Made by a program: the position numbers and the translations under genes
Notes under the pieces: generated by a model
Seen by the model: only the letters and a program-made list of their open reading frames with translations
Told to the model about the DNA's origin: nothing
Databases searched by the model: none
In this document: piece by piece, positions 1 to 64,000 of the stretch
How the letters are laid out: the number at the start of each line of letters is the position of its first letter
Numbering within the stretch: position 1 is the stretch's first letter
NCBI GenBank assembly: GCA_045578445.1
Contig: JAZNKG010000040.1
Location: 3,922 to 67,921 of the forward strand
Direction: 5' to 3'
Length of the DNA stretch: 64,000 nt
Origin: Alphaproteobacteria bacterium
GTDB taxonomy: Bacteria; Pseudomonadota; Alphaproteobacteria; RF32; CAG-239

Positions 1-2
1 AT

Positions 3-620
3 AATTCTGGTGTGGAAGGTTTTACAACAGATGAGACAGTTTTAGAAAATAGAAGATTGCGTCAACGAGCTATGATGAGTACGTTAATGCTCTCTTTTGG
101 TACACCTATTATTCGTTTTGGTGATGAGTTTTTGAATACCCAGTTTGGTAATAATAATACGTATTGCCAAGATAATGTTATTTCTTATTTGGTTTGGGAA
201 ACTATTAGTGGGGCAGAAGTTAATAATATTCGTTTTGTGAAAGAACTTATTAAACTTCGCCGTAAGATGGGCGTATTTAATCGTAAGAATTTCTTTTATG
301 GTGGATATGTTGATGCTAAACAAGGTATTAAAGATATTGCTTGGTATACAGAAAAAGGTGTTGAGTTTACGCAGTCAGATTGGTCTCAACATAATAGGAA
401 GATGATATCTTATATGGTGGCAGGACAGGACAGAATGTATATGGTTATCTTTAATGCCAATGCGAATAATGTAAAATGGAAGCTACCAAATATTAAGAAG
501 GCATATAAATGGACTTTATTATTAGATAGTTCTGATAAATTTGAGCCTCAGAAAATTGCTTCAGGCGAAGAAATTTGGGTGCCAGCATGGAATGTTTTAT
601 GCTTTGAAATAAAAAAGTAA
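3..620 (+). CDS. glgX: Glycogen debranching enzyme (isoamylase), C-terminal part; 5' end lies outside the window
   Basis: Frame is open from base 3 (NSGVEG). Has LMLSFGTPIIRFGDEF..TQFGNNNTYCQDN, the GlgX C-terminal signature. Adjacent to malQ. Confidence 0.9.
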   Translation, partial: NSGVEGFTTDETVLENRRLRQRAMMSTLMLSFGTPIIRFGDEFLNTQFGNNNTYCQDNVISYLVWETISGAEVNNIRFVKELIKLRRKMGVFNRKNFFYGGYVDAKQGIKDIAWYTEKGVEFTQSDWSQHNRKMISYMVAGQDRMYMVIFNANANNVKWKLPNIKKAYKWTLLLDSSDKFEPQKIASGEEIWVPAWNVLCFEIKK

Positions 621-632
621 GGGAGGATATAT

Positions 633-2771
633 ATGAGTCAATTGTTAAACAGTTTAGCTGATAAATTGGGTATTGCTACTGAATATACATTTGGTTGTGG
701 TGGAGATGTAAAACATTGTAGTGTGAATGAAGATTTGGTGCGCTTTTTTGTTGAGAGTTTAGGTTATGGCGCAAAAGATGATGTTGAAGTTCAAAAATCT
801 TTAGATACATTAGAAAAAAAACGTTGGCAAAGAGCGTTAGAAGCTATTTATGTTGTTAATACTGATAAGGTTAATTTTGATATTGTTGTTTCAACTGAAG
901 AAGCAGAAAATGAAATGGTTGTTAGTTATGCAAAAGAAGGTAAGAATAATTTTGCAAAGCTAAAGGTATCTTTTAATGAAGTTTGTCGTAAAAAAGAAAG
1001 AAAAATTGAGTATGTGCAATATGAGGTATTAGTTGAGAATAACCTAGAGCCAGGATATTATGATATAAAAGTAAAAACATCAAAAGCGGAATATAAAACA
1101 GTTTTAGCTGTAGCTCCAAAAAAATGTTATGCTTTGGATAAAAAGGGTAAAGAAAAATTATTTGGTTTTGCTATTCAGCTATATTCTTTAAAAAGTGAGC
1201 GTAATTGGGGTGTTGGTGATTTTACTGATTTAGAAAATATGATAAATATTTTAGCTGATAGCGGTGGTGATGTTATTGGCTTAAATCCATTGAATGTGTT
1301 ATTGCATAACTATCCAGAGGCAGCTAGTCCTTATGCTTCTATTAGTAGATTGTTTTTGAATCCTATTTATATTGATGTAGAAAAAGTTCCTTTTTATAAA
1401 CAAGAAGATAAAGATGATAAAGCAATATGGTTTGCTAAAGAGAAAGAAAATATTGACTATACAACTATATATAATGCAAAAGCAAAAGCTTTGGGAAATA
1501 TATATGCTAGAGTTATTGATAATAAAAATAGTGCTTATGCAAAAGAGTTTGAAAAATTTAAAAAAGCAGATACTGGAGAGTTGCATAGATTAGCTGTTTT
1601 TCAGGCTGTATATAATGAGCGTTGTAAGTTGTGTGGTAAAACTTCTAAAAAGTGGGAAGATAGTGTTAGCTCAGCTTTAAGTAGTGGTGTTGAAAAATTT
1701 GCTGAAACACATCAGTATGATGTAGACTTTTTTAAGTTTTTACAATTTGAGGCAGATAGACAATTAAAATTGGTTGAACAAAAAATTAAAGATAGAAATT
1801 TGGTTATAGGTTTGTATCGCGATTTGCCTGTTGGTGTTTCAAAAGATAGCGCAGAAGTTTGGGGAGATAAATATTTATATCTTCAAAAAAGCGGTGCAGG
1901 TGCTCCACCTGATAATTATTTCCCAATGGGTCAAAAATGGGGATTGGGTGCGTTTAATCCATTTGAATTGAAGGAACGTTGCTATAAACCGTTTATTCGT
2001 ATTTTAAGAGCAAATATGCGATATGCTGGTGCTATTAGGATTGACCATGTTATGGGATTGTCTCGATTGTATATTATTCCTGATGATGGTAAGGAAGGAA
2101 CATATATTCGATATAACGAAAAAGATATGATGAATATTTTGGCATTAGAAAGTTATTTGAATAAATGTGTGGTTGTTGGCGAATGTATTGGTAATGTCGC
2201 TGAAGGTTTTCAACAAATGTTGACTGAACGTAATATTTATTCATTAGGAGTATTATGGGCTGAAAGAAAAGATGCTAGTGGGACAATGAAAGCTCCAGCT
2301 GAATATGAAACAAAATATTTTGCTTCTGTTGGTACTCATGATATGCCACCGTTAAAAGCTTGGTGGTTTGGTAGTGAAATTGCGACAATGAATAAATTAG
2401 GCTTTTATAATGAAGAAGAAACGAGGCGAGCATATCAACATCGTGAACATGAAAGACGTTTATTGCTAGAAGCTTTGGATAGAGAAGGTGTATGGCCAAA
2501 CGATAGATGGCGTAAAGCTGATTATATGTATGGCGAGGGTTATCCTGAAGGAATTGAAGAAGCTGTACACGCATATATGGCTAAGAGCAATAGTGAAGTA
2601 TTTATGCTTCAGCCAGAAGATATTTTCCAATCAATGAAGATTCAAAATTTGCCAGGAACAGACGTGGATAAATATCCTAATTGGAGAAGTCGTCTTAATG
2701 TAAATATTGAGAATATTGGTCTTAGTGAAGCTTATCATAGGAATATAAATACTGTAAAAAAATGGCGCTAG
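633..2771 (+). CDS. malQ: 4-alpha-glucanotransferase (amylomaltase, GH77)
   Basis: QLYSL..NWGVGDF, SPY..SR, DLPVG, GAPPD..GQKWG, RIDHVMG, GTHDMPPL, QNLPGT..YPNWR motifs; RBS GGAGG. Confidence 0.95.
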   Translation: MSQLLNSLADKLGIATEYTFGCGGDVKHCSVNEDLVRFFVESLGYGAKDDVEVQKSLDTLEKKRWQRALEAIYVVNTDKVNFDIVVSTEEAENEMVVSYAKEGKNNFAKLKVSFNEVCRKKERKIEYVQYEVLVENNLEPGYYDIKVKTSKAEYKTVLAVAPKKCYALDKKGKEKLFGFAIQLYSLKSERNWGVGDFTDLENMINILADSGGDVIGLNPLNVLLHNYPEAASPYASISRLFLNPIYIDVEKVPFYKQEDKDDKAIWFAKEKENIDYTTIYNAKAKALGNIYARVIDNKNSAYAKEFEKFKKADTGELHRLAVFQAVYNERCKLCGKTSKKWEDSVSSALSSGVEKFAETHQYDVDFFKFLQFEADRQLKLVEQKIKDRNLVIGLYRDLPVGVSKDSAEVWGDKYLYLQKSGAGAPPDNYFPMGQKWGLGAFNPFELKERCYKPFIRILRANMRYAGAIRIDHVMGLSRLYIIPDDGKEGTYIRYNEKDMMNILALESYLNKCVVVGECIGNVAEGFQQMLTERNIYSLGVLWAERKDASGTMKAPAEYETKYFASVGTHDMPPLKAWWFGSEIATMNKLGFYNEEETRRAYQHREHERRLLLEALDREGVWPNDRWRKADYMYGEGYPEGIEEAVHAYMAKSNSEVFMLQPEDIFQSMKIQNLPGTDVDKYPNWRSRLNVNIENIGLSEAYHRNINTVKKWR

Positions 2772-2787
2772 TGTTTTTGGGGAGCAG

Positions 2788-4362
2788 ATGTTAATGAAAG
2801 GTATTAATATTAAAAATAAGATATATTTGCTTCCAGATATAGCATTGTTTTTTACATTGTTGTTTGTTTTATTTTTAATTTCGTTGGTATGTTTTTGCAA
2901 TATTTATCCTGAAGGGGATGTTATGGAGCACATTAAGGCCTCTTTTAAGGTATATAAAGGGGAAGTTCCGTATAGAGATTTTTTTGAACATCATCATCCT
3001 TTGTTATGGTATTTAATGGGGTGGTTTGTTGCTCTTTTTGAGGGAATGGGAAATATTATTGTATATATTGCTGATTATGTAACGTTTTTATTTTTCTTAA
3101 TAGGTGTTTTTTATATCTATAAAATAATGAATGAGTTTATTTGCGGGCGTACTGGAGCTTTGTTATCGGCATTATTTATATTATGTCCAGGAACGATGCT
3201 TTATTATATTTATTTTAAACCAGATAATTATGTAACTACATGTATTTCTGCTGGTTTGTATTATTTTTTTCGTTATATACGAGATATAAAAAGACGAGAC
3301 TTGGTTGTTTCTTATTTTTTGTTTTGGCTTGCTTTTATGTTTTTACAAAAAGCAATATTATTTTATCCTGCTATTGGTGTAGTATCTTTGTTTTTTCTTT
3401 ATAAAAAAGAGATAATGTATAAAGATTTTTTGATATCTCTTATTGCTCCAGTTCTATTTAGTATTGTTTTTATTTATATTTGGGTGCATTTGGGAATATT
3501 TGAGCTATATTGGAAAACTAATTTTGTATTTAACACATATATGCGTGAATATATGGGCGAATATGGGATTAATAAAGCATGGCATTTGGCTGATATATTT
3601 TTTTATGTGGCATCATTTTCTTTGCTAATTCTTTTTTGTAGTATGAATAAATATTACAGAATCATGGGCATTGTTTTTGCTTCACAGTTGATGTTTAACC
3701 TATTTTATTTTTCGCCACATGTTTACTACTATTATGTTCCATTTTATTTTGCTGTTCCTGTGGCTGTAGCTGGTGTTTTAAAAATATCAGAAAATAATAA
3801 GATGTTGAAAATTGTTGTTATTATTCAATCTATTATTTATTTTTTATATGGTGCATATTGGTTTGTTCATGATATTAAGGTTTCATATGCTAATTTATCT
3901 CATGCTTATGACAGAGAAGATTATTTGAAAAACTTAGTTAATAAATGTGACTACACATTTACACCTTATGATTTTGTTTATAATAAAGATTTGGGTTATT
4001 ATTGGTTTTTATTAGGTCAATCTGATGTTATAGGGGATAAGGTAGGTATTAGACCAATAGAAGATATAAATAAGTTAATTGAAGATAAAAAGCCTAAGCT
4101 GATTTATGTTCAAAATATTTATGAACGCTATGAAAAAGTTAAAGGTAATAAAGTTATAGTACATAAGTTTGATATGGATATGATAAATAAGTTTTACGAT
4201 AGAGTTAAGGATAATGTTTTATTTGATGAGTTGTTAGAAATGGAGGACTTTAGCGAGACGTATAGTGAAAGGGCTATAAAATATCTATTAAAGCCTGAGT
4301 TTAGAAAAGATAACTGTAAATATAATCCTAAAACAAGGAAATTTGAATATGAACAAAATTGA
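2788..4362 (+). CDS. Multi-pass membrane GT-C fold glycosyltransferase (ArnT/PMT_2-like)
   Basis: About 11 hydrophobic segments; loop motif GD..EH....G.VPYRDFFEHHHPLLWY; FKPDN; soluble C-terminal domain. Confidence 0.65.
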   Translation: MLMKGINIKNKIYLLPDIALFFTLLFVLFLISLVCFCNIYPEGDVMEHIKASFKVYKGEVPYRDFFEHHHPLLWYLMGWFVALFEGMGNIIVYIADYVTFLFFLIGVFYIYKIMNEFICGRTGALLSALFILCPGTMLYYIYFKPDNYVTTCISAGLYYFFRYIRDIKRRDLVVSYFLFWLAFMFLQKAILFYPAIGVVSLFFLYKKEIMYKDFLISLIAPVLFSIVFIYIWVHLGIFELYWKTNFVFNTYMREYMGEYGINKAWHLADIFFYVASFSLLILFCSMNKYYRIMGIVFASQLMFNLFYFSPHVYYYYVPFYFAVPVAVAGVLKISENNKMLKIVVIIQSIIYFLYGAYWFVHDIKVSYANLSHAYDREDYLKNLVNKCDYTFTPYDFVYNKDLGYYWFLLGQSDVIGDKVGIRPIEDINKLIEDKKPKLIYVQNIYERYEKVKGNKVIVHKFDMDMINKFYDRVKDNVLFDELLEMEDFSETYSERAIKYLLKPEFRKDNCKYNPKTRKFEYEQN

Positions 4363-5857
4363 TTATATCCATATAAAAGATAAATTTTTTAGGTATGTTC
4401 CTTTATGGGCGGTTATTGGTCTGATTGTTTTTTCTTCAATATTACATACTCTTGTTTCGGCACATTTGCCAACACAAAATGGGGATAATATTGAGCATAT
4501 TCATTCTAGTTTTATGATAGCAATAGGGCAAGTTCCTTATAAGGATTTTTTTCAGCATCATAATCCTTTATTATGGTATTTGTTTGCTCCTTTAACAAAG
4601 ATTTTTGAATATAATGCAACTATTTCTGAGGTAGTTTGTGTTATTTCATTTCTTGTTTTTTTGAAGTCTTTAGTTTATGTTTATCGTATAAATGAGGAGT
4701 TCTTAACTAATAAATTATGGGGTATTATTGCAGCAGGGGCGATTATCACACCAAGTTTTAAGCTATATGCGATAGATTTTAGACCAGATAATTATATGCT
4801 ATTTTGTTTGGTTGCGGGTATTTATTATTATTTTAGATATTTAAGGGATAAAAAGTTAAAAGATTTATCAATTGCGTTTATATGGTTTTTTGTGAGTTTT
4901 ATGTTTGCTCAAAAAGCGATATTCCCATTATTTATTTTAGGTTTAAGTGTAATATGGTTTTGGTATAAAAAAGAGATTAATACATTAGATTTGTTAAAAG
5001 CTAGTGTTTATCCCATTGTAGGTTTTGGGTTATTTTTCTTTTATTTATATCATTATGATATGCTTGAACTGTATTATGTTTCTAATTATACATTTAATTT
5101 AAATTTAGTTGAAGGTTTTGATATTTCAAGAATTGTGTCTTTTCCTAAATATATGAAAGTTATTGTTATACTAGGGGGGATAGGCGCATTATGTTCCGCA
5201 TTTAGCCATAACAAATATTGGATGGTATTTGGGGTAATGTTTTGGATTGAATTTTTGCAACGCCGTATGTATTTTTCGCCATATTCATATTATTATTGGA
5301 TGCTATTTTATTTTGCCGTATTTAGTGCAATTCCGTTTTTGTATGAACTTGATAAAAAAAATAGAGTTATTCGGGTATTGTTTATTGGTATAATGTATTA
5401 TTTTTTGTTTAAGGTAACAGTTTTTTATATCAATTTATATAAAAATAAAAGAGAAATGTATCTTCCTGATTATATAACACAAAATATTAATCGTTGTGAT
5501 TATGTGTTTAATGGTAATGGAATGATGTATAATATATTTGCTAAAGACCCTGCGTATTATTGGCAACTTATAGGTCAATTAGATGTGATTGGGGAACAAA
5601 CAGGTATTTATCCAAAACCAAATATTAATAGATTAATATTAGATTTAAGGCCTAAGTTTATTTATGGGCAAAGTTATCTTAATAAGTTTTCTGATGAAAG
5701 TGGGCGCAATGAAATTGTGCATTACGTAGATAAGGATATTGTTGATAAATATTATAACGCTACTGGTTTTGGTTATGTTTATGAAATAAAGCCAGAATAT
5801 GCAAAAAAGGTATGTGTAAGAAATGAAAAGACAGGTGTGTGGTCGTATATAGATTAA
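4343..5857 (+). CDS. GT-C fold glycosyltransferase, tandem paralog of the upstream gene
   Basis: Same motifs: GDNIEH..GQVPYKDFFQHHNPLLWY, FRPDNY, QKA, YYW..GQ.DVIG. Confidence 0.65.
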   Translation: MNMNKIDYIHIKDKFFRYVPLWAVIGLIVFSSILHTLVSAHLPTQNGDNIEHIHSSFMIAIGQVPYKDFFQHHNPLLWYLFAPLTKIFEYNATISEVVCVISFLVFLKSLVYVYRINEEFLTNKLWGIIAAGAIITPSFKLYAIDFRPDNYMLFCLVAGIYYYFRYLRDKKLKDLSIAFIWFFVSFMFAQKAIFPLFILGLSVIWFWYKKEINTLDLLKASVYPIVGFGLFFFYLYHYDMLELYYVSNYTFNLNLVEGFDISRIVSFPKYMKVIVILGGIGALCSAFSHNKYWMVFGVMFWIEFLQRRMYFSPYSYYYWMLFYFAVFSAIPFLYELDKKNRVIRVLFIGIMYYFLFKVTVFYINLYKNKREMYLPDYITQNINRCDYVFNGNGMMYNIFAKDPAYYWQLIGQLDVIGEQTGIYPKPNINRLILDLRPKFIYGQSYLNKFSDESGRNEIVHYVDKDIVDKYYNATGFGYVYEIKPEYAKKVCVRNEKTGVWSYID

Positions 5858-5935
5858 ATTCGTTTGTTAAATAAGTTTTAAATAAAAGATGTTATAGGTT
5901 AATATATAGCAGTATAAGTAAAAGAGAGGTTGGCT

Positions 5936-6661
5936 ATGTCTGATGAAAAACAAAGAAGTTCACTGTTTAAGTTTTTTTATATTATATTGAGAGTGTTAAC
6001 TTTTCCAATTTATGTAGTTTTATATATATTAAAACATCCTGTGTGGGTTTTGTTTTTTGTTCTTTTAGGGGCAGGTATTGTTGCTTATTATCCGATGAGC
6101 AAAGGTGTGCCAACTTCTGAAATTATACAGTGGTATAAAAATAAATATGCAGAAGTTAAGTATGATGTAGTTAAGAGTGTTGCTGAAAATGTAGATGAGG
6201 GCATTGTGCCAGAGGTATTGGCGGAAAAAGTTAAAAAAGAGCAACAAAAAATGGATGAAGAAAAAGCCGAAGCAAAGCGTTTTAAAGGTGAAAATTATAA
6301 TGCTAAAATTGATAGACAAGACGAGTTCGAGAATGTTGCTGAAAGTATAAAAAAACGTGGTGGTTTTAAGAAAAAAGTAGCAGATACGCAAGAAGAGGAA
6401 GCTGTTAGTGTTGAGGTAAATGAAAGTGTTGGTGGTTTGTCTGGCATTTTGAAAAAAATGGAAACAGAAGAAATAAAAGAAGACGAGGTAATTAGTAGTG
6501 AAGTACAGGAAACTAATTCTGATAATGCAGTGCCAGAAGTGGTAATTGAAGAAAATCTTGTAGATGATACTAAAATTGAACAGCCTGTAAATAAAACAGA
6601 GGAAGTAGGCGAAACTAAATCTGATGAAGATAGCCAAAAAGCAGATTTAGAACTTTTATAA
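5936..6661 (+). CDS. Hypothetical membrane-anchored protein with acidic C-terminal tail
   Basis: N-terminal hydrophobic segments, Glu-rich C-terminus; AGAGG RBS before ATG 5936. Confidence 0.6.
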   Translation: MSDEKQRSSLFKFFYIILRVLTFPIYVVLYILKHPVWVLFFVLLGAGIVAYYPMSKGVPTSEIIQWYKNKYAEVKYDVVKSVAENVDEGIVPEVLAEKVKKEQQKMDEEKAEAKRFKGENYNAKIDRQDEFENVAESIKKRGGFKKKVADTQEEEAVSVEVNESVGGLSGILKKMETEEIKEDEVISSEVQETNSDNAVPEVVIEENLVDDTKIEQPVNKTEEVGETKSDEDSQKADLELL

Positions 6662-6871
6662 ATTAGCTTTTTGCTGTAAATTTTTTAAGATATATAACCT
6701 TATAGCAGAAGATAGGTTTGTTGTTGTGCGATTTTTATCTATTTGAGTTATAAGTTCGTTTGGGGATAGATTTTGCTCTTGAGCTAAGATGCATAATATA
6801 TGATAAAATTCTTCTTCTAAAGATATGCTAGTTGTGTGATTTTTAGCAATTATTACGGAATATTTTTTCAT
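6656..6871 (-). CDS. Ribbon-helix-helix domain protein (RHH_4-like)
   Basis: KKYSV.I..H.TSISLEEEF..L...IDK.R...NLSSAIRLY pattern typical of the alphaproteobacterial RHH family. Confidence 0.8.
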   Translation of the reverse strand: MKKYSVIIAKNHTTSISLEEEFYHILCILAQEQNLSPNELITQIDKNRTTTNLSSAIRLYILKNLQQKANL

Positions 6872-7336
6872 CTATTTTTTGTTCCTAAAACTATCAAAAG
6901 AGATAATTTGAGCTGTTTCTCCAGAAACTTTTCTTTCAGGTTCAATATCTTCTAATGAATGAACATCACCGTTTTCATAAAAAGAAAAACTTAAGCCAAA
7001 TTTTGCAGATGGATCTGCAAAATATGTAATTGCTTCGTAAGGGATGATAAGATTTTGAGCCATTCCTCCAAAACTTAAATCTACAGAAAAGAATTTTTCT
7101 TCTATAGATAAGTTTGCATACTGATGTTGTAATACAATGGTCATGCTTTCAGGATATTGTATTTTTAGGTTTTGAGGAATGATTGTGCCAGGATGATCTG
7201 TTTTAAAAGTGATATAAAAATGATTATCACCAGGAAGCCCTTGTGCTTCTGCTATTTTAAGGGCATCAACTACCACTTGTTTTAAGGCTTTTTCAATCAG
7301 TTTATCATAGTTTATTTCACTTACAAATTCTGTCAT
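6872..7336 (-). CDS. sspB: ClpXP specificity-enhancing factor SspB (alpha type)
   Basis: GLPGDNHFYITF.T.HPG..YPE.MTIVLQHQ, LSFGG, F.DPS..FGL.F and C-terminal ISFDSFR.K; directly downstream of ssrA. Start probably ATG 7336 (track gives 7357). Confidence 0.92.
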   Translation of the reverse strand: MTEFVSEINYDKLIEKALKQVVVDALKIAEAQGLPGDNHFYITFKTDHPGTIIPQNLKIQYPESMTIVLQHQYANLSIEEKFFSVDLSFGGMAQNLIIPYEAITYFADPSAKFGLSFSFYENGDVHSLEDIEPERKVSGETAQIISFDSFRNKK

Positions 7337-7371
7337 TTCAAACTCTATTTCTTGCAATTAATTTAAGTTAA

Positions 7372-7679
7372 AAAGAGCCGTTCTGTTGCTAGGTGGCTCA
7401 CTCCCCACTTTATGCTAACCATAGCTTAAAGAATTTAGATTTGTTGCTTTAACTTAAGCAGCTACAGCAACTGGTGCAAAATTATCATTTGCGTTTATTT
7501 AATTTGAACCGATAACGGTGGTATCTCACCGAATACAGCACAGATATCTTTACTATACACTGTCTAACCTATTTCGCCCCCATAAAATTTTTGGTGGAGG
7601 CGCTGGGTACTGCCCCCAGGTCCAACATATCTATTCCATACGGCTTTTCGTATCAGAGTTTTGCGAGAATCGTAAAACT
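7372..7679 (-). ncRNA. ssrA: Two-piece (circularly permuted) tmRNA
   Basis: Acceptor piece ends GGGGGCAGTACCCAGCGCCTCCACCA (CCA end at 7592); 10-nt intervening segment; coding piece starts GGGGGCG at 7581, giving a G3-U70 stem. Tag ANDNFAPVAVAA* at 7492-7454. Outer ends are approximate. Confidence 0.95.
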
Positions 7680-7685
7680 TCTAAA

Positions 7686-7714
7686 ATTATAGTGTCAAAA
7701 AAAATTATTTTCAA
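7686..7714 (-). promoter_or_regulatory. Sigma70-type promoter of ssrA
   Basis: TTGAAA-N17-TATAAT on the minus strand just upstream of the acceptor piece. Confidence 0.65.
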
Positions 7715-7820
7715 GATATATTGTTTATTATATTTTGAACATATAGAAATTTTTTTAATATTTTATTTAACAATATGGTATATGTTTTTTGTATCTAATA
7801 TTATTTTTAGGAATAATGCA

Positions 7821-10091
7821 ATGAACACACCTGTAAAACATTCTTTGAAGTTGAATAAAGTTAGTCGCTCTAGTGGATCATCTTATAAAAAAGCTAATAG
7901 CTTTGCAGATAAGATGATGCGAGTTATATATATGTTTTTAATTATGGCGTTGGATTTTATATTGTTTGTGTATTCTATTAATGGAAAACTAATAGAGAAT
8001 GGCGAACTTAATCCTGCTATGATGTATATTTTTGCGGGAATGCTTGCGATTTCATTTACTTTAATATTTGCGTTGTTTTTTTCTAAAGATTTACAAAATA
8101 TAGTGTGCGCATTGTTAACTCTTGTAATGGTAGTTGCATTTTATAATCAGTTTGCGCTGTTTAATGTAGATAATTTTATTGAAACATGGCTAGAAAAGCA
8201 TATGAGTTGGCTTAGTTTCATAGCTATTGTTCCTTCTTCTTGGTTGGTTGGTCTTTTTTGTGCAGTTATTATATTTTTTGCCTTTAGATTTTCTATAACT
8301 TTATATTTTATAACGATTGTATTGCTATTATCAAGTGTGGTAGGGGTAAAAAGTATTGAATTTGCTGATGTTGATAAAAAAGAATATTATAATTTAAAAG
8401 ATATGGCAAAAAGCGCAAAAGGGAAAATAGACCATAGTATAATTTATTTTATGATTCCAGAGCTTCCATCATATCATTTTTTAAGCAACTTAAAGAACAG
8501 CGATTTTAGAGAGTTGCGTGATTTAATGATTGGTTTTTATGCTAATAATGATTTTGAAATTTTTCCGAATGCATTTGTTGAAAAAGATGACGCTATGAGC
8601 AATATTGTCGATATTTATAATCAGGTTGATTATACGAGTACAAGTAGTGCAAATAGAGGATATGCGGAAATTATTCATGATTGGAATTTTAGGCATGGTA
8701 CTTTAGATTTGTATGGATTGGAGTTTAATGAGTTGTATGACGCATTAAAGAAAGATAATGGCTATCATATCAGTACGTATTCAGCTCCAGAGTTTAATTT
8801 ATGCTATAAAAAAGATGATTTATATTCTGATAGGTGTGTAGTTAAAAACTATAAAGTCGTTTCTTTATACGATAAAAATAGTGCATTAGAAAAAAATATA
8901 TATGCCCTATTGGGAGAATGGGTTTTAAGTCTAAAAAATAGAGATTTGAAGTTTGTTGCAAAAACTTTGATTGATATGTCTAATCTTAAGAATATGAAGG
9001 TTTTATCTGAGAATCGAAGGGTATCAATTGAGGGTTCGAAAAAAATATTTGATATTGTATCTAAAGATTACATAAAAGATGGCACAGGTGGTGTTTATAT
9101 GGTTTATGTGGATTTGCCGTCTGATATTTATATTTATGATGAATATTGTAATTTAAAACCTAGAAAAGAATGGGTGGCTATAAAAGATAATTCGTTATAT
9201 TCTGGAGGAATCGACAATAAAAGAAAAGCATATGTTGAACAGACGAAATGTTTGATTGGTAAGTTACAAAGTTTTATAACAGATATAAAATCGGATAAAA
9301 AATTTGCTAAAACAGATATTATTATTCAAGGTGTTAGTAACATAAAAGAATTATCTGATATGCAAGCAGGTAGATATAGTAATTTTGTGAAAGATAGATT
9401 GGTTAATCTAGCTATTAGAAAAGGTGGAGCGCCTAAGTTTTTGATTAATGCGAATATTTGTTTGGCAAGTGACTTTACTAAATCAATTTTACGCTATCAA
9501 GACTATTGTTATACCATAGATAATATGAAAATGTCTTCGGAAGAGATGTTTAGTTTAAAACAAAATTTAATTAACAATTCAGTTATCCGCGGTAGTAAAA
9601 TATCAAATATTGCTATAAATTATCGTGAGTGGTATGCAGATTTTAAAAACAAAAATGAGGAGTTGCTTGTAAAACAAAGGCTTAGTAAAAGTGTAGATGA
9701 AGATATAAAACTAGAAATAGAGACAATGAAAAAAGCTCCTGAGAAGGTGAAAATAGATAATTCTTCTGCAGTATATTATGATTTGAAAGCGTTTAATCCA
9801 GATAATATATATACCCCAGCAGATGAATTATTACCTGAAATAGAAGAAGTTGAAGAAAAGGCAAAACCAATAGAAAATAATGTAGAAAATGTTGAAAACT
9901 CTAATGAAAGTAAACTACTAGATGAAGAAATAGAAAAAGCTGTTGAACCAAAGAATGTAGCTAACGAGAATGCCGTTGAATCTGAGAATGAAGTTAACGA
10001 GAATGCTTCTGAAGATGTTGATGAGGTAGTAGTTGACTTAGATGAATTTGTTCCAGCGGAGTTTAGCGAAGATAGTCAAATAGATTTCTAA
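7821..10091 (+). CDS. Membrane protein with possible sulfatase/alkaline-phosphatase-like periplasmic domain and acidic tail
   Basis: About 5 N-terminal TM segments, then IIYFMIPELPSY and VYMVYVDLP strands resembling LtaS/sulfatase folds. Start moved to ATG 7821 (AGGA RBS) because the longer ORF overlaps tmRNA. Confidence 0.55.
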   Translation: MNTPVKHSLKLNKVSRSSGSSYKKANSFADKMMRVIYMFLIMALDFILFVYSINGKLIENGELNPAMMYIFAGMLAISFTLIFALFFSKDLQNIVCALLTLVMVVAFYNQFALFNVDNFIETWLEKHMSWLSFIAIVPSSWLVGLFCAVIIFFAFRFSITLYFITIVLLLSSVVGVKSIEFADVDKKEYYNLKDMAKSAKGKIDHSIIYFMIPELPSYHFLSNLKNSDFRELRDLMIGFYANNDFEIFPNAFVEKDDAMSNIVDIYNQVDYTSTSSANRGYAEIIHDWNFRHGTLDLYGLEFNELYDALKKDNGYHISTYSAPEFNLCYKKDDLYSDRCVVKNYKVVSLYDKNSALEKNIYALLGEWVLSLKNRDLKFVAKTLIDMSNLKNMKVLSENRRVSIEGSKKIFDIVSKDYIKDGTGGVYMVYVDLPSDIYIYDEYCNLKPRKEWVAIKDNSLYSGGIDNKRKAYVEQTKCLIGKLQSFITDIKSDKKFAKTDIIIQGVSNIKELSDMQAGRYSNFVKDRLVNLAIRKGGAPKFLINANICLASDFTKSILRYQDYCYTIDNMKMSSEEMFSLKQNLINNSVIRGSKISNIAINYREWYADFKNKNEELLVKQRLSKSVDEDIKLEIETMKKAPEKVKIDNSSAVYYDLKAFNPDNIYTPADELLPEIEEVEEKAKPIENNVENVENSNESKLLDEEIEKAVEPKNVANENAVESENEVNENASEDVDEVVVDLDEFVPAEFSEDSQIDF

Positions 10092-10139
10092 ATAAACGTG
10101 TTTAATTGTTGATTAAAAGCTTGTAAACATATAAAAAGT

Positions 10140-11177
10140 GTGTTATCTCGGTCTTATAGTGATGAAAAGGCAGAGATATTGTTGATGAGTTTGGATAAAT
10201 ATATAAAAAATAAACGCTCTAAATTCGCATTAATTTTTTTAATGTGTTTGATGTTATTGTCTTTATTTGCTGAGTTTATTGCTAATGACAAGCCAATTAT
10301 ATTAAAATATCAAGGAGAATATTATTTTCCTATTTTTAAGGTATATACAGATGCTAGATTTGGTGGAGATTTTCCAACTGAGGCTAATTATAAAGATGAA
10401 TTTATAAAAGATAATATTAATGAAGATGGTTTTATGATTATGCCGTTAATAGAATTTTCGTATAATACGGTTGACTTTGAGTTAAATGAACCATTTCCAG
10501 CATCTCCATCTTTTAGGCACTGGTTAGGGACTGATGAAGAGGGACGAGATATTGTTGCTCGTCTTTTATATGGTATTAGGCTATCAATGGTATTTGCGGT
10601 ATTGTTAACAGTTCTATCATCTGTTTTAGGAATATTTTTTGGGGCTATTCAAGGGTATTTTGGTGGCAAGTTAGATATTTTAGTGCAACGATTTATTGAG
10701 GTTTGGGAGTCTATGCCTCAGTTATTTGCTCTTATAATTATTGCGAGTGTTTTTAAGCCAACATTTTTTACCTTATTAGTGATTTTATTGTTGTTTTCGT
10801 GGACAGAGCTAACTGGAATGGTGAGAGCTGAATTTTTGAGAGCGAGAAATTTTGAGTATGTTAAAGCAGCCAAAGCTCTTGGTGTTAGTAATTTTAGGAT
10901 TATATGGCGACATATTTTGCCTAATGCGATGGTTGTTATTGTTACATTTGTTCCATTTATTTTAGCAGGTGGAATTGTTGCTTTAACTGCGTTAGATTTT
11001 TTGGGGTTAGGTTTGGGATATGAATATCCTTCGCTTGGAGATTTGGTTCGTCAAGGTAAAGATAATTTGCAAGCTCCTTGGATTGGTCTTAGTATATTTT
11101 TTGTACTTTCAATGTTATTGACTTCTCTGATTTTTATTGGAGAAGGAGTAAGAGATGCTATGGATAAGAGAAGATGA
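10140..11177 (+). CDS. yejE: Peptide/microcin C ABC transporter permease
   Basis: AEFIANDKP, HWLGTD..GRD..ARL.YG.R.S, VRAEFLRARNFEYV.AA.ALG, LGLG....SLG. Confidence 0.88.
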   Translation: MLSRSYSDEKAEILLMSLDKYIKNKRSKFALIFLMCLMLLSLFAEFIANDKPIILKYQGEYYFPIFKVYTDARFGGDFPTEANYKDEFIKDNINEDGFMIMPLIEFSYNTVDFELNEPFPASPSFRHWLGTDEEGRDIVARLLYGIRLSMVFAVLLTVLSSVLGIFFGAIQGYFGGKLDILVQRFIEVWESMPQLFALIIIASVFKPTFFTLLVILLLFSWTELTGMVRAEFLRARNFEYVKAAKALGVSNFRIIWRHILPNAMVVIVTFVPFILAGGIVALTALDFLGLGLGYEYPSLGDLVRQGKDNLQAPWIGLSIFFVLSMLLTSLIFIGEGVRDAMDKRR

Positions 11178-12766
11178 TGAATGAGACGATTTTAGATGTA
11201 AAAAATTTAAATATTCGTTTTATCCGTAAAGACGGGTCGTTCTTTTCGGCTGTTTATAATAGTAATTTTTATGTTAATGAGGGTGAGGTTTTAGCAATAG
11301 TTGGTGAATCTGGCTCAGGTAAAAGTGTTACAGCATTGTCTTTGATGGGATTGATTGATGCTAAAAAAGTTTTATACAAAAGTACCAATTCTATTGTTTT
11401 TGAAGATAAAGAATTAACATCACTTAGCGAAAATGAATGGCAAACTATTAGAGGCGATAAAATAGGGATGATTTTTCAGGAACCAATGAGTTCGTTAAAT
11501 CCTCTGTTGAAAGTAGGCGAGCAGATTGCTGAAGTTATTCGTTGTCATAAAAAAGTTTCTGATAAAAAAGCAAAGGCGAGAGCTAGATATTTATTAAAAT
11601 TAGTGGGTATTGATAATGCTAATGAAAGAATGAATGCGTATCCTTTTGAGTTATCAGGAGGACAAAGACAACGCGTTATGATTGCTATGGCTGTTGCGAA
11701 TAATCCTAAGATATTAATTGCAGACGAGCCGACTACTGCTTTAGATGTTACAGTACAAAAACAGATTTTGGATTTGTTGTTAAGGCTAAAAGATAAGCTT
11801 AAGATGTCTGTAATTTTTATATCGCATGATTTGAATGTAGTAAAAAAGATTGCTAATAGAGTTATAGTTATGCGTCATGGTGTTATTGTTGAGGAAGGAA
11901 GTGTAGGTAATATTTTTAATGCGCCATCTCATCCTTATACAAGAGAACTATTAAATGCTTTTAATAATAAGACTATAAGAAAAGATTTTATATCACGAAA
12001 GCTAATGGAAGCTAGAAATATTAATGTTAGTTTTGTTTTGAAAAAGAATATATTAGGTAAAACGATTAATGAATTAAAAGCTGTTAATGATGTAAATTTA
12101 GCTCTATATGAAGGAAAAACTCTTGGTTTGGTTGGCGAATCTGGGTCTGGCAAGACCACTTTGGGGATGTGTTTGGCTAATCTTATTAAGTACAAAGGAG
12201 AGATTTTATTATCAAAATCGGTAAAAATTAAAGATGAAAAAGACTTTAGAAAAAATGTACAAGTAGTTTTTCAAGATCCGTATAATTCATTAAATCCACG
12301 TATGACCATTGAAGATATTGTTGGAGAAGGTGTTTATGTGCATTTTCCTAAATTAAGTAAAGAGGAAGTGCGTAAGAAGGTTAAATTGATACTTGCAAAG
12401 GTTGGTTTGAGTGGGGATGATATATTAAAGCAATATCCTCATGAGTTTTCAGGTGGTCAAAGACAAAGAATAGCTATTGCTAGAGCATTGGTGGTTGAGC
12501 CAAAAATTATAATATTGGATGAGCCTACTTCGGCTTTAGATGTTACTGTTCAGGCTGAAATTGTTAAGTTATTAAAGCAAATTCAGGATACAACAGGTAT
12601 TGCGTATTTGTTTATATCTCATGATATGAAAGTTGTTAGAGCTATTTCTCATGAAGTTGCGGTTATGCGTAAAGGTAGAATTGTTGAATATGCTAGTGCT
12701 GATGAAATATTTAATAATCCACAAACACCATATGCAAAAGAGTTAATAAAAGCTTCTATAGGGTAA
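11174..12766 (+). CDS. yejF: Peptide ABC transporter ATP-binding protein with two NBDs
   Basis: Two GESGSGK Walker A motifs, two SGGQRQR signatures, two DEPT motifs; ATGA overlap with yejE. Confidence 0.88.
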   Translation: MMNETILDVKNLNIRFIRKDGSFFSAVYNSNFYVNEGEVLAIVGESGSGKSVTALSLMGLIDAKKVLYKSTNSIVFEDKELTSLSENEWQTIRGDKIGMIFQEPMSSLNPLLKVGEQIAEVIRCHKKVSDKKAKARARYLLKLVGIDNANERMNAYPFELSGGQRQRVMIAMAVANNPKILIADEPTTALDVTVQKQILDLLLRLKDKLKMSVIFISHDLNVVKKIANRVIVMRHGVIVEEGSVGNIFNAPSHPYTRELLNAFNNKTIRKDFISRKLMEARNINVSFVLKKNILGKTINELKAVNDVNLALYEGKTLGLVGESGSGKTTLGMCLANLIKYKGEILLSKSVKIKDEKDFRKNVQVVFQDPYNSLNPRMTIEDIVGEGVYVHFPKLSKEEVRKKVKLILAKVGLSGDDILKQYPHEFSGGQRQRIAIARALVVEPKIIILDEPTSALDVTVQAEIVKLLKQIQDTTGIAYLFISHDMKVVRAISHEVAVMRKGRIVEYASADEIFNNPQTPYAKELIKASIG

Positions 12767-12829
12767 TTTTATATAATAGATTTACGTTATCATCTTGTTT
12801 TGTCGCCTAATATTAAAGGTGTTTTTTTG

Positions 12830-12858
12830 TTGATAAAATTCTTTTTTTATGATACAAT
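12830..12858 (+). promoter_or_regulatory. Putative sigma70 promoter of the orphan zincin gene
   Basis: TTGATA-N17-TACAAT about 30 nt before the start codon. Confidence 0.5.
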
Positions 12859-12885
12859 TATATAGAAGTTTTTGATTGGACTATT

Positions 12886-14772
12886 GTGATGAGTAAAATT
12901 GGAAATTACATTGTTGGTGCAAGTGTTGTTGCAGTTATGAGTGGTTCACCTATGGAGGCTGAAGCACACAACAACTATGGTGATGATAATATAGGTGACA
13001 AAGATAAAGTTGTATATGTAGAAGACAATATTAGAGATACTCTTAAAAATGATAGTACCATAGCATGGGAAATGGTTGCTAATAATGAACAAGAATTAAA
13101 AAATACTCCGCCATCTAATCAGACAAAAGAAGAGTTAAAAGAAGAGTTAAAAGAAGATAGTTGGCGAGGATATGGCACAATAAGAGAAGTTGGTCGTGCT
13201 CCAAGAATTGATAATTTGCAGTATCAAAACGATACGGTTAGTGTAAGACCTGAGGCTGATGCTTATTATTCGCCAGATTTAAATACAATTACAGATAATA
13301 TCTTTGAAGGACAAGAACAAAGTATAGAAAGCACTTTATCTACGCTTGCTCATGAGGCAGAGCATATGCATCAACGTGAAAAAGTTAATTTTAGTGCGGA
13401 TATGAGCTTGGAGCAACATTATAAACTTCATTGCTATAAAGAAATTGGTGCTCAAGTTGCAGGACTTTTGCAATTGAGAGAGATGTATAAAGAAGCTCAA
13501 ACAGAAGAAGAAAGAGCTAATATTATAAAAGAAGGTAAAAAAGAAGGATATAAAGATTATTTTAGTAAAGTTGAAAATGGAGAAATTAATCCTTTAAGTG
13601 ATAAAAAAGAAGATTTTGATAAAGAAATGTCAGTTGTTATTAATTCTGTAAGTCGTCACTGGATGTCTGCAAGTGCTGATTTTTATGATGATAAGCATGT
13701 TAAAATGGCGCTTAGTGATGCTATGCATGCTGATGTATTACCAAATGAAGAAAATTATAAAGAAGGTGTAAGTCTTTTATTAACAATAGGTGGAATTGAT
13801 TTTTCTCAGTATTTAAATGAAGATATAGATTGTTATAATAGATCAGTTAAAGATATTGATAAAAAAATACAAAATGGTGAAGATTTTTTTGATATAAACT
13901 ATCAATTAGTTAGTAATAATAATGCTGATCATAGGTATTATGGTATAGAGTTTAATGAAATTGATGATTGTAAAGGATTTAGCTTAGAACAAAGATATAA
14001 TTTAGCAGTTCAAAAAGCATTTGCAGATAAGATTAAAGATGCTGGATTGGCTGATTTGGTTACTATGTATATGGACAATGGAATTGAGACAATTGATGCT
14101 GATATAACAAGAATAACAAAAGAGATTTGCGAACTTAATGATGTTAATTTATCTAGTTGGAATTTATTAATAAAATTGGGGGAAAATGAAGGAATTGTAG
14201 GAAAAGCTTCTGATAAAGAGTATCTGGAAAAATTACGAGAAATTTGGACTGTTGAAAACTCCAAAGGTGAAAAAGTTTGTCTGCTTGATGGAATGTTAGA
14301 AAAACCGGATTTTAGCGAATATGTATCTAGTAGTTATCCTCTTGAACAATTAGATAATCGTCCTTTTTTGGTAAAAGTTCGAGAAAATATAAAAGAGAAA
14401 CTGCATAAAAATGATAAAGAAGATGATAATAGAGCAACAGATTTTCAATTTTCTAGTAGTATAAGTGATATCGAGCCGTTAGCGGCTCCTAATTATACAA
14501 TGTCACCAACTCGCTCAGAAGTTATGACTACAAGCGAAATAATAGATACACGTACAGATTATTTGGCGCAAGAGCGAGAAAGCCGTATAGAAAATGCTAA
14601 ACAGATGCTGAGTGAAGATTTAAGAAATATTCACCCTAAAACAGAAACTGTTGATTTGAATAAACAAAAATTAAATGACGAACTTAGCAATATTCATCCC
14701 AAAACAGAAAATGTTGTTAACTCAAATGATTTAGTTATGGCGATGATACAACAAGGGCGTGGTATGAATTAG
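12886..14772 (+). CDS. Acidic orphan protein with HExxH zincin-like metallopeptidase motif
   Basis: AYYSP..N.I...TLAHEAEHMHQ...KEIGA; duplicated C-terminal NIHPKTE motif. Confidence 0.55.
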   Translation: MMSKIGNYIVGASVVAVMSGSPMEAEAHNNYGDDNIGDKDKVVYVEDNIRDTLKNDSTIAWEMVANNEQELKNTPPSNQTKEELKEELKEDSWRGYGTIREVGRAPRIDNLQYQNDTVSVRPEADAYYSPDLNTITDNIFEGQEQSIESTLSTLAHEAEHMHQREKVNFSADMSLEQHYKLHCYKEIGAQVAGLLQLREMYKEAQTEEERANIIKEGKKEGYKDYFSKVENGEINPLSDKKEDFDKEMSVVINSVSRHWMSASADFYDDKHVKMALSDAMHADVLPNEENYKEGVSLLLTIGGIDFSQYLNEDIDCYNRSVKDIDKKIQNGEDFFDINYQLVSNNNADHRYYGIEFNEIDDCKGFSLEQRYNLAVQKAFADKIKDAGLADLVTMYMDNGIETIDADITRITKEICELNDVNLSSWNLLIKLGENEGIVGKASDKEYLEKLREIWTVENSKGEKVCLLDGMLEKPDFSEYVSSSYPLEQLDNRPFLVKVRENIKEKLHKNDKEDDNRATDFQFSSSISDIEPLAAPNYTMSPTRSEVMTTSEIIDTRTDYLAQERESRIENAKQMLSEDLRNIHPKTETVDLNKQKLNDELSNIHPKTENVVNSNDLVMAMIQQGRGMN

Positions 14773-14888
14773 TGTTTTTAATTGTGGGAAAGTACTAGGC
14801 TTTATATGTACAGTTATTTTAGTTAATGATATGATAGTCCTGATAAATATATTTGATGTTTTTAAAAGTTATAAGGGGCGATTTATTT

Positions 14889-16700
14889 ATGTTTTCAAGC
14901 TTTAAAAAAGTTTGTTTGAGCTTAAAAAATAACAAGATTGTTTGGTTGGCGATAATGTTGTTGTTGCTAAATCTTGGGCTGGTTTTTCATTATTTTAGTC
15001 TTAAAAATAATTTACATCTTGATGAACAATGGTCTTATGCTCATGCTAATAGTTCTCAAGGTGCTTTTTTAACTAGTGGAGCTGATCATTTTTTAAGAAT
15101 ATCGGATGTAGCTCCTTTGTTTAATAGGTGGATTAATTTTCCTAGTTTGAACGATTATATAACAGTTCAACAAGATGAAGTATTTAAATATTCTCATATA
15201 TGGGATAATCTAAAAGTTGATGTTCATCCACCTCTTTATCATGTTTTATTACATACAGTAAGTTCTTTTTTTGTTGATAATATTAGCAAATGGCATGGTG
15301 CTGGATTGAATATTGTAATTTGGGTAGCTTTGTTGTTTGTGCTATATAAGTTAGCTGACTTGATTTTTAAGGACAAATTTATTGATTTAGCTGTGGTTTG
15401 TTTTTATGCTTTTTCGATGGTTGGACTTAATACAGTATTATTTATAAGAATGTATGCATTACAAACATTGTTGGCGGTTTGTTTAATATATCAAGTATTG
15501 TTAATGTTAGAAGATAAATGTATAAGCAAAAAAAGGATGGGGTTAATATTTTTATTTTCAGCATTAGGTAATCTTACTCATTTTAACTCATTAATATTTT
15601 CTTTTATTGTTTCTGTTTGTGGTGGAATTTATTTATTAAAACAAAGAGATTATAAAAAGTTAGTTGCTTTTGGTTTAGCAATGTTTTTTGGGTTTGTGTT
15701 ATTACTTATATTATTTCCTTATAGTAATGACATAATTTTTGGTTCAGCTCGAGGAAAAGAGATTTTTGACAAGATTAATTATAAACATGTAATTTTATGG
15801 TTGCTTGTAGGTATCGGTTTTATATGCGCAGGAATAGTTATTGTTCGGCATTATGATATAAAAAGAATATTTAAATTAGAGCGACTAGCCCTAGTTATAG
15901 GTGTTGGTTTGTATATTCTATATTTAAGAATCGACTATGATTTTGATAAAATGAGACATCTTTTAGATGATTTTTTTAATAAACTATATTTTGGAGAATT
16001 TATAACAACAAGATTAATTTCATTTACAAATATTAATGTTTGGTTATTTATTTTGGGCGTGATAGTATATGCAATATTAATTAAGATAAGATTTGTTAGA
16101 AAAGATATTTTGTTTTTGCTTTCTACTTCTGTTCTTATGGGGATGTGCTTAAATTATTTTATGCCACATATGTATCATTATAGAGATAGGTATTTTTTTA
16201 TTATAATGCCGATGTTTAGTATTTTGATAGGTTATTTGTTTGTTGTTGTATATGATAGATTTTTATCTAATTATAAAGCTAAAATATTGTTGATGTCTGC
16301 GTTAGTTTTATTAAATTCGTGTATGGTTAATTTTGAAAAAAATAGTCCATATTCTTTAGGTGCTAAAGAAAAAGATATGTTAGTTTGGGCAGAAATTAAA
16401 GATAAGCCTGTATTTGTGATAACTTCAGAAAGATGGATGATATATGAGTTAGTATATTATCTAAAAGATGCAAAAAAAGTTTATATGACATTACCTAATA
16501 TAAAAGATACATTTTTTTATGAAATGGATAGAAATAAAGATGCTTATTTGCTTGTTTTTAATAAAGATACAAGATTTGGTAATTCGTTGGATTATCCTAG
16601 AGAGAGGTTGATTGTACCACGTATTTTGGCAGATAAAATAAAATTTATCACAACTGTTAGAGCCAGTGAACGATATTACGATGTATATAAAGTAAGATAG
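14889..16700 (+). CDS. GT-C fold membrane glycosyltransferase (PMT_2/GT39-like)
   Basis: LDEQWSY..AN, DVHPPLYH.LLH and RMY motifs; many TM segments; very AT-rich. Confidence 0.7.
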   Translation: MFSSFKKVCLSLKNNKIVWLAIMLLLLNLGLVFHYFSLKNNLHLDEQWSYAHANSSQGAFLTSGADHFLRISDVAPLFNRWINFPSLNDYITVQQDEVFKYSHIWDNLKVDVHPPLYHVLLHTVSSFFVDNISKWHGAGLNIVIWVALLFVLYKLADLIFKDKFIDLAVVCFYAFSMVGLNTVLFIRMYALQTLLAVCLIYQVLLMLEDKCISKKRMGLIFLFSALGNLTHFNSLIFSFIVSVCGGIYLLKQRDYKKLVAFGLAMFFGFVLLLILFPYSNDIIFGSARGKEIFDKINYKHVILWLLVGIGFICAGIVIVRHYDIKRIFKLERLALVIGVGLYILYLRIDYDFDKMRHLLDDFFNKLYFGEFITTRLISFTNINVWLFILGVIVYAILIKIRFVRKDILFLLSTSVLMGMCLNYFMPHMYHYRDRYFFIIMPMFSILIGYLFVVVYDRFLSNYKAKILLMSALVLLNSCMVNFEKNSPYSLGAKEKDMLVWAEIKDKPVFVITSERWMIYELVYYLKDAKKVYMTLPNIKDTFFYEMDRNKDAYLLVFNKDTRFGNSLDYPRERLIVPRILADKIKFITTVRASERYYDVYKVR

Positions 16701-16714
16701 ATGTGATATTTTGC

Positions 16715-16743
16715 TTGCAAATTGTGAGGTGGGGATTTATAAG
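16715..16743 (+). promoter_or_regulatory. Putative promoter of tRNA-Arg
   Basis: TTGCAA-N17-TATAAG, 12 nt before the tRNA. Confidence 0.5.
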
Positions 16744-16755
16744 GTTTATTAGTGT

Positions 16756-16832
16756 GGCGGCGTAGCTCATCAGGATAGAGCAACAGTTTCCTAAACTGTG
16801 GGTAGTGGGTTCGAGTCCCGCCGCTGTCACCA
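16756..16832 (+). tRNA. tRNA-Arg(CCT)
   Basis: Acceptor GGCGGCG/CGCTGTC, anticodon arm ACAGT-TTCCTAA-ACTGT, T-arm GTGGG-TTCGAGT-CCCGC, encoded CCA. Confidence 0.96.
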
Positions 16833-16883
16833 AAATTATAGTTTGAATGAGGTTTTGAATTTTAATAAGATTAAAGTTACAAA

Positions 16884-17008
16884 ACTCGAACCCACGGGTA
16901 AGTGGGTTTGACTACAAGCGAAAGGCAGACGGTAGTATGCCGGCGAGCTTTAGCGAGTGAGCGCAGTGAGTGAGGCAAAGCCGAGCAGTCCCGCCGCTGT
17001 CACCAAAA
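16884..17008 (+). repeat. tRNA-linked repeat: inverted T-arm copy plus a split direct copy of the tRNA 3' end
   Basis: ACTCGAACCCAC (16884-16895) is the reverse complement of tRNA 16805-16816. AGTCCCGCCGCTGTCACCAAAA (16987-17008) equals 16814-16835. Confidence 0.85.
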
Positions 17009-17029
17009 ATTTTGATTAAGGATAATATC

Positions 17030-17509
17030 ATGGAAAAAATAGCAAGCTTTATGGTTAATCATTTGACTTTAAGAAGGGGAGTATACGTTTCTAGAGTTGA
17101 TAGATTTGGAGATAAAGTGATAACCACTTTTGATATTAGAATGACTAGACCTAATTTTGAGCCTGTGCTAAATACTGCAGAAATTCATACAATTGAGCAT
17201 TTGGGTGCTACTTTTATTCGTAATCATAAAACTTATAAAGATAAGGCGGTTTATTTTGGTCCTATGGGGTGTAGAACAGGTTTTTATTTGTTGCTTGAAG
17301 GTGAATATACTTCAAAAGATATTGTTCCTTTAATGATAGAAATGTTTGATTTTGTTCGTAAATATGAGGGCGAAGTTCCTGGAGCTAGTGCAAAAGACTG
17401 TGGTAATTATTTGGATATGAATTTGCCAATGGCAAAGTATGTTGCAAACAAATTTTTTGAAGAAGTTTTATTAAATATTACTGAAGAACGGCTAATATAT
17501 GCGGATTAG
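17030..17509 (+). CDS. luxS: S-ribosylhomocysteine lyase (AI-2 synthase)
   Basis: IASF.VNH, FDIRM.RPN, HTIEHLGAT, GPMGCRTGFY, PGAS..DCGNY; AAGGA RBS before ATG 17030. Confidence 0.95.
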   Translation: MEKIASFMVNHLTLRRGVYVSRVDRFGDKVITTFDIRMTRPNFEPVLNTAEIHTIEHLGATFIRNHKTYKDKAVYFGPMGCRTGFYLLLEGEYTSKDIVPLMIEMFDFVRKYEGEVPGASAKDCGNYLDMNLPMAKYVANKFFEEVLLNITEERLIYAD

Positions 17510-17516
17510 ATGTTAT

Positions 17517-17543
17517 AAAAGAGGGTTTTAGCCCTCTTTTTTT
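17517..17543 (+). terminator. Intrinsic terminator after luxS
   Basis: AAAGAGGG-loop-CCCTCTTT followed by a T tract. Confidence 0.8.
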
Positions 17544-17568
17544 ATTAAAATTTTATGTCGCTTTTTGC

Positions 17569-17597
17569 TTGCATAGGTCATTTTTTTGTGTTACAAT
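17569..17597 (+). promoter_or_regulatory. Putative sigma70 promoter of the three-gene orphan operon
   Basis: TTGCAT-N17-TACAAT with an extended TG. Confidence 0.55.
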
Positions 17598-17637
17598 ATG
17601 TATGTAATAAGGGAATTTTTATGGCAGGAGATATGTC

Positions 17638-19032
17638 ATGGGAAAGATAAGTAGTGATTTTGAGCGTTTTTTATATGCTAACTATCCAGATGATTATATG
17701 AGAGCTACAGCAGAAGATGTACCTGATGATGTAATTACTGCTATTTTGTCGCGTCATAGTTTTCATTATGAAGTGTGGAAAGATATTCCAGAGTGGATAC
17801 GTGCGGAATATAGAGATGATATTCCTGTTGAAGTTTTGAATGGCAATACACGTGTAGAAGATTTTATTTATGATGAGTATGAAAAGTTAACTCCTGAAGG
17901 ACAAGAAAAGGCAAAAGAAGAACAAGAAAAAGAAGAACGTGATGCTATGTTTGTGGCTAATCTTACAGTGGCATTTTTGGCTGCAGGATATACAGCAGAA
18001 GCTGTATCTCATATGGCTGAAAACCATAGAGAACGTAGTAGTATTCTTAAACAAATGGGAATTTATGGTCGTACTCCAGAATTGGTTGCTGCATATCGTG
18101 CCACTAGAGAAAGTGATAAAAAGATTATTGAAGACGAGTATGATGGAAACGAAAAACTTGTTCATAAAAAGGTATTACGTTTAGTTAAGCAATTAAACCG
18201 TATGAAACGTAGTAAAGATGGATATGATGAAGAAAAATATAGAGAAACAGAAGCAAAATTAAAAGAAGTTATGGCTTTTGTAGCATCTAATCCAGAAGCT
18301 CGTAAAAAAATTGAAGAGCATTTAAAAGACCCTGTTGCAAAAAGTGCTTTAAGGCATTTAGTACCAGAAGTAAGTGCTATGTTCGGTTCTTTAATGGGTG
18401 AGGCAGATTTATTACCAGCATTGCAAGAAGCAATGGCAAAGAGTGACAAAACTAAAGGAGCTGGAGTAATAACAACAGCATTGGCATCTTCTAAAGCTCA
18501 AGATGTTGAGGTTATGGCAAAATCGTTTGAACAAACTCCAGAAAAAAGTGTTTTGAGATTTGCTAAAGCATTAAGTCGTATGCAAAAGTCTCAAAATGGG
18601 TATGATGAAAAAGAATATGCAATTTTAGAAGAGAAGTTACAAAATGCGGTGGCTCTATTATCTGGTAATGATGAGCTAAAAAAAGGTATTGTAGATTATT
18701 TGAAACAGCCATCATCTCAAGGCGCTATACGTAATTTGACAGATGATATTAGAAATAAATTTGTGCTATCTCTAAAAGATGTGGGAATTTTGGTTAATCC
18801 TAATGAAGGTGGTCAGAAGAATTATGAAATTAGTCGTGATACTCTAGTTGAAGGATTAAAGAAAGATTTTGCTGAATGTGAAAAAATGGAGAAGATTCTT
18901 GCTAATAAATTGGGACACAAGAATGTTGAATTTATGAAAGCAAGGGTTCAAGATGTTGTTAGCACTATACCTAATGACAAAATTGATAAATTAGTAATGA
19001 TGAGTAGAGGAGAAAATGTTTCTATAACATAA
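17638..19032 (+). CDS. Hypothetical helical protein, orphan paralog 1 (modules A+B+C+C)
   Basis: AGGAG RBS; shares segments with the next two ORFs; internal repeat of about 85 aa. Confidence 0.8.
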   Translation: MGKISSDFERFLYANYPDDYMRATAEDVPDDVITAILSRHSFHYEVWKDIPEWIRAEYRDDIPVEVLNGNTRVEDFIYDEYEKLTPEGQEKAKEEQEKEERDAMFVANLTVAFLAAGYTAEAVSHMAENHRERSSILKQMGIYGRTPELVAAYRATRESDKKIIEDEYDGNEKLVHKKVLRLVKQLNRMKRSKDGYDEEKYRETEAKLKEVMAFVASNPEARKKIEEHLKDPVAKSALRHLVPEVSAMFGSLMGEADLLPALQEAMAKSDKTKGAGVITTALASSKAQDVEVMAKSFEQTPEKSVLRFAKALSRMQKSQNGYDEKEYAILEEKLQNAVALLSGNDELKKGIVDYLKQPSSQGAIRNLTDDIRNKFVLSLKDVGILVNPNEGGQKNYEISRDTLVEGLKKDFAECEKMEKILANKLGHKNVEFMKARVQDVVSTIPNDKIDKLVMMSRGENVSIT

Positions 19033-19049
19033 TCTCCTAGGAGGTTGAT

Positions 19050-19916
19050 ATGATAAGCAAATCGGCTGATTTTGAGCATTTTATGGAGGTGCATTTTCCA
19101 GATGCTTATCGTAGACTTACAGCAGAAAATGTTAAAGATGATGTGTATGTAGCAATATTTTCTGAATATGAAGCCCGTTTTAAGAAGTGGCAGAGTGTTC
19201 CTCAATGGATAAAAGACTTTTATAGAGATGTTCTTCCTCCAGAAGTTCTTAATGGTAACATTACTGTTGATGATTTTGTTGAAAATTTAGAATATGTGTA
19301 TTTGAGAAGTCCGGATAATGATATAGCGAGTATTCGTTCAAATAATTTCAGAAATGTTTTGTATGTTGAAAATATGAAAAAAGAAGAATATGAGGATAAA
19401 ATATCTAGAGGATATAGTCCTAAACATGCAATACAACTAGTTGAAAATAAACACGTTAGAGATTGTTTGTGTGCGGCTTGTTATAATCGTAAAATGACTG
19501 AAGAAGAACGTAAAATGTGGCGAGATTCTAGAAAAAGAGATAGTCATATTATTGAAGAAAGCTTTAGAAAAGACCAACCTGAAAAAATGGCGTATCATAG
19601 CATTAAGCAATATGATATTAATATGCGTAAGATGCGTAAAGAAAAATTAGCTAAGAAAAAAGTAGAGTATTTTCTAAAGGCGATGAAGTGTAAATTTGAA
19701 ATTTTCAAACATTTACCACGAGTTAAAGATAAAAAACTTAGAAGAGGATTGATGCGTATGTACATTGTGTCTCGTGATAATTTGGGTTATAAGAGAATGA
19801 GTGAAGAGCGTAAGAAAATTGCTAAATATGTAGTGGCAAAACCACCTAAAAAGAGAGTTAATAAAAAAGCTATGGCAGATGTAATGGCTCAATTAGGTGT
19901 GAATACTAAAATGTAA
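19050..19916 (+). CDS. Hypothetical basic protein, orphan paralog 2 (modules A+B)
   Basis: AGGAGG RBS; N-terminus aligns with 17638 (DFE.F....PD.Y.R.TAE.V.DDV..AI, P.WI...YRD..P.EVLNGN..V.DF). Confidence 0.8.
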   Translation: MISKSADFEHFMEVHFPDAYRRLTAENVKDDVYVAIFSEYEARFKKWQSVPQWIKDFYRDVLPPEVLNGNITVDDFVENLEYVYLRSPDNDIASIRSNNFRNVLYVENMKKEEYEDKISRGYSPKHAIQLVENKHVRDCLCAACYNRKMTEEERKMWRDSRKRDSHIIEESFRKDQPEKMAYHSIKQYDINMRKMRKEKLAKKKVEYFLKAMKCKFEIFKHLPRVKDKKLRRGLMRMYIVSRDNLGYKRMSEERKKIAKYVVAKPPKKRVNKKAMADVMAQLGVNTKM

Positions 19917-20413
19917 TGGAGGTTGAAATGAGTGACGATATTAATGAAGAAAAAGCTAAATTTGTAACAAAGTGTATTGAAAAGGGGTATTCGGTTACAA
20001 TTGCTGACACATTGTATTATAATTACAATAGAAGAAAAGAAGTTATGGCGGGTGCAAAAGGAAGAGCTTTAACTAAAGAAGAAAAACAAGAAATTGCTAG
20101 AACCCGTAAATCTGATAGAGATGTTATAGAGTATGATTGGAAAGAAAATCAGCCAGAAAAATATGCTGTTTATTATCTTAAACAAGTTAGTAAAATGAAT
20201 AAAAGAATTGATAATGCAAAAAATAAGACAGAAAAGACAGCTTTAGAAAAAGAAAAATTTGATTATATGCAAAAGAATAAGAGCTGGGTTGAAGAAAATA
20301 AAGAGGTGGTAATTGAGGTTATACAACAACTTAATGAGCCGTCAAAACCTAAGAAAAGGTCTTCAAACGATGATAATAAATTTATTAAGTTTTTTAATAA
20401 TCGTGAAAGATAA
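19916..20413 (+). CDS. Hypothetical protein, orphan paralog 3 (module B only)
   Basis: KGYS..A..L....R......T.EE......R.SD...IE......QPEK.A....KQ aligns with the upstream two ORFs. Confidence 0.75.
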   Translation: MEVEMSDDINEEKAKFVTKCIEKGYSVTIADTLYYNYNRRKEVMAGAKGRALTKEEKQEIARTRKSDRDVIEYDWKENQPEKYAVYYLKQVSKMNKRIDNAKNKTEKTALEKEKFDYMQKNKSWVEENKEVVIEVIQQLNEPSKPKKRSSNDDNKFIKFFNNRER

Positions 20414-20414
20414 C

Positions 20415-20442
20415 AAGAAGAGGGGAACATCCCCTCTTTTTT
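20415..20442. terminator. Terminator between convergent genes
   Basis: AAGAGGGG-AACAT-CCCCTCTT with a T tract. Confidence 0.8.
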
Positions 20443-20854
20443 AATAGCTGTAATTATTGCTATATGATTGCTTTCTTCTTAATGATTGTTGTTCGTATTT
20501 TTTTTCGTATGTGTAGTAATAAATTAATTCACGTTCATTTATGCGGTTAGCATCTATAGCAGCTTCTGGTATGCCCCATAATATAGAAATAGGCCAAGTC
20601 AATAGATTAAGTGTACCATATAAATAATGCTCACTTTGTCCACCATTACCGCTAGCTAAGTAAAAATTGCCAAATCCTGGTAATAAATTTAATAAACCGG
20701 CACTTGCAGGGTTTGCTGGTTTTTCCCAATCGCATTGTGGATGGTCTATACTTATGCCTTTTGCTTTTAGTTCACGTAATGTGCGTTGTTCGTGGTGAGT
20801 TAGATGAGTGCAAGCGGTCAAAAAAATGAGAGATAATATAAAAAGTTTTTTCAT
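20441..20854 (-). CDS. Lipoprotein with TM2-domain-like membrane hairpin
   Basis: Lipobox LTAC; AGLLNLLPGFGNFYL...GTLNLLTWPISILWG resembles TM2/NINE domains. Confidence 0.7.
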   Translation of the reverse strand: MKKLFILSLIFLTACTHLTHHEQRTLRELKAKGISIDHPQCDWEKPANPASAGLLNLLPGFGNFYLASGNGGQSEHYLYGTLNLLTWPISILWGIPEAAIDANRINERELIYYYTYEKKYEQQSLRRKQSYSNNYSY

Positions 20855-20982
20855 AGTTCAAACGTCCTAATTTTAGTTAAAATAAAACCCACTGCAAAGA
20901 GAGTGGGCGGATGTTCGAAAACCGTATCCATGTGAACGGCTCGACTTATTTGGCTGAGCCTTATTCGCCGACATCCGTCCAT
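20851..20982 (-). CDS. Possible 43-aa leader ORF (icd/ash-like position) coupled to the lipoprotein gene
   Basis: MDGCRRIRLSQISRAVHMDTVFEHPPTLFAVGFILTKIRTFEL*; its TGA overlaps the lipoprotein ATG (ATGA). Below the ORF-track size cutoff and has no clear SD. Confidence 0.35.
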   Translation of the reverse strand: MDGCRRIRLSQISRAVHMDTVFEHPPTLFAVGFILTKIRTFEL

Positions 20983-21080
20983 AAGACAGTTGTCGGCATA
21001 AATTTATTTAAAGCTATTATGCCATAGCTTACATGGATAAAGGGTTTTCGACGCCCTATCTCGAGTTTTTTGCTCAAGAC
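20880..21080 (-). ncRNA. C4-like antisense RNA with downstream target and attenuator
   Basis: Upstream TCGAAAACC and TATCCATGT are perfectly complementary to downstream GGTTTTCGA and ACATGGATA; several hairpins; terminator overlaps an antiterminator. Confidence 0.7.
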
Positions 21081-21087
21081 ATTGTTT

Positions 21088-21116
21088 ATGATAATGTATA
21101 TGTGATATTTATTCAA
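21088..21116 (-). promoter_or_regulatory. Sigma70 promoter of the C4-like cassette
   Basis: TTGAAT-N17-TATCAT on the minus strand, about 7 nt before the first hairpin. Confidence 0.6.
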
Positions 21117-21129
21117 GGATTTTATTTAA

Positions 21130-21534
21130 TTACATTGCAACACAAGAATTTCCTTTATATTGCCAAGAGGATACGAGGTTATTTTTTATATAAAAGTCTG
21201 TTTTGCAGTAGTCTGTGATAACATCGCCCATAAAACTACCAACGGGAATTATGCTTCCACCATAAGTAAATGGATAAAACATTTCATCTTCGGTTAAAAA
21301 ATCATTATTAAAGCCATATTCTGGGTCTGGTAGAACTTGTTGATTTATACTTATATAGGTTATGATTTCGTTGCCATTGTCTAATTTTTTTACTTGGCTA
21401 GGTTGTCCATATTTTCCAATAAGTTGTTCTGTGGTTTTTCCGATTTCTTGGTTTAATTGGTTAGTATAGTTTTGTGAATTTGCACAGGCACATAGTAATG
21501 CGATGATGAAAAATGATGTAAATTTTTTTAGCAT
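21130..21534 (-). CDS. Lipoprotein (SmpA/OmlA-like)
   Basis: Lipobox LCAC; IGKT..QL...YG.P......NG..I.TY; C-terminal Cys pair. Confidence 0.7.
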   Translation of the reverse strand: MLKKFTSFFIIALLCACANSQNYTNQLNQEIGKTTEQLIGKYGQPSQVKKLDNGNEIITYISINQQVLPDPEYGFNNDFLTEDEMFYPFTYGGSIIPVGSFMGDVITDYCKTDFYIKNNLVSSWQYKGNSCVAM

Positions 21535-21596
21535 AATGTATCTCCTTAACTGATTTTAAGAAGATATATGCCCTTGTTATAAATTTTCAATAAGGA

Positions 21597-22730
21597 TTAT
21601 TTTTTTAGTTCTCTATCTCTATTTACATAGAATGATAATATAATTCCAAAGCTAGCCATTACGGATATTATTACTGTTCCACCGTAGCTAATTAGCGGTA
21701 ATGGAACCCCAACAACAGGGAGCAAGCCTATTACCATAGCTATGTTAATAAATACGTATAAAAAGTAATTAGTGTTTAAGCCTAATATTACCATTTTGCC
21801 AAAGTAATTTGAGTTATGAATTCTAAAAGCAAACCAATAGCCATAGCTTATTAGTATAAGGTTTAATATTAATATGAGCGCTCCGCCCATCATACCAAAT
21901 TCTTCAGAAAACATGGTAAAAATAAAGTCAGTATGTTTTTCGGGAAGAAAATTTAAATGACTTTGTGTGCCTGATAAAAATCCTTTACCCCATAACCCTC
22001 CAGAGCCTAGAGCAATTTTTGCTTGTATGATATGATATCCAGCTCCTTGCGGGTCTCTTTCTGGATTTAAGAAAGTTAGAATTCTGTTTTTTTGATAATT
22101 ATGTAAAAAATGCCATAAAATAGGGGCAGAGGCACCAATTGTACCTATAGCTATAGCAAATTTCCACCATTGAACACCGGCAAGATAAAATAAACTAACA
22201 GCACAAAATAGTATCATTAGTGATGTTCCAAGGTCTGGTTGTATCATAATTAAGCCAACAGGAACAGCTACAATTAGTGATGGAATTAGAATGCCTTTAA
22301 TAGTTTTTATATCTTCTAAAGGAGTGTTACTAAAATATCTAGCAAGCTCTAATACAATAGCTATTTTCATTAATTCTGATGGTTGAAGCTTGATAACGCC
22401 TAAATCTATCCAACGTTGTGCTCCCATTCCTGTGTAGCCAGCGATTTCAACTATAATTAGTAATAGTAATGTTAAAATGTAAAATGGGGTAGATATTTTA
22501 TAATAAAATTCAGGTGGAATTAATGACGCAACAATCATTATAGCAAAACCTAAGCCAAAGCGAATGCCTTGATTAAGAGCCCAAGGTGAAAGATTTGCGC
22601 CAGCGGCAGAATATAATATCATGCAACCAATGAAGGCTAAAATACAGATAATACCAATATATGCAAAGTTTAGATTAAAAAATCTTTCTTTTAAGGTTAA
22701 TTCTTTATTCTTGTTTAATATTATATTCAT
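21597..22730 (-). CDS. rodA: Rod shape-determining SEDS glycosyltransferase RodA
   Basis: GAQRWI, QPSE..K, QPDLGT, GYHIIQ, PEKHTDFIF, SYGG; follows mrdA. Confidence 0.96.
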   Translation of the reverse strand: MNIILNKNKELTLKERFFNLNFAYIGIICILAFIGCMILYSAAGANLSPWALNQGIRFGLGFAIMIVASLIPPEFYYKISTPFYILTLLLLIIVEIAGYTGMGAQRWIDLGVIKLQPSELMKIAIVLELARYFSNTPLEDIKTIKGILIPSLIVAVPVGLIMIQPDLGTSLMILFCAVSLFYLAGVQWWKFAIAIGTIGASAPILWHFLHNYQKNRILTFLNPERDPQGAGYHIIQAKIALGSGGLWGKGFLSGTQSHLNFLPEKHTDFIFTMFSEEFGMMGGALILILNLILISYGYWFAFRIHNSNYFGKMVILGLNTNYFLYVFINIAMVIGLLPVVGVPLPLISYGGTVIISVMASFGIILSFYVNRDRELKK

Positions 22731-22738
22731 TTGCTTTC

Positions 22739-24547
22739 CTATCTGATGTCTAAATCTATTGCGGCTTCGAGAATTTTGGAGGCAATTGGGGCTGCAACTC
22801 CAGAACCAGAACTACCATGTTCTACAATAACAGCAATTGCGTATTTGGGTTTATCGTGTGGAGCATATGCCATAAACCAAGCGTGGTTGCGATATTTCCA
22901 AGGTAAGTCTTCATCTTTTTTTATTCCAGAAGCTCTTTCTTTTAGAGTAATTCTGCGGACTTGAGTTGTGCCAGTTTTTCCACTCATTTTTAGGTTTTTA
23001 TTTTTGAAGCGAGAATTAATGGCTGTCCCACCAATACCATTTACAACTTCAAACATACCTTGTTTTACTATTTCTATATTTTCAGGTTTTATATCTAGCT
23101 TTGTTGTATTGGTTGTTGTATTTGATTTTATTAGTGTTGGATTGATGTTTTTTCCGCCGTTTACAATACGTGATAACATTGTTACTAGTTGAAGAGGTGT
23201 AACGGTAACATATCCTTGTCCGATACCAGCTAATGCAGTTTCACCTTGTTGCCATGCTGAATTTAATTTTTCTTTTTTCCATTTATGATTGGGAATAGTG
23301 CCTGAACTTTGGTTTGTAAGTTTTAAATCATAAGTTTTTCCTAGTCCTAGTTTATAGCTCATTTCTGATATTTTATCAATTCCTAGCTTTAAAGCGGTTT
23401 CATAAAAGAATATATCGCAAGAGTATTTTATGGCATCAATTACATTTACTTTACCATGACCACTATGTTTCCAACAATGGAATAAATGATTTCCTAATTT
23501 CATTTTTCCAGAACAATATGATGTGGTTTTAGTATCTATGAGTCCTTCTTCAAGAGCGGCTAATGCTACAACAATTTTGAAAGTTGAGCCTGGGGAATAT
23601 GTTCCTGATATGGTCTTATTATTAAGAGGTTTTTTTTCGTTGTATAATAGGTTGTTCCAATTGGTTGAGGATATGCCATCAATGAAGAGGTTAGGGTCAT
23701 ATGATGGAGCAGATACAAAGGCTAAAATTTCTCCAGTATGAACATCCATTACAATAGCGGCACCTGAGTGATTTCCAAAAGCGTCTAAGGCAATTTGTTG
23801 TAAACGAATGTCTATTGTTAAGTCTAAATCTTGTCCTTTTATGCCATCAACTTTTTCCATTTCTCGCATAATACGACCATAGGCATTTACCTCATAAGTG
23901 AGAATGCCTTCTTTACCTCTTAGGCTTTCGTCATATGTTTTTTCAAAACCTGATTTACCTATTTTAAATCCTGGAACTTGTAATAATGGGGCATCAGATT
24001 TTTCTATATCTGTTTTTGATACAGAGCCAACATAGCCCAATGGATGAGCAGTATATTCTTTATAGGGATAGTGGCGTGTTAAACCTTCATCAATAAATAA
24101 TCCAGGGTAGGCATTACTATTTATCATAATAGTAGATACTTCTTCCCAACTTAAATTGTCTTTTATTTTGATTGGAACAAATTTTCTATGGCGTTTGATA
24201 TCTGTTTTGATGCGAGTAATATCTTCTTCTTTAAGATTTAATATTGGAGTGATGTTTTCTAACAGATTATCAATTTTGCGTGCCTGTTCGGGTATGAGCA
24301 TAGCTTGAAAGTTTTGATTATTGGTTGCTAGTTCTATACCATTTCTATCATTTATACTACCACGAGGTGGAACTAGTAAGCGCTGTGACATACGGTTACT
24401 GTCAGATAATAGTGCGTATTTTTCGCCTTGATAGATTTGCAAATAATATAAACGTCCTAAAAGTATAAATATTAAAAGTATGTTGGCACTAAATATGACA
24501 AGTGAACGTTTGAGGAGGATTCTAAGTTTACTATTAGATTTTTTCAT
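22739..24547 (-). CDS. mrdA: Penicillin-binding protein 2
   Basis: PRG.I.DRNG, PGSTFK, SCD and KTGT motifs; within the mre operon. Confidence 0.96.
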   Translation of the reverse strand: MKKSNSKLRILLKRSLVIFSANILLIFILLGRLYYLQIYQGEKYALLSDSNRMSQRLLVPPRGSINDRNGIELATNNQNFQAMLIPEQARKIDNLLENITPILNLKEEDITRIKTDIKRHRKFVPIKIKDNLSWEEVSTIMINSNAYPGLFIDEGLTRHYPYKEYTAHPLGYVGSVSKTDIEKSDAPLLQVPGFKIGKSGFEKTYDESLRGKEGILTYEVNAYGRIMREMEKVDGIKGQDLDLTIDIRLQQIALDAFGNHSGAAIVMDVHTGEILAFVSAPSYDPNLFIDGISSTNWNNLLYNEKKPLNNKTISGTYSPGSTFKIVVALAALEEGLIDTKTTSYCSGKMKLGNHLFHCWKHSGHGKVNVIDAIKYSCDIFFYETALKLGIDKISEMSYKLGLGKTYDLKLTNQSSGTIPNHKWKKEKLNSAWQQGETALAGIGQGYVTVTPLQLVTMLSRIVNGGKNINPTLIKSNTTTNTTKLDIKPENIEIVKQGMFEVVNGIGGTAINSRFKNKNLKMSGKTGTTQVRRITLKERASGIKKDEDLPWKYRNHAWFMAYAPHDKPKYAIAVIVEHGSSGSGVAAPIASKILEAAIDLDIR

Positions 24548-25067
24548 AATTGTCCTCCAAGTGGATATAGCGACGTTCTATCCATACATAAAAAGGAGAT
24601 ATAATTGGATATAGTGCGATAGTTAAAGCAATTTCTAAAAATAAGAAATTTAATGGTATTAGTTTACGATAAAATGCGCTTATTAGAATTGCTTTGAATA
24701 TTAAGGTTATAATACCGGCTAATGAAAACAATATCCAAGAGTATGAAAATTTTTTTATATTAAAATAAAAAAGTATTTTAGAAGATATAATATACAATGC
24801 TAGGAACGATATAATATTTATACCGATTGGAGTGCTACTTAGTACGTCAGCAAATAAGCCTAATATAAAAGCAGATAGTAGAGTAAAGATATCTTGACGG
24901 ATATTGGTCCAAGTGTAAATGCCAATATAAAAAGGGGTTAAACGCATAAAATTCCAAAAAGGATTAGTGCGTGGAGCATATAAAAAAATTTCTAAAAATA
25001 AGATGCTTAAAATTGGAACGAAAAAAATTATAATATGGGTTAAGATATTTTTTATAGAGTTTTTCAT
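24534..25067 (-). CDS. mreD: Rod shape-determining protein MreD
   Basis: Hydrophobic protein with LGLFADVL...PIG; lies between mreC and mrdA. Confidence 0.85.
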   Translation of the reverse strand: MKNSIKNILTHIIIFFVPILSILFLEIFLYAPRTNPFWNFMRLTPFYIGIYTWTNIRQDIFTLLSAFILGLFADVLSSTPIGINIISFLALYIISSKILFYFNIKKFSYSWILFSLAGIITLIFKAILISAFYRKLIPLNFLFLEIALTIALYPIISPFYVWIERRYIHLEDNYEKI

Positions 25068-25927
25068 TCTAACTCCTTAGATGTTTTTGTATCAGGAGTT
25101 ATGTCATAAGCTATTATTTTAATAATCTCAATATTTGTTGGATTAAATAGTGGGGTAGCTGTTATTTTATCAACGTCAACTTTGGTGATGCGAGCAATTG
25201 GTATATCTGCAGGTAATCCTCCGCCAACACCAGAGGTAACTAGCAAATCTCCTTTGTGTAAATTGGCTAATAAGGGAGTAAAAATTAGTGTAAGTTCTTT
25301 CGTGTTATTGCCAACTAAGATTCCTCGTTCACGAGTTTTTTGAGATATAACAGGAATTTTGGAGTTAATATCGGTTATGAGTGTTACTCTAGCGTATTTG
25401 CCACTTATAAGGTCTATTCTTCCTATTAAACCATGTTTATCTACCACAGCATAACCTGTTTTTATATTATCTGCATTGTCACCAAGATATATGATGAATG
25501 AGTTAGAGAAAGCATTACCATTTTCTGCTATAATTTTTGCGGTGTAGCTTTTTGTATTGGGGATGTCTATATGATGTAATAAACTTTTTAAGCTAAGGTT
25601 TTCTGCTTGGACAGCTCTAATTTTATCTTTAAGTAAGAATAGCTCTTCATTTTCTTTTTTTAAGCGTTTATTTTCTTCATAGACATTAATTATTTCTGAT
25701 AGCTTTTTATAACTATAGCTAAGTCCTTCTGCAGGAAGTGTTACAACTTTTATTACTGGGGCAGTGATATAGAAAATACTTTTTGATATACCAGAGATAA
25801 TGCCTAAATCAACTTTATGAACCATAATCAAAAGCAGGGCTATAATAAATAACCCTGTTATGATAAAGTTTTTTAAAACTTTTAGTACATAATTTTGTTT
25901 TAGAAATAGTATTCTCTGACGTCTCAT
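25064..25927 (-). CDS. mreC: Rod shape-determining protein MreC
   Basis: TM, coiled coil, GLIGRI, LITD.NS.IPV, GD.LVTSG.GG. Confidence 0.93.
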   Translation of the reverse strand: MRRQRILFLKQNYVLKVLKNFIITGLFIIALLLIMVHKVDLGIISGISKSIFYITAPVIKVVTLPAEGLSYSYKKLSEIINVYEENKRLKKENEELFLLKDKIRAVQAENLSLKSLLHHIDIPNTKSYTAKIIAENGNAFSNSFIIYLGDNADNIKTGYAVVDKHGLIGRIDLISGKYARVTLITDINSKIPVISQKTRERGILVGNNTKELTLIFTPLLANLHKGDLLVTSGVGGGLPADIPIARITKVDVDKITATPLFNPTNIEIIKIIAYDITPDTKTSKELE

Positions 25928-25948
25928 TATCTACCCTTTGATGATAAA

Positions 25949-27001
<1,053 letters not shown>

Positions 27002-27056
27002 TTAAATTACAAATTTCTTTTACTTTTAAGCAAAAAACGTATATTTTGCAAGTACT

Positions 27057-27983
27057 TTATATTGAATTTTTTATATCTTCAACAAAATTTTTATCTTCAT
27101 CATAACAAGTTGGTATAATAAAATCTGCTTCAAAGCGGTTATTAAACCATGTAGTTTGGCGTTTTGCATATTGTCTTGTATGCAATTTTGCATTTTCAAT
27201 TGCTTCGTTTAGAGTTATGTTGCCAAGAATATATGATTTTAGTTCTTGTACTCCAAGGGCGCGCATAGCTGGTAACGAATCGGGTAAATTTTGTTTTATT
27301 AACTGTTCAACTTCAGCCAATGCCCCTTGTTTCATCATAATATCAAAACGTAATCTTGCTCTTATATCTAATATTTCACGCGGTGGTTTTATATATATCT
27401 TTATAAAATCTTTGGAATTGAAATAGTTTATTAGAGGAAGACTGTGCCAATAAGTTAGGTTTTTGCCTGTATGGTACCATATTTCCATAGCTCTTTTGAT
27501 ACGAGTTGTATCGTTTTCGCTCAGTCTTGAAGCTGTATCTTTATCAATTTCTTGAAGTTTTTTATATAAAAAATCTAGACCTTCGTTAGAGATGATTTCT
27601 TCAACAGTATTTCTTACCTCATTTGGGGTTTCTGGAATTGGGGTTACACCTTTTGTAAGAGCTTCAATGTACATACCTGTACCGCCGACGATAATTGGTG
27701 TATTATTGTTTTTTTGAGCATTAAAAATTTCTTGTTTACATAAATTTAGCCAATCAACAACATTTCCTCTGACAGAGGCATCATATATGCCATATAGTTT
27801 GTGAGGAGCTATGGATAAATCATTAGTTGAAGGAGAAGCTGCTAAAATAGGTATGTCTTTGTATACTTGCATCGAATCGGCATTAATTACAACACCATTA
27901 GTAGCTTTTGCTATATCTAAAGCTAATCCTGATTTTCCAGATGCAGTAGGGCCTGCGATAACAATTATTTTAGAGGTCTGCAT
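27057..27983 (-). CDS. miaA: tRNA dimethylallyltransferase
   Basis: GPTASGKS, NADSMQVY, VGGTGMY, TRQYAKRQ.TW; start probably 27983. Confidence 0.96.
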   Translation of the reverse strand: MQTSKIIVIAGPTASGKSGLALDIAKATNGVVINADSMQVYKDIPILAASPSTNDLSIAPHKLYGIYDASVRGNVVDWLNLCKQEIFNAQKNNNTPIIVGGTGMYIEALTKGVTPIPETPNEVRNTVEEIISNEGLDFLYKKLQEIDKDTASRLSENDTTRIKRAMEIWYHTGKNLTYWHSLPLINYFNSKDFIKIYIKPPREILDIRARLRFDIMMKQGALAEVEQLIKQNLPDSLPAMRALGVQELKSYILGNITLNEAIENAKLHTRQYAKRQTTWFNNRFEADFIIPTCYDEDKNFVEDIKNSI

Positions 27984-28876
27984 GATGCTTCTTCCACTAA
28001 TGTTTGACATAAGTCTTCATAAGATATGCCAATATGTTTAGCTTGTTCAGGAACAAGTGATAGTTCTGTCATTCCAGGGTGTGTGTTAATTTCTAGAAAT
28101 ACAACTCCGTCATCTGGATTGTAACGAAAATCTGAGCGAGATACAGTCTTACAACCTAATTTATTATGCATTGTTTGTGCGTAAGCTTTGCAAATTTCTG
28201 ATACTTCGTGTGGAATATTTGCAGGTAAAATATGTTCTGCTCCACCAGTAGTGTATTTATGTTCATAGTCATAAAAATCTTCTTTAGGTTTGATTTCTGT
28301 TACAACATGTGCTTGATTTTTATAGCACATAACTGTTAGTTCTTGTCCTTTAATGTATTTTTCTATTAAAATTTCAGTATCAAGATTTTTATATTTTACT
28401 AAAAGGGCATCTTCTTGATTATTTACAATAAAAACACCAACAGAAGAGCCATCTGATATGGGTTTTACTACGTATGGATATTCAATTATTGTTCCAGAAG
28501 AAAGATAATCTTTAGCAGTAGTTTTTTGTGAGCTTGCGGTTCTGATACCACTGTTTTTTGCAATTAATTTACATACATATTTATTCATACCAATGGCGGA
28601 AGCAAGCATTCCTGAGTGAGTATATGGAATTTGTAATAAATCAAATAGGGCAGAAATTGTACCATCTTCGCCCCAGTTACCATGTAGAGCATTAAATATC
28701 ACGTCTGGATTTTCTTTTTCTATAGCTTTAAGAAGTTTTCTAGTATCGGTTAAGTCGTGTTCGATAACTTCATACCCTTTTTTATTTAGAGCTTTTATAA
28801 TCCCCTTACCACTGATTAGACTTACTTCTCTTTCTGATGAAAAACCGCCCATTAAAACCATTACTTTTTTAGTCAT
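27965..28876 (-). CDS. ddl: D-alanine--D-alanine ligase
   Basis: GG.S.EREVSL.SG, LHG..GEDG, GSSVG, LEINT.PGMT..SL.P. Confidence 0.96.
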   Translation of the reverse strand: MTKKVMVLMGGFSSEREVSLISGKGIIKALNKKGYEVIEHDLTDTRKLLKAIEKENPDVIFNALHGNWGEDGTISALFDLLQIPYTHSGMLASAIGMNKYVCKLIAKNSGIRTASSQKTTAKDYLSSGTIIEYPYVVKPISDGSSVGVFIVNNQEDALLVKYKNLDTEILIEKYIKGQELTVMCYKNQAHVVTEIKPKEDFYDYEHKYTTGGAEHILPANIPHEVSEICKAYAQTMHNKLGCKTVSRSDFRYNPDDGVVFLEINTHPGMTELSLVPEQAKHIGISYEDLCQTLVEEASCRPLK

Positions 28877-28954
28877 TATTTAACCTCTTGTGTTTTATTG
28901 TTAAATTGATATGGTTATGATTTTAAAAGAAAAAAATTAAGAAAGGTTAAAGTT

Positions 28955-29731
28955 TTGCTTAAAAAAGTACTTTTTATTTGGGCTGTTTTGATTGTAATGA
29001 TTAATAATGCTGAGGCAGTTGGTTTTGTGCAGAATATGAATGTAAAAATTGGTGTATTTGAAGCAGCTACGGTTAAGCTAGACTATGAAAAAGTAGAAGA
29101 ATCGTATGTAATATCTGCAGATGTTGAGACGGCAAATTTTTTTGGTAAAATGTATCCTTTTGTTGCTAAATATATGAGTAAAGGTGCTTTTTTGAAAACT
29201 GGGATTTTGCCAGATATTTATGAAACAAATACAAAATCTAGAAATCATGTTAGAACAAAAAAGATTTTTTATGATAAGAAAGGTGTAGCTTATAAAAGAA
29301 TTTCTACCAAAGATGAGCGCATAAATGAAAGAGCGATAGAGAATGTTCCTCAGACAGCTGATGCTGCAGATTTACAGACAGTTTTTGCAAATTTAATTGA
29401 TAATTTTTATAAAACAAAAGACTGTGAAATGTTACGAGAGGTTTATGATGGCAAAAAACACTATAAAGTGATTGCTAAAAATGAAGGTAGTGAAACAAAA
29501 TATTTTGATTTGATAAAAAAATCACAGCCCGCATATAAATGCTCAATTTATATTGAGAACTTAAAGGAAAATAATGATAATATTTTGTGGGATGTGACTG
29601 CAGATAGGCCTATTAATTTATGGATAGGAATCGATGAGAAGACAAAAATGCCATTTGTTTTAGAAATAAGGATTGACTCTACACCATTAGGTGCGCTACA
29701 AGTAACACCAAGTACTTTAGAAATTAAATAA
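28955..29731 (+). CDS. Exported DUF3108-like protein
   Basis: Signal peptide; VYDGKK.Y and late LWI.....MP pattern typical of DUF3108. Confidence 0.6.
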   Translation: MLKKVLFIWAVLIVMINNAEAVGFVQNMNVKIGVFEAATVKLDYEKVEESYVISADVETANFFGKMYPFVAKYMSKGAFLKTGILPDIYETNTKSRNHVRTKKIFYDKKGVAYKRISTKDERINERAIENVPQTADAADLQTVFANLIDNFYKTKDCEMLREVYDGKKHYKVIAKNEGSETKYFDLIKKSQPAYKCSIYIENLKENNDNILWDVTADRPINLWIGIDEKTKMPFVLEIRIDSTPLGALQVTPSTLEIK

Positions 29732-29741
29732 GGAATCGAAA

Positions 29742-31139
29742 ATGAAAAAGTCAGAACTTTTATTGCCAGCAGGCTCTTTGGTTAAACTTAAGACAGCTCT
29801 TTTATATGGAGCTGATGCAGTTTATGCTGGTACTCCAGATATGAGTTTAAGAACTCAATCTAAATTTTCTTTAGAAGAATTAGAAGAAGGAATTAGAATT
29901 GTTCATGAGCAAGGTAAAAAGATTTATCTGACTTTGAATTTGTATATTCATAATGAGGAAGCTAAAAAATTACCTCAGTTTGTTGAAACACTTCGCAGAT
30001 TAAAACCAGATGGTGTTTTAATGGCAGACCCAGGTGTTTTTTATTATCTTAAAGAGCATGCCCCTGAACTTAATAGATTTGTTTCAACTCAAGCTAATAT
30101 TTGTTCGGCACAAACAGTTAAGTTTTGGCAATCTATGGGGGCAAAACTTTGTGTGTTAGGACGTGAAGTAACTTTTGCTGAAATGGAAGAGATTAGAAAA
30201 GAATGTCAAGATGTTGAACTAGAATGTTTTATGCATGGTGCTATGTGTATGTCTTATTCTGGAAGATGTTTGATTTCTAATTTTATGGCTGATAGAAGTG
30301 CAAACAAAGGTAAGTGCGCACATTGTTGTAGATGGCATTATAAACTTCATGTACGTTTAAAAGATGGCAGTGTTAAAGAGCTTATTATTAATGATGATAA
30401 TAAAGATAACTTTGAATATTTGTTGGAAGAAGATTTTAGGCCAGGTGAATATTATGAAGTGGTTGAAGATGAGCACGGAAGTTATCTATTAAACTCTAAA
30501 GATATGTGCATGATGCCAAGATTGAATGACTTGCTTAGAATCGGTATGGACTCGCTTAAAGTAGAAGGCCGTAATAAAACAGAATATTATGCTGGTGTGG
30601 TAGCAAGAGTTTATAGAAAAGCTATTGATGACTATTATGTAAATCCGAATGAATGGGATTATAAAAAGTATATGTCTGAATTAATGACATTACAAAACAG
30701 AGGGTATTGTTTGGGATTTCATGATGGTAAACTTACAAATATTAGTCAAAATTATGAATACACTCGTACATTAGGCGAATGGTTGTTTGCTGGTAGTATT
30801 GTTGAGTGGGACGGAGATGATGCTATTTTTGAATTAAGAAATTATATAGAAGCTGGTGATTTTATAGAGTTTTTAGTTCCTGGTGGTTTAGAAAACTTCC
30901 GTTTGACAATGTCTTCTTTTGAAGATGCTATTACAGGTGAGGTAACTACAAAAGTTTCTGCAGGACAAGGCAAGAAGATTAGAATTAAGCCAGAAGTTTG
31001 GGGTAAAGATATTAATGAAATTAAGAAACTGCTTCCTCAATATACTATTGCTCGTAAGCCTCAATCTTTGAAAGGTGAAAATAAAGAAATGTATGAGCAT
31101 AAACTAGAAGAATGGGATATTCTTTGTAACAAGAAATAA
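29742..31139 (+). CDS. Peptidase U32 family protein (TrhP/YegQ-like tRNA hydroxylation)
   Basis: ELLLPAG, GADAVY.G, STQAN, HGAMCMSYSGRC, C..CCRW, SLKVEGR.K. Confidence 0.9.
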   Translation: MKKSELLLPAGSLVKLKTALLYGADAVYAGTPDMSLRTQSKFSLEELEEGIRIVHEQGKKIYLTLNLYIHNEEAKKLPQFVETLRRLKPDGVLMADPGVFYYLKEHAPELNRFVSTQANICSAQTVKFWQSMGAKLCVLGREVTFAEMEEIRKECQDVELECFMHGAMCMSYSGRCLISNFMADRSANKGKCAHCCRWHYKLHVRLKDGSVKELIINDDNKDNFEYLLEEDFRPGEYYEVVEDEHGSYLLNSKDMCMMPRLNDLLRIGMDSLKVEGRNKTEYYAGVVARVYRKAIDDYYVNPNEWDYKKYMSELMTLQNRGYCLGFHDGKLTNISQNYEYTRTLGEWLFAGSIVEWDGDDAIFELRNYIEAGDFIEFLVPGGLENFRLTMSSFEDAITGEVTTKVSAGQGKKIRIKPEVWGKDINEIKKLLPQYTIARKPQSLKGENKEMYEHKLEEWDILCNKK

Positions 31140-31155
31140 TATTGTCAAAAAAAGC

Positions 31156-31184
31156 TTTACATTTAATATTTTGTAGTATATAAA
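31156..31184 (+). promoter_or_regulatory. Putative promoter of stand-alone rplQ
   Basis: TTTACA-N17-TATAAA. Confidence 0.5.
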
Positions 31185-31303
31185 GCGGTTCAGATTGTGA
31201 GAATCGCTGATTCTCCTATTGTTTCGTATACATGAAGGTGGTACGAAAATTGGTTTTTATCCGCTTCGGGGTCCGAAGCACAGAAAAAAGAAAGGAATTT
31301 ATT

Positions 31304-31753
31304 ATGAGACACGGTGACGCACATAGACGTTTTAATATGCCAAAAAGTCAAAGAAGAGCTTTGTTTGCTAACTTAACAAATGCTTTGTTAACACATGAAC
31401 AAATTACAATTACTTTGCCAAGAGCTAAAGAATTAAGAACTTTTGCTGAAAAAATGATTTCTTATGCTAAAAAAGGTGACTTAAATTCTCGTCGTTTGGC
31501 ATTGTCTTTCTTGCGTGATAAAGAAGTTGTTTCTAAGCTTTTTTCTGTTTTGGCTGATCGTTATAAAGAACGTAACGGTGGTTATACACGCGTATTAAAA
31601 TCTGGCTTTAGATATGGCGATTGCGCTCCAATGGCTATTATTGAATTAGTTGACAGAGATGTTAATGCTAAAGGTAAAAAAGATATTGAACGCGTTAAAG
31701 CTGAAAAAGCTGCATTAGAAGCTGCTAATGCTAGTGAAGAAACTGCTGCTTAA
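31304..31753 (+). CDS. rplQ: 50S ribosomal protein L17
   Basis: MRHG, HEQI..T..RAKELR, R.GGYTR.LK...R.GD.APMA.IELV; AAGGA RBS before ATG 31304. Confidence 0.97.
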   Translation: MRHGDAHRRFNMPKSQRRALFANLTNALLTHEQITITLPRAKELRTFAEKMISYAKKGDLNSRRLALSFLRDKEVVSKLFSVLADRYKERNGGYTRVLKSGFRYGDCAPMAIIELVDRDVNAKGKKDIERVKAEKAALEAANASEETAA

Positions 31754-31771
31754 TTATATAAGTAAGTATTA

Positions 31772-31808
31772 AAAATAAAACCGCTCTGATAAAGGGCGGT
31801 TTTATTTT
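31772..31808. terminator. Bidirectional terminator
   Basis: AAAATAAAACCGCTCT-loop-AGGGCGGTTTTATTTT. Confidence 0.85.
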
Positions 31809-31826
31809 GTGGTAACGGCGGACTGT

Positions 31827-32042
31827 TTATTTAGTTTGAACGTCGTTTTTTATATCGTTAATAACAGAAGAAGCATCATTTTTCATCTCCTTTATGGTTT
31901 TTATACTTTCATCTTTTACTTCTGTAACAGCTTGTCCTATTGTTGTATTAGAAGTAATTGAGCCGGTATAGGCTGCTCGAATTAAAACATAAACTGCGAC
32001 GACGACTAAAAAGTAGATAATGTAGGTTATAATTTTACCCAT
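31827..32042 (-). CDS. Small membrane-anchored hypothetical protein
   Basis: N-terminal TM segment; AAGGAG RBS. Confidence 0.65.
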   Translation of the reverse strand: MGKIITYIIYFLVVVAVYVLIRAAYTGSITSNTTIGQAVTEVKDESIKTIKEMKNDASSVINDIKNDVQTK

Positions 32043-32128
32043 ATGATATCTCCTTGTGGTAGTTTATACGCTAAAGGAGATAATAGGTAAATTTGTTATT
32101 TAAAGATTATATAGACTTATTATATGTT

Positions 32129-32770
32129 TTATGAAGCTGTTTTTCTTTTTTCTTGGATTAAGGTATAGGCATTTAGTGCGGGGATTACAGCGCAGTCTAT
32201 AAGATGAATTTGTTTTTCATCTAAATAATAAGAAAATAGTCCTCTTAATTGGTCAATCATGCCAACAGTTAGTGCTTTTTTACCTTTTTCATAATCAATA
32301 CCAATAGCCTTTGAATTATGTTCAGCTGTAAAACCGTAGAGTTGAACAGGGTGGTCATATTCGTATGTTTCGCTATATGTATATGCATTTGCTGTTTGGT
32401 ATTCTGTTTCGTCTTCAAAAAATGGAATCACATTGTAAATATTTTCATCAAATTGAAGTAATCCGCCAATACTTTGCTCTTTGAAATGTCTGGTAGAATT
32501 TACAACAACATAATTATCTTCTTCATTGGTAACTATAGCCACAAAGTTATGAATAAGACTTGTTTCATCATAAGCTGTTTCATTTGGGGCTAAGATTCGT
32601 AACTGATTTTTTTCTTGTGTTACGATGTTGTCATACAATGGATGACCAGGAAAAATGAACTCTACATGGCTTTTTTGACGTTTCATTTCTGCTACAACTT
32701 GTGCTTTAGCATCTGTTGTAGTGCTTTTGGGCTCTTTAAACGATTTAAACCAGTTTAATATCATGTTCAT
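32129..32770 (-). CDS. Hypothetical protein
   Basis: 213-codon ORF with AAGGAG RBS before ATG 32770; no recognised motif. Confidence 0.65.
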   Translation of the reverse strand: MNMILNWFKSFKEPKSTTTDAKAQVVAEMKRQKSHVEFIFPGHPLYDNIVTQEKNQLRILAPNETAYDETSLIHNFVAIVTNEEDNYVVVNSTRHFKEQSIGGLLQFDENIYNVIPFFEDETEYQTANAYTYSETYEYDHPVQLYGFTAEHNSKAIGIDYEKGKKALTVGMIDQLRGLFSYYLDEKQIHLIDCAVIPALNAYTLIQEKRKTAS

Positions 32771-32868
32771 GGCTTTCTCCTTTTGTTTTTTAATCATAAC
32801 ATAAAAAACATAATCAGTAAATACTTTTATTACTTTATATCAGAGATACTTAGCAAATTCCTAATTTT

Positions 32869-33291
32869 TTATTTAAAATTAAAAAAATTATCAATAAATT
32901 GTGTAACTCGACGATTAAAAATATTGGTATTAAAAGTTTCTGATTGAAGACCTGATAATGTGCGGTGTTGAAAAGATGCATAGTCAGAAATTTTAATTAA
33001 AGCTAAGGTTAGAGGTCCTCTTAGCTTAAAAGCAGAGATAAATTCAGGATGTTTTTGCTCATCTATTAGATAAATATTGAGGCGATTGGAATAATTATTG
33101 TTTAATAAATCAACAAGCATTCTTATTGCTTTGGGACAGTTTTGACAAGTGTTTGCTGAGTTGTAGAAAATAATTGCTTCTGAGCGATTTTGATTTTTGG
33201 GATTTATATATAGATTTTCTAAATTGAGTTTGGTTGCATAAGCATTTGTGCATAGCAAAACTAACGTCCATAGTATGAGTATGAAGCGCAT
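32869..33291 (-). CDS. Exported thioredoxin-like protein
   Basis: Signal peptide, FY....CQNC motif, later GP.TL. Confidence 0.55.
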   Translation of the reverse strand: MRFILILWTLVLLCTNAYATKLNLENLYINPKNQNRSEAIIFYNSANTCQNCPKAIRMLVDLLNNNYSNRLNIYLIDEQKHPEFISAFKLRGPLTLALIKISDYASFQHRTLSGLQSETFNTNIFNRRVTQFIDNFFNFK

Positions 33292-33317
33292 ATTATATCC
33301 TTTCTGTAAGTTTTAAT

Positions 33318-34994
33318 TTAGAGAGGAGAGCAGGATGATTTTAACCACTCTAGCTCTTGTTTAGATAGATATTTTTTAAGTTTATTAAATACTTGTGAGT
33401 GATATGTATCTATCCATTTTATCTCGTCTGGAGTTAAAAGATATTTATTAATAAGCTTTTTATCAAGAGGAGCTAGGGTTAAAACTTCAAATTCTAAATA
33501 TTTAGGATTTTTAGACTGCTTTACATAGTATAGATTTTCTATTCTAATTCCAAAAGCATTTTCTTTATAAAATCCAGGTTCTATTGAGGTTAACATTCCG
33601 GCTTTTAGAGTTGCGCTATTTTTTGCATTAATAGATATGCAATGAGGGCCTTCGTGTACGTTTGAAAAGTATCCAACACCATGTCCTGTGCCATGATTAT
33701 AATTTAGGTCATGTTTTAATAAGTGTTGACGGGCAATAAGGTCTATTTCGCACCCCTTAGTATCTTTAGGGAATATAGATGTTGCTAGGGCAATATGAGC
33801 TTTTAAAACAAGAGTGTTTTTTTCAATCATATCAACAGTTGGTTCTCCAATAGCTATAGTTCTTGTGACATCGGTTGTGCCATCAAAATATTGTCCACCA
33901 CTATCTAGCAATAATACAGAGCCCTTTTTGAGTGTTTTATTACTTTTTTCATCGGCACAGTAATGGACAATTGCTGAGTTTGTGCCAAAGCCTGCAATTG
34001 TGGCAAAACTTTCAGAATGAAAATTTAATTCTTTTTGACGGAATGAAAGTAGTTTTTCGGCGATATCTATTTCTGTTTTATGTTTATAATTTTTTGATAA
34101 CCAGAACATAAATTTAGATAGAGCTACTCCATCCTTTAGGTGGGCGTTTGTTATAGATTTTATTTCTGTTGGAGTTTTGATTGATTTTAAATTATCAATA
34201 TAATCGCTTACATCAATTAGGTTAGGGCAATAATCTTGCAAAATACAAGGTGTTGTTGAAAAGTCAGAGCCAATGTTTTGGTATTTTTCTAAATGTTTTT
34301 TTAACTCATTAAAAGGTAGGGCTAAATTTAAGTCGGTATGCTCTGCAAATATTTTGTATGAGCCAGTTTTTTCGACTAAAACATAGGCTCTTAAAATTGG
34401 GGTATATGGTAAAGCATTAGAACGGAGATTTAGTAACCAAGATGTATTAGATGCTGAAGTTATTAGATATGCATCTAAATTATTATTTTTTATGTATTTT
34501 ATAACATAAGAAATTTTATCTTTTGCTGATAATGAATTAAACTTTTTTTGGTGGGTAATAGTTTTAACTTGATTATCACTTAATAATGTTTCTGGATTTT
34601 TTAAGGGAATAAATTTTGCATTGGGAAGTATTTTTTGTAGTTTCTGTAAATATTTAAGACTAATAACCCAAGGATTATAGTTTATTGAAATAGTGTTTTT
34701 GGTAAAATTTTTTATGAGCCATTTTTCAAAACTTAATTCTGTTGTTTTTACAATTTCTATTTGGCGAAGATTTACTTGTTTTTTTGCTTGTATTTCATAT
34801 CTGCCATCAACAAAGAGGTATGCTTTTGTTTGTGTTACAAATAAAATTCCTGCTGAACCAGTAAACCCTGTTAATTTATAAATCTGATTTTCAGATGTTA
34901 AAATATCTTCGTTAATAAACATATTGCCAAGGGTAAAAAGTCTGGCATTTATCTTGTCTTTTTTTAGTTGTTTTTGGATTTCTTTAATGGTCAT
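33318..34994 (-). CDS. Xaa-Pro aminopeptidase (M24B, aminopeptidase P)
   Basis: TGFTGSAG, DGRY..QA, DSGGQY.DGTTDVTRT, HGTGHGVG...VHEGP, EPG.Y...GIRIEN. Confidence 0.93.
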   Translation of the reverse strand: MTIKEIQKQLKKDKINARLFTLGNMFINEDILTSENQIYKLTGFTGSAGILFVTQTKAYLFVDGRYEIQAKKQVNLRQIEIVKTTELSFEKWLIKNFTKNTISINYNPWVISLKYLQKLQKILPNAKFIPLKNPETLLSDNQVKTITHQKKFNSLSAKDKISYVIKYIKNNNLDAYLITSASNTSWLLNLRSNALPYTPILRAYVLVEKTGSYKIFAEHTDLNLALPFNELKKHLEKYQNIGSDFSTTPCILQDYCPNLIDVSDYIDNLKSIKTPTEIKSITNAHLKDGVALSKFMFWLSKNYKHKTEIDIAEKLLSFRQKELNFHSESFATIAGFGTNSAIVHYCADEKSNKTLKKGSVLLLDSGGQYFDGTTDVTRTIAIGEPTVDMIEKNTLVLKAHIALATSIFPKDTKGCEIDLIARQHLLKHDLNYNHGTGHGVGYFSNVHEGPHCISINAKNSATLKAGMLTSIEPGFYKENAFGIRIENLYYVKQSKNPKYLEFEVLTLAPLDKKLINKYLLTPDEIKWIDTYHSQVFNKLKKYLSKQELEWLKSSCSPL

Positions 34995-35007
34995 AGCTTT
35001 TCTCCTT

Positions 35008-35880
35008 TTATTTTTGTAAAAGTGTAGCACACCAATTATCTATTTGATAATTTTTTACAACTTTGAAACCAATTGAAGTATGATGATTTATAATGTCTTG
35101 CTTTTGATTTTCTATAAAACCTGATATTAAATAATAACCGTTTTTATTTAAGCATTTGTATGCATCTTCGGTCATTGTTTTTAGTGGATTAGCTAATATG
35201 TTTGCTAGTATTATATCAAATGGAGCAGATGTTTTTATGAGTGGGTTTTGATAGCCATCACTTAATATTGATGAGATTGTTTTTTCAACGTTATTAGTTA
35301 TAGAATTATTTTGAGTAACATCAACCGACTCGGGGTCAATATCTGCAGAAATAATTTTTGGAGCATTATTCCAAATTTTAGCAGAGGCGATTGATAATAT
35401 GCCTGAGCCTGTTCCCATGTCTAATATTTTAGAAGGGGTTGGTATTTTATTTTTTAGTTCGCTAATTGCAGTGAGGCACATTTTGGTGGTTTGGTGCTCT
35501 GAGCCAAAAGCAGTGGCGGCATAAACTTGTACTGGAATTTTTGTTGTTTGAGGGCAGGTTGCTTCGTGTATACCATAAATTAAAAATTCGCCAATTTCAA
35601 AAGGTGGAAATTTTATAACATTTTCGGTTAACCAGTTTTTGCTTTCTAAGATTTCTTCTGTGTAGTGAGGTAAATCTAGTTTATTTTCTTTTATATCTTT
35701 TTGAAAAGTTTGCGAATCGAAATCAAGTGGCGCATAACAAACGTATTGTTCTAGCCCATCGTCTGTGTAGTCAATAGAAACAACATCAAATATATTTTCT
35801 AAGAATTCGGCTTCGATTTCTCCTAATTCAATGATAGGTTCAAATTTAATTAATTTACAGCTTTTACCAATGTTATGCAT
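35008..35880 (-). CDS. prmA: Ribosomal protein L11 methyltransferase
   Basis: AFGS.HQTT..CL, LDMGTGSGILSI, DID, ANILA, ISG. Confidence 0.9.
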   Translation of the reverse strand: MHNIGKSCKLIKFEPIIELGEIEAEFLENIFDVVSIDYTDDGLEQYVCYAPLDFDSQTFQKDIKENKLDLPHYTEEILESKNWLTENVIKFPPFEIGEFLIYGIHEATCPQTTKIPVQVYAATAFGSEHQTTKMCLTAISELKNKIPTPSKILDMGTGSGILSIASAKIWNNAPKIISADIDPESVDVTQNNSITNNVEKTISSILSDGYQNPLIKTSAPFDIILANILANPLKTMTEDAYKCLNKNGYYLISGFIENQKQDIINHHTSIGFKVVKNYQIDNWCATLLQK

Positions 35881-35960
35881 AGTTTCACCTTTTTTGTTTA
35901 CAAGTTTTATTTATCGTTGCATAAATATAGTGAGGAAAACGTTAAAAAAGAGATTATATT

Positions 35961-36737
35961 ATGAAAAAAATATTTATCAGCTTAGTATTATTAGCGGTAT
36001 CGTCTTGTTCTTATCTGAAAGGCGATTATACTTTGGGTAAAAGAAATACTTTTAATGACTTCTTTTATACATATAATATCCGCTATTATGATACAGATTC
36101 ATTTTCAAATGCAAATACAGAAACAGTTACAGTTAGCGACTATGATTTAGGTGCGGTACGTCATGCTGTTCCTGGTGGTATTGTTGTTTATTCTAAGATA
36201 ATTAGAAAAGAAGTGTATTCAGATGAATATGTTCGTCCAACAGCTAAAGGTGCTTTGGTTTCTTATACTGTTCCTGTTGAGTTTTCTGATGAAAAAGTGT
36301 ATCAAGCAATTGGTGAAGTTGAGATTAATGGTGAGACATATCGTTTAGTTAAACCGAATCGCATAGGTGATGTATTGCTAATTGGTGCAAGAGGAGATAT
36401 TTATCCTCGTGTTGGCAAAATTTATAATGATAGATTGGCATTACTTGAAACACAATTTATTTTAGAGCCAGAAAATGTTAAGTTTGTTAATGAAACAAAG
36501 AATCGTTTTGGCGAAGAAGACACAGTTGCTGGTTTTGAAGTTAGATACATTGGTTTAGAAGATTATCAAATGGTATTTAGCTTGCTTACTGTTTCTCCAG
36601 ATGGCGGAATGGAAACAGAGCAAACAAAAACATTCAAGTTCCCTATGTATGATAAGAAAATTATTATTGATGGTATAAAATTAGAAATTTTAGGCATTGA
36701 TGATAGTGGTATAGAATACAAAATTTTGGGAATCTAG
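35961..36737 (+). CDS. Hypothetical lipoprotein
   Basis: Signal peptide with lipobox VSSC. Confidence 0.7.
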   Translation: MKKIFISLVLLAVSSCSYLKGDYTLGKRNTFNDFFYTYNIRYYDTDSFSNANTETVTVSDYDLGAVRHAVPGGIVVYSKIIRKEVYSDEYVRPTAKGALVSYTVPVEFSDEKVYQAIGEVEINGETYRLVKPNRIGDVLLIGARGDIYPRVGKIYNDRLALLETQFILEPENVKFVNETKNRFGEEDTVAGFEVRYIGLEDYQMVFSLLTVSPDGGMETEQTKTFKFPMYDKKIIIDGIKLEILGIDDSGIEYKILGI

Positions 36738-36761
36738 TTAAATTTAATATAATCTAATAAG

Positions 36762-36789
36762 AGAGCTACAGAGATGTGGCTCTTTTTTT
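36762..36789 (+). terminator. Intrinsic terminator
   Basis: AGAGCTACA-GAGA-TGTGGCTCT followed by a T tract. Confidence 0.75.
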
Positions 36790-36856
36790 ATAACTAAAAT
36801 AGAGGTTTAATTTGGTCTTAATCATAATATTTCAATGTATTATGAAAGGAGGCAAT

Positions 36857-37168
36857 ATGCGTTTTATTAAACCTGAAAGTATTGATAAAAATTCTATAAT
36901 ATTAGATGTGAGAGCTGATGAAGAATATAAACAGGAACGTTTGGCTCTGCCTCACATTTTGATAAAAGCAGATGAAATAAATCCAGATAAATTTATGGCT
37001 CAATATAATCCCAAAGGAGATAAAGTGATTAATATTTTGTGTACCTCAGGAGGATTAGCTTCTGAAGTGGCAGAAAAATTTGAGCAGGCAGGGTATGATA
37101 ATGTCGCTGTGGTTTTGGGTGGAATTATTGAAGCGGAATATGAAGGATTAGAAATTTTGAAAAATTGA
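36857..37168 (+). CDS. Rhodanese-like domain protein
   Basis: ILDVR..EY, C.SGG.A, AGY.NV....GG; AGGAGG RBS. Confidence 0.85.
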   Translation: MRFIKPESIDKNSIILDVRADEEYKQERLALPHILIKADEINPDKFMAQYNPKGDKVINILCTSGGLASEVAEKFEQAGYDNVAVVLGGIIEAEYEGLEILKN

Positions 37169-37171
37169 AAT

Positions 37172-37201
37172 AAAAAAGAGTAGGATTTTTATCCTACTCT
37201 T
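37172..37201. terminator. Terminator between convergent genes
   Basis: AAGAGTAGGAT-TTTT-ATCCTACTCTT. Confidence 0.8.
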
Positions 37202-37216
37202 GTAAAGTTGTTAGAA

Positions 37217-37741
37217 CTACCGGCGTGTTACTTCGACGCATTCTGGACAACATACCTTGCACAGAGCTCGCATTTCTGGTTCGGTCACAGTGAATTCTGC
37301 ATTGGCTTTGAGAGCTCCATTTGCCTTTTCGAAAAGAGGCCTTGAGATTTTTTCGTCTTTTAAGCCCTTTCTCAGTTTTGCTCCGATGTCATTTACCCAA
37401 AAGAGCTGACCATCGACTGATATGGTTGAGTAGGTAATGTTGTTACCGTGCTTTTTGAGGAACATACTTCCATCAACCCAGGCAACAAGAACCTCAGAGA
37501 GACGAATGAAAATGGCTACATAGCCAGTATATTTTTCATTATTACGGAGGAGTTTGCTCTCATCGTAGGTAAGACCTGCGATATTAAGAGCACCTTTGAA
37601 AGAACTCACAGGGCACATTTTGATGCTCTGTCTTGCGACAAGTGCCTCATGTTCAGATATTTTTTGAACATTGAAACCTTGAGCGCAATCAATTTTGTTA
37701 GTGCTTTTTGGGGCACTGCATACTTTGAATTTTACTTTCAT
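37217..37741 (-). CDS. Hypothetical protein with atypically high GC
   Basis: 174 codons; own promoter-like TTGACA-N16-TACAAC and terminator; Cys-rich C-terminus (CKVCCPEC). Confidence 0.65.
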   Translation of the reverse strand: MKVKFKVCSAPKSTNKIDCAQGFNVQKISEHEALVARQSIKMCPVSSFKGALNIAGLTYDESKLLRNNEKYTGYVAIFIRLSEVLVAWVDGSMFLKKHGNNITYSTISVDGQLFWVNDIGAKLRKGLKDEKISRPLFEKANGALKANAEFTVTEPEMRALCKVCCPECVEVTRR

Positions 37742-37892
37742 AAAAATAGTGTTTTATTAAATAATGTACATAACCTTAAATAAAGAGTTATTGGTTGTAG
37801 CATTTTTTTTGCGAATGTCAATAGATTGTTTTCAAAAAAGCTTGTTTTGTATGAAAAAACATATATGATAAGCTTAAAAAGGAGATATTGTA

Positions 37893-38513
37893 ATGCCAAA
37901 TTTTGAATTAGAAGATAGTTTTGCAGGTGCTGTGGCTGGTGTTGATGAAGCTGGACGTGGTCCGTGGGTTGGTCCTGTTGTTGCTGGGTGTGTTTTTTTT
38001 GTTAATAGAAACGTTGATGCAAAACTTTTAGAAAATTTAAATGATTCTAAAAAAATATCTAAGAAAAAACGTGAAATGCTTTTTGATTTGTTGCATGTTG
38101 AAGCAGAGAAAGGAAATGTTTTAATAGGAATTGGCGAGGCGAGTGCAAAAGAAATAGATAAAATAAATATTCTTAATGCTTCATTTTTAGCAATGAAGAG
38201 AGCTGTTGAAAATGCAAAAATTAAACCAGATATGGTTTTAATTGATGGTAATCGTGAACCAAAAGATTTTGGTTATAAAACTAAGGCTATTATTAAAGGT
38301 GATGCAAAGTCATACTCTATATCTGGGGCATCTATTTTAGCTAAAGTTTATCGTGATAGATTAATGGAAGATATGGCAAAAAAATATCCGTATTATGGTT
38401 TTGAAAAAAATGCTGGATATGGAACAAAGGCTCATATTGAAGGACTTGAAAAATACGGCATAACACCAGAACATAGAAAATCTTATGCGCCAATTAAGGC
38501 TTTTTTGAAATAA
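37893..38513 (+). CDS. rnhB: Ribonuclease HII
   Basis: GVDEAGRG, LNDSKK, IDGN, KGD..S.SI..ASI.AKV.RD, GYGT..H. Confidence 0.96.
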   Translation: MPNFELEDSFAGAVAGVDEAGRGPWVGPVVAGCVFFVNRNVDAKLLENLNDSKKISKKKREMLFDLLHVEAEKGNVLIGIGEASAKEIDKINILNASFLAMKRAVENAKIKPDMVLIDGNREPKDFGYKTKAIIKGDAKSYSISGASILAKVYRDRLMEDMAKKYPYYGFEKNAGYGTKAHIEGLEKYGITPEHRKSYAPIKAFLK

Positions 38514-38622
38514 CAAACCTAAGAATACGCTTTATTTGTTGATAAAGTATAGTTTTTACTTATGAAAGTATATAACATTGTATATCGTTTATGCTATATG
38601 TGTAATGTTATAGAGGACTATC

Positions 38623-39303
38623 ATGTTTAAGAAAGCGTTTTTATCTCCATTTTTTATGCCAGTGTTTTTTGTTTTGTTATGGGCTATGTTTTTATGTTAT
38701 ACCATATTTTTTTATAATGGAAATGAGGCAATTTTGGCAGTAACAAAAGAAGGTGGAATTATTGAAGATATATCTCATGTTGGATATATTTTCTTAATAG
38801 CATTGTTGTTATTAGTGTCTAATGATTATAGAGATAAGATTAGATCTTGGGGAATATATTTGTTTTTAGCTATTTGTGCTTTTTTAAGAGAAGAAGGAAT
38901 TCATCATCACTTGTCAAGAACAGATACAACTCCTTTTAAGTCTCGCTTTTTCTTAAACCCTAATAATGCATTGAGTGAGAAGATTGTGTTTGGTATTTTC
39001 TTATTAGTGATTTTATGCGCTGTGATTTATTTGGCTAATAAATATGCTAAACATTTAGTAAAATCATTTTTTAAGTTTGATACAATTTCTTGGTCTATTG
39101 CTGTTATGTGTGGTATTGGTGTTGTGTCAAAGTACATAGATAGATTTCCAGCTAATTGGCGCAAAGCACATGGTGGAGTTAAGTTATCAGATGATGTTTA
39201 TACAATGTTTCAATTGGTAGAAGAATCGATGGAGATGTTTTTACCGTATATTGCTTGTTTTATTTTGATTCAATATCATTATCTGCATGCAGAAAAGAAA
39301 TAA
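38623..39303 (+). CDS. Hypothetical multi-pass membrane protein
   Basis: About 6 TM segments with intramembrane acidic motifs (IIE, LREE, VEE..E). Confidence 0.7.
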   Translation: MFKKAFLSPFFMPVFFVLLWAMFLCYTIFFYNGNEAILAVTKEGGIIEDISHVGYIFLIALLLLVSNDYRDKIRSWGIYLFLAICAFLREEGIHHHLSRTDTTPFKSRFFLNPNNALSEKIVFGIFLLVILCAVIYLANKYAKHLVKSFFKFDTISWSIAVMCGIGVVSKYIDRFPANWRKAHGGVKLSDDVYTMFQLVEESMEMFLPYIACFILIQYHYLHAEKK

Positions 39304-39310
39304 TTTTTAT

Positions 39311-39337
39311 AAAGGGGCTGAAGAGCTCCTTTTTTTT
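39311..39337 (+). terminator. Intrinsic terminator
   Basis: AAAGGGGCT-GAAG-AGCTCCTTT followed by a T tract. Confidence 0.7.
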
Positions 39338-39427
39338 GACTTTTTTTATATAAAAGACTTGAAATATTTTGAATGATATGATAGTTCTATAAGAACGTTA
39401 TAAAATAATTATGTAAATATTACGATT

Positions 39428-39766
39428 ATGGAAAAAACTAAGCTAAACCTAAGCGGGTATCAGATTGAAACCGCATCTGAAGTAGAGGTTAACGAAAAGT
39501 TCAACCTTGTGAAGGGACACGAAATTAGTGTATCTGATGCCGAAGGAAAGAGTCTCTTTGAGAATTTGAGAGGTTTTATGGCTCTCAAGAAGGCGTTTCT
39601 CATAAGAGAAGAAGATGGCACTTGGTATCTTTGCCCAGCTAAGGGTGGTAAGAAAGTTATCAAGAAAGCCAATGTAAAGATAAAAGATAAGGTACTGATG
39701 TTCGATGAGAGAGGCAAGTTGCATCTTGACCAGACCTCTCCGCATTATAGTTCCTTTGCATTCTAG
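39428..39766 (+). CDS. Hypothetical protein with atypically high GC
   Basis: 112 codons with many C/G-ending codons; AT-rich leader with no SD. Confidence 0.6.
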   Translation: MEKTKLNLSGYQIETASEVEVNEKFNLVKGHEISVSDAEGKSLFENLRGFMALKKAFLIREEDGTWYLCPAKGGKKVIKKANVKIKDKVLMFDERGKLHLDQTSPHYSSFAF

Positions 39767-39808
39767 TTTAGAATTGGTTTCTATGACTAGATTGTGTGTG
39801 TGTAAAGA

Positions 39809-39841
39809 AGAAGCAGGCTTTTTAGCCTGCTTCTGTGTTTT
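39809..39841. terminator. Terminator between the 39428 ORF and ftsH
   Basis: AGAAGCAGGCT-TTTT-AGCCTGCTTCT. Confidence 0.75.
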
Positions 39842-41708
39842 AGAGCTCTGGGATTGATGCTTTTGTTCGCTTTTCTTCTGGAACAGGGGCATCTTTTGTT
39901 TTATCTATCATTTTACCAGATAAAACCTCTTTAATTTCATCACCAGTAAGTGTTTCATATTCAATGAGAGCTTCGGCTAAAATTTCCCAGTCTTTTTTAT
40001 GTTTTTGAAGAATTTTTTTAGCTTCTTCATATCCGTCAGTTACTAGACGTTTAATTTCTGTATCTACCAAACGAGCGGTTTCTTCACTCATATTTTGGTT
40101 TTGCGTTACAGAACGACCTAAGAAAACCTCATTAGAATTTTCTGAATAACGAATCGGGCCTAATAAATCGCTCATACCCCATTCCGTAACCATTGCACGA
40201 GCTAGATTTGTGGCAGCATTAATATCAGATGAAGCACCTGATGTTACGGCATCATATCCAAATTTTAGCTCTTCTGCAACTCGTCCGCCCATCATGATTG
40301 TTAGGCGAGAAAGCATTTGTGCTCGAGAGTAAGAATATTTATCTTTTTCGGGCAATTGTTGAACCATACCTAATGCTCTACCTCTAGGGATAATAGTTGC
40401 TTTATGGATTGGGTCGGTATCTTTAACGTTTAATGAACAGATAGCATGTCCTGCTTCGTGATATGCAGTTAAACGTTTTTCTTTTTCATCCATAGCCATA
40501 GATTTGCGTTCGTTACCCATAAGAACTTTATCTTTTGCTGCATCAAAATCAGTTGAACTGACTTTTAGTTTGTTTTTGCGAGCAGCAAGAAGGGCTGCTT
40601 CGTTAACAAGGTTAGCTAAGTCTGCACCAGAAAAGCCAGGAGTACCACGAGCTACAACATTTAAGTTAACATCTCTACTTAATGGAACTTTACGAGTATG
40701 AACTTTTAAGATTTCTTCTCTACCTTTTACATCAGGATTGGTAACAGTTACTTGTCTATCAAATCTTCCTGGACGCAAAAGAGCAGGGTCTAATACATCT
40801 GGGCGGTTGGTTGCAGCAATTAATATAATGTTTTCATGAGCATCGAAACCATCCATTTCTACTAATAATTGGTTTAGGGTTTGCTCACGCTCATCATTAC
40901 CACCACCAAGTCCTGCGCCACGATGACGACCAACAGCGTCAATTTCATCAATAAACAACAAGCATGGTGCATTCTTTTTAGCTTGAGCGAACATATCTCT
41001 TACACGAGATGCACCAACACCAACAAACATTTCAACAAAGTCTGAACCTGAAATTGAGAAAAATGGAACATTAGCTTCTCCTGCTACTGCTTTTGCTAAT
41101 AATGTTTTACCAGTTCCTGGAGGGCCAACAAGTAAAACACCCTTTGGAATTTTTCCACCTAAACGTTGAAATTTTGCAGGGTCTTTTAAGAAATCAATTA
41201 TTTCTTCTAATTCTTGTTTGCTTTCATCTGCGCCAGCAACGTCTTTGAATGTTACTTTTTTAGTATTTTCGATTAATTTAGCGCGAGATTTGCCAAAACT
41301 CATAGCTTTGTTGTTACCAGAGTTAGCTTGACGCATAAAGAATATCCATACACCAATTAATAATAACATTGGGAACCAAGAAATTACAATGCCCCAAAAA
41401 GTATTTTCTGTGGTATCAATTGGTTTGGCTTCTATTTTTATATCTAGCTTTCTTAAAGTTTCTACCATGCTTGGGTCAAACGGAGCATAGGTTTGAAATT
41501 TCGTATTGCTATTTTTATAAGTACCGATAATATCGTTGCCAACAATGGTAACAGAATCTACACGATTATTTTCAGCATTATTCATAAATTCAGAAAAGGC
41601 GATTTTTTCTGTTGGGCCATTTTTTAAATCTGGAGAAATGCTATTTAATAATGTAGTTAGAAAAAGAAAGGCTATAAGCCATATAAGTATGTTTTTTCCT
41701 GCTTTCAT
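39840..41708 (-). CDS. ftsH: ATP-dependent zinc metalloprotease FtsH
   Basis: Two TM segments, [26 protein letters not shown]. Confidence 0.98.
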
Positions 41709-41831
41709 CTTTTTACTTTTCCTAATAAAAGTTGTTATTTAAGTATAAAAAAATATTCTTATAAATATATAGAGTGAAGAGAGCTAAAACTCAATAGCTA
41801 TTTTTGATTTTTAAGCATGTTTTATGAAATA

Positions 41832-42764
41832 TTAGCTGTGTCTTAGCTTGAATACGCCGTCTTCATAGCCTTGAATTGTCTTATCAGCATCTGCCATTTC
41901 TAGACGTTTTTCTGCAATAGCGACATATTCTTTTTCGCGTTCTATACCAACAAAGTGACGATTTAATTTTTTTGCGGTTACAGAGGTTGTGCCTGAACCT
42001 AAAAATGGGTCAAAAACAACATCGCCTTCGTTACTAGAAGCAAGAATTAGTTTTGCAATTAATTTTTCTGGTTTTTGGGTTGGGTGTGGAGTGTTTTCTG
42101 CCATTGACCAGAAAGGAATAGATATATCTGTCCATAAATTAGATGGAGCTGTTAGGCGAAATTTTTTTCCGTCTTCGGTGTCATCTTCTTGCCAGTCTTT
42201 AGGTATACCATTATCGTCTTTGTATGGGGCTAATACTGGTCTTTTGAGTTTTACTGCATCTAGGTTAAATGTATATTCGGGGGATTTGGTAAAAAACCAA
42301 ATATCTTCGATACAGTTTTTCCAGTTGTTGCCAGCGCTTCTGCCTTTTTCTCTTTCCCAAGTGATACGGTTTTTTAATAAAAAGTATTTACCGGCAATTT
42401 CTGGGATGGCAATAGATGTGTTCCAGTCAGAACAAATGTATAAACTACCATTAGGTTTTAGCGAAATAAATACTTCGGCTAGCCATTTATCCATCCAACG
42501 TTTATAATCGTTCCAATCCATAGATTTAAATTCTTTAGTGCCGAATTTTTTGGTAAGATTATATGGAGGATCAACAACTACTAAGTCTGCAAAGTTAGCA
42601 GGTAAAAACTTTAATGCATCAAAAGTATCTTGATGAATAGTTTTATCTAGAATATCTTTTATGCCAGTTTTTTTTGACAAGGTTATGGCACGAGAAGAGT
42701 ATTCGGAAATTTCCGCCTCTGAAAGCATGATAGTTTTATTGCGAGGGGCGGGTGTCTTACTCAT
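41832..42764 (-). CDS. Orphan beta-class N6A/N4C DNA methyltransferase
   Basis: DPPY precedes HPTQKP and DPFLGSGTT (beta motif order); no endonuclease adjacent. Confidence 0.9.
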   Translation of the reverse strand: MSKTPAPRNKTIMLSEAEISEYSSRAITLSKKTGIKDILDKTIHQDTFDALKFLPANFADLVVVDPPYNLTKKFGTKEFKSMDWNDYKRWMDKWLAEVFISLKPNGSLYICSDWNTSIAIPEIAGKYFLLKNRITWEREKGRSAGNNWKNCIEDIWFFTKSPEYTFNLDAVKLKRPVLAPYKDDNGIPKDWQEDDTEDGKKFRLTAPSNLWTDISIPFWSMAENTPHPTQKPEKLIAKLILASSNEGDVVFDPFLGSGTTSVTAKKLNRHFVGIEREKEYVAIAEKRLEMADADKTIQGYEDGVFKLRHS

Positions 42765-43039
42765 TGTTCTTCGCCAAATTTGTTGTTAATTAACTCAGAT
42801 AATAAATCAATAGCTTTTTTAGCATCTGCGCCAGATGCAGATACTTTTATGCTTGTACCTTTAGAAGCTGCTAACATCATTAATCCCATAATTGAATTAC
42901 CGTCAACAGTTTGACCGAGACGTTCTACTTCTATATTTGCATTTAAGCCATCGATTGTTTTTACAAAATTCGCTGCAGCTCTTGCATGAAGACCACGTTC
43001 GTTTATTATGTTTAATTCTTTGGTGATTGTATCTGTCAT
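42761..43039 (-). CDS. ptsH: HPr-family phosphocarrier (NPr/HPr)
   Basis: N.RGLHARAAA and SIMGLMML.A..G motifs. Confidence 0.92.
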   Translation of the reverse strand: MTDTITKELNIINERGLHARAAANFVKTIDGLNANIEVERLGQTVDGNSIMGLMMLAASKGTSIKVSASGADAKKAIDLLSELINNKFGEEQ

Positions 43040-43040
43040 G

Positions 43041-43439
43041 TTATTTTCCTAATAATTCTGAAGCGATTGTAATATATTTTATACCAGCATCTTTAGCGCC
43101 AGTAACGGAATCTTTTAAGTTCTTTTCTTTGCGTAAATTGCTTAATTTAACAAGCATTGGTAAATTAATTCCAGCAATTACTTCAATGTTAGCTTTATCC
43201 ATAATTGATATTGCTAAGTTAGATGGTGTGCCACCAAACATATCAGTTAATACAACAACGCCATCTCCAGTATCAACTTTATTTACTTTGTTTAAGATGT
43301 CTTCACGACGATTATTCATATCATCATTAGGGCCAATGCAAGCGGTTTCAACCTGTTCTTGGTGTCCTACAACGTGTTGCATGGCGCTAACAAATTCATC
43401 AGCTAAATTGCCATGTGTAACAATAACAATACCTATCAT
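43041..43439 (-). CDS. PTS EIIA-Man family component (ManX-like)
   Basis: MIGIVIVTHG.LA, TDMFGGTPSN, GINLPML. Confidence 0.92.
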   Translation of the reverse strand: MIGIVIVTHGNLADEFVSAMQHVVGHQEQVETACIGPNDDMNNRREDILNKVNKVDTGDGVVVLTDMFGGTPSNLAISIMDKANIEVIAGINLPMLVKLSNLRKEKNLKDSVTGAKDAGIKYITIASELLGK

Positions 43440-43856
43440 TTATTTGTCTCCACTTTTCCATACTTTTACAGCACCGAAAACAGCAAGAATTTCAGCTCTA
43501 CTTTTAATGCGTTCAAGCTCATCAGCTCTAGTTTGACGTCCTTTGAATGTAAATTCTTCAACTGTTTCTACTGGAACACCATAGGTTCTATCTACAGTTT
43601 CACCATCTAATTCTACAATCATTACAAATTCTTGTTCAGCAAGTACTGCTCCAGTTTCGGCATTAATGCCTTCAAGTTTTACAGCAATTTTGCCATCTCT
43701 TTTTAATAATGCGGTATTTTTTCCGTCATATTCTAGGCGAGGGTTAGCTGGTTCACCGGTTCTTGTGTCAATAAAAATAGCTAATTCGCCAAATTTATTT
43801 TCGATAATTTCAAAGAAATCTTGCTTTTCAATTAATGTGTAGTATTGATTTTCCAT
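43440..43856 (-). CDS. Hypothetical protein co-transcribed with the PTS genes
   Basis: 138 codons; stop codon abuts the EIIA start codon. Confidence 0.7.
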   Translation of the reverse strand: MENQYYTLIEKQDFFEIIENKFGELAIFIDTRTGEPANPRLEYDGKNTALLKRDGKIAVKLEGINAETGAVLAEQEFVMIVELDGETVDRTYGVPVETVEEFTFKGRQTRADELERIKSRAEILAVFGAVKVWKSGDK

Positions 43857-43932
43857 AATATCTGCCTTCTTTTAGAAAATTCCCATCTTTTATAAGGTAG
43901 CATAAATTTTTAAAAGTGTCAATTATGTTCTT

Positions 43933-44619
43933 CTAATCTTTTTCGTTTTCAGCGTTTTCGTCTGCTTCAAAGTCTTTAAAGCGATTTAAACCTTGGGCAA
44001 TTTCCATAAGACTTTTTTTCTTTGTTATTTTTTTTCTGCCGGATTTTTCTAAAACAAGTTTGGCTAATTTTGCTGGATCTTTCTCATTTTCAATAGAATC
44101 GGTTTCTTCTTCTATATCTAAAGGTGTGGCTAATTTTTCTTTAATTGTTTTTTTTCTAACTTCTTTAAATGTAAGTTCAGGTTTATCAGCAGTTTTAAGG
44201 TCTTTTGGGGTAATTTCTGCATTAAGGTTAGCTTTTTGAGCAGCAAGCGCAGAGTTCATTATAATATTTAATTTTGAGGTTAGTTCTTGCTGTTTGCTAA
44301 TTTTTAGTACTTCAATTTCTTTCTTTTGAAATTTTTCTTGATTTTGGATTATATTTTCTTGGTCTTGAATCAAGTTTATTTGATATAAAGGGTTATTTAT
44401 CAAATCATCTTGATCTTCATAATCATCTTCTTCATAAATTTCTTTAATTTTTTTCCTTAAACGCAATAAAGGTTTGCCTGTTGCACGAGGTGGACGTGAT
44501 TTTTTAGGCTTATCGTCTTTGTCTTTACTACGAGAGAGAAATCTATCTGAATCGCTTGAAGATTTCTTGTTCCAGTCTATAATTTTGCGTTTGTTTGGTG
44601 CTTGTTTTTCTGTCATCAT
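43933..44619 (-). CDS. Hypothetical highly charged protein
   Basis: 228 codons, K/E/D-rich; AAGGG RBS. Confidence 0.6.
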   Translation of the reverse strand: MMTEKQAPNKRKIIDWNKKSSSDSDRFLSRSKDKDDKPKKSRPPRATGKPLLRLRKKIKEIYEEDDYEDQDDLINNPLYQINLIQDQENIIQNQEKFQKKEIEVLKISKQQELTSKLNIIMNSALAAQKANLNAEITPKDLKTADKPELTFKEVRKKTIKEKLATPLDIEEETDSIENEKDPAKLAKLVLEKSGRKKITKKKSLMEIAQGLNRFKDFEADENAENEKD

Positions 44620-44672
44620 TTAACCCTTTGTTTTTATTATTATGATAAATATTTTTTTATTAGGCAAGTATT

Positions 44673-46295
44673 TTATTCTTTATGATATGTAATCATTAAT
44701 GATGTGTCTGCCAATATTAGTGGTGTCACTTTAAGTTTTTGTTTGTTTTTCAACTTTAATGTAAAAGGAGTACAAGAGGTTATATGCTTTAACATATCTT
44801 CTCTAAAGTCATTCCAATTATCAAATTCTGGCAAAAGATTTTTTTGCATATCAAGTATATCTCTTAGATATGGTTGATTGTCTAGAGTGCTTGTTTTTAT
44901 TTGCCATTGATTTAAAAATGCTACGTTATAGGTTTTTAATTTCATATTTGGGGCAAAAATTATAACGGAATCGGAAACATTGTTTAAGATACTTTGTTGT
45001 ATTGATGCTAAATCGTTTAGTCTGCGAGTGGTTGCTAAGCGCTCAGTTATATCTTCATAAACAATGATTGTTCCATCTGGGTGTGGTGCTCTAATTCGAC
45101 GAAATGTTCTTCCATCTGGAATGTATAATAAATCTTCTTTTTGTTCGGTAATGGCGTCAAATGCTTTGTTTTCTTCTTCTTTATAGGCTTTAAAATCTGA
45201 AACTTCTGGTAGAGATTTTTGTTCTCTAATCTTATCTAAGAATAGGTTGTAATGAGGCGCGTTTTCTATAAAGTTTTCATCTAAATTCCACATTTTTAAG
45301 AAGGCGGTATTACCAAAAGTAAAATTATGCTTGGTATTAATGATACAAAATGCTGTATCTAATGAGCTTAAAATATCTAAGTGCGAATCGAGGTGCACTT
45401 GATAATTTCTCTTTGCTTCATCAAAGCTAGTTATATCAATTAATGAGCCGATAGTATGAGATGTTTTTAGTGTTGAATCGTAATATGGTGTTTCTGTTAT
45501 TTCATATTTTTTAAGTTCACCATTGTGCAAGATGTTAATTTGTTTTTTTTGCTGATTATTAGACTGTTTGGCATTTTTTGCTAGCTCTAAAAGGTTGGTT
45601 GTATTGCCTAAGTCATGTAATACGATATTGTCTTTATTGATTTCTTTAAATTCTTTTAAGCCTAATAGTTCTAGGTATTTACGGTTTAATATAGAGATAT
45701 CTAAATTATTATCTCTGAGCCATATTGGGCATGGGAGATTGTCTATTAATATTCTAAAATCTTCTAATTGCTGACGGCATAATGCTGCTTCATTGGTTAC
45801 ATTATTTATATATGTGGTAACGGTAGTAATATCTTGAAACCACAAGCAGTCACTAGAAACTTCCGAATCGGAAGAATTTATACGAACACCGTTTATCGTA
45901 AAGATTTTATCATTTTTTGTTTTTGCAATTAATTCAAAGCTTAATCCTGTATTTTTAAGACGGTTAAATGAGGCTGATATTTGCTCTGAGTCTTCTTTGT
46001 TAAATACGGATATTATCTCGCTAAGAGTACTATTTTCTCCATTTTTTAGATTGAGCATAGTTGCAAGACGACGAGAACAATATTGAAATTCTTTGTTTTT
46101 ATAACTGGAAATAGTTAAATAGCCGTCTTTTGAAGCATATAGCATTTCTTCATAATAACGGTTAGCAAGGTTTTGCTTGGCAAGATTATTTTTTAAGACG
46201 CGATTTTTATGTATTATCCAAATAGCAATAGCTGGAAATACAAGACTTATAGATAGCCAAATATATAAAAAAACTGTAACGGTCTCAATGCTCAT
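44673..46295 (-). CDS. Membrane-anchored multi-PAS protein (DivL-like sensor region, no kinase domain)
   Basis: TM, then PAS repeats (LP.PIW.RD..L, LDTA......F.N.AF..MW, PDGRT.R...PHP.G....EDITE); no HisKA/HATPase motifs. Confidence 0.7.
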   Translation of the reverse strand: MSIETVTVFLYIWLSISLVFPAIAIWIIHKNRVLKNNLAKQNLANRYYEEMLYASKDGYLTISSYKNKEFQYCSRRLATMLNLKNGENSTLSEIISVFNKEDSEQISASFNRLKNTGLSFELIAKTKNDKIFTINGVRINSSDSEVSSDCLWFQDITTVTTYINNVTNEAALCRQQLEDFRILIDNLPCPIWLRDNNLDISILNRKYLELLGLKEFKEINKDNIVLHDLGNTTNLLELAKNAKQSNNQQKKQINILHNGELKKYEITETPYYDSTLKTSHTIGSLIDITSFDEAKRNYQVHLDSHLDILSSLDTAFCIINTKHNFTFGNTAFLKMWNLDENFIENAPHYNLFLDKIREQKSLPEVSDFKAYKEEENKAFDAITEQKEDLLYIPDGRTFRRIRAPHPDGTIIVYEDITERLATTRRLNDLASIQQSILNNVSDSVIIFAPNMKLKTYNVAFLNQWQIKTSTLDNQPYLRDILDMQKNLLPEFDNWNDFREDMLKHITSCTPFTLKLKNKQKLKVTPLILADTSLMITYHKE

Positions 46296-46413
46296 CGTAA
46301 AACTTTCAAAAAACAAAAAATAAAGGGTTGTTTGTTTATTTATTTTATTATATAGCATTTTGTAAGGCATTTGTCTGTTTATAGCAAACTAAAAATTGAA
46401 AGAGTGAACAAGC

Positions 46414-47070
46414 ATGTATACTTTAGTTTTTGATACAACTGGTAATGGCGTGGTAGCCGCTATATATAAAGATAGAGAAATAAAGCAAAAAATTGAAAAG
46501 AGTATGGAGTTTGGACAAGCTGAAGAGTTGGCCGTTGGTGTTGATAAAATGCTAAAAGATGAAGGAATTGAGTTTAATGATATTGCTCTTTTAGGTGTGT
46601 GTACAGGTCCTGGTTCTTTTACAGGTGTTAGAGCTAGTTTAGCTTTTGCTCGCGGTTTTGCTATTGGAAAACCAGATTTGTTAATTACGGGTGTTTCTGG
46701 TTTTGAAGTTTATGCTCGTATGCTAAAAGAAGAAAATAGAGCATTATATAATGCGGTGGTAATTGAAACAAAGAGGGATGATTTTTATTTTCAGTTGTTT
46801 GATGAAAAGCTAAATAAGTTAACTCAACCATTAGCATTAACAAGAGAAGAAATTGCACAAAAGCTAAAGAATCATCAAGTTAGCTTTATTGGCGATGGAG
46901 TGGAGAGACTGTTATCTCAATCATTGGGATTACAGATAAAGTATGTGGAAATTGTGGAAATGATGGACGTTAAGTCACTTTTTGAGGCGGTTTTTGCAAA
47001 ATATTTTAATAAAACCCTTGATTTTCCTAAACCACTGTATATAAGAGAAGCACAGACTTGTGTAAAATGA
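46414..47070 (+). CDS. tsaB: tRNA threonylcarbamoyladenosine biosynthesis protein TsaB
   Basis: L.FDT, GQAE.L, GPGSFTGVR, P.PLYIR. Confidence 0.93.
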   Translation: MYTLVFDTTGNGVVAAIYKDREIKQKIEKSMEFGQAEELAVGVDKMLKDEGIEFNDIALLGVCTGPGSFTGVRASLAFARGFAIGKPDLLITGVSGFEVYARMLKEENRALYNAVVIETKRDDFYFQLFDEKLNKLTQPLALTREEIAQKLKNHQVSFIGDGVERLLSQSLGLQIKYVEIVEMMDVKSLFEAVFAKYFNKTLDFPKPLYIREAQTCVK

Positions 47071-47152
47071 GAAAAAAATTATAGCTATGTTATAAATTTG
47101 ATGTTACACAAATTTGTGAATATTAGTTTTATTTTCGTGAAAGAGGTATATT

Positions 47153-47434
47153 GTGACTAGATCTGAATTAATTGAAAATATTGCAAAAAAGAATCCTAAT
47201 CTTTTGATTAGTGAAATTGAAAAAATTGTTACAGTTATTTTGACAAGCATGACAAATGCTTTAGCAAAAGGTGATCGTGTTGAGTTCCGTGGTTTTGGCG
47301 TGTTCTCTATTCATAAGCGTTCTCCTAGAGTTGCTCAAAATCCTAGAACAGGCGATAAAGTAAAAATTGGTAATCGCAATATTGTTCACTTTAAAGTAGG
47401 CAAGGAATTGCACGAGAAATTAAACGAGAATTAA
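47153..47434 (+). CDS. ihfB: Integration host factor beta subunit
   Basis: MTRSELI, GDRVE.RGFG.FS, NPRTG, FK.GKEL; followed by a LapA-family gene as is usual. Confidence 0.88.
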   Translation: MTRSELIENIAKKNPNLLISEIEKIVTVILTSMTNALAKGDRVEFRGFGVFSIHKRSPRVAQNPRTGDKVKIGNRNIVHFKVGKELHEKLNEN

Positions 47435-47455
47435 TGTAATTTTAAGGAGACGGAT

Positions 47456-47845
47456 ATGTGGCTTTTGAAAGTTTTGGTTTCGCTTCCATTGTTAGTTTTT
47501 TTGGTTTTATTTTTAATCCAAAATAATGAATTAGTGGATTTATGGCCTATTCCGGATTTAAAAATTGCAGTTGGTGCAGTTTACTTTGTGTTGTTGTGCA
47601 TCGGATATTTGTTTGGACGTTTTGACGCTTGGAGAGCTTATTCTCCAATGCGTGCAAAACTTAAAAAGCAAAAGAAAGAAAATAAAGTTTTGTTTAAAGA
47701 ACATGAAAAACTTAATCAACAACATGAAAAATTGAATCAACAGTTTACTTCGTTGCAAGAAGCTGAAAGAAAAGATAGAACAAATGGTTTCTCACTAAAT
47801 AAAAAAATAAAAGGTTGGTTTTCTAAGCCATCTATTGAAGAGTAA
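47456..47845 (+). CDS. LapA (DUF1049)-family membrane protein
   Basis: LFLIQN...V.LWP, second TM, coiled coil; ihfB context. Confidence 0.65.
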   Translation: MWLLKVLVSLPLLVFLVLFLIQNNELVDLWPIPDLKIAVGAVYFVLLCIGYLFGRFDAWRAYSPMRAKLKKQKKENKVLFKEHEKLNQQHEKLNQQFTSLQEAERKDRTNGFSLNKKIKGWFSKPSIEE

Positions 47846-47866
47846 TAAATAAGCGAGGTACTAAAA

Positions 47867-48724
47867 ATGAATTGGCTTACCGATATTGTTAGACCTAAGA
47901 TAAAAAAGACAACTCCTAAAGAAATTGCTGATGATTTGTGGGTAAAATGTCCTGAATGTGGTCAGATGCTTTTTTCTAAGGAGTTGAAACAATCTTTGTA
48001 TGTATGTACAAAGTGTGGTCATCATTTGAGATTATATGTTGATAAGCGATTAAAACAGTTGTTTGATAATGGCATTTATAGAGAAATGACATTACCTAGC
48101 GTAAAAGAAGACCCATTAAAGTTTAAAGATACACAGCGCTATGTTGATAGACTTCGTGTTTATCGCAAAAAAACAGGTAACAACGATGCATTAAAAGTTG
48201 GTACAGGTAAAGTTGCGGGAATCGATACTGTTGTAGCAGCTATGGATTTTTCTTTTATGGGTGGTTCAATGGGTACTGCAGTTGGTGAAGGTATTGTTGC
48301 CGCAGCTCAGTATGCATATGATAACAATTGTCCTTTGATTATTGCTAGTGCTTCTGGTGGAGCTAGAATGCAAGAAGGTATGTTATCTTTAATGCAAATG
48401 GCTCGTACAACTGCTGCTATTAATAGATTAAAAGAAAAGGGATTACCTTATATTTCTATCTTTACAGATCCTACTACTGGTGGTGTTTCTGCTTCTTTTG
48501 CAATGATAGGAGATATTCATATTGCAGAACGAGGGGCGATGATTGGTTTTGCTGGCAAACGAGTTATTGAGCAGACTATTCGTGAAAAATTACCAGAGGG
48601 TTTCCAAACAGCTGAATATCTAAAAGAGCATGGTATGGTTGATATTGTTGTTGAACGTAAAGACCTTAAGGAAACTGTTGATAGAGTTTTAAGCTTGTTG
48701 ATGGCAAATTTTAAAGTTGCTTAA
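47867..48724 (+). CDS. accD: Acetyl-CoA carboxylase carboxyltransferase beta subunit
   Basis: W.KCPEC..C.KC.HH zinc finger, FMGGSMG, SGGARMQEG, PTTGGVSASFA. Confidence 0.97.
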   Translation: MNWLTDIVRPKIKKTTPKEIADDLWVKCPECGQMLFSKELKQSLYVCTKCGHHLRLYVDKRLKQLFDNGIYREMTLPSVKEDPLKFKDTQRYVDRLRVYRKKTGNNDALKVGTGKVAGIDTVVAAMDFSFMGGSMGTAVGEGIVAAAQYAYDNNCPLIIASASGGARMQEGMLSLMQMARTTAAINRLKEKGLPYISIFTDPTTGGVSASFAMIGDIHIAERGAMIGFAGKRVIEQTIREKLPEGFQTAEYLKEHGMVDIVVERKDLKETVDRVLSLLMANFKVA

Positions 48725-48744
48725 TATAAGCTTATTGAGGGGGG

Positions 48745-48770
48745 AACGGAGCTTTATGCTCCGTTTTTTT
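48745..48770 (+). terminator. Intrinsic terminator after accD
   Basis: AACGGAGC-TTTAT-GCTCCGTT followed by a T tract. Confidence 0.8.
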
Positions 48771-48905
48771 ATGCAATTATCACAAATTTATCTTATTGAA
48801 TATATTGAATATTTTAAAATAATTCATATTTTTTGAAAAAAGTACTTGAATAATTAAAATAAATATACATACTAGTAGGTATGATAATAATTTTAGGAGG
48901 CAAAT

Positions 48906-49277
48906 ATGAAAAAACTTATTTATACTTTAATTGTAATGTTATCTTTTAGTAGTGTGGCAAATGCCGAATCGATTGTTGTTATTGATTCTAATGGTCGCGT
49001 AACAAAACAAATTTTTACAACACCAACTACTTATACGACGACAACAACTGCAACATCTTCTCCGACTGTTACAGTTGTACGCGAATCGCCTGTAATAAAT
49101 AATAGCTACTACTATGACAGAGATACTACAATGTCTGCTTGGGCGGCAGGGGTTACAACCGCAGTTATAGGCGGATTGATTTTTGATGGTTTTCATCATC
49201 ATAAACACAAACATCATCGTCCTCGTCCTCATCATGGCGGACGTCCTCATGGTGGCAGACCAGGGCATAGGAGATAG
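48906..49277 (+). CDS. Exported protein with Thr-rich linker and His/Arg/Pro/Gly-rich tail
   Basis: Signal peptide ending in ANA; AGGAGG RBS. Confidence 0.75.
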   Translation: MKKLIYTLIVMLSFSSVANAESIVVIDSNGRVTKQIFTTPTTYTTTTTATSSPTVTVVRESPVINNSYYYDRDTTMSAWAAGVTTAVIGGLIFDGFHHHKHKHHRPRPHHGGRPHGGRPGHRR

Positions 49278-49279
49278 TC

Positions 49280-49645
49280 TTGTTTAGGTTTTTCTATTTA
49301 TATTTAATGTTAGCGGTTATACTGGTTTCTACACCAGTAGCCGCTAATAGCTATGTTGATATGATTACAGCAAAACCTGTCGGGTATGACAGCTATAGTG
49401 AAAGCGAAGATAGAAGTATTATAATCATAAGAGATAATGAGCATGCACAACCTTATAGTAATTCATATGATAATGCAAAATATCATGCTTGGTTAAAATC
49501 TCAGTCTTGCTGTAATAATAACAATTTATATCTTAATTCAGAAATACAGAATGTCTTATACTTTGTCAGCGGAGCTTTTGTGCTACGTTTTCTCTATGAT
49601 GTTTTAGGGCCTCACCATACAAATCATTTGATAGATAAATTGTAA
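49280..49645 (+). CDS. Hypothetical exported or membrane protein
   Basis: TTG start with AGGAG RBS, signal peptide, C-terminal hydrophobic helix. Confidence 0.55.
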   Translation: MFRFFYLYLMLAVILVSTPVAANSYVDMITAKPVGYDSYSESEDRSIIIIRDNEHAQPYSNSYDNAKYHAWLKSQSCCNNNNLYLNSEIQNVLYFVSGAFVLRFLYDVLGPHHTNHLIDKL

Positions 49646-49669
49646 TTTTTGTGTAAATTCATTAGAGCG

Positions 49670-49700
49670 CTTGACTTAATGAGTTTTAATTCCTAAATCT
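49670..49700 (+). promoter_or_regulatory. Possible RpoH (sigma32)-type promoter of grpE
   Basis: CTTG-N18-CCTAAAT resembles the alphaproteobacterial RpoH consensus. Confidence 0.4.
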
Positions 49701-49731
49701 ATCATAGTTAGTTTTTTTAATAGAGGTTGTT

Positions 49732-50289
49732 ATGAACAAAGAAGATAATAAAGTTGAAGATGAAATTGTTGAAGAACAAGAAGTGGTAGAAAATGCTGAT
49801 GAAACAACAGAAGAAGTTGTTGAAGAAGTAACTGCAGAAGATGAAACTTCTAAACTTCAAAATGATTATAATAAGCTAAAAGATGATTATATCCGCCTTT
49901 ATGCAGAAATGGATAATATGAAAAAACGTTCTCAGCTTGAAACAGAAAAGACAATTAAATTTGCTATTTCTTCATTCGCAAAAGAGCTTTTGGGTGTGGC
50001 TGATAATTTAGAACGCGCAATTACTGCTATGGAGAATAATAAAGAATCTTGCGAAGACCTCTTAAAAGGTGTTGAACTTACTCAAAATGAATTAACTAAA
50101 GTTTTTGAAAAATTCGGTATTAAGCGCTTTAATCATATGGGGCAAAAGTTTGACCCTAATTTTGAACGTGTAGTTCAAGAAATTGAAGATAAGAAAAAAG
50201 AACCTGGAACTATTATCGCAGAACTGCAGGCAGGGTATGTGATACATGACAGAATACTTCGTGAAGCTATGGTTATAGTTGCGCGCTAA
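49732..50289 (+). CDS. grpE: Nucleotide exchange factor GrpE
   Basis: R..AE.DN.KKR, FAKELL.VADNLERA, FDPN, Q.GY....R.LR.AMV.VA. Confidence 0.96.
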   Translation: MNKEDNKVEDEIVEEQEVVENADETTEEVVEEVTAEDETSKLQNDYNKLKDDYIRLYAEMDNMKKRSQLETEKTIKFAISSFAKELLGVADNLERAITAMENNKESCEDLLKGVELTQNELTKVFEKFGIKRFNHMGQKFDPNFERVVQEIEDKKKEPGTIIAELQAGYVIHDRILREAMVIVAR

Positions 50290-50687
50290 AGCACAGTCAA
50301 ATTGCTGAATGGAAGCCCCTCGTCGTCGCGTCATGTACCTTTATGTACACTTGTGCTCCTAGGGGGACATTCAGCAATAGCACTGCACTTTATCGCACAA
50401 CTTCAAGCATAACTAGAGTTATTGTTTTGTAAATTTTGCTTTAAGGCAGGACATCTGAGGCTATAAACATAAAATTTTTCCTATTTAGAGTGTGGTGAGA
50501 GTGAAGTAATTAGCGTATGGAAGTCTGTTCTTTGGGGCTTTGTCTAGCAGGCATCATGATTGTGGTTTTAAAGTCTCATGTACGCTTTTTATGTACACAT
50601 CAACTTTAAAACCACTTCCAGCATACCTACTATCCAAAGCCTTTGCTTGTTTATTTATATGGGGCGTTTGTCTACCGGCATCATGAT
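50266..50687. repeat. Cluster A of GTAC-loop-GTAC palindromic elements
   Basis: Hairpins at 50266-50413 and 50536-50641; 50438-50477 matches 61745-61784 at 38 of 40 nt; partial arm duplicate at 50661-50687. Confidence 0.8.
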
Positions 50688-50819
50688 GATTTATTTATAT
50701 AGGATTGTTTCACAAAATTTACCGCGTGTTTTGATAAAAAAACTTATTTGGGGGAGGGATTCTGCTTTAAATTTAAAATTTTTATGCTATAAACGTGCCA
50801 TATTTAAGGAGTTTATAAT

Positions 50820-51851
50820 ATGTTTGTTGCGGTACATAATGTTTGGCATGATGTTTTGTCACTTAATGGATCTATCGATATGTTTGCTAATAAAAATGAG
50901 CTTAACAATTGGAGATGTATGCAAATTTTAAAAGAGACAAATCATTACACTCATATGAAAAAAATGTTCAAAGAGATTAAAAAAAATTGCTCTGATAAAA
51001 ACGGGACTTTAATTCCTGAGAAAATTCTTTCTTATAAAGAGTTTATTTTATCTTGTGTAGACGAGCGAGAGCAAACTGATGAGGCTATGGCGTATTTGCG
51101 TGAGTTTGCAAAGATTGGCGGTATTGAAAATGAGTTTGAAGAAATAAATAAAAAGCCTAAATTTTATAGTCACTTAGATTGTGTTGGGTGTTACCATATA
51201 GTGAGCAATAGTGTATCTGAGAAAATTAAAAAAGAAGCTTCTAAATTATATTATGATGTAGATGATGTTGATTTGAGTGATTTTGATATGAAGAATTTTG
51301 ACAATGTCAAGATTAGAGAAACCGCTCATACCATCAGATTCCAGCGTGCATATAATTTTCCGGAAGTTTTAGATCTTTCTAGATTTGGGTATGTTTCTAT
51401 GCACGATAGTTATTTAGGTAATATTAAAGAGCTTAAGTTTAGAGATGGTGCTCAGGTTGGTTTTCAAGCCTTTAATACGTATAGAATGAAAAACGTAACG
51501 TCAACGTTACCAAAAAAATTAGATGTTTCTATGTGTAGTTTTGTAAATTTACAATATTGTGATTTGGCTAATGTTGAAGAATTAAAACTCGGAGGTACAG
51601 TGCTCTTAAATCGTGCAACTAATTTACCTGAGGTTTTAGATTTTTCTTGTTCAAAAAGAAAATATGATGAAGTAAGAGGTATTTCTTATTCTTTTGATGT
51701 TATGAAAATTAAACTAAGGAATAAACAGCATCGAGAGAATTTTGATGAAGGTGGATTTGAAAACGATTTTATTTATGAAGAAAATTCTGAACCTGCAAAA
51801 AATCGTAAAATCGCGAATATGTTTAGAAAATTTTTTGATAAAACAATGTAA
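50820..51851 (+). CDS. Orphan protein with degenerate LRR-like solenoid repeats
   Basis: Repeats NFPEVLDLS, TLPKKLDVS, NLPEVLDFS and L.N..ELK; AAGGAG RBS. Confidence 0.65.
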   Translation: MFVAVHNVWHDVLSLNGSIDMFANKNELNNWRCMQILKETNHYTHMKKMFKEIKKNCSDKNGTLIPEKILSYKEFILSCVDEREQTDEAMAYLREFAKIGGIENEFEEINKKPKFYSHLDCVGCYHIVSNSVSEKIKKEASKLYYDVDDVDLSDFDMKNFDNVKIRETAHTIRFQRAYNFPEVLDLSRFGYVSMHDSYLGNIKELKFRDGAQVGFQAFNTYRMKNVTSTLPKKLDVSMCSFVNLQYCDLANVEELKLGGTVLLNRATNLPEVLDFSCSKRKYDEVRGISYSFDVMKIKLRNKQHRENFDEGGFENDFIYEENSEPAKNRKIANMFRKFFDKTM

Positions 51852-51862
51852 ATTTTAGTTGT

Positions 51863-51891
51863 AAAAAGCTCTGAGATGTCAGGGCTTTTTT
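51863..51891 (+). terminator. Intrinsic terminator
   Basis: AAAAGCTCTGA-GATG-TCAGGGCTTTT. Confidence 0.8.
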
Positions 51892-52011
51892 GTTATATCT
51901 GATAAATTTGCTAAATATTTTAATTTAAATATTTTTTTTAAGTATTTTTAAACGTAGATTTTATAAAAATAAAGTTTGAAATTTAAGTTTTAATGAGCTA
52001 ACTTTAGGTTT

Positions 52012-53133
52012 ATGAAAAAATTAGATGTATATATAGCCAAACAGATTATAACTGGTTTTCTTTTGGTTGCTTTGTCGCTGATGTCAATGTTGTGGTTGAC
52101 ACAGTCGCTTCGTTTTGTAGAAATGGTAACGGATAAAGGGTTACCAGTTTATATGTTTGTAGAGATGACTTCTTTGTTGATGCCAAGAATATTTTCTATT
52201 CTTTCTCCTATTGCATTGTTTGTAGCGGTTATGTTTGTTTATAATCGTTTGATTGCAGATAGCGAACTTATTGTTATGAAGTCAGTTGGTATTAGTTCTA
52301 TGTTGATAGCAAGAGCAGCTGTTGTGGTTGGAATTATATTGGCGATATTTAATGTTTTTGTATTAAATGTTGGTATTCCAATGGCAGAAAATAAATTTAG
52401 AGATATAGAGTTTGAAGTTAAAAATAGTTTCTCTAAGGTTATGCTTAAAGAAGGTAGCTTTAATTCTTTTAAAAATAATATGACGGTGTTTATTGATAAG
52501 TTTGTTGATGATAATACTATTCAAGGAATTCTTGTTAGTGATGCGAAAAAGCCTGGAGAAAAAGTGGTTACAGTGGCTGAAAGTGGTAGAATTGAATATA
52601 CAGATGCTGGGCCAAAAATCTTGTTAAAAAATGGAACAAGACAGGTTAAAAATAAAAAAACTGGGCAATTTACTTCGATGACATTTGATGATTATTTGGT
52701 GGACTTTGGTGATTTGTCTGTAGCGAAGAAAAAAGATAAGAGTGTTAGAGAAAGAAGTATTAAAGAGCTATTTAGTGAAGCAAAAAATCCTAAGCTATCT
52801 CCTAAACAAGCAAACTCTTATATTGCTGAAGCGCATAGAAGAATTTTAGCTCCATTTTTTAATTTAGTATTTGCTTTGATTGCATGTACAGGTTTGTTGA
52901 TTGCAAACTTTAATAGAAGAGGGCAAGGTAAAGTTATTACTATTTCTATTTTAGCTATGATTTTTGTTCAGGCTATGGATATGAGTTTTGCTAATATGGC
53001 GCGCAAACATCAATGGATTGTTTTTTTAATGTATTTAAATTGTTTTCTACCTTTGGGAATAACTGGCTGGTTATTGTATAAAACTCCTGTTTTTGGTAAA
53101 AAACGAAATAAGGAGATTAAAAATGAAGCATAA
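52012..53133 (+). CDS. lptF: LPS export ABC permease LptF
   Basis: LD.YI, WLTQSLRF, DSELIVM...G.S, EG.FN, AE.H.R...P; upstream of lptD. Confidence 0.85.
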   Translation: MKKLDVYIAKQIITGFLLVALSLMSMLWLTQSLRFVEMVTDKGLPVYMFVEMTSLLMPRIFSILSPIALFVAVMFVYNRLIADSELIVMKSVGISSMLIARAAVVVGIILAIFNVFVLNVGIPMAENKFRDIEFEVKNSFSKVMLKEGSFNSFKNNMTVFIDKFVDDNTIQGILVSDAKKPGEKVVTVAESGRIEYTDAGPKILLKNGTRQVKNKKTGQFTSMTFDDYLVDFGDLSVAKKKDKSVRERSIKELFSEAKNPKLSPKQANSYIAEAHRRILAPFFNLVFALIACTGLLIANFNRRGQGKVITISILAMIFVQAMDMSFANMARKHQWIVFLMYLNCFLPLGITGWLLYKTPVFGKKRNKEIKNEA

Positions 53134-55423
53134 TTTATTTGCTTTGAGTGTGTTTTTTATATGTGTTTGTCTTGGTGCTAATGCGGCTAATGAGCCAGTT
53201 GCTGGTGCGATGTTGAAGAGTGATACAACCGTTACTCCTAAAGCAGATTTTAATCCGAGTAATTTAACTGATATTGCGCCAACGTTAAGCGGTAAAAGCA
53301 AAGAGGAAAATCCTGAAATATATTTTTCTGCAGATGAACTTGAAACAGATGAAAATGAGAGCTTGATTATAGCTAGTGGTAATGTTGTTGTTACAAGAGG
53401 ACAATTAGAATTAACTAGTGATAAATTATGGTATAACCAAAAGAAAGATATTATTGTTGCTGAAGGTAATGTTGTTTTAGTTGAAGCAGATGGTAGTGTT
53501 TTATATACAGATAAGATTACATTGTCTGAAAAAATGACCAGAGCTGAAGTTAATAAAGTAAAAGTTTTGTTGCGTGACGAATCGCATATTTGGGCAGAAA
53601 AATTTGTTAAAAAGCCAAATGATAATAAACAACTTAAAAAAGCATCTTATACTGCTTGTAATATGTGTCAGGGAAAATCTCCATTGTGGAGAATTGATGC
53701 TAGAAAGGTTAATTATGATGCTAAAGGGCAAAATATAAATTATAACGATGCAGTATTAAGAGTTAAAAATATTCCAGTGTTTTATATGCCATTTTTGAGT
53801 CATCCATCTCCAGAAGTTAAGCGTCGTTCTGGTATTTTAATGACTTCTATGGGTAGCTCTACATATTTAGGTAAATATATTCAGCCAACATATTTTATTG
53901 ATGTATCAGACAATACAGATATTTTGCTTTCTCCTTATTTTACAACAGATGGCGATGTAGTTTTTGGTGGGCAATATAGACAATATTTTTATAATGGTCA
54001 CATCAATGCCCAAGGAACATATCTAAAAGATTCTGGTAATTCAAAAGATGATTCTTATTATAGCAAATTTAAAAGACCAGATAATAGAGGAAATTTATTC
54101 TTAGATGCAAGGTATGAAATAAATGATTATTGGGTATCTAATTTAGATTTTAATTATGTATCTGATGTGTTTTATTTGCGTGATTTAAATTTAGCAGGAG
54201 ATGATGATGCGTGGTTAACTTCAAAGCTTGCTTTTGAGCGTTTTGAAGGACGTAATTATGCAACCATTGAAGGATATTACTATAAGCTTACAAGTTATTA
54301 CTTGAAAGCGCATAATGATAGTGAGTTTAAAAATCGTGCTAATAGTATGCCTACAGTTGCGCCATATATGGAATATGAGCATATTTCTGATTCTAATAAA
54401 TATGGAGCATATTGGAAAACAAATATTAGCTCAGCTTCGGTTTATCATGATAGTGAAGAAGAATCTCAGCGTTTGTCTATGATTAATTCTTGGGAATTGC
54501 CTTATACAAGTGATTATGGTGAGCAGTACAAGTTTGTAGCATCGTTGAAGTCTGATTTATATTATGTAAAAGATTATTTTTATAATTCAGATGATAAATA
54601 TGATGGGACAGTTGGTAGAGTATTTCCGCAATTAGGCATGGAGTGGAGGTTGCCTTTGGTTAAAGCAACAGATACATCTCGTCATATATTGGAGCCAGTA
54701 GTTGTTGCTGTTGTTTCTCCTGAAAATGATAATGATATCGAAAAAATACCAAATGCTGATAGTGCTGATGCAGAATTTGATGATGCAAATATTTTGAGTT
54801 TAGATAGATATGCTGGTTATGATAGAAATGATGATGGTAGTCGTATTAGTTATGGTTTGAATTGGAGCTCATATAATGACTATACTGGTAGAACATCTGC
54901 ATTTATTGCTCAGACATATCAATTAAGCGATAGTTCTTTTATGGATGTTATTAATGATGATGAAAAATTATCAGATTATGTTGGTAGAATATATGCTTCT
55001 CCAAATAAGTATCTTGATTTGAATTATCGTTTTAGACTTGATAAAGATAGCTGGGAATTAAATTATAGTGAATTAGGTGCAAGAATTGGTGCACCAATAT
55101 TTAGTGTTTATACATCATATATTTATTTACAGCCAAATCATAATTCTTACTATACTACAAAAGAACGTAAAGAATTATATTTAACGGTTAAATCTCAGTT
55201 GACAAGAGATTGGTCTGTTGGATTGTATAATCGTATAGATTTGACCGATGACGGTGGTTCTTTGGAACATGGTGGATATTTGACATATGAAGATGAGTGT
55301 TTGAAACTTTCATTTACAGCAGAAAAAGAAAACTATCAATATAATGATCCAAATGTTGATGATGGTTATGAGTTTGGACTTACATTTTATTTCAAAACGC
55401 TTGGCGGTTTTGGTTCAAAGTAG
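53123..55423 (+). CDS. lptD: LPS assembly protein LptD
   Basis: Signal peptide, beta-jellyroll (ADEL..A.GNV), YTAC..C, PVFY.P, RRSG.L, C-terminal barrel with DEC; AAGGAG RBS before 53123. Confidence 0.92.
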   Translation: MKHNLFALSVFFICVCLGANAANEPVAGAMLKSDTTVTPKADFNPSNLTDIAPTLSGKSKEENPEIYFSADELETDENESLIIASGNVVVTRGQLELTSDKLWYNQKKDIIVAEGNVVLVEADGSVLYTDKITLSEKMTRAEVNKVKVLLRDESHIWAEKFVKKPNDNKQLKKASYTACNMCQGKSPLWRIDARKVNYDAKGQNINYNDAVLRVKNIPVFYMPFLSHPSPEVKRRSGILMTSMGSSTYLGKYIQPTYFIDVSDNTDILLSPYFTTDGDVVFGGQYRQYFYNGHINAQGTYLKDSGNSKDDSYYSKFKRPDNRGNLFLDARYEINDYWVSNLDFNYVSDVFYLRDLNLAGDDDAWLTSKLAFERFEGRNYATIEGYYYKLTSYYLKAHNDSEFKNRANSMPTVAPYMEYEHISDSNKYGAYWKTNISSASVYHDSEEESQRLSMINSWELPYTSDYGEQYKFVASLKSDLYYVKDYFYNSDDKYDGTVGRVFPQLGMEWRLPLVKATDTSRHILEPVVVAVVSPENDNDIEKIPNADSADAEFDDANILSLDRYAGYDRNDDGSRISYGLNWSSYNDYTGRTSAFIAQTYQLSDSSFMDVINDDEKLSDYVGRIYASPNKYLDLNYRFRLDKDSWELNYSELGARIGAPIFSVYTSYIYLQPNHNSYYTTKERKELYLTVKSQLTRDWSVGLYNRIDLTDDGGSLEHGGYLTYEDECLKLSFTAEKENYQYNDPNVDDGYEFGLTFYFKTLGGFGSK

Positions 55424-55438
55424 TAAAGGAGACAGTAT

Positions 55439-56548
55439 ATGTTTAAGTTGGGACTTTGTTTGATTTTGAGTCTTGTTGCTTTTGATGTGAGAGCGCAAGA
55501 AATGGATATTTCTGATATTGACAGAGCAGTTAGAAGTTCTGGTTCTAGGTCTATTATGTTTAAGCAAAATGCAGAATTAGCAAAAGAAGAAATGGCAAGA
55601 AGAAGAGCTGCAGAAGAAGAGGCTTTGAGAGCAAAAAAAGAACAAGAAATGAGACAAGCTCAATCTGTTTTTAGAGAGTATAATCTTTTTGGTAAAGGAT
55701 TAAAGATTGTGGCAACCATTAATGGTGAAATGATTTCTAATAAAGATTTGCAAGAAAGAGCAAATTTATTTGCACTAACATCTGGTCTTAATATCAATGA
55801 TAAAAATGCAAATATGATTAAAGAAAAAGTTATGCAGGGTACGATTGATGAAAAAATAAAATTACAAGAAGCAGAAAAAGAAGGTGTTAAAATTAGTGAT
55901 AAAGAAATAAATGAAGCTTATCGTAATTTTGAAAAATCTAATGGTGTACCTAAGGGTAAATTTGATAAAATATTAGAAGAATATAAAGTTAGTAAACCTG
56001 TGTTTTTGAATCAAATTAAAGCCAATCTTTTATGGAATAAAATGGTGGCAAGAAAATATGGGCAAAATATTGGTGTATCAGAAAAAGAAGTAAAAGATGA
56101 GTTTGAACGTATTAAAAAAGATATGGATACGCCAAAGTATATGGTGTCTGAAATTGTTATTAAAAAGAAAGATGGCGAGCATATAAATGAGTTGGTTGAG
56201 ATTTTACAAGAAGACCCACGTTTTGAATTATATGCAGTACAATTTTCTCAAAGTGCTAGTGCTCCTTCTGGTGGTAAATTAGGCTGGGTTTCTCCTGGTC
56301 AATTAGCACAGCCTTTAGATTCGGCTATTAGAAAATTAAAAGAAGGTCAAGTATCTAAAGCTATACCTTATCGTGCAGATTATTATATTTTTAGAATGGA
56401 TAAAATTTATAACCCAAAACAAAATAAGCAAGAACTTCCTAGTGAAGATGAAGTTAGAAAGTTTATTCAAAATAGAAAAACAGATGCTCAAGCTAATAAA
56501 TATATAAGAGATTTGCGTAATCGTGCGGTGGTCGAAAAGAGGTTTTAA
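55439..56548 (+). CDS. surA: SurA-like periplasmic chaperone/PPIase
   Basis: IVA.INGE.IS..DL..R, IDE.IK.QEA, FSQS.SA..GG.LGWV, Y.RDLR.RA. Confidence 0.88.
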   Translation: MFKLGLCLILSLVAFDVRAQEMDISDIDRAVRSSGSRSIMFKQNAELAKEEMARRRAAEEEALRAKKEQEMRQAQSVFREYNLFGKGLKIVATINGEMISNKDLQERANLFALTSGLNINDKNANMIKEKVMQGTIDEKIKLQEAEKEGVKISDKEINEAYRNFEKSNGVPKGKFDKILEEYKVSKPVFLNQIKANLLWNKMVARKYGQNIGVSEKEVKDEFERIKKDMDTPKYMVSEIVIKKKDGEHINELVEILQEDPRFELYAVQFSQSASAPSGGKLGWVSPGQLAQPLDSAIRKLKEGQVSKAIPYRADYYIFRMDKIYNPKQNKQELPSEDEVRKFIQNRKTDAQANKYIRDLRNRAVVEKRF

Positions 56549-56560
56549 TAGAGGATAAAT

Positions 56561-57391
56561 ATGGTATTAAGCACTAAAGAGTTTGTTGAAAAATATGGAC
56601 TGATGGCAAAAAAGACATTAGGGCAAAACTTTTTGCTTGATGCTAATATTACCGATAAGATTATGCGTTTATCACTAAAAGAACAGAATATTGTTGATGC
56701 AAGTGGTGAAAAATATATTGAAATTGGACCTGGTCCTGGTGGTTTAACTCAAGCTGTTTTGAGGCAAAATCCTAGTAAACTTACAGTAATAGAAATGGAT
56801 GAAAGATGCTTGAATATTTTAGAAGAAATAAGAGCTTTTTATCCGCAACTTGATATTGTTAGTGGTGATGCCTTAAAATTTGATTGGGATAAGTATATTG
56901 AGAGTGAAGGAAAAAGCCATATTGTTAGCAATTTACCATATAATATTTCTGTGGTGTTATTAACAAATTGGTTGGTGCAAATTGATAAATTTAAAAGCTT
57001 GACTTTAATGTTTCAAAAAGAAGTTGGCGATAGAATTTTAGCTGTTCCTGGTACTAAAGATTATGGTAGAATTTCTGTTATTTCACAATTACAATGTGAG
57101 GTAATAAAATTGTTTGATTTACCGCCTACATGTTTTGTTCCTGCGCCAAAGATTTGGTCTTCTGTTTTATTGTTTAAGCCAAAAGCAGAAGCTTATAGCA
57201 AAGAGGTTTTAGATAAGGTTGAGATGTTGACAGGTTTAAGTTTTGGGCAACGTCGTAAAATGATAAGACAAAGCTTGAAGAGTGTTAAAGGTATATTTGA
57301 AATTTTTGAAGAACTAAACATTAATCCAGAACTTAGGGCTGAGAATCTGACACCAGAGCAATATTTGGATATAGCTAAAAGGTTAATTTAG
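56561..57391 (+). CDS. rsmA: 16S rRNA dimethyladenosine transferase
   Basis: K.LGQNFL, EIGPGPG.LT, NLPYNI, MFQKEV, QRRKM. Confidence 0.97.
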   Translation: MVLSTKEFVEKYGLMAKKTLGQNFLLDANITDKIMRLSLKEQNIVDASGEKYIEIGPGPGGLTQAVLRQNPSKLTVIEMDERCLNILEEIRAFYPQLDIVSGDALKFDWDKYIESEGKSHIVSNLPYNISVVLLTNWLVQIDKFKSLTLMFQKEVGDRILAVPGTKDYGRISVISQLQCEVIKLFDLPPTCFVPAPKIWSSVLLFKPKAEAYSKEVLDKVEMLTGLSFGQRRKMIRQSLKSVKGIFEIFEELNINPELRAENLTPEQYLDIAKRLI

Positions 57392-57467
57392 TTTTAGTTG
57401 AGTTTAAAAAGTAAAATTAAAACATATCTTGTCTTCTGTTTAATAATAAATTTTATAGGAGATAGAT

Positions 57468-58049
57468 ATGACAGAAGGTGTAAGATTTCCAACATTAGCA
57501 TTTATAACAGGTGGTACAGGACAAGCAAAAGATGGTATTCCACCACAACCATTTGAAACTTTTTGCTATGATTCAGCTTTGCTTGAAGCAAAAATTGAAA
57601 ACTTTAATATTGTTCCATATACATCGGTTTTACCAAAAGAGCTATTGGGTAATATTGTGCCAGTAGATAAGGTGGTTAATCAGTTTAAACATGGTGCTGT
57701 TTTAGAAGTTATTATGGCGGCAAATGGTGCAAGTCGTGATGAACACAAAGCTATTGCAACAGGTCTTGGAATTTGTTGGGGTAAAGATAAAAATGGTGAG
57801 CTAATTGGTGGCTGGGCGGCTGAATATGTTGAATATTTCGATACTCAGATTGATGATGAAATTGCAAAAGGTCATGCAGAGATGTGGCTTAATAAATCTC
57901 TAAATCATGAATTAGAAATCAGAGGTGTTGAAAAGCATAGTGATTTTCAGATGTTTCATAATTATTTGAATATTGAAGAACAATTTGGATATTGTTTGAC
58001 TTGCTTAGGTTTTTTGAATTTTGACCATGCTCCAGTTGTTAAATTATAA
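57468..58049 (+). CDS. aaxB: Pyruvoyl-dependent arginine decarboxylase, Chlamydia AaxB type
   Basis: [36 protein letters not shown] with Thr52-Ser53 autocleavage site; [19 protein letters not shown]. Confidence 0.92.
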
Positions 58050-58069
58050 TTATTCATAGAGGAAACGAT

Positions 58070-59548
58070 ATGGTAAAAGATGTTATTAAAAACAATCAAA
58101 AGGAACAAAGTTCTGCGCAAAATGAAGGTAATTTAGGAGTATTAGCTCTAGCAGGTGTTGTTATAAGTTCTATGATTGGTGGAGGTATATATAGCCTTCC
58201 TCAGAATATGGCGGCAGGAGCATCTGTTGGCGCGGTTATTCTAGCTTGGATAATTACTGGAATTGGAGTTTATTTTATTGCTAATACCTTTCGTATTTTG
58301 TCTGTTGTTAAACCAGACTTAACGGCTGGTATTTATATGTATAGTCGTGAGGGTTTCGGTCCGTATGTCGGGTTTACAATCGGATGGTCGTATTGGCTCT
58401 GTCAGATATGCGGAAATGTTGGTTATGCTGTAATTACAATGGATGCATTAAATTACTTTTTTCCGCCATATTTTGTGGGAGGAAATAATCTTTATTCTAT
58501 AATTGGTGGTTCAATTTTAATCTGGTTTTTTAATGCATTGGTTTTAAGAGGCATAAGGCAGGCAACGATTATAAACTTAATCGGTACAGTAGCTAAAATT
58601 GCTCCTTTGTTGTTCTTTATTGTAATCACAATGATATTCTTTAATGCTGATAAATTCTCTTTTGATTTTTGGGGAGAAAATGAACCAAAACTAGGTGGTT
58701 TAACAAAGCAAATAGAGGGTACAATGTTAGTTACATTGTGGGCTTTTATTGGTATTGAAGGTGCGGTTGTTATGTCAAAGCATGCAAAAAATCCAAAAGC
58801 TGTAGGTAAAGCAACATTAATAGGTTTTGCAGGTTGTCTTTTGATTTATGTTTTATTGTCTGTTTTGCCATATGGTTTGATGAATCAAGAACAATTATCT
58901 AAATTACCTAATCCATCTACGGCAGCAGTATTAGAAGCAGTTATTGGTAAATGGGGGGCTTATATTATGAATATAGGTTTGCTTATTTCGGTTTTAACTA
59001 GTTGGCTTGCTTGGACAATGGTTACTGCGCAAATTCCACAAGCGGCGGCATCTAATGGAACTTTTCCTAAGGAGTTCAGCAAAGAAAATGCAAAATCAGC
59101 ACCGTCTGTTTCTCTTTATGTAACAAGTTCTTTGATGCAGTTGTTTATGTTGTTAGTATATTTTTCTAATAATGCGTGGAATACTATGCTTAGCATTACA
59201 AGTGTGATGGTGTTGCCGGCATATTTTGCAAGTGCAATGTATTTGTGGAAATTATGTGAAGACCACGAATATCCAACCAATTTTTATATTAGACGTTCGG
59301 TTGCTCTAATATCTTCGGTATTAGGTGCTATATATGCTTTATGGTTAATATATGCAGCAGGACTTAATTACCTTTTAATGGCTGTTATTTTTATGGCATT
59401 AGGAATTCCTGTGTTTGTATGGGCTAGAAAGCAAAATACTCCTAACGAATCGGTATTTACCACAGGAGAAAGATTTGGAGCGGGAATTCTTGTGGTTTGC
59501 GCACTATTTGCCTTGTATACAATGATATCAGGAGTGATTAGTGTATAA
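58070..59548 (+). CDS. aaxC: Arginine/agmatine antiporter (APC/ArcD family), Chlamydia AaxC type
   Basis: [39 protein letters not shown]; about 12 TM segments; follows aaxB. Confidence 0.88.
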
Positions 59549-59557
59549 TTTTAGATA

Positions 59558-59589
59558 TAAAAAAAGCACCAGTTTTTCTGGTGCTTTTT
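59558..59589. terminator. Bidirectional terminator
   Basis: AAAAAGCACCAG-TTTTT-CTGGTGCTTTTT. Confidence 0.85.
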
Positions 59590-59593
59590 AATC

Positions 59594-59842
59594 TTATACG
59601 TTTAGAGCTTTACGATATGTTTCTAACAAAAATTCTTGCTCATCACGATCAGCTTGATTCATCTTTCTTAATTTGATGATTGTCTTCATAATTTTTACAT
59701 CAAATCCTACGCCTTTTGCTTCAGCATAAATATCTCTGATATCAGAAGAAATTCCTTTCTTTTCTTCTTCTAGGCGTTCAATACGTTCAATTAAAGAGTT
59801 TAATCTTGTACTATCAATTCCACCAACTTCATTTTCAGACAT
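59594..59842 (-). CDS. gapR: Nucleoid-associated protein GapR (DUF2312)
   Basis: L.S.IERIERLEEEK..I..DI...YAEAKG.GFDVK......LRK...DR.EQE..L..Y..AL. Confidence 0.92.
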   Translation of the reverse strand: MSENEVGGIDSTRLNSLIERIERLEEEKKGISSDIRDIYAEAKGVGFDVKIMKTIIKLRKMNQADRDEQEFLLETYRKALNV

Positions 59843-60012
59843 TTTATATCTCCCATATATTGTTTTTTAGAATCTACGGTTTGGTACTTTAACAAATATA
59901 ATTTTTTTTGACAAGAAATAAATGTGTGGGAAAAAAATAATAACTTATTAAGTATTTTTGTTGTACATGTTATATGAGAAAAAGTTTTTTTTAAATTTAT
60001 GGAGAAGTTAAT

Positions 60013-61434
60013 ATGCCAATTAATACGCATACAAAAATATTAGCAACATTAGGCCCTGCATCAAATAGCGAAAGTAAAATTAGCGAGTTAATAGATGCAG
60101 GTGTTGATGGTTTTAGATTGAACTTTAGCCATGGCACACATGATGAACATGAGAAGATGTTTAAGAACATCAGAAAGGTAGCTAAAAAGAAAAATGCTCA
60201 TATTGCGATTGTGGCAGATTTACAAGGTCCAAAGTTGAGAATCGGTAAATTCAAAGAAGAAAAAGTAGAATTAAAAGTTGGGCAAGACTTTGTTCTTGAT
60301 ATGAAAAAAGATTTAGGTGATAACTCTCGCGTTACCCTTCCTCATAAAGAAATTTTTGAAGCATTAAAAATTGGAGATAAGCTTTTAGTAAACGACGGTA
60401 ATATTGTGCTTAAAGTTGTTAAAAATGGTAAGAATTATGCCGATACTGTTGTTGAAGTAGGGGGTGTTGTTTCTAGTAACAAAGGTGTAAATTTGCCTAA
60501 TTCATCACTAAATATTTCTGCACTGACAAAGAAAGATTTAGATGATTTAAATTTTGCTCTTAAACTAGGTATAGATTGTGTTTGTTTATCCTTTGTGCAA
60601 AAACTTGCAGACGTAAAAGAAGCTCGTAAAATCATCGGCGATAAAGCATGGATTATTTCTAAGCTAGAAAAACCTCAAGCCATTGATGATGTAGATAATA
60701 TTATTAAGGCTTCTGATATGATAATGGTTGCTCGCGGTGATTTGGGTGTTGAATGTCCAGTTGAGACAGTGCCAGTTTTACAAAAGCATATTGTAGAAAG
60801 ATGTCGTCAACATGGTAAGCCTGTTATTGTAGCAACGCAAATGCTAGAATCGATGATTTCTTCTCCAATGCCAACTCGTGCAGAAGTGTCAGACGTAGCT
60901 AATGCAGTATATGACGGTGTTGATGTGGTTATGCTTTCTGCAGAAACTGCTGCAGGTAAATATCCTGTTGAGACAGTTAAAAAAATGCATGCCGTAATTG
61001 AACAAGTAGAAAATGGTCCAATGTATGTAGAAAACGTAAATCGTTTTTGTGCTGGTTCTCAATATAACAATGTTACTTGCGCTATTACTTATGCAGCAGG
61101 TCGTGTTGTTCGTACCTTAGATAAAGTAGGATGTTTAACTACATTTTCTGTTAGTGGCAAAACAACTCTTTCAATGGCTCAAGAGCGTCCATTATTGCCA
61201 ATTCTTGCCATTACTCACAATCTAGAAACAGCTCGCAGATTGAATCTTGTTTGGGGTGTGCGCACCTTTATTGATAAAAAAGTGTTTGGCAACTTTGATA
61301 ATATGGAGACAGTTGCTCGTGGTTTTGCTCGTATATCTGGTGCGGCAAGTGAAGGCGAGTATATTGTAGTTACCGCAGGCTATCCGTTCGGAAAGGTGGG
61401 GTCTACTAATGTGTTGCACATTATTAAAGTCTAA
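60013..61434 (+). CDS. pyk: Pyruvate kinase
   Basis: TKI.ATLGPAS, RLNFSHG, DLQGPK.R, K.EK, MVARGDLGVE, ATQMLESM, MLSAETA.G.YP. Confidence 0.97.
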   Translation: MPINTHTKILATLGPASNSESKISELIDAGVDGFRLNFSHGTHDEHEKMFKNIRKVAKKKNAHIAIVADLQGPKLRIGKFKEEKVELKVGQDFVLDMKKDLGDNSRVTLPHKEIFEALKIGDKLLVNDGNIVLKVVKNGKNYADTVVEVGGVVSSNKGVNLPNSSLNISALTKKDLDDLNFALKLGIDCVCLSFVQKLADVKEARKIIGDKAWIISKLEKPQAIDDVDNIIKASDMIMVARGDLGVECPVETVPVLQKHIVERCRQHGKPVIVATQMLESMISSPMPTRAEVSDVANAVYDGVDVVMLSAETAAGKYPVETVKKMHAVIEQVENGPMYVENVNRFCAGSQYNNVTCAITYAAGRVVRTLDKVGCLTTFSVSGKTTLSMAQERPLLPILAITHNLETARRLNLVWGVRTFIDKKVFGNFDNMETVARGFARISGAASEGEYIVVTAGYPFGKVGSTNVLHIIKV

Positions 61435-61807
61435 TTAAATGGGTAAATTTTAGCATTGAGTTAGCAAATGGAAGCCACTCTTCGTCGCGTCGTGTACGTC
61501 TATGTACACTCGTGCTCCTCGGTGGACATTTGCTACTCACTACTAAAATTTCCCTCATTTAAACACATGACGAGAGTGGGGTATTGAAAATTCATGTACT
61601 ATTTGTGTACACTAAAATTTTCATTTCCCTCAAGCCCATCTCTATCTATCTAAAATTTCCCGCATTTAAGGTGTGGCGAGAGTGTATTGGGTTAGCAAAT
61701 GGAAGCCTGTCCATAAATGCTCACGTACTTTTTATGTACGCTCCGCTTTATGGCAGGACATCTGAGGCTATAAACGTAAAATTTCCCTCATTTAAACACA
61801 TGACGAG
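61435..61807. repeat. Cluster B of GTAC-loop-GTAC palindromic elements separated by a ~31-nt direct repeat
   Basis: Three hairpin units. TAAAATTTCCCTCATTTAAACACATGACGAG is exact at 61544-61574 and 61777-61807 and degenerate at 61651-61680. Confidence 0.85.
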
Positions 61808-61967
61808 TTTGATTAATATAACTAAATTGTTTGTAAAATTTAGTTATATTTTTTGATGTAATAATCTGAAATATTTATTGTCTTTATCAATGTTTTAAAC
61901 GTGTTGTTAATTTATTTTATTATATTATAGTGCTAATTAGTAATTAATTTATGGAGTAATGTAGACT

Positions 61968-64000
61968 ATGGAAAAAGATAAAGTTATTCAGGTTACTGAA
62001 GAACAAGAAAAACAATATATTGATGCTTTGGTTAGCAAAGTTACGGCAGCTCAGAAAAAGTTTGCTGAATATAGCCAAGAACAAGTAGATTATATCTTCC
62101 GTCGTGTAGCTTTGAAATTAAGCTCACTTCGTATTCCTTTGGCTCAAATGGCTGTTGAAGAAACAGGTATGGGTATTGTTGAAGATAAAGTAATCAAAAA
62201 TCATTTCGCATCTGAATATATTTTTAATAAATTTAAAAATGTAAAAACTTGCGGAATTTTGGAAGAAGATAAAGCTAATGGCTTGATTAAAATTGCAGAG
62301 CCAATTGGTGTTATTGCTGGTGTTATCCCAACAACTAACCCAACATCAACTACAATTTTTAAATCTTTAATTGCTCTAAAAACACGTAATGCAATTATCT
62401 TTTCACCACACCCAAGAGCTAAAAAATGTACTGTTGAAACAGCTCGCATTATCTTGGAAGAAGCTGTAAAAGCTGGTGCTCCTGAAGATATTATTGCTTG
62501 GATTGATGAACCATCAATTTTAAGAACACAATTTTTGATGCAAAGTGCAGATCTTACTTTGGCAACAGGTGGTCCTGGTATGGTTAAATCAGCATATAGT
62601 TCCGGTAAGCCTGCATTAGGTGTTGGTGCTGGTAATACTCCAGCATTAATTGATGAAACTGCTGATATTGAAATGGCTGTTTCTTCAATCTTGATGTCTA
62701 AAACATTTGATAATGGTATGATTTGTGCATCTGAACAATCTGTTATTGCTGTTAAAGATGTATATGATACAGTTAAGGCAGAATTTGTTAAACGTGGTGC
62801 ATGTTTCTTAACATCTAAAGAAAAAGAAAAATTAGGCAAAGTGATTATGATAGATGGTCGCTTAAATGCTGCTATCGTTGGTCAACCTGCTTATAAAATT
62901 GCTGCAATGGCAGATGTAAAAGTTCCTGAAGATACAAAAGCTCTTATTGCTGAATGTTCTAAAGTTGGTGTTGATGAGCCTTTCTCTGCAGAGAAATTAT
63001 CTCCAGTTTTAGCAATGTATAAAGCTGATGATTTTGAAAAAGGTGCAAATCTTGCTAAAGATTTAGTTTCTTTTGGTGGTAGAGGACACACATCTGTTCT
63101 TTATACAAATCCTCAAAATGATGATAGAATTAAATATTATGGTCATTTGATGATTACGGGTCGTGTGATGATTAACTGTCCATCTTCACAAGGTGCGATT
63201 GGTGATATTTATAACTTTAGATTGGAACCATCTTTAACTCTTGGTTGTGGTTCTTGGGGTGGAAACTCAGTAAGTGAGAATGTAGGAGTAAAACATCTTA
63301 TGAATATTAAAAATGTTGCTTGTAGAAAAGAAAATATGTTGTGGTTTAAAGTTCCACCAAAAATCTATTTCAAACCTGGTTGTTTAAGTTTAGCTCTAAA
63401 AGAACTTAAAGGTAAAAAACGTGCATTTATTGTAACAGATAAACCTTTGTTTGATTTAGGCTATACTAAAAAAGTTACAGATGTATTAGATGAAATTGGT
63501 GTTCAACATAAGATTTTCTCTGATGTTCATCCAGACCCAGACTTAACTACTGTTAATATGGCTTTAGGTACACTTCGTTCTTTTGAACCAGATGTAATTA
63601 TTGCTCTTGGTGGTGGTTCTCCAATCGATGCTGGTAAAATTATGTGGTTAATGTATGAACATCCAGAATTGAAGTTTGAAGATTTGGCTATGCGCTTTAT
63701 GGATATTCGTAAACGTGTATTTGAATTCCCAAATCTTGGCGATAAAGCAATGATGGTTGCTATTCCAACAACTTCTGGTACAGGTTCTGAAGTTACACCA
63801 TTCTCTATTATTACAGATGATGCTGAAGGTGTTAAATATGCGGTAGCTGACTATGTATTTACTCCAAATATGGCAATTGTTGATGCTGATTTAGTTCAAT
63901 CTATGCCTAAAGGTTTATGTGCAGCTTCTGGTATTGACGTTTTAACTCACGCAATTGAATCTTATGTATCTTCAATGGCTACAGAATATACTCGTTCTTT
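61968..64000 (+). CDS. adhE: Bifunctional acetaldehyde-CoA/alcohol dehydrogenase; 3' end lies outside the window (absent from the ORF track)
   Basis: Manual translation from ATG 61968 (GGAG RBS) gives GIVEDKVIKNHFASE, PTTNPTST, ATGGPGMV, FDNGMICASEQ, LGCGSWGGNS, GGGSPIDAGK, PTTSGTGSEVTPF. Confidence 0.96.
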   Translation, partial: MEKDKVIQVTEEQEKQYIDALVSKVTAAQKKFAEYSQEQVDYIFRRVALKLSSLRIPLAQMAVEETGMGIVEDKVIKNHFASEYIFNKFKNVKTCGILEEDKANGLIKIAEPIGVIAGVIPTTNPTSTTIFKSLIALKTRNAIIFSPHPRAKKCTVETARIILEEAVKAGAPEDIIAWIDEPSILRTQFLMQSADLTLATGGPGMVKSAYSSGKPALGVGAGNTPALIDETADIEMAVSSILMSKTFDNGMICASEQSVIAVKDVYDTVKAEFVKRGACFLTSKEKEKLGKVIMIDGRLNAAIVGQPAYKIAAMADVKVPEDTKALIAECSKVGVDEPFSAEKLSPVLAMYKADDFEKGANLAKDLVSFGGRGHTSVLYTNPQNDDRIKYYGHLMITGRVMINCPSSQGAIGDIYNFRLEPSLTLGCGSWGGNSVSENVGVKHLMNIKNVACRKENMLWFKVPPKIYFKPGCLSLALKELKGKKRAFIVTDKPLFDLGYTKKVTDVLDEIGVQHKIFSDVHPDPDLTTVNMALGTLRSFEPDVIIALGGGSPIDAGKIMWLMYEHPELKFEDLAMRFMDIRKRVFEFPNLGDKAMMVAIPTTSGTGSEVTPFSIITDDAEGVKYAVADYVFTPNMAIVDADLVQSMPKGLCAASGIDVLTHAIESYVSSMATEYTRS

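Follow-up and report, generated by a model that had tools for sequence, protein, structure and literature searches.

The DNA analysed here is a stretch of 64,000 nucleotides from an alphaproteobacterial contig (the window), and the locus of interest is a lipoprotein gene on its minus strand together with the 236-nt leader that precedes it. The gene (20441-20854) encodes a protein of 137 amino acids (MKKLFILSLIFLTAC...) of no known family: there was no match in Pfam, NCBIfam or PADLOC, and its Atlas neighbours are clusters automatically named 'Lipoprotein family protein' that have no Pfam family in common. A preliminary description of this DNA had called the protein TM2-like and a possible exclusion or abortive-infection protein. 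Neither idea is borne out: Pfam returned nothing at E <= 10 for the protein and two orthologues, a BLASTP comparison with the genuine TM2 protein at locus L027 of the family described below (profile PF05154) gave E = 22, and no defence family was matched in PADLOC. The lipoprotein gene that lies upstream (21130-21534) also found nothing in PADLOC, NCBIfam or Pfam, and the same searches were empty for three genes on the opposite strand (17638-20413), bar one weak PADLOC row for a 464-amino-acid protein (E 0.0014). The surroundings had rightly been described as free of phage genes, with none between about 7 and 36 kb of the window, none within about 13 kb of the element, and housekeeping genes flanking both sides.

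The leader, all of whose features are on the minus strand, is preceded by a promoter-like site, TTGAAT-N17-TATCAT (21116-21088), whose hexamers (TTGAAT, 21116-21111; TATCAT, 21093-21088) are present as first reported and match the consensus at nine of twelve positions in a promoter scan. Singly this site is not significant, because the region holds 11 such sites compared with 7.4 +/- 3.0 in shuffled sequences. Across the wider family the best promoter-like site lies 20-39 nt 5' of the GGGC box in 63 of 98 members; hexamer scores in these 98 upstream regions are not above those of shuffles, and the clustering is one of position only. A transcript start near 21080 is likely. RNA-seq had been proposed as a check for a stable RNA from this start. 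The sequencing runs give weak RNA evidence: a 199-nt contig of run X1, whose status as RNA is a guess, covers 21094-20896, and lone short contigs span the leader alone. These runs consist of contigs, in which RNA ends are invisible and uncovered parts and depth figures are uninformative on expression.

The leader is structured beyond chance expectation, with a folding energy of -85 kcal/mol (z = -7.67) that none of 200 shuffles equalled. Its first element is a 5' hairpin, P0 (TCTTGAG/CTCGAGA, 21079-21059), which forms in every leader fold computed and whose position is occupied by a variable hairpin in family members. It is followed by a small hairpin, AGGG-CGTCGAAAA-CCCT (21057-21041), that displays a box which we refer to as J1 (TCGAAAACC, 21051-21043), and then by a second box, L1 (TATCCATGT, 21039-21031). 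J1 is exactly complementary to GGTTTTCGA at 20923-20915 and L1 to ACATGGATA at 20933-20925, and on these two 9-nt complementarities, as on the hairpins, the preliminary description was accurate. Next come a hairpin termed Px (AAGCTAT-GGCATA-ATAGCTT, 21030-21011) and the 5' strand of an alternative helix, Palt, made up of GCCGACA and the linker CTGTCT (20997-20984). In minimum-free-energy folds this strand pairs with 20980-20967, and it therefore competes with the fold of the RNA that lies immediately downstream.

That RNA, which we term the core (20980-20905), has three stems: an outer stem of 9 bp (20980-20972 with 20913-20905), hairpin 1 (20971-20941) and hairpin 2 (20940-20921), the loop of which, L', is the sequence paired by L1 (20933-20925). 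Hairpin 2 leads into a junction, J' (GGTTTTCGA(AC), 20923-20914), which is the partner of J1. An 11-bp stem had earlier been drawn here (20981-20971 with 20914-20904); the stem exists, with 10 of its 11 pairs and a single A.C mismatch. In the 78 aligned sequences the core helices are paired in 96.3% of cells, but within the close family they are nearly invariant with little covariation, and their support is limited to three diverged paralogues and the resemblance to a model. Secondary-structure prediction recovers the three-stem fold in the window core and, despite their different sequences, in two of three such paralogues. The internal loop of hairpin 1 (GAATAAG/AATAAG) is invariant in the 78 sequences, and the core begins with GGA or GGG.

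In a scan at gathering scores the window contains only tmRNA and tRNA, and the core reaches the threshold of no Rfam family. Below threshold, sRNA-Xcc1 (RF02221) is the sole Rfam family to match the core, with 33.8 bits for the window copy (E 7e-4, against a cut-off of 53) and 31.2 and 29.3 bits for the two further paralogues of this set; two diverged paralogues scored 41.4 bits, the best copy of the genome, and 18.1 bits. The family isrK scored 18.2 bits, no riboswitch family was matched in the Rfam scans, and our own model R1 gives the window core 99.7 bits. The search with Rfam C4 (RF01695, gathering score 45 bits) that the preliminary description had proposed gave no match at E <= 10, either in 20300-21300 or in the whole genome.

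Between the core and the gene lies an intrinsic terminator, GCCCACTC...AGTGGGT followed by TTTTATTTT (20908-20879). Its hairpin (20908-20887) has seven pairs, four of them G-C, and a loop of 8, and is followed by TTTATTTTAA; the same scan found three terminator-like sites compared with 0.8 +/- 0.9 in shuffles. It had been suggested that the stem of the core excludes this terminator. Both are real and they overlap, but the overlap of the outer-stem 3' strand with the terminator is limited to 4 nt (20907-20904) and exclusion is therefore partial; in one computed fold a shortened outer stem and the terminator coexist. Beyond the terminator, the Shine-Dalgarno (SD) region is covered by a further box, J2 (GGACGTTTGAA, 20867-20857), a target at the ribosome-binding site that was absent from the preliminary description. 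J2 is complementary to TTCGAACATCC (20919-20909), that is to the junction and the outer-stem 3' strand, with a duplex energy of -11.1 kcal/mol compared with -5.6 +/- 2.1 for 792 other SD-bearing starts of the same genome, 2.5% of which match it. The helix is paired in 80.6% of cells in the 78 sequences, as against 36-45% when it is slid, and 75 of 96 members have a J2 duplex of -10 kcal/mol or lower. No corresponding site for the loop was found downstream, as the loop gives -4.31 kcal/mol with its own start-codon region and -4.13 with those of other loci.

The element is not confined to this locus. The genome of the window has six copies, four found by our own model and two more by Rfam and nhmmer, and the element occurs in 35 of 61 related genomes, including 30 of the 35 genomes of the genus, at one to seven copies each. 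At least 120 further stretches come from metagenome-assembled genomes of gut Alphaproteobacteria (genome_contigs). It is found mostly 5' of genes for lipoproteins, outer-membrane proteins and autotransporters, among them OmpA-like barrels and PEGA-domain lipoproteins. This is a large and so far undescribed family placed before surface-protein genes in uncultured gut Alphaproteobacteria. The core pattern had no match in viral_contigs and the element none in the plasmid collection; the phage collection gave one unverified fecal scaffold, which is without phage structural domains.

Such a distribution, with many copies before unrelated genes, is also what a dispersed repeat or mobile promoter-leader cassette would produce, one with no regulatory role whose palindromes are a by-product of spread. 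Tandem copies occur at two loci (L039 and L070), one copy adjoins resolvase and recombinase genes, and one locus (L028) bears an upstream half of the type found at another (L037) and is an apparent recombinant. Against this, the element always has a single orientation and a fixed distance before the start codon, compensatory changes maintain four different helices, and neither terminal inverted repeats nor target duplications were seen among the copies compared; we consider a passive cassette very improbable.

The pairing between the upstream boxes and the core is conserved in the family. In the 78-sequence alignment, pairing in the J1:J' helix stands at 98.7%, and both-sided changes occur at three of its positions, in 18-21 sequences. 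For the loop box, 75 distinct versions were found; it is hypervariable, yet tracked by its partner. MAFFT misaligns these variable boxes (54.6% paired there), and for this reason an alignment-free duplex test was relied upon: cognate L1:L' duplexes reach -8 kcal/mol or lower in 81 of 85 unique combinations, compared with 2.9% of non-cognate ones. Strain variants of the window locus show compensatory double changes at 21033/20931 and 21035/20929, within L1/L'. Loss of complementarity in homologues had been named as a result that would speak against a switch, and the reverse was found. The specificity has exceptions, as mismatched L1/L' boxes occur at three loci (L021, L025 and L028) and in a 6 x 6 test within the genome the cognate pair is best in only four of six rows. 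Px is 84.8% paired, with both-sided changes in five of six pairs. The boxes at 21051-21043 and 21039-21031 are a1/b1-type partner sites of the core RNA.

An independent small RNA gene acting on other mRNAs, its place before the lipoprotein being incidental or that of a promoter donor, would account for a terminator immediately 3' of the core and for the short contigs that cover the leader alone, and sRNA-Xcc1 is reportedly a trans-acting RNA (Chen et al. 2011). A second genomic site (C8, near 10998) can also pair with both boxes, at -23.8 kcal/mol. C8 falls within an open frame, about 120 nt in, and as a trans target was set aside, its complementarity being probably due to chance. The best partner of loop plus junction genome-wide, with its own opposite strand excluded, is the element's own upstream boxes (-24.4 kcal/mol). 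The spacing to the next start is conserved and complementarity to the SD region is above background, and we think a purely independent RNA very unlikely, although somewhat less so than a passive cassette.

A more serious alternative is a leader that acts only in cis, as an attenuator or riboswitch-like device with two states, between which a protein, a small ligand or some physical cue would switch it, no trans RNA being involved. In its closed fold J1 and L1 would lie on the core, Palt would be formed and the terminator complete, and in its open fold the outer stem would be formed and the base of the terminator weakened. Several features favour this. The start codon lies 30-59 nt past the core in 91 of 101 members, which leaves the gene no room for a promoter of its own, and in 114 of 116 a T-tract follows no more than 60 nt from the core; the gene can thus be expressed only by reading through the terminator. 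The mutually exclusive helices are conserved (89.6% paired for GCCGAC:GTCGGY of Palt and 91% for the terminator stem, in 78 sequences), the outer stem and terminator share their 4 nt, and the invariant internal loop of hairpin 1 is conserved as a binding site could be. However, 75 versions of a loop box that are each tracked by a partner look like an address and not like a ligand pocket, and the nearest families (sRNA-Xcc1, isrK and C4) are antisense RNAs. The two folds lie 25 kcal/mol apart, which is much for a ligand to supply unless the fold is chosen during transcription, and the coexistence of terminator and shortened outer stem weakens the case for a strict two-state switch. We regard a cis-only device as rather unlikely, but as the alternative to be taken most seriously.

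Comparison with known systems points to an antisense module instead. In the annotated record of phage P1, from which, together with PMC5320573, our reference facts on c4 are taken, the order is promoters, a1, b1, C4 RNA, a2, b2 over the ribosome-binding site, and icd; here a promoter-like site is followed by the 5' and 3' boxes, the three-stem RNA, the SD-covering site and the gene. In both, the junction that follows hairpin 2 on its 3' side is the partner of the 5' box (a1 in P1, J1 here), and the hairpin-2 loop that of the 3' box (b1, L1), and both RNAs start with GG, so the likeness in layout to P1 c4 that had been noticed holds in the order of parts and in pairing topology. The upstream a1/b1-type boxes are annotated only as 'putative' in the P1 record. 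Distances are alike: the boxes are separated by 3 nt here and 7 nt in P1, and the second box from the RNA by 50 and 66 nt, respectively. The differences are considerable: the RF01695 model gives P1 c4 68.8 bits and the present element nothing at E <= 10, the outer stem has 9 bp where that of P1 has about 17, the long hairpin 1 contains a conserved internal loop, unlike that of P1 c4, and an intrinsic terminator stands between RNA and gene. P1 has both a2 and b2, whereas the downstream site here is of the junction type only and covers the SD; with no downstream loop site, the P1 mechanism is not simply transferable. The outputs are bacterial surface proteins, as opposed to icd/ant of the phage, and with housekeeping flanks and no viral_contigs match the setting is not the phage or prophage immunity of C4.

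The same comparison bears on the roles first assigned to the two halves of the leader. The preliminary description had taken the upstream hairpins (21080-21031) as the antisense RNA, with targets in the downstream stem and translation coupled through a 43-codon peptide. The complementarities exist, as does the open reading frame (20982-20851) with its ATGA overlap with the lipoprotein start. Only 11 of 76 members keep the frame open, and its start and reading frame differ among them; it is the downstream core that is structured, conserved in sequence and, alone of the two, similar to an Rfam family (sRNA-Xcc1), while the upstream boxes of P1 are target-type sites and not the RNA. The roles are thus reversed, and the original version is highly improbable.

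For every copy the Rfam family with the highest score is sRNA-Xcc1 (18-41 bits, below the 53-bit cut-off), which has the same three-stem consensus. True members of that family also have a junction box within a GGGG/CCCC hairpin and a loop box upstream. By eye, 7 of 14 true loci (at least 53 bits) have J1/L1 upstream and J2/L2 at the SD and ATG, J2 containing the SD and L2 lying just before the ATG. A T-tract within 50 nt is present at 1 of these 14 loci, in contrast to the near-universal terminator of the present family, which has no L2. Relative to the c4/sRNA-Xcc1 kind, the present module has a terminator added and the second downstream site lost. As here, sRNA-Xcc1 has several copies in some genomes, in our own search and according to the accessible sections of PMC12189769, and it is given as an 88-nt RNA defined by Northern blot and end mapping in those of PMC2996969.

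The C4-like sRNAs of Acinetobacter offer a parallel for copy number and variability. In the available portions of PMC5320573 they occur in many copies that differ in a single loop, and each begins at GGW, a site that the GGA or GGG of the present core resembles. Group 1 of A. baumannii likewise has many chromosomal copies, one variable specificity loop and longer transcripts with a conserved upstream region; unlike the present element its RNAs match the Rfam C4 motif, and these portions report no fixed downstream gene class, terminator-plus-SD layout or upstream complement. It is also gammaproteobacterial, whereas the present family is alphaproteobacterial. The c4-a1b1 motif (Weinberg et al. 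2010, PMC2864571), found in gamma-proteobacteria and phages, is by its name and taxa a c4 with upstream a1/b1 boxes in the parts of that paper available, a likeness of description only; no family so named was matched in the Rfam scans, and its table row in those parts gives no Rfam accession.

We therefore think it probable that the lipoprotein leader carries an antisense RNA module of the c4/sRNA-Xcc1 type. Judged from sequence and folding, transcription would begin near 21080 and the nascent leader would expose J1 and L1 first; the 85-nt three-stem core would follow, its L' pairing with L1 and its J' with J1. Most transcripts would probably end at the terminator after the core, as RNAs of about 200 nt. 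If P1 c4 and the C4-like sRNAs of Acinetobacter are a guide, these may be trimmed at the GG with which the outer stem begins, the 5' end at which C4 RNA is matured by RNase P. Transcripts that read through would bear the gene and an SD region (J2) complementary to J' and the outer-stem 3' strand; the junction could therefore lie either on J1, leaving the SD free, or on the SD, blocking translation. When the read-through RNA is folded with J1 and L1 blocked, J' pairs with the SD, which is free when the two boxes are left open. It counts against this reading that the c4-like fold of the full leader is less stable than the closed fold by 25 kcal/mol and is not the minimum-free-energy fold even with both boxes blocked. 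The course that we prefer is that a free processed core could bind J1 and L1 of a new transcript by means of its locus-specific L box, so that the cis junction would be released to close the SD; alternatively, the free core might pair with J2 directly. Processing, action in trans and a negative sign would in either case amount to locus-specific negative autoregulation of a surface protein.

A bolder extension is that the hypervariable loop and box act as a private address for each surface-protein gene, carried by RNA only, an idea that we put forward as speculative and probably not correct as it stands. If it were true, up to seven leaders per cell would allow each lipoprotein, porin or autotransporter gene to be switched independently, as processed leader RNA would recognise new transcripts from its own locus, an RNA counterpart of surface phase variation in gut Alphaproteobacteria, and the boxes would be under diversifying selection against cross-talk.

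Antisense RNAs of the c4 type have been described in phage immunity and in a handful of bacterial small RNA families with few known targets. The present module lies complete, and at a constant position, before identifiable surface genes in many uncultured gut Alphaproteobacteria, with partner sites that can be read from the sequence, and the function of a1/b1-type boxes therefore becomes testable with compensatory mutants. The family also supplies dozens of natural and mutually distinct RNA-RNA address pairs, and it suggests that the cell surface of these little-studied gut bacteria is under post-transcriptional control.

The 275-nt spacer on the minus strand that separates two lipoprotein genes (21534-21130 and 20854-20441) contains each of the features named in the preliminary description, in the positions where they had been placed. 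Within it is a three-stem RNA (20980-20905, minus strand), here termed the core, formed of an outer stem, hairpin 1 and hairpin 2, and upstream of this are two boxes, J1 (21051-21043) and L1 (21039-21031), for which the two 9-nt complementarities that had been claimed are both exact. The reported 11-bp stem is present, with one A.C mismatch within it, and its supposed exclusion of the terminator holds in part: stem and terminator have only 4 nt in common, so that in the predicted fold they could partly coexist. The folding energy of the RNA from 21085 to 20850 is -85 kcal/mol (z = -7.67), which was equalled by none of 200 shuffles. In the predicted closed state (-83.4 kcal/mol) J1 and L1 lie on the core, and the terminator and Palt, an alternative hairpin that competes with the core fold, are both formed; in the read-through RNA this state is predicted to leave the Shine-Dalgarno (SD) unpaired. 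Forcing the outer stem gives a predicted c4-like fold at -58.3 kcal/mol, and when J1 and L1 are blocked in folding, the SD becomes paired to the core junction (J') and the 3' side of the outer stem. The leader ORF, described as coupled to the lipoprotein gene, is open in only 11 of 76 family members, with varying starts and frames, and is not conserved.

A combination of BLAST, nhmmer, RF02221 and R1 (our own covariance model of the core, built on three copies) gave six copies in the 1.7-Mb genome: the window element reported at the outset, one each on contigs 4, 16 and 54, and two on contig 11. All six share a plan that starts with a 5' hairpin, a small GGG/CCC hairpin with J1, L1 and the hairpin Px (21030-21011 in the window), continues with an AU-rich linker and then GCCGAC and a linker complementary to what comes next, and leads into a core of ~85 nt with outer stem, hairpin 1, hairpin 2 and a 6-7-nt junction, before ending in the SD region and start codon. 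Throughout, L1 pairs with the hairpin-2 loop (L') and J1 with J'. A separate terminator hairpin precedes the SD region in five of the six, the contig 16 copy having only a T-run directly after the outer stem. Three copies are diverged, with very unlike sequences; the three-stem fold is predicted in the second contig 11 copy and that of contig 54, and in the contig 16 copy the outer stem is kept with a different predicted interior, while by eye the box pairings are kept in all three. A site on contig 8 of the same genome (near 10998, minus strand), ~120 nt within a 139-codon open frame, is complementary to both recognition elements (loop and junction) of the window copy, with a duplex energy of -23.8 kcal/mol that includes three G.U pairs, and could be either chance or a trans target.

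Core matches to R1 occur in 35 of 61 related genomes (own genome included): 30 of the 35 genus members, which hold between 1 and 7 copies apiece, and members of three other families of the class. Searched with a degenerate pattern of the hairpin-1 region, genomes sampled at one per species gave at least 120 stretches and IMG/VR none; among the matches listed, nearly all are titled as uncultured gut Alphaproteobacteria MAGs. The 116 model hits analysed comprise 34 obtained separately and 82 from 80 loci of these stretches. Tandem copies ~350 nt apart were seen at L039 (1150-1234 and 1501-1585), L070 (2160-2244 and 2511-2595) and L115; no ORF lies behind the first copy at L039 or L070, and at L039 the loop boxes of both copies are near-identical. 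One element (L166, MT836653.1, 576-760) precedes an 890-aa autotransporter in a sequence labelled 'UNVERIFIED: Bacteriophage sp.', which also carries DUF3768, a resolvase and a large serine recombinase; phage structural domains were not found in it, and the fragment more probably comes from a bacterium or a mobile island than from a phage.

Because the loci were selected without use of the boxes, tests of their pairing are not circular. For L1:L', 105 of the 116 hits could be parsed (11 had a missing anchor motif or a short upstream flank), giving 85 unique combinations in which 75 loops are distinct. The mean duplex energy is -11.2 kcal/mol for cognate and -3.5 for non-cognate pairs; -8 kcal/mol is reached by 81/85 of the former and 2.9% of the latter, and the own L1 partner is best or tied for 64 combinations. 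The four weak combinations, which include three clear mismatches (L021, L025 and L028) where the upstream L1 misfits its own loop, look like recombinants; L028 has an upstream half of the L037 type (compare L037/L038) with a different core loop, suggesting recombination between element copies. When 78 full elements are aligned with MAFFT, 98.7% of J1:J' is paired, and for three of its pairs both partners have changed, in 18-21 sequences. Strains also differ in step along the 9-bp L helix: contigs of three sequencing runs show two compensatory double changes there, one joining 21033 A>G to 20931 T>C and the other 21035 G>T to 20929 C>A. The core's own helices (96.3% of cells paired) hardly vary, so the close-family data neither support nor oppose them.

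A further site, absent from the preliminary description, is J2, a box over the SD whose complement spans J' and the outer stem's 3' strand. The window copy has GGACGTTTGAA (20867-20857) facing TTCGAACATCC with 10/11 positions paired, and the duplex (-11.1 kcal/mol) compares with -5.6 +/- 2.1 in 792 other SD-bearing start regions of the genome, 2.5% of which do equally well; for two paralogues tested this background is 1.0% and 0.13%. At least -10 kcal/mol is attained by 75/96 family members, J2 is paired in 80.6% of cells (36-45% with slid partner columns), and its double changes follow J class (GGATGTTC with GAACATCC, GGATGC with GCATCC). No second downstream site was found for the loop (-4.31 kcal/mol at its own locus vs -4.13 at others). 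At L025, L028 and L037 the usual SD site is replaced, and a 453-aa cytoplasmic protein without known family begins ~83 nt past the core, its own SD not being complementary to the RNA (-4.7 kcal/mol).

The annotated P1 record runs promoters, a1 (TTGACAG), b1 (GTTAGTGC), C4 RNA, a2, b2 and icd, with b2 covering the ribosome-binding site. Since the P1 c4 RNA carries the complement of a in the junction past hairpin 2 and that of b in the hairpin-2 loop, J here corresponds to P1 a and L to P1 b, and box order and topology are the same. The layout of the proposed analogy to phage C4 thus stands, with the 'RNA' and 'target' roles swapped. RF01695 (C4), which scores P1 c4 at 68.8 bits, has no match in the whole genome, no C4-type family appears at E <= 10 in 20300-21300 in a permissive Rfam scan, and the literature searched gave nothing on C4 antisense RNA in Alphaproteobacteria. 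The top row in that region, at 20980-20897, belongs to sRNA-Xcc1, scoring 33.8 bits with E 7e-4 where the cut-off is 53, so it is the downstream stem region, and not the upstream hairpins, that resembles a known RNA. Weak sraA and SraG rows are due to a G+C-rich hairpin (AAGAGGGGATGTTCCCCTCTT, 20415-20438, both strands) between the two converging genes; read on the minus strand, this hairpin acts as a terminator-like site.

Of 151 Pseudomonadota genomes sampled, 24 have matches to RF02221 (sRNA-Xcc1) above the cut-off, and 14 bona fide sRNA-Xcc1 loci (L169-L182) were examined for flanking boxes. Their upstream half is like that of the present family, with a GGGG/CCCC hairpin presenting the J box and an L box coming next. 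By eye, 7/14 further show a J2 containing the SD and an L2 directly before the ATG; a T-tract within 50 nt is present in 1/14, against 114/116 here. True sRNA-Xcc1 genes can thus be flanked on either side by P1-like boxes, those downstream embedding the SD and abutting the next gene's ATG, an architecture unmentioned in those parts of the sRNA-Xcc1/C4-like literature examined. From the shared upstream half and these contrasts, the present family is a divergent offshoot of the c4/sRNA-Xcc1 type, in which a terminator was gained between RNA and gene, L2 was lost and J2 was extended into the outer stem. No account of a family like this turned up in the searched literature on sRNA-Xcc1, c4-a1b1 and c4 antisense RNA, outside the Weinberg et al. 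2010 supplement, where c4-a1b1 may be described in detail.

The start codon lies 30-59 nt past the core in 91 of the 101 loci with a called ORF, and a simple rule judged 80 of the 101 products to be secreted, 50 of these with a lipobox. A Pfam search of 76 of the 86 unique products (ten were truncated or near-duplicates) identified PEGA lipoproteins (11), OMP beta-barrels (5), autotransporters (5), HTH proteins (3), APH-type kinases (3), FtsH (2) and Cthe_2159 alone (1), with one product each for DUF2846, TM2, YpsA, GT29, tail-collar, ankyrin, LRR and integrase; two more (CarboxypepD_reg, Lcl_C) are weak single rows under curated cut-offs, and 36 have no family. The FtsH and integrase genes begin >100 nt from the core. 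For the window lipoprotein, described as TM2-like, Pfam (even at E <= 10), PADLOC and NCBIfam all give no match, and a true TM2 protein shows no similarity to it. Its surroundings are, as had been noted, free of phage genes, the neighbours being the housekeeping genes for SspB, ABC transport, LuxS, RodA, PBP2, MreBCD, MiaA, Ddl and L17. Opposite it lie three consecutive genes (17638-20413, plus strand; 464, 288 and 165 aa) with a common N-terminal motif, ..DFE.F....P.DY.R.TAE.V.DDV..., and no Pfam, NCBIfam or convincing PADLOC match, which from sequence look like a small paralogous family without assigned function. At gathering thresholds, an Rfam scan of the window gave only a tRNA (16756-16829) and a permuted two-piece alphaproteobacterial tmRNA (7371-7718, minus strand; 212.9 bits) adjoining the SspB gene.

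The only RNA data for the element are two contigs, a 258-nt metatranscriptome contig (21075-20822) and a lone 199-nt contig (21094-20896) from a run that can only be guessed to be RNA. A cis-only attenuator is a serious rival to regulation by a free RNA. We propose the latter, because in folding J' pairs with the SD once J1 and L1 are unavailable. Most transcripts would terminate and yield a c4-like RNA after trimming, a step shown for c4 and proposed for Acinetobacter RNAs (PMC5320573). The private L box of the free RNA would recognise J1 and L1 on new transcripts, freeing the cis junction to land on the SD; alternatively, the RNA itself may bind J2. The outcome of either route would be negative, locus-specific autoregulation.

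Follow-up and report, generated by a model that had tools for sequence, protein, structure and literature searches.

Pyruvoyl-dependent arginine decarboxylases of archaea (PdaD) are biosynthetic enzymes and are not known to be paired with an antiporter. In Escherichia coli and Salmonella, the AdiA/AdiC system (AR3) combines arginine decarboxylation in the cytoplasm with arginine:agmatine antiport, and protons are consumed. The closest described relative of the locus studied here is aaxABC of the Chlamydiaceae, a set of porin, decarboxylase, and antiporter genes that has so far been treated mainly as chlamydial. The accessible part of PMC2720952 describes Ser53 as the cleavage site of chlamydial AaxB together with roles for Gly115 and Glu109, reports arginine:agmatine antiport for members of the chlamydial AaxC family, and states that the Chlamydiaceae gained aaxABC by transfer after their split from the Parachlamydiaceae. 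According to the literature, the system is decaying in some C. trachomatis strains. Among gut bacteria outside Chlamydia, aaxB-type genes lie beside antiporters in three-gene aaxB/antiporter/hdcA clusters of Bacteroides, as described in the accessible part of PMC8465708.

In this study, we analyzed a 64-kb stretch (hereafter the window) of contig JAZNKG010000040.1 from an alphaproteobacterial genome of approximately 1.7 Mb and about 32% GC, whose sampled relatives have genomes of 1.3–2.0 Mb. We consider it likely that the window carries the aaxB-aaxC core of a Chlamydia pneumoniae-type arginine:agmatine exchange system, which is old and mostly vertically inherited in a family of gut Alphaproteobacteria. 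Our search of the main texts of open-access papers found no published report of the aax system in Alphaproteobacteria. Public annotations of metagenome-assembled genomes (MAGs) already name the pair correctly, as "pyruvoyl-dependent arginine decarboxylase" and "amino acid permease".

Gene content of the locus and the encoded proteins

The features of the locus are as follows.

56561..57391, plus strand: rsmA/ksgA, 16S rRNA dimethyladenosine transferase (PF00398, E 5.4e-47), the same-strand upstream neighbor
57457..57462, plus strand: Shine-Dalgarno-like AGGAGA, read off the nucleotides 5 nt ahead of the aaxB ATG
57468..58049, plus strand: aaxB, predicted pyruvoyl-dependent arginine decarboxylase proenzyme of 193 aa (assigned by PF01862 and orthology)
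57621..57626, plus strand: codons for Thr52-Ser53, the predicted self-cleavage site, with Ser53 as the prospective pyruvoyl group
58059..58063, plus strand: Shine-Dalgarno-like GAGGA, likewise read off the nucleotides, 6 nt ahead of the aaxC ATG
58070..59548, plus strand: aaxC, APC-superfamily basic amino acid antiporter of 492 aa, a predicted arginine:agmatine exchanger
59561..59589, no strand assigned: palindromic hairpin with a 12-bp stem, a 5-nt loop, and an A run and a T run on its flanks, between the convergent aaxC and gapR
59594..59842, minus strand: gapR, alphaproteobacterial nucleoid-associated protein (PF10073, E 4e-33; NF010247, 108.8 bits with a cutoff of 94)

The rsmA gene ends 76 nt ahead of aaxB and occupies the same upstream position in all 11 same-genus loci, and 20 nt separate aaxB from aaxC. 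No second decarboxylase, including histidine decarboxylase, adjoins the pair among the ORFs of the locus. The hairpin looks like a bidirectional intrinsic terminator of aaxC and gapR by its match to the consensus; a terminator scan of positions 57300–60100 gave three terminator-like sites against 1.5 ± 1.2 in shuffled sequences. A promoter consensus scan returned 10 promoter-like sites, with 13.9 expected, and none was located directly upstream of aaxB; with such counts, the scan speaks neither for nor against a promoter there. The gapR gene is a convergent downstream neighbor outside the aax system and a marker of the host lineage. The GC content of the aax region is 0.33–0.34 and lies inside the range of 0.27–0.39 over the window. 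The first-pass annotation had described a pyruvoyl decarboxylase with Thr52-Ser53 followed by an antiporter and a terminator between 57468 and 59589, in DNA of host-like base composition, and this description is borne out in each element.

AaxB belongs to the Pfam family PvlArgDC (PF01862; E 1.4e-26; 93.7 bits, cutoff 22.7) and is 71–80% identical to AaxB of 20 Chlamydiaceae loci. Thr52-Ser53 has equal numbering in AaxB and four chlamydial AaxB sequences. In an alignment of 17 AaxB sequences, Ser53 and Glu119 are invariant and Gly115 is nearly so; Glu119 is read here as the counterpart of Glu109 of M. jannaschii. Long blocks nearly identical to the chlamydial proteins, to which the first-pass annotation had drawn attention, are indeed present: two AaxB blocks (15 and 21 aa) recur letter for letter in one chlamydial AaxB (locus L139), and in chlamydial AaxC one 21-aa block is identical and one 19-aa block nearly identical. 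A 92-row tree places AaxB inside a core clade with chlamydial AaxB (SH-aLRT 97), outside which lie Bacteroidales copies and seven relatives at 39–56% identity. With the family profile of AaxB, the PvlArgDC structures 1n2m and 2qqd were matched at E of about 1e-7, whereas the single AaxB sequence gave no match to solved structures at E 0.001. AaxB scores 34–38 bits on the NCBIfam equivalog models, with cutoffs of 107–207. In a protein atlas, AaxB and the AaxA-like porin described below carry generic names only, and a search of representatives at 50% identity yielded few relatives of full length, without names.

AaxC matches PF13520 (E 2.8e-59) and the NCBIfam model TIGR00905 for basic amino acid/polyamine antiporters (578 bits, cutoff 409), and it is single-copy, with no paralogue in the genome. 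Compared with chlamydial AaxC, read at 19 of the 20 Chlamydiaceae loci (locus L150 has a broken aaxC), it is 59–64% identical, with 62% identity over 483 aa to one of these proteins. AaxB and AaxC are true orthologues of the chlamydial aaxB and aaxC products. The closest solved relatives of AaxC are AdiC proteins (E 1e-33). Its score of 165 bits on the AdiC equivalog NF007929, under the cutoff of 574, places AaxC outside the AdiC family, although it may work like AdiC.

The substrate of AaxC is not fixed by sequence alone, as the arginine-ornithine ArcD equivalog TIGR03810 scores nearly as well (505 bits) as TIGR00905, and a histidine-histamine model also gives 460 bits. These scores, along with the hdcA-containing clusters of Bacteroides, would suit an antiporter for another pair (arginine:ornithine, histidine:histamine, or lysine:cadaverine), with the specificity of AaxB differing to match. 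Such a substrate pair is quite improbable in our judgment: both scores fall under the curated cutoffs (591 and 725, respectively), the genome has no arginine deiminase, no second decarboxylase lies beside the pair, and the 62% identity is to the very family for which the accessible part of PMC2720952 reports arginine:agmatine antiport. We therefore retain arginine and agmatine as the predicted substrates.

An AaxA-like porin and the distribution of the aax genes

The aaxA porin had been noted as absent in the first-pass annotation, which proposed a search for aaxA/OprB elsewhere. The absence holds at the locus only, and the search was successful in the same genome: an AaxA-like OprB-family porin is encoded on another contig (C29, 43326–44468, minus strand; aaxBC is on C40). 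This protein matches PF04966 (OprB) with 46.3 bits (cutoff 22.9), shares 39% identity with chlamydial AaxA (E 6e-72), and groups with chlamydial AaxA in a clade with 98% support that excludes 17 generic alphaproteobacterial OprB porins. The same 17 porins served as the root of the AaxA tree. Extra porin copies of the family, which are 28–35% identical to the AaxA-like porin, had been tried as the outgroup and were poor roots, because the concatenated tree nests them within the family.

Close copies of the porin occur in seven of nine AaxB-positive genomes and in none of 292 AaxB-negative genomes in a class sample of 301 genomes. The order sample contains eight AaxB-positive genomes without the porin and six porin-positive genomes without AaxB, and therefore the porin is not strictly tied to the aaxBC pair. 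Its genomic position also varies. The chlamydial operon order, with aaxA directly upstream on the same strand, does not occur in the source genome, and aaxA is unlinked in the genus, lying 337 kb from aaxBC in one same-genus genome. In a sister genus (g6), aaxA adjoins aaxB in divergent orientation in all 12 AaxB-positive genomes. In a genome of another alphaproteobacterial family (G719), aaxA is located upstream of aaxBC on the same strand, as in the Chlamydiaceae, in which all 20 loci are ordered aaxA-aaxB-aaxC.

The decarboxylase-antiporter pair had been described for one alphaproteobacterium, and its distribution proves far wider. Within the order, 137 of 151 genomes encode AaxB, and the aaxB-aaxC pair extends to four other small-genome alphaproteobacterial families, whose AaxB proteins are 73–79% identical to the AaxB studied here. 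The two genes are adjacent in every alphaproteobacterial genome checked (37/37), comprising 20 diverse genomes of the family, 11 of the same genus, and six of other families. The stretch itself occurs in 20 sequencing-run entries, none of them an RNA run, which come from 10 studies labelled as animal gut or faeces metagenomes; one of these may be the source sample.

The chlamydial genomes were reached by a 16S primer scan and then through the family of one matching MAG. In the phylum sample, 25 of 300 genomes carry the system, and every one of them is in the Chlamydiaceae family sample. When chlamydial AaxB was used as the query, the best matches beyond Chlamydia were mostly proteins of MAGs named "Alphaproteobacteria bacterium", at 75–79% identity. 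The AaxB searches counted roughly 650–680 homologues. Equally close AaxB proteins are deposited under the labels Elusimicrobiaceae (80%) and Cetobacterium (76%), which are the submitters' own. A "Victivallaceae" AaxB (P0437) was discarded as evidence for a further phylum; its sequence is the same as that of a protein from G184, which the genome tool assigns to the Chlamydiaceae family sample. In the Bacteroidales, distant PvlArgDC proteins (28–37% identity) occur in 42 of 301 sampled genomes, and AaxB-type copies (AaxB 56–64%, neighboring antiporter 43%) branch as sister to the AaxB core clade.

Phylogeny and possible origin of the genes

In the AaxC tree, the alphaproteobacterial family forms one clade at 99% and the genus a clade at 98%. 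Because of these clades, the presence of AaxB in nearly the whole order, and the host-like GC content, we regard the aax genes as old and mostly vertically inherited in the family, and this forms part of the best explanation of the data. For all three genes, the family falls into one tight orthologous group with the Chlamydiaceae and the four further alphaproteobacterial families, and at least for AaxB this group extends to genomes that bear the labels Cetobacterium and Elusimicrobiaceae. The genes have moved between phyla, and the transfers may have run in either direction.

The first-pass annotation had proposed an old horizontal transfer linking this lineage specifically with the Chlamydiaceae, to be recognized by a sister grouping with Chlamydia. 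If the two lineages were joined as sisters for aaxB and aaxC, one would expect the high identity of both proteins to their chlamydial counterparts, the predominance of alphaproteobacterial MAG proteins among the matches to chlamydial AaxB, and the confinement of the system to the Chlamydiaceae within the phylum sample, in line with the acquisition by transfer described in the accessible part of PMC2720952. No tree pairs the family with the Chlamydiaceae, however. The AaxB and AaxC trees collapse to polytomies along their backbones, and in the AaxA and concatenated trees, which were built without AaxA and AaxC of the Elusimicrobiaceae- or Cetobacterium-labelled genomes, the Chlamydiaceae group weakly with f20, another family of Alphaproteobacteria, at 86–92% SH-aLRT, with 92% in the concatenated tree. 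Equally close copies in the four alphaproteobacterial families, and under the Elusimicrobiaceae and Cetobacterium labels, also stand against a special affinity; the first-pass annotation had named such homologs as counterevidence, and they turned up to this extent. A transfer joining specifically this lineage and the Chlamydiaceae is therefore unlikely.

In place of such a specific link, a broader source may be considered. The best AaxA tree, which has the generic OprB porins as its root and covers the same restricted set of genomes, puts the Chlamydiaceae inside a 100%-supported group that is otherwise only alphaproteobacterial. In AU tests on the AaxA and concatenated trees, with a constrained group chosen after the tree had been seen, alphaproteobacterial monophyly was not rejected (p 0.107 and 0.316, respectively). 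We tentatively suggest, as a possibility that we hold with less than even confidence, that aaxABC, including the AaxA branch of OprB porins, originated in gut Alphaproteobacteria with small genomes and diversified there, and that the ancestor of the Chlamydiaceae took the whole cassette from one of them. The nearest sampled relative of the donor would be family f20, and the gene order would have survived in G719. The idea that the locus bears on the origin of aax is thus kept in a changed form, with a gut alphaproteobacterial donor pool instead of a special link to this lineage. If this is correct, the donor pool of the chlamydial acquisition can be named, for which the accessible part of PMC2720952 gives no source.

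Predicted role and comparison with known systems

We propose an arginine:agmatine exchange pathway for the source bacterium based on its aax genes and on the enzymes missing from its genome. The AaxB proenzyme would cut itself between Thr52 and Ser53, converting Ser53 into the pyruvoyl cofactor, and the mature enzyme would turn L-arginine into agmatine, using one cytoplasmic proton per turnover. AaxC is predicted to bring arginine in and to swap agmatine out, and the AaxA-like porin encoded on the other contig probably passes both solutes through the outer membrane. The genome, which is 100% complete by marker genes, has no match to agmatine deiminase (PF04371), agmatinase (PF00491), PF02784, or arginine deiminase (PF02274), each of which was matched in named control genomes. 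Because the genome lacks an agmatine-using enzyme, agmatine would be an exported end product, with net proton consumption (acid tolerance) and probably some membrane potential as the gain. The lack of agmatine-using enzymes together with that of arginine deiminase makes arginine-in/agmatine-out exchange for proton consumption the likely role, although acid tolerance, energy gain, and other roles cannot be told apart at the level of sequence.

The same survey of the genome bears on whether AaxB could instead be a biosynthetic arginine decarboxylase for putrescine and spermidine, with a general amino acid importer as its neighbor. Pyruvoyl arginine decarboxylases do have a biosynthetic role in archaea, distant PvlArgDC proteins occur in Bacteroidales, and no other arginine/ornithine decarboxylase family is present in the genome (PF02784 is absent). 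Yet agmatinase and agmatine deiminase are both missing, the antiporter accompanies AaxB in all the alphaproteobacterial genomes checked, and AaxB belongs to the core AaxB clade and not to the distant type, all of which makes a biosynthetic role highly improbable. For the exchange pathway, we see no new mechanism in the aax locus. Its significance lies in the finding that a complete porin, decarboxylase, and antiporter set is near-universal in a gut alphaproteobacterial family and also occurs in four related small-genome families. These bacteria offer a non-pathogen source of genes for the study of the aax system and narrow the range of candidate donors of the chlamydial genes. Lacking any agmatine-using enzyme, the gut bacteria of the family are further predicted to take arginine from the diet or the host and to secrete it as agmatine, a bioactive amine.

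The locus can be compared with four known systems. It shares with archaeal PdaD (M. jannaschii; 1n2m and 2qqd) the Pfam family, the pyruvoyl-forming serine, and the glutamate, but the relationship is distant, as the structure search with the single AaxB sequence illustrates. The Bacteroides clusters resemble it in combining aaxB-type genes with antiporters in gut bacteria; unlike them, it has no histidine decarboxylase, and the Bacteroidales copies are more distant than those of the Chlamydiaceae. With AdiA/AdiC of E. coli and Salmonella, it would share cytoplasmic arginine decarboxylation, arginine:agmatine antiport, and proton consumption. In contrast to that system, the decarboxylase is a small pyruvoyl enzyme unrelated to the large PLP-dependent AdiA, and AaxC belongs to the ArcD-like TIGR00905 branch and fails the AdiC equivalog. 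The closest match is aaxABC of Chlamydia (Chlamydophila) pneumoniae and other Chlamydiaceae: AaxB has nearly the same length (193 vs 195 aa) and the same Thr52-Ser53, Gly115, and Glu119, both proteins retain high identity, aaxB and aaxC follow each other in the same order and at the same spacing, and a porin of the same OprB subfamily is encoded in the genome. The locus differs from aaxABC in that aaxA lies outside the cluster on another contig, the AaxA-like porin has 381 aa, fewer than the approximately 440–470 aa of its chlamydial counterpart, and the host is a gut alphaproteobacterium from a family in which the system is near-universal.

The aaxB-aaxC locus and its chlamydial counterparts

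The gene pair proposed in the first-pass annotation is real and had been correctly recognized as a pyruvoyl decarboxylase and an antiporter followed by a terminator:

57468-58049, plus strand: PvlArgDC ORF (aaxB), 193 aa, PF01862 (E 1.4e-26)
58070-59548, plus strand: APC permease ORF (aaxC), 492 aa, NCBIfam basic amino acid/polyamine antiporter subfamily model
59561-59589: palindromic hairpin with a 12-bp stem and A and T runs, between aaxC and gapR

The two genes are spaced by 20 nt, each preceded by a Shine-Dalgarno-like sequence, and the gene order is lptD, surA, rsmA, the co-directional pair aaxB and aaxC, a convergent gapR, pyk, and adhE. The alphaproteobacterial host guess fits, as gapR, encoding an alphaproteobacterial nucleoid protein, lies downstream. 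AaxC scored 578 bits against the subfamily cutoff of 409 and fell under the equivalog cutoffs for ArcD (505 vs. 591), AdiC (165 vs. 574), and the histidine-histamine antiporter (460 vs. 725). The GC content of the window is low (about 0.27-0.39 per kb). Its GC skew is strongly positive (~ +0.3) over most of the window (1-20000 and 46000-59000) and falls to ~0 or just below near 20-28 kb and 40-44 kb, a pattern that gene orientation or strand bias probably explains. An open-ended gene for an adhE-type bifunctional aldehyde/alcohol dehydrogenase (61968-63998), named from its translation alone, would fit a fermentative, anaerobic lifestyle of the host.

Chlamydial counterparts were taken from a Chlamydiaceae family sample centered on a MAG titled 'uncultured Chlamydiaceae bacterium', which a 16S primer scan of the genome collection had located. 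An AaxB homolog with 70-80% identity to the window protein is present in 25 of the 29 scored genomes (one more genome was not scorable for AaxB), and one such protein has the same sequence as a cluster bearing the name Chlamydia felis. All 20 chlamydial loci read have the order porin, decarboxylase, antiporter, with proteins of about 386-481, 194-195 (at the aligned start), and about 485-496 aa, respectively. Compared with the window proteins, AaxB is 71-80% identical in 20 loci and AaxC 59-64% identical in 19 loci; full pairwise alignment of AaxC gave 62% over 483 aa. The peptide blocks quoted as chlamydial in the first-pass annotation are identical or nearly so in the aligned chlamydial AaxB and AaxC, and the Thr52-Ser53 numbering is indeed equal in window and chlamydial AaxB. 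In L150 (a locus of genome G179 in this sample), aaxC is broken into three open frames of 135, 246, and 109 aa (2101-3403), which recalls the aaxC frameshifts that PMC2720952 describes in some C. trachomatis serovars.

In a 17-sequence AaxB alignment that extends to relatives with no more than 27-38% identity, every sequence has Ser53 and Glu119, and nearly every one has Gly115. According to PMC2720952, chlamydial AaxB self-cleaves at Ser53, Gly115Arg prevents cleavage, and Glu109, on the corresponding strand of the M. jannaschii enzyme, aids cleavage. We read Glu119 as the putative counterpart of Glu109. The profile of the AaxB alignment matched the solved M. jannaschii-type enzymes 1n2m and 2qqd (E about 1e-7); window AaxB as a single sequence gave no match to these structures.

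An AaxA-like porin on another contig

The aaxA gene had been described as absent, which holds for the aaxBC locus and not for the genome. A Pfam OprB search of the window's own genome (G000) identified one gene, on contig C29:

G000:C29:43326-44468 (L014:1501-2643), outside the window, minus strand: AaxA-like OprB-family porin, 381 aa

This porin shares 39% identity with a chlamydial AaxA (320 aa aligned, E 6e-72), and both score only 46-77 bits with the generic OprB model, on which ordinary alphaproteobacterial OprB porins reach 127-332 bits. In a class sample of 301 genomes, 7 carry a close porin (G000's own copy or one 47-60% identical to it), and each of these is also AaxB-positive. The remaining two AaxB-positive genomes, which lack a close porin, are 87% complete, and the 292 AaxB-negative genomes gave one distant porin match (21%). 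In the order sample (151 genomes, all but one at least 94% complete), 129 genomes have both genes, 8 AaxB only, 6 the porin only (in one case a 44-residue remnant interrupted by a stop), and 8 neither; this table was cross-tabulated by hand and carries no p-value because relatives are not independent.

The porin adjoins aaxB divergently in 12/12 AaxB-positive genomes of g6, a sister genus, and lies about 10-12 kb from aaxBC in at least 13 genomes of five other genera; in a genome of the window's own genus, the distance is 337 kb. In other alphaproteobacterial families, it is adjacent and divergent (G471, family f20), 1.7 kb upstream on the same strand (G491, f40), or directly upstream on the same strand with a 580-bp gap (G719, f108). 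The last arrangement places the chlamydial gene order outside Chlamydiaceae. We regard the C29 porin as the predicted third component of the aax system, unlinked to aaxBC in the window's genus.

Some family genomes have a second, divergent AaxA-like porin (L204-L207 in G088, G101, G125, and G085; also G099 and G118), with 28-35% identity by BLASTP and 32-35% in the genome search. The concatenated tree places these copies inside the family, so they look like a family-specific duplication. In G036, two AaxA-like genes (64% and 47%) lie in tandem.

Distribution and descent of the aax genes

Within the window's family, AaxB is present in 136 of 149 genomes and 17 of 20 genera. In the same genus, aaxC follows aaxB in 11/11 genomes and rsmA lies upstream in 11/11. 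The aaxC gene also directly follows aaxB in 20/20 genomes from 14 other genera of the family, where the flanks differ save in two genera retaining rsmA or gapR-pyk as neighbors. In the AaxC tree (58 rows, SH-aLRT), the family (99), the genus (98), and Chlamydiaceae (99) each form one clade, and the branches connecting them are not resolved. The family and genus clades, together with the host-like GC content, indicate that aaxBC is an old pair, inherited mostly vertically inside the family. Signs of aax decay are seen in two same-genus genomes: the aaxB match of G117 (C19:7647-8225) holds one in-frame TAG, and G015 lacks an AaxB match and retains only a 44-residue piece of AaxA that contains a TGA (C47:4105-4236).

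The pair had been explained by an old horizontal transfer linking this lineage with Chlamydiaceae. A link specific to the two is not supported: AaxB occurs in 137 of 151 order genomes (80-93% identity to the window query), in other families, and under other labels. In the class sample, it occurs in 9/301 genomes, the window's included, from five families (f1, f20, f25, f40, and f108), all of 1.1-2.0 Mb; aaxC adjoins aaxB in 6/6 genomes from the four other families. In a phylum sample around Chlamydiaceae, 27/300 genomes match, 25 of them Chlamydiaceae-family genomes and two distant (33-35%), which agrees with the Chlamydiaceae-specific acquisition of aax given in PMC2720952. Bacteroidales have a more distant type in 2/301 genomes (61-64% in the genome search, 56-59% by BLASTP) and remote PvlArgDC (28-37%) in a further 42/301.

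Equally close homologs in other phyla, which would speak against the transfer reading, were found in part: public protein clusters include AaxB labeled Elusimicrobiaceae bacterium (a MAG; 80% identical to the window's) and Cetobacterium (76%, including the non-MAG name Cetobacterium sp. 2A). With a chlamydial query, Chlamydia matches at 87-91% are followed by a broad plateau at 73-80% with the names Alphaproteobacteria bacterium, 'Acetobacter sp.', Cetobacterium, and 'Victivallaceae'. The last was rejected as an independent carrier: cluster P0437 is identical to AaxB of L136 from G184, a 1.1-Mb genome with full aaxA-aaxB-aaxC assigned to the Chlamydiaceae family sample, so either the NCBI MAG label 'Victivallaceae bacterium' or the family placement is wrong. 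G184 and G156 take basal positions in the chlamydial clade. Among the three nearest AaxB-like clusters in a protein atlas, one (206 aa, 100% of its members having PF01862) is labeled 89% viruses, with Nucleocytoviricota as the commonest name; giant viruses may carry a related pyruvoyl arginine decarboxylase.

The AaxB tree (92 rows, 194 columns) unites all core-type copies in a clade (97) whose sister is Bacteroidales (98); Chlamydiaceae are a single clade (96) inside it. The backbone is not resolved, and no special affinity of the window's lineage to Chlamydia is seen. The AaxA tree (51 rows) comprised 18 alphaproteobacterial AaxA-like porins, 12 of 20 chlamydial AaxA (thinned), 4 extra family porins, and 17 generic OprB (L202 from the porin search of the class sample plus 16 loci from the search for ordinary alphaproteobacterial OprB porins, from which one locus with a stop, one truncated locus, and four AaxA-like loci were dropped). 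The AaxA subfamily is a clade (98), and Chlamydiaceae (100) fall within a group (support 100%) that also holds the other alphaproteobacterial families and three divergent window-family copies; the sister of Chlamydiaceae is f20 (86). The concatenated AaxA/AaxB/AaxC tree (29 rows, 1091 columns, composite outgroups) also paired Chlamydiaceae with f20 (92) and kept the window's family together (99) on a backbone polytomy. Enforcing a single alphaproteobacterial AaxA clade was 23.5 log-likelihood units worse (p-AU 0.107), and the AU test on the concatenated data gave p 0.316, neither test rejecting the constraint, with constrained groups picked after the trees were seen. The data lean towards a possible alphaproteobacterial source of the chlamydial cassette; transfer from a chlamydial relative to f20 is possible as well.

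Predicted arginine-agmatine exchange

G000 is 100% complete by marker genes. Pfam searches of it found no agmatine deiminase (PF04371), agmatinase/arginase (PF00491), PF02784 decarboxylase, or arginine deiminase (PF02274), each of which was matched in named control genomes. AaxC is the sole gene of its kind in G000. Without agmatine-using enzymes, agmatine made by AaxB could only leave the cell, and without arginine deiminase the antiporter would not serve that pathway. This gene content favors an exchange cycle as described for C. pneumoniae and paralleling E. coli AdiA/AdiC, in which arginine would enter, decarboxylation would take up a proton, and agmatine would leave. The stretch was found in 20 sequencing-run entries, one of which may be its source; their 10 studies are labeled as gut or faeces metagenomes of animals, including sheep and goat. 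Plausible roles are to withstand acidic gut compartments or acids from fermentation and to gain some energy through electrogenic exchange. As PF02784 covers Orn/Arg/DAP decarboxylases, the usual diaminopimelate decarboxylase LysA is seemingly missing, and the host may rely on external lysine.

The aaxABC genes are well described in Chlamydiaceae, and the window pair belongs to this known system, not to a new one. Public MAG annotations already name the proteins 'pyruvoyl-dependent arginine decarboxylase' and 'amino acid permease', and in gut Bacteroides aaxB-type genes beside antiporters are already annotated in PMC8465708. In the literature searched, we found no description of the full three-gene set in Alphaproteobacteria; the primary J. 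Bacteriol. phylogenies may list some non-chlamydial homologs. The earlier evolutionary reading is replaced by a predicted family-wide three-component system, common to Chlamydiaceae and a few other lineages.

Follow-up and report, generated by a model that had tools for sequence, protein, structure and literature searches.

A family of stop-codon hairpins with one GC-skew polarity in a genus of gut Alphaproteobacteria

A hairpin of about 129 bases, located at stop codons, forms an undescribed repeat family that is specific to one genus of Alphaproteobacteria and essentially absent elsewhere. Its two strongest features, which were absent from an earlier sequence-only reading of this DNA, are an absolute polarity relative to GC skew and a placement at stop codons that is precise to the base. 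We favour, as plausible if not quite probable, a REPIN/BIME-like non-autonomous element that spread via single-stranded DNA at the replication fork and was kept in 3' untranslated regions. The window, a stretch of 64,000 nucleotides, comes from a metagenome bin (hereafter G000) of 1.71 Mb in 60 contigs, with 32% G+C and a completeness score of 100%.

The pyk-adhE array and the anatomy of the hairpin

The array begins one base past the stop codon of the pyruvate kinase gene and ends before a terminator-like hairpin, which is kept downstream of it. To describe the copies, we used a covariance model, denoted as R1, built from 25 G000 copies. The parts of the array and of a second locus in the window, termed cluster A, are as follows.

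49732-50286: grpE, by a GrpE Pfam match
50300..50378 (+): cluster A core-only copy of the main family, 11 nt past the grpE stop (R1, 70.4 bits)
60013..61434 (+): pyruvate kinase gene (pyk), an ORF with Pfam PK and PK_C matches; its TAA stop (61432-61434) lies directly before the array
61435..61563 (+): unit 1, a full 129-nt element (R1, 137.4 bits, E 4e-27; fold; alignment)
61435-61451 (+): unit 1 left end (this and the next six lines from the alignment)
61452-61467 (+): unit 1 left variable arm
61468-61476 (+): unit 1 invariant ATGGAAGCC
61494-61507 (+): unit 1 apex
61524-61529 (+): unit 1 invariant GGACAT
61530-61544 (+): unit 1 right variable arm
61545-61562 (+): unit 1 right end
61544..61574 (+): first copy of the 31-nt direct repeat (repeat family D1), made of the right end and a 12-nt tail that closes with CGAG
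61585..61669 (+): unit 2, from a sister hairpin family and truncated at its 5' side; apex 61596-61610, common right end 61652-61669
61665..61796 (+): unit 3, without the canonical left end (R1, 97.5 bits); apex 61725-61739, right end 61778-61795
61777..61807 (+): second copy of the 31-nt direct repeat; 61807 is the last base of the array
61815..61856 (+): terminator-like hairpin with a perfect 14-bp inverted repeat (I2), an 8-nt loop and then T6 (also seen in the fold)
61968..63998 (+): downstream neighbour, an adhE-like gene that joins aldehyde dehydrogenase to iron alcohol dehydrogenase

A consensus terminator scan did not flag 61815-61856 because this A/T-rich hairpin has too few G-C pairs. 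A promoter-like site lies ahead of the adhE-like gene at 61904-61931, and elsewhere in the window there is an alpha-type permuted tmRNA gene at 7371-7718 (-). The stretch 61425-61860 is predicted to fold much more stably than its shuffles on either strand, with a z score of -6.4 on the + strand and -8.8 on the - strand.

Unit 1 is built in layers. The outermost layer is an A/T-rich stem formed by the left end (17 nt) and the right end (18 nt), and inside it are variable arms, of which four or more alleles exist, every allele being matched by a complementary partner of its own. The third layer is an invariant asymmetric internal loop, ATG-GAAG-CC opposite GG-A-CAT, and the fourth is variable, pyrimidine-rich on both arms and only partly paired, leading to a tip of the form GTAC-N6-7-GTAC. 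Across the 25 copies the blocks ATGGA-G, GTAC and GGACAT are invariant. The right end carries a tail of ~12 nt ending in CGAG, and right end and tail together make up the 31-nt repeat.

The sequence-only reading had described three GTAC-loop-GTAC apices behind pyk, a 31-nt direct repeat with two exact copies and one degenerate copy, and a shared internal-loop motif, all of which were confirmed. The apices are present at 61494-61507, 61596-61610 and 61725-61739, the exact repeats (61544-61574 and 61777-61807) are accompanied by a third copy, 61% identical, at 61651-61681, and the motif ATGGAAGCC...GGACAT is invariant in 25/25 aligned genome copies. Sites of the form GTAC-N6-7-GTAC number 6 in the window against 0.84 expected, and none of 100 shuffles reached 6. 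The count of five units, obtained by adding cluster A, was correct only in part. Three of the five are recognised by the covariance model (61435-61563, 61665-61796 and 50300-50378), whereas unit 2 belongs to the sister family and the second cluster-A hairpin (apex 50580) to another repeat family.

Unit 2 is 81-95% identical by blastn to copies on contigs C1, C45, C51, C34 and C22, and a full copy of its family, left end included, is found at C45:2924-3051; the ends and the GTAC apex of this sister family are common with the main family. Allele comparison identified unit 3 as a chimera whose left and right variable arms derive from different alleles. The other repeat family in cluster A, ~155 nt and unrelated, occupies window positions 50419-50700, has its own GTAC-loop-GTAC tip (50580-50596), recurs on contigs C10, C27, C51, C2, C45, C16, C50 and C39, and shares the same 3' arrays with the main family. 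Furthermore, a ~170-nt repeat is nested in hairpin elements right after the tip GTAC (C44:7060-7230 and C42:11790-11960), as if the tip were an insertion target.

Covariation was analysed in 42 distinct copies out of the genomes of relatives; these copies are related to each other, the alignment was fitted to the model, and the 43-pair structure was written by hand. In the 22-pair core, 96.8% of cells were paired, compared with 76.5% in column shuffles and 30-44% with slid partners, and both sides change at 19 of the 22 pairs. For the 43-pair full hairpin, which includes the outer stem, the value was 91.4% against 74.4% in shuffles, with changes on both sides at 37 of the 43 pairs. The dispersed, structure-conserving hairpin family with covarying arms that had been proposed is therefore real. 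The complementarity of the arms could come from fold-back templated correction and not from selection, and mismatched arm alleles, that is, arm chimeras, occur in 7 of the 25 aligned G000 copies. By predicted fold energy the complementary strand is slightly the more stable one, in 44 of 65 copies with RNA parameters and in 52 of 65 with DNA parameters, and wobble pairs favour the top strand (58 versus 35), so that the model energies and the wobble pairs point opposite ways as to the strand that folds. A coding reading of the invariant ATG was rejected, since an in-frame TAA stands five codons into one inner allele, and since the copies differ by 1-nt indels.

Copies in the genus and their placement at stop codons

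In G000 the main family gave 52 blastn matches and 51 iterated-nhmmer matches, the latter in 33 arrays on 17 contigs, and 32 of the 51 span at least 100 nt. Further copies had been expected in the genome and its relatives, and the covariance-model scan found them: R1 matches 29 of the 36 genomes of the genus (2 to 70 matches per genome), and the other 7 have no match. In a sample at the level of the order, 17/17 genomes of the genus match, compared with 7 of 123 genomes of other genera, each of these marginal (E about 1e-6), and a search of 150 other alphaproteobacterial families with R1 returned 0 matches. A pattern scan of public genomes found an R1 match in at least 42 loci among the 80 listed. 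Their titles name Alphaproteobacteria, save one 2-kb contig labelled Clostridia, and public contigs with a main-family element are titled uncultured gut Alphaproteobacteria. Rfam gave nothing at the gathering threshold in the array region and, at E up to 10, two matches of 14 bits each. Literature searches on the lineage yielded no description of such repeats, and PMC12306168 mentions neither repeats nor palindromes.

Pairwise identity among the copies has a median of 0.55, and each copy is 0.62-0.98 identical to its nearest neighbour. The copies are old and diverse, and because the best intragenomic pairs are 96-98% identical, some of the copying is recent.

Syntenic loci in relatives present both filled and empty sites. 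At the 12 listed loci in which pyk is next to adhE, the array is found in G000 and in its closest relative, G012 (pyk 84% identical); nine relatives have a spacer of 177-255 nt with a plain terminator and without an array, and one has a spacer of 1136 nt containing other DNA. The pyk arrays of G012 and G000 have identical junctions, including the right one, and different units inside. In three further species (G022, G020 and G043) an R1 match abuts pyk. When elements of relatives were selected by an upstream ORF that could be matched in G000 (n=50), the G000 site was filled in 14 and empty in 36. In most of the listed filled/empty pairs the two proteins match through their final residue, with the element starting from an unchanged stop position, and at a few filled sites the last one to four codons are replaced. 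One G012/G000 pair was compared as nucleotides (~80% DNA identity): here the final sense codon and the native TAG are separated by exactly the element, the TAG is kept past the right end, and there is no clear duplication.

To describe the placement, we used a crude map of ORFs of at least 90 aa. In G000, 24 of 33 arrays start from -20 to +25 nt of a co-oriented stop codon, against 12.4% expected (p 2e-15 against random intergenic positions). In a second species, G020, a co-oriented ORF precedes 44 of 51 arrays, and in 29 of 51 the distance to its stop is no more than 25 nt. Translation of an upstream gene ends either at a TAA belonging to the element, at element positions 2-4 or 10-12, or at a native stop that precedes the element by 0-2 nt; the upstream reading frame is closed within 0-12 nt, and the elements come after the C-terminus. 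The left flanks are unrelated, TAA and TAG stops are both used, and the arrays are located upstream of the host gene's terminator. Among 15 upstream genes examined, 12 have clear Pfam families and are core genes: FeFe hydrogenase, FtsZ, Lon-like protease, M3 peptidase, Sua5, GrpE, pyruvate kinase, GT8 transferase, methyltransferase, RecA, SPOUT methyltransferase and Era-type GTPase. The proposal that the arrays stand at the 3' ends of housekeeping genes was thus borne out. The base-level precision at stops is unexplained by any known target rule.

Contigs from a metatranscriptome run match 61394-61476 and 61447-61572 exactly. As DNA carry-over is possible, these matches are a weak hint of transcription only. 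The contigs from RNA libraries cover the repeat and 41 nt of pyk and not the body of pyk, and DNA contigs break at 61453. One metatranscriptome contig joins 61570 to 61677, removing unit 2 between direct-repeat copies; the joint may reflect a variant strain, or else the route that the assembly took through the repeats. Contigs that skip units may be assembly paths, and neither transcription nor excision follows from any of these contigs.

Several of these observations bear on a reading in which the hairpins are functional RNA modules of 3' untranslated regions, giving protection against 3' exonucleases or modulating termination or ribosome release, as for REP sequences. Selection on RNA would explain the conserved structure and the placement alike. 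The copies are co-oriented with the upstream gene and precede its terminator, their placement at stops is strongly non-random, the structure is kept despite a median pairwise identity of 55%, and the same sites are occupied across species, as at pyk in G000, G012, G022, G020 and G043. The excess of top-strand wobble pairs and the weak hint from the metatranscriptome contigs are also in line with RNA modules, and PMC12306157 reports ribosome stalling at REPs that lie no more than 15 nt from a stop. However, fold predictions make the mRNA-sense strand the less stable of the two, and the mismatched arm alleles in 7 of 25 G000 copies also count against RNA modules. With the strand data below also against it, we regard this reading as rather unlikely.

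Polarity relative to replication and the search for a mobilising enzyme

In G000, the strand with ATGGAAGCC is the G-rich strand, by the sign of the local GC skew, in 51/51 matches and 33/33 arrays. All 51 arrays of G020, sampled as ~270 kb fetched around known matches, also agree with the skew sign, and hence one polarity holds in 84/84 arrays of the two genomes. The direction of replication was read from GC skew as a proxy. This skew is very strong on many G000 contigs (0.15-0.38), rplB is on the strand inferred as leading, and several strongly skewed contigs with elements have equal numbers of ORFs on both strands. As the G-rich strand of the elements would be the leading-strand sequence, it would serve as the template of the lagging strand.

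The polarity extends to the choice of genes. Elements are at the 3' ends of 23 of 711 leading-strand ORFs and 1 of 429 lagging-strand ORFs in G000 (p 2e-4), and of 27 of 150 and 0 of 76, respectively, in G020 (p 1e-5). This near-absence at lagging-strand genes is unexplained by RNA function alone. Likewise, the 10 of 84 arrays that are not after a co-oriented ORF still obey the skew rule, which also counts against RNA modules; some of these 10 may follow small uncalled genes.

The skew of G000 is bimodal. About 921 kb (54% of the assembly) has a mean |skew| of at least 0.15 and contains 50 of the 51 matches, and about 787 kb has a weak, sign-flipping skew and contains 1. A chimeric bin was considered as the cause of this confinement and rejected, as a low-skew and a high-skew region are both ~80% identical to G012.

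An absolute replication polarity could also mark a host DNA signal that acts on the template of the lagging strand, for example in priming, in restarting forks or in organising the chromosome, and that is kept by the host and is not selfish. The confinement of 50/51 matches to the strongly skewed 54% of the assembly, the absence of a transposase of any tested family and the long-lived, vertical sharing of the family within the genus all agree with a host signal. On the other hand, R1 matches nothing in 7 of the 36 genomes of the genus and between 2 and 70 copies in each of the rest, the sites differ between species, and placement at stop codons has no evident link to replication. We consider such a role highly improbable.

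The window had been said to contain no transposase, and for the families tested this is true of the window and of the whole assembly. In G000, profile searches found no PF01609 (DDE_Tnp_1), PF00665 (rve) or PF13358 (DDE_3) match, and no TnpB-type or RVT_1 match. PF00589 matched two Xer-like recombinases only, of 301 and 305 aa. PF01797 (Y1) gave 0 matches in G000, G012, G020 and G008; it occurs in 15 of the 36 genomes of the genus, unrelated to the copy number of the element. An HUH/RAYT gene flanked by the motif, which the sequence-only reading had suggested seeking, was not found: six Y1 loci of relatives are without the element, with no R1 match of E below 0.5 within 1.5 kb. DUF559 is absent from G000 and present in 4 of the 36 genomes. 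A Y2_Tnp search carries no weight, because its control was silent everywhere. There was also no autonomous copy in G000, in that no left/right end pair was more than ~130 nt apart. The assembly is a metagenome bin, and since mobile genes are often unassembled, the enzyme gene may be merely missing from it.

Multi-copy ORFs were also considered as a transposase and rejected, as the sole such family encodes repeat proteins. These proteins have 370-530 aa, with ~30-residue repeats rich in Leu, Asp and Cys and a conserved N-terminal domain. Their genes are at C40:78917-81910, C25:99089, C31:22190, C44:776 and C46:818, and several are near hairpin arrays.

The enzyme search and the polarity together bear on a reading as a DDE-type MITE, TA-duplicating and IS630/Tc1-like, as Correia and ERIC, with a distribution shaped only by purifying selection. 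The terminal inverted repeats covary and are flanked by TA, the ends T-TA-A...T-TA-A are compatible with TA duplication, and the size of the element is typical of MITEs. However, a transposase that binds two like ends should give both orientations, in contrast with the single polarity of 84/84 arrays, and G000 has neither a DDE_3, DDE_Tnp_1 or rve match nor an end pair far enough apart to bound an autonomous copy. The one filled/empty pair seen at the nucleotide level is likewise without clear duplication. We regard a DDE-type MITE as improbable.

In the REPIN/BIME-like reading that we favour, copying of the element, now or recently, would take place at the replication fork and would use a folded single strand, much like that of IS200/IS605 and REP-RAYT systems, and copying of this kind would explain the absolute polarity. 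Sense copies landing at the end of a gene would supply their own stop codons, be transcribed into the 3' untranslated region and be kept, and copies landing elsewhere would be lost. Insertion next to a right end already in place, together with recombination among copies, would make the arrays grow and shuffle; the chimeric arms would follow from this, as would the different units at the same site in the sister species. The REPIN-like character is suggested by properties of REP, BIME and REPIN sequences, namely a compensatory hairpin, a bulge, mosaic arrays, proximity to stops and persistence.

Several points go against the favoured reading. A single-strand target motif cannot explain placement at both TAA and TAG with unrelated flanks. 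Furthermore, there is no Y1, DDE, TnpB or RT match in G000, and no GTAG or CGTC tag. The opposing signals on the folding strand, and fold-back correction as another source of arm complementarity, count against it as well. We also considered an undescribed mechanism that would place a folded single strand exactly at the stops of genes co-directional with replication, which seems fairly unlikely. If true, it would imply an unrecognised enzyme, or a process of the host by which the replication fork is linked with the point where translation or transcription stops. The hairpins would then be retained across the lineage, where they would replace or supplement the gene-end signals of reduced genomes in gut Alphaproteobacteria.

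Comparison with known repeat systems

The main family resembles REP, BIME and REPIN sequences. According to PMC3116915, PMC8266576 and PMC12306157, these are extragenic hairpins in tens of copies, often near stops, arranged in mosaic arrays with linker motifs, with a compensatory hairpin, a conserved bulge and long vertical persistence in one lineage. In particular, REPIN hairpins are reported to show compensatory changes (PMC3116915), REP to be recognised as strand-specific single-stranded DNA via the conserved bulge (PMC8266576), and many E. coli REPs to be within 15-20 nt of stop codons (PMC12306157). The main family is likewise extragenic and multi-copy, with 51 intergenic matches and a compensatory hairpin. 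In contrast with REP and REPIN-RAYT systems, the consensus of 25 copies has no GTAG or CGTC tag, one 129-nt modular hairpin takes the place of two REPs of 20-40 nt, there is no RAYT in G000 and no REPtron arrangement in relatives, and the elements have a single orientation to replication and start within a few bases of the stop.

The strict orientation resembles that of IS200/IS605 elements, which insert into the lagging-strand template with an orientation bias, as described in PMC5027513; insertion of one strand into that template fits the 33/33 arrays of G000 and the 51/51 arrays of G020. The lack of an obvious target duplication is a further likeness, and recognition of a folded hairpin seems plausible. 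The main family differs in that no cognate Y1 transposase shares its ends, a single long hairpin is present and not distinct subterminal left and right hairpins, and no conserved 4-5-nt target lies beside the left end.

Correia, ERIC and RPE sequences are imperfect palindromes, 100-150 nt long, that occupy transcribed intergenic DNA and have ends compatible with TA, and the main family is also a long imperfect palindrome with such ends. Unlike them it is polar in orientation, and R1 had 0 matches in 150 other alphaproteobacterial families. RPEs occur in Alphaproteobacteria, where they are inserted in-frame within genes and translated as part of the protein, whereas the main family ends reading frames and is not translated in frame. 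The proposed link to Rickettsia RPE-1 is unsupported. The attC sites of integrons are structure-defined, sequence-diverse hairpins with conserved unpaired bases that follow gene ends in one orientation and behave in a manner dependent on the replication strand. The main family shares with them diverse hairpins defined by structure, with conserved unpaired bases, directly after gene ends and in one orientation. In contrast with attC, its flanks are syntenic core genes and not cassettes, no integron integrase was found beside the two Xer-like recombinases, and its ends do not match the usual attC core sites.

Taken together, the main family fails to qualify as REP-RAYT, an IS200/IS605 derivative, a DDE-type MITE, RPE or attC. 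REP-like repeats are among the commonest non-coding features of bacteria, and their spread and their use by the host are still debated. The main family follows unusually clean rules, with 84/84 arrays of one polarity, precision at stops, covariation and no recognisable transposase, and these rules make two matters testable, the recogniser of the hairpin and the link of insertion or retention to the replication strand and the stop codon. Such repeats break metagenome assemblies at gene ends, and they could serve as strain markers of this uncultured gut lineage.
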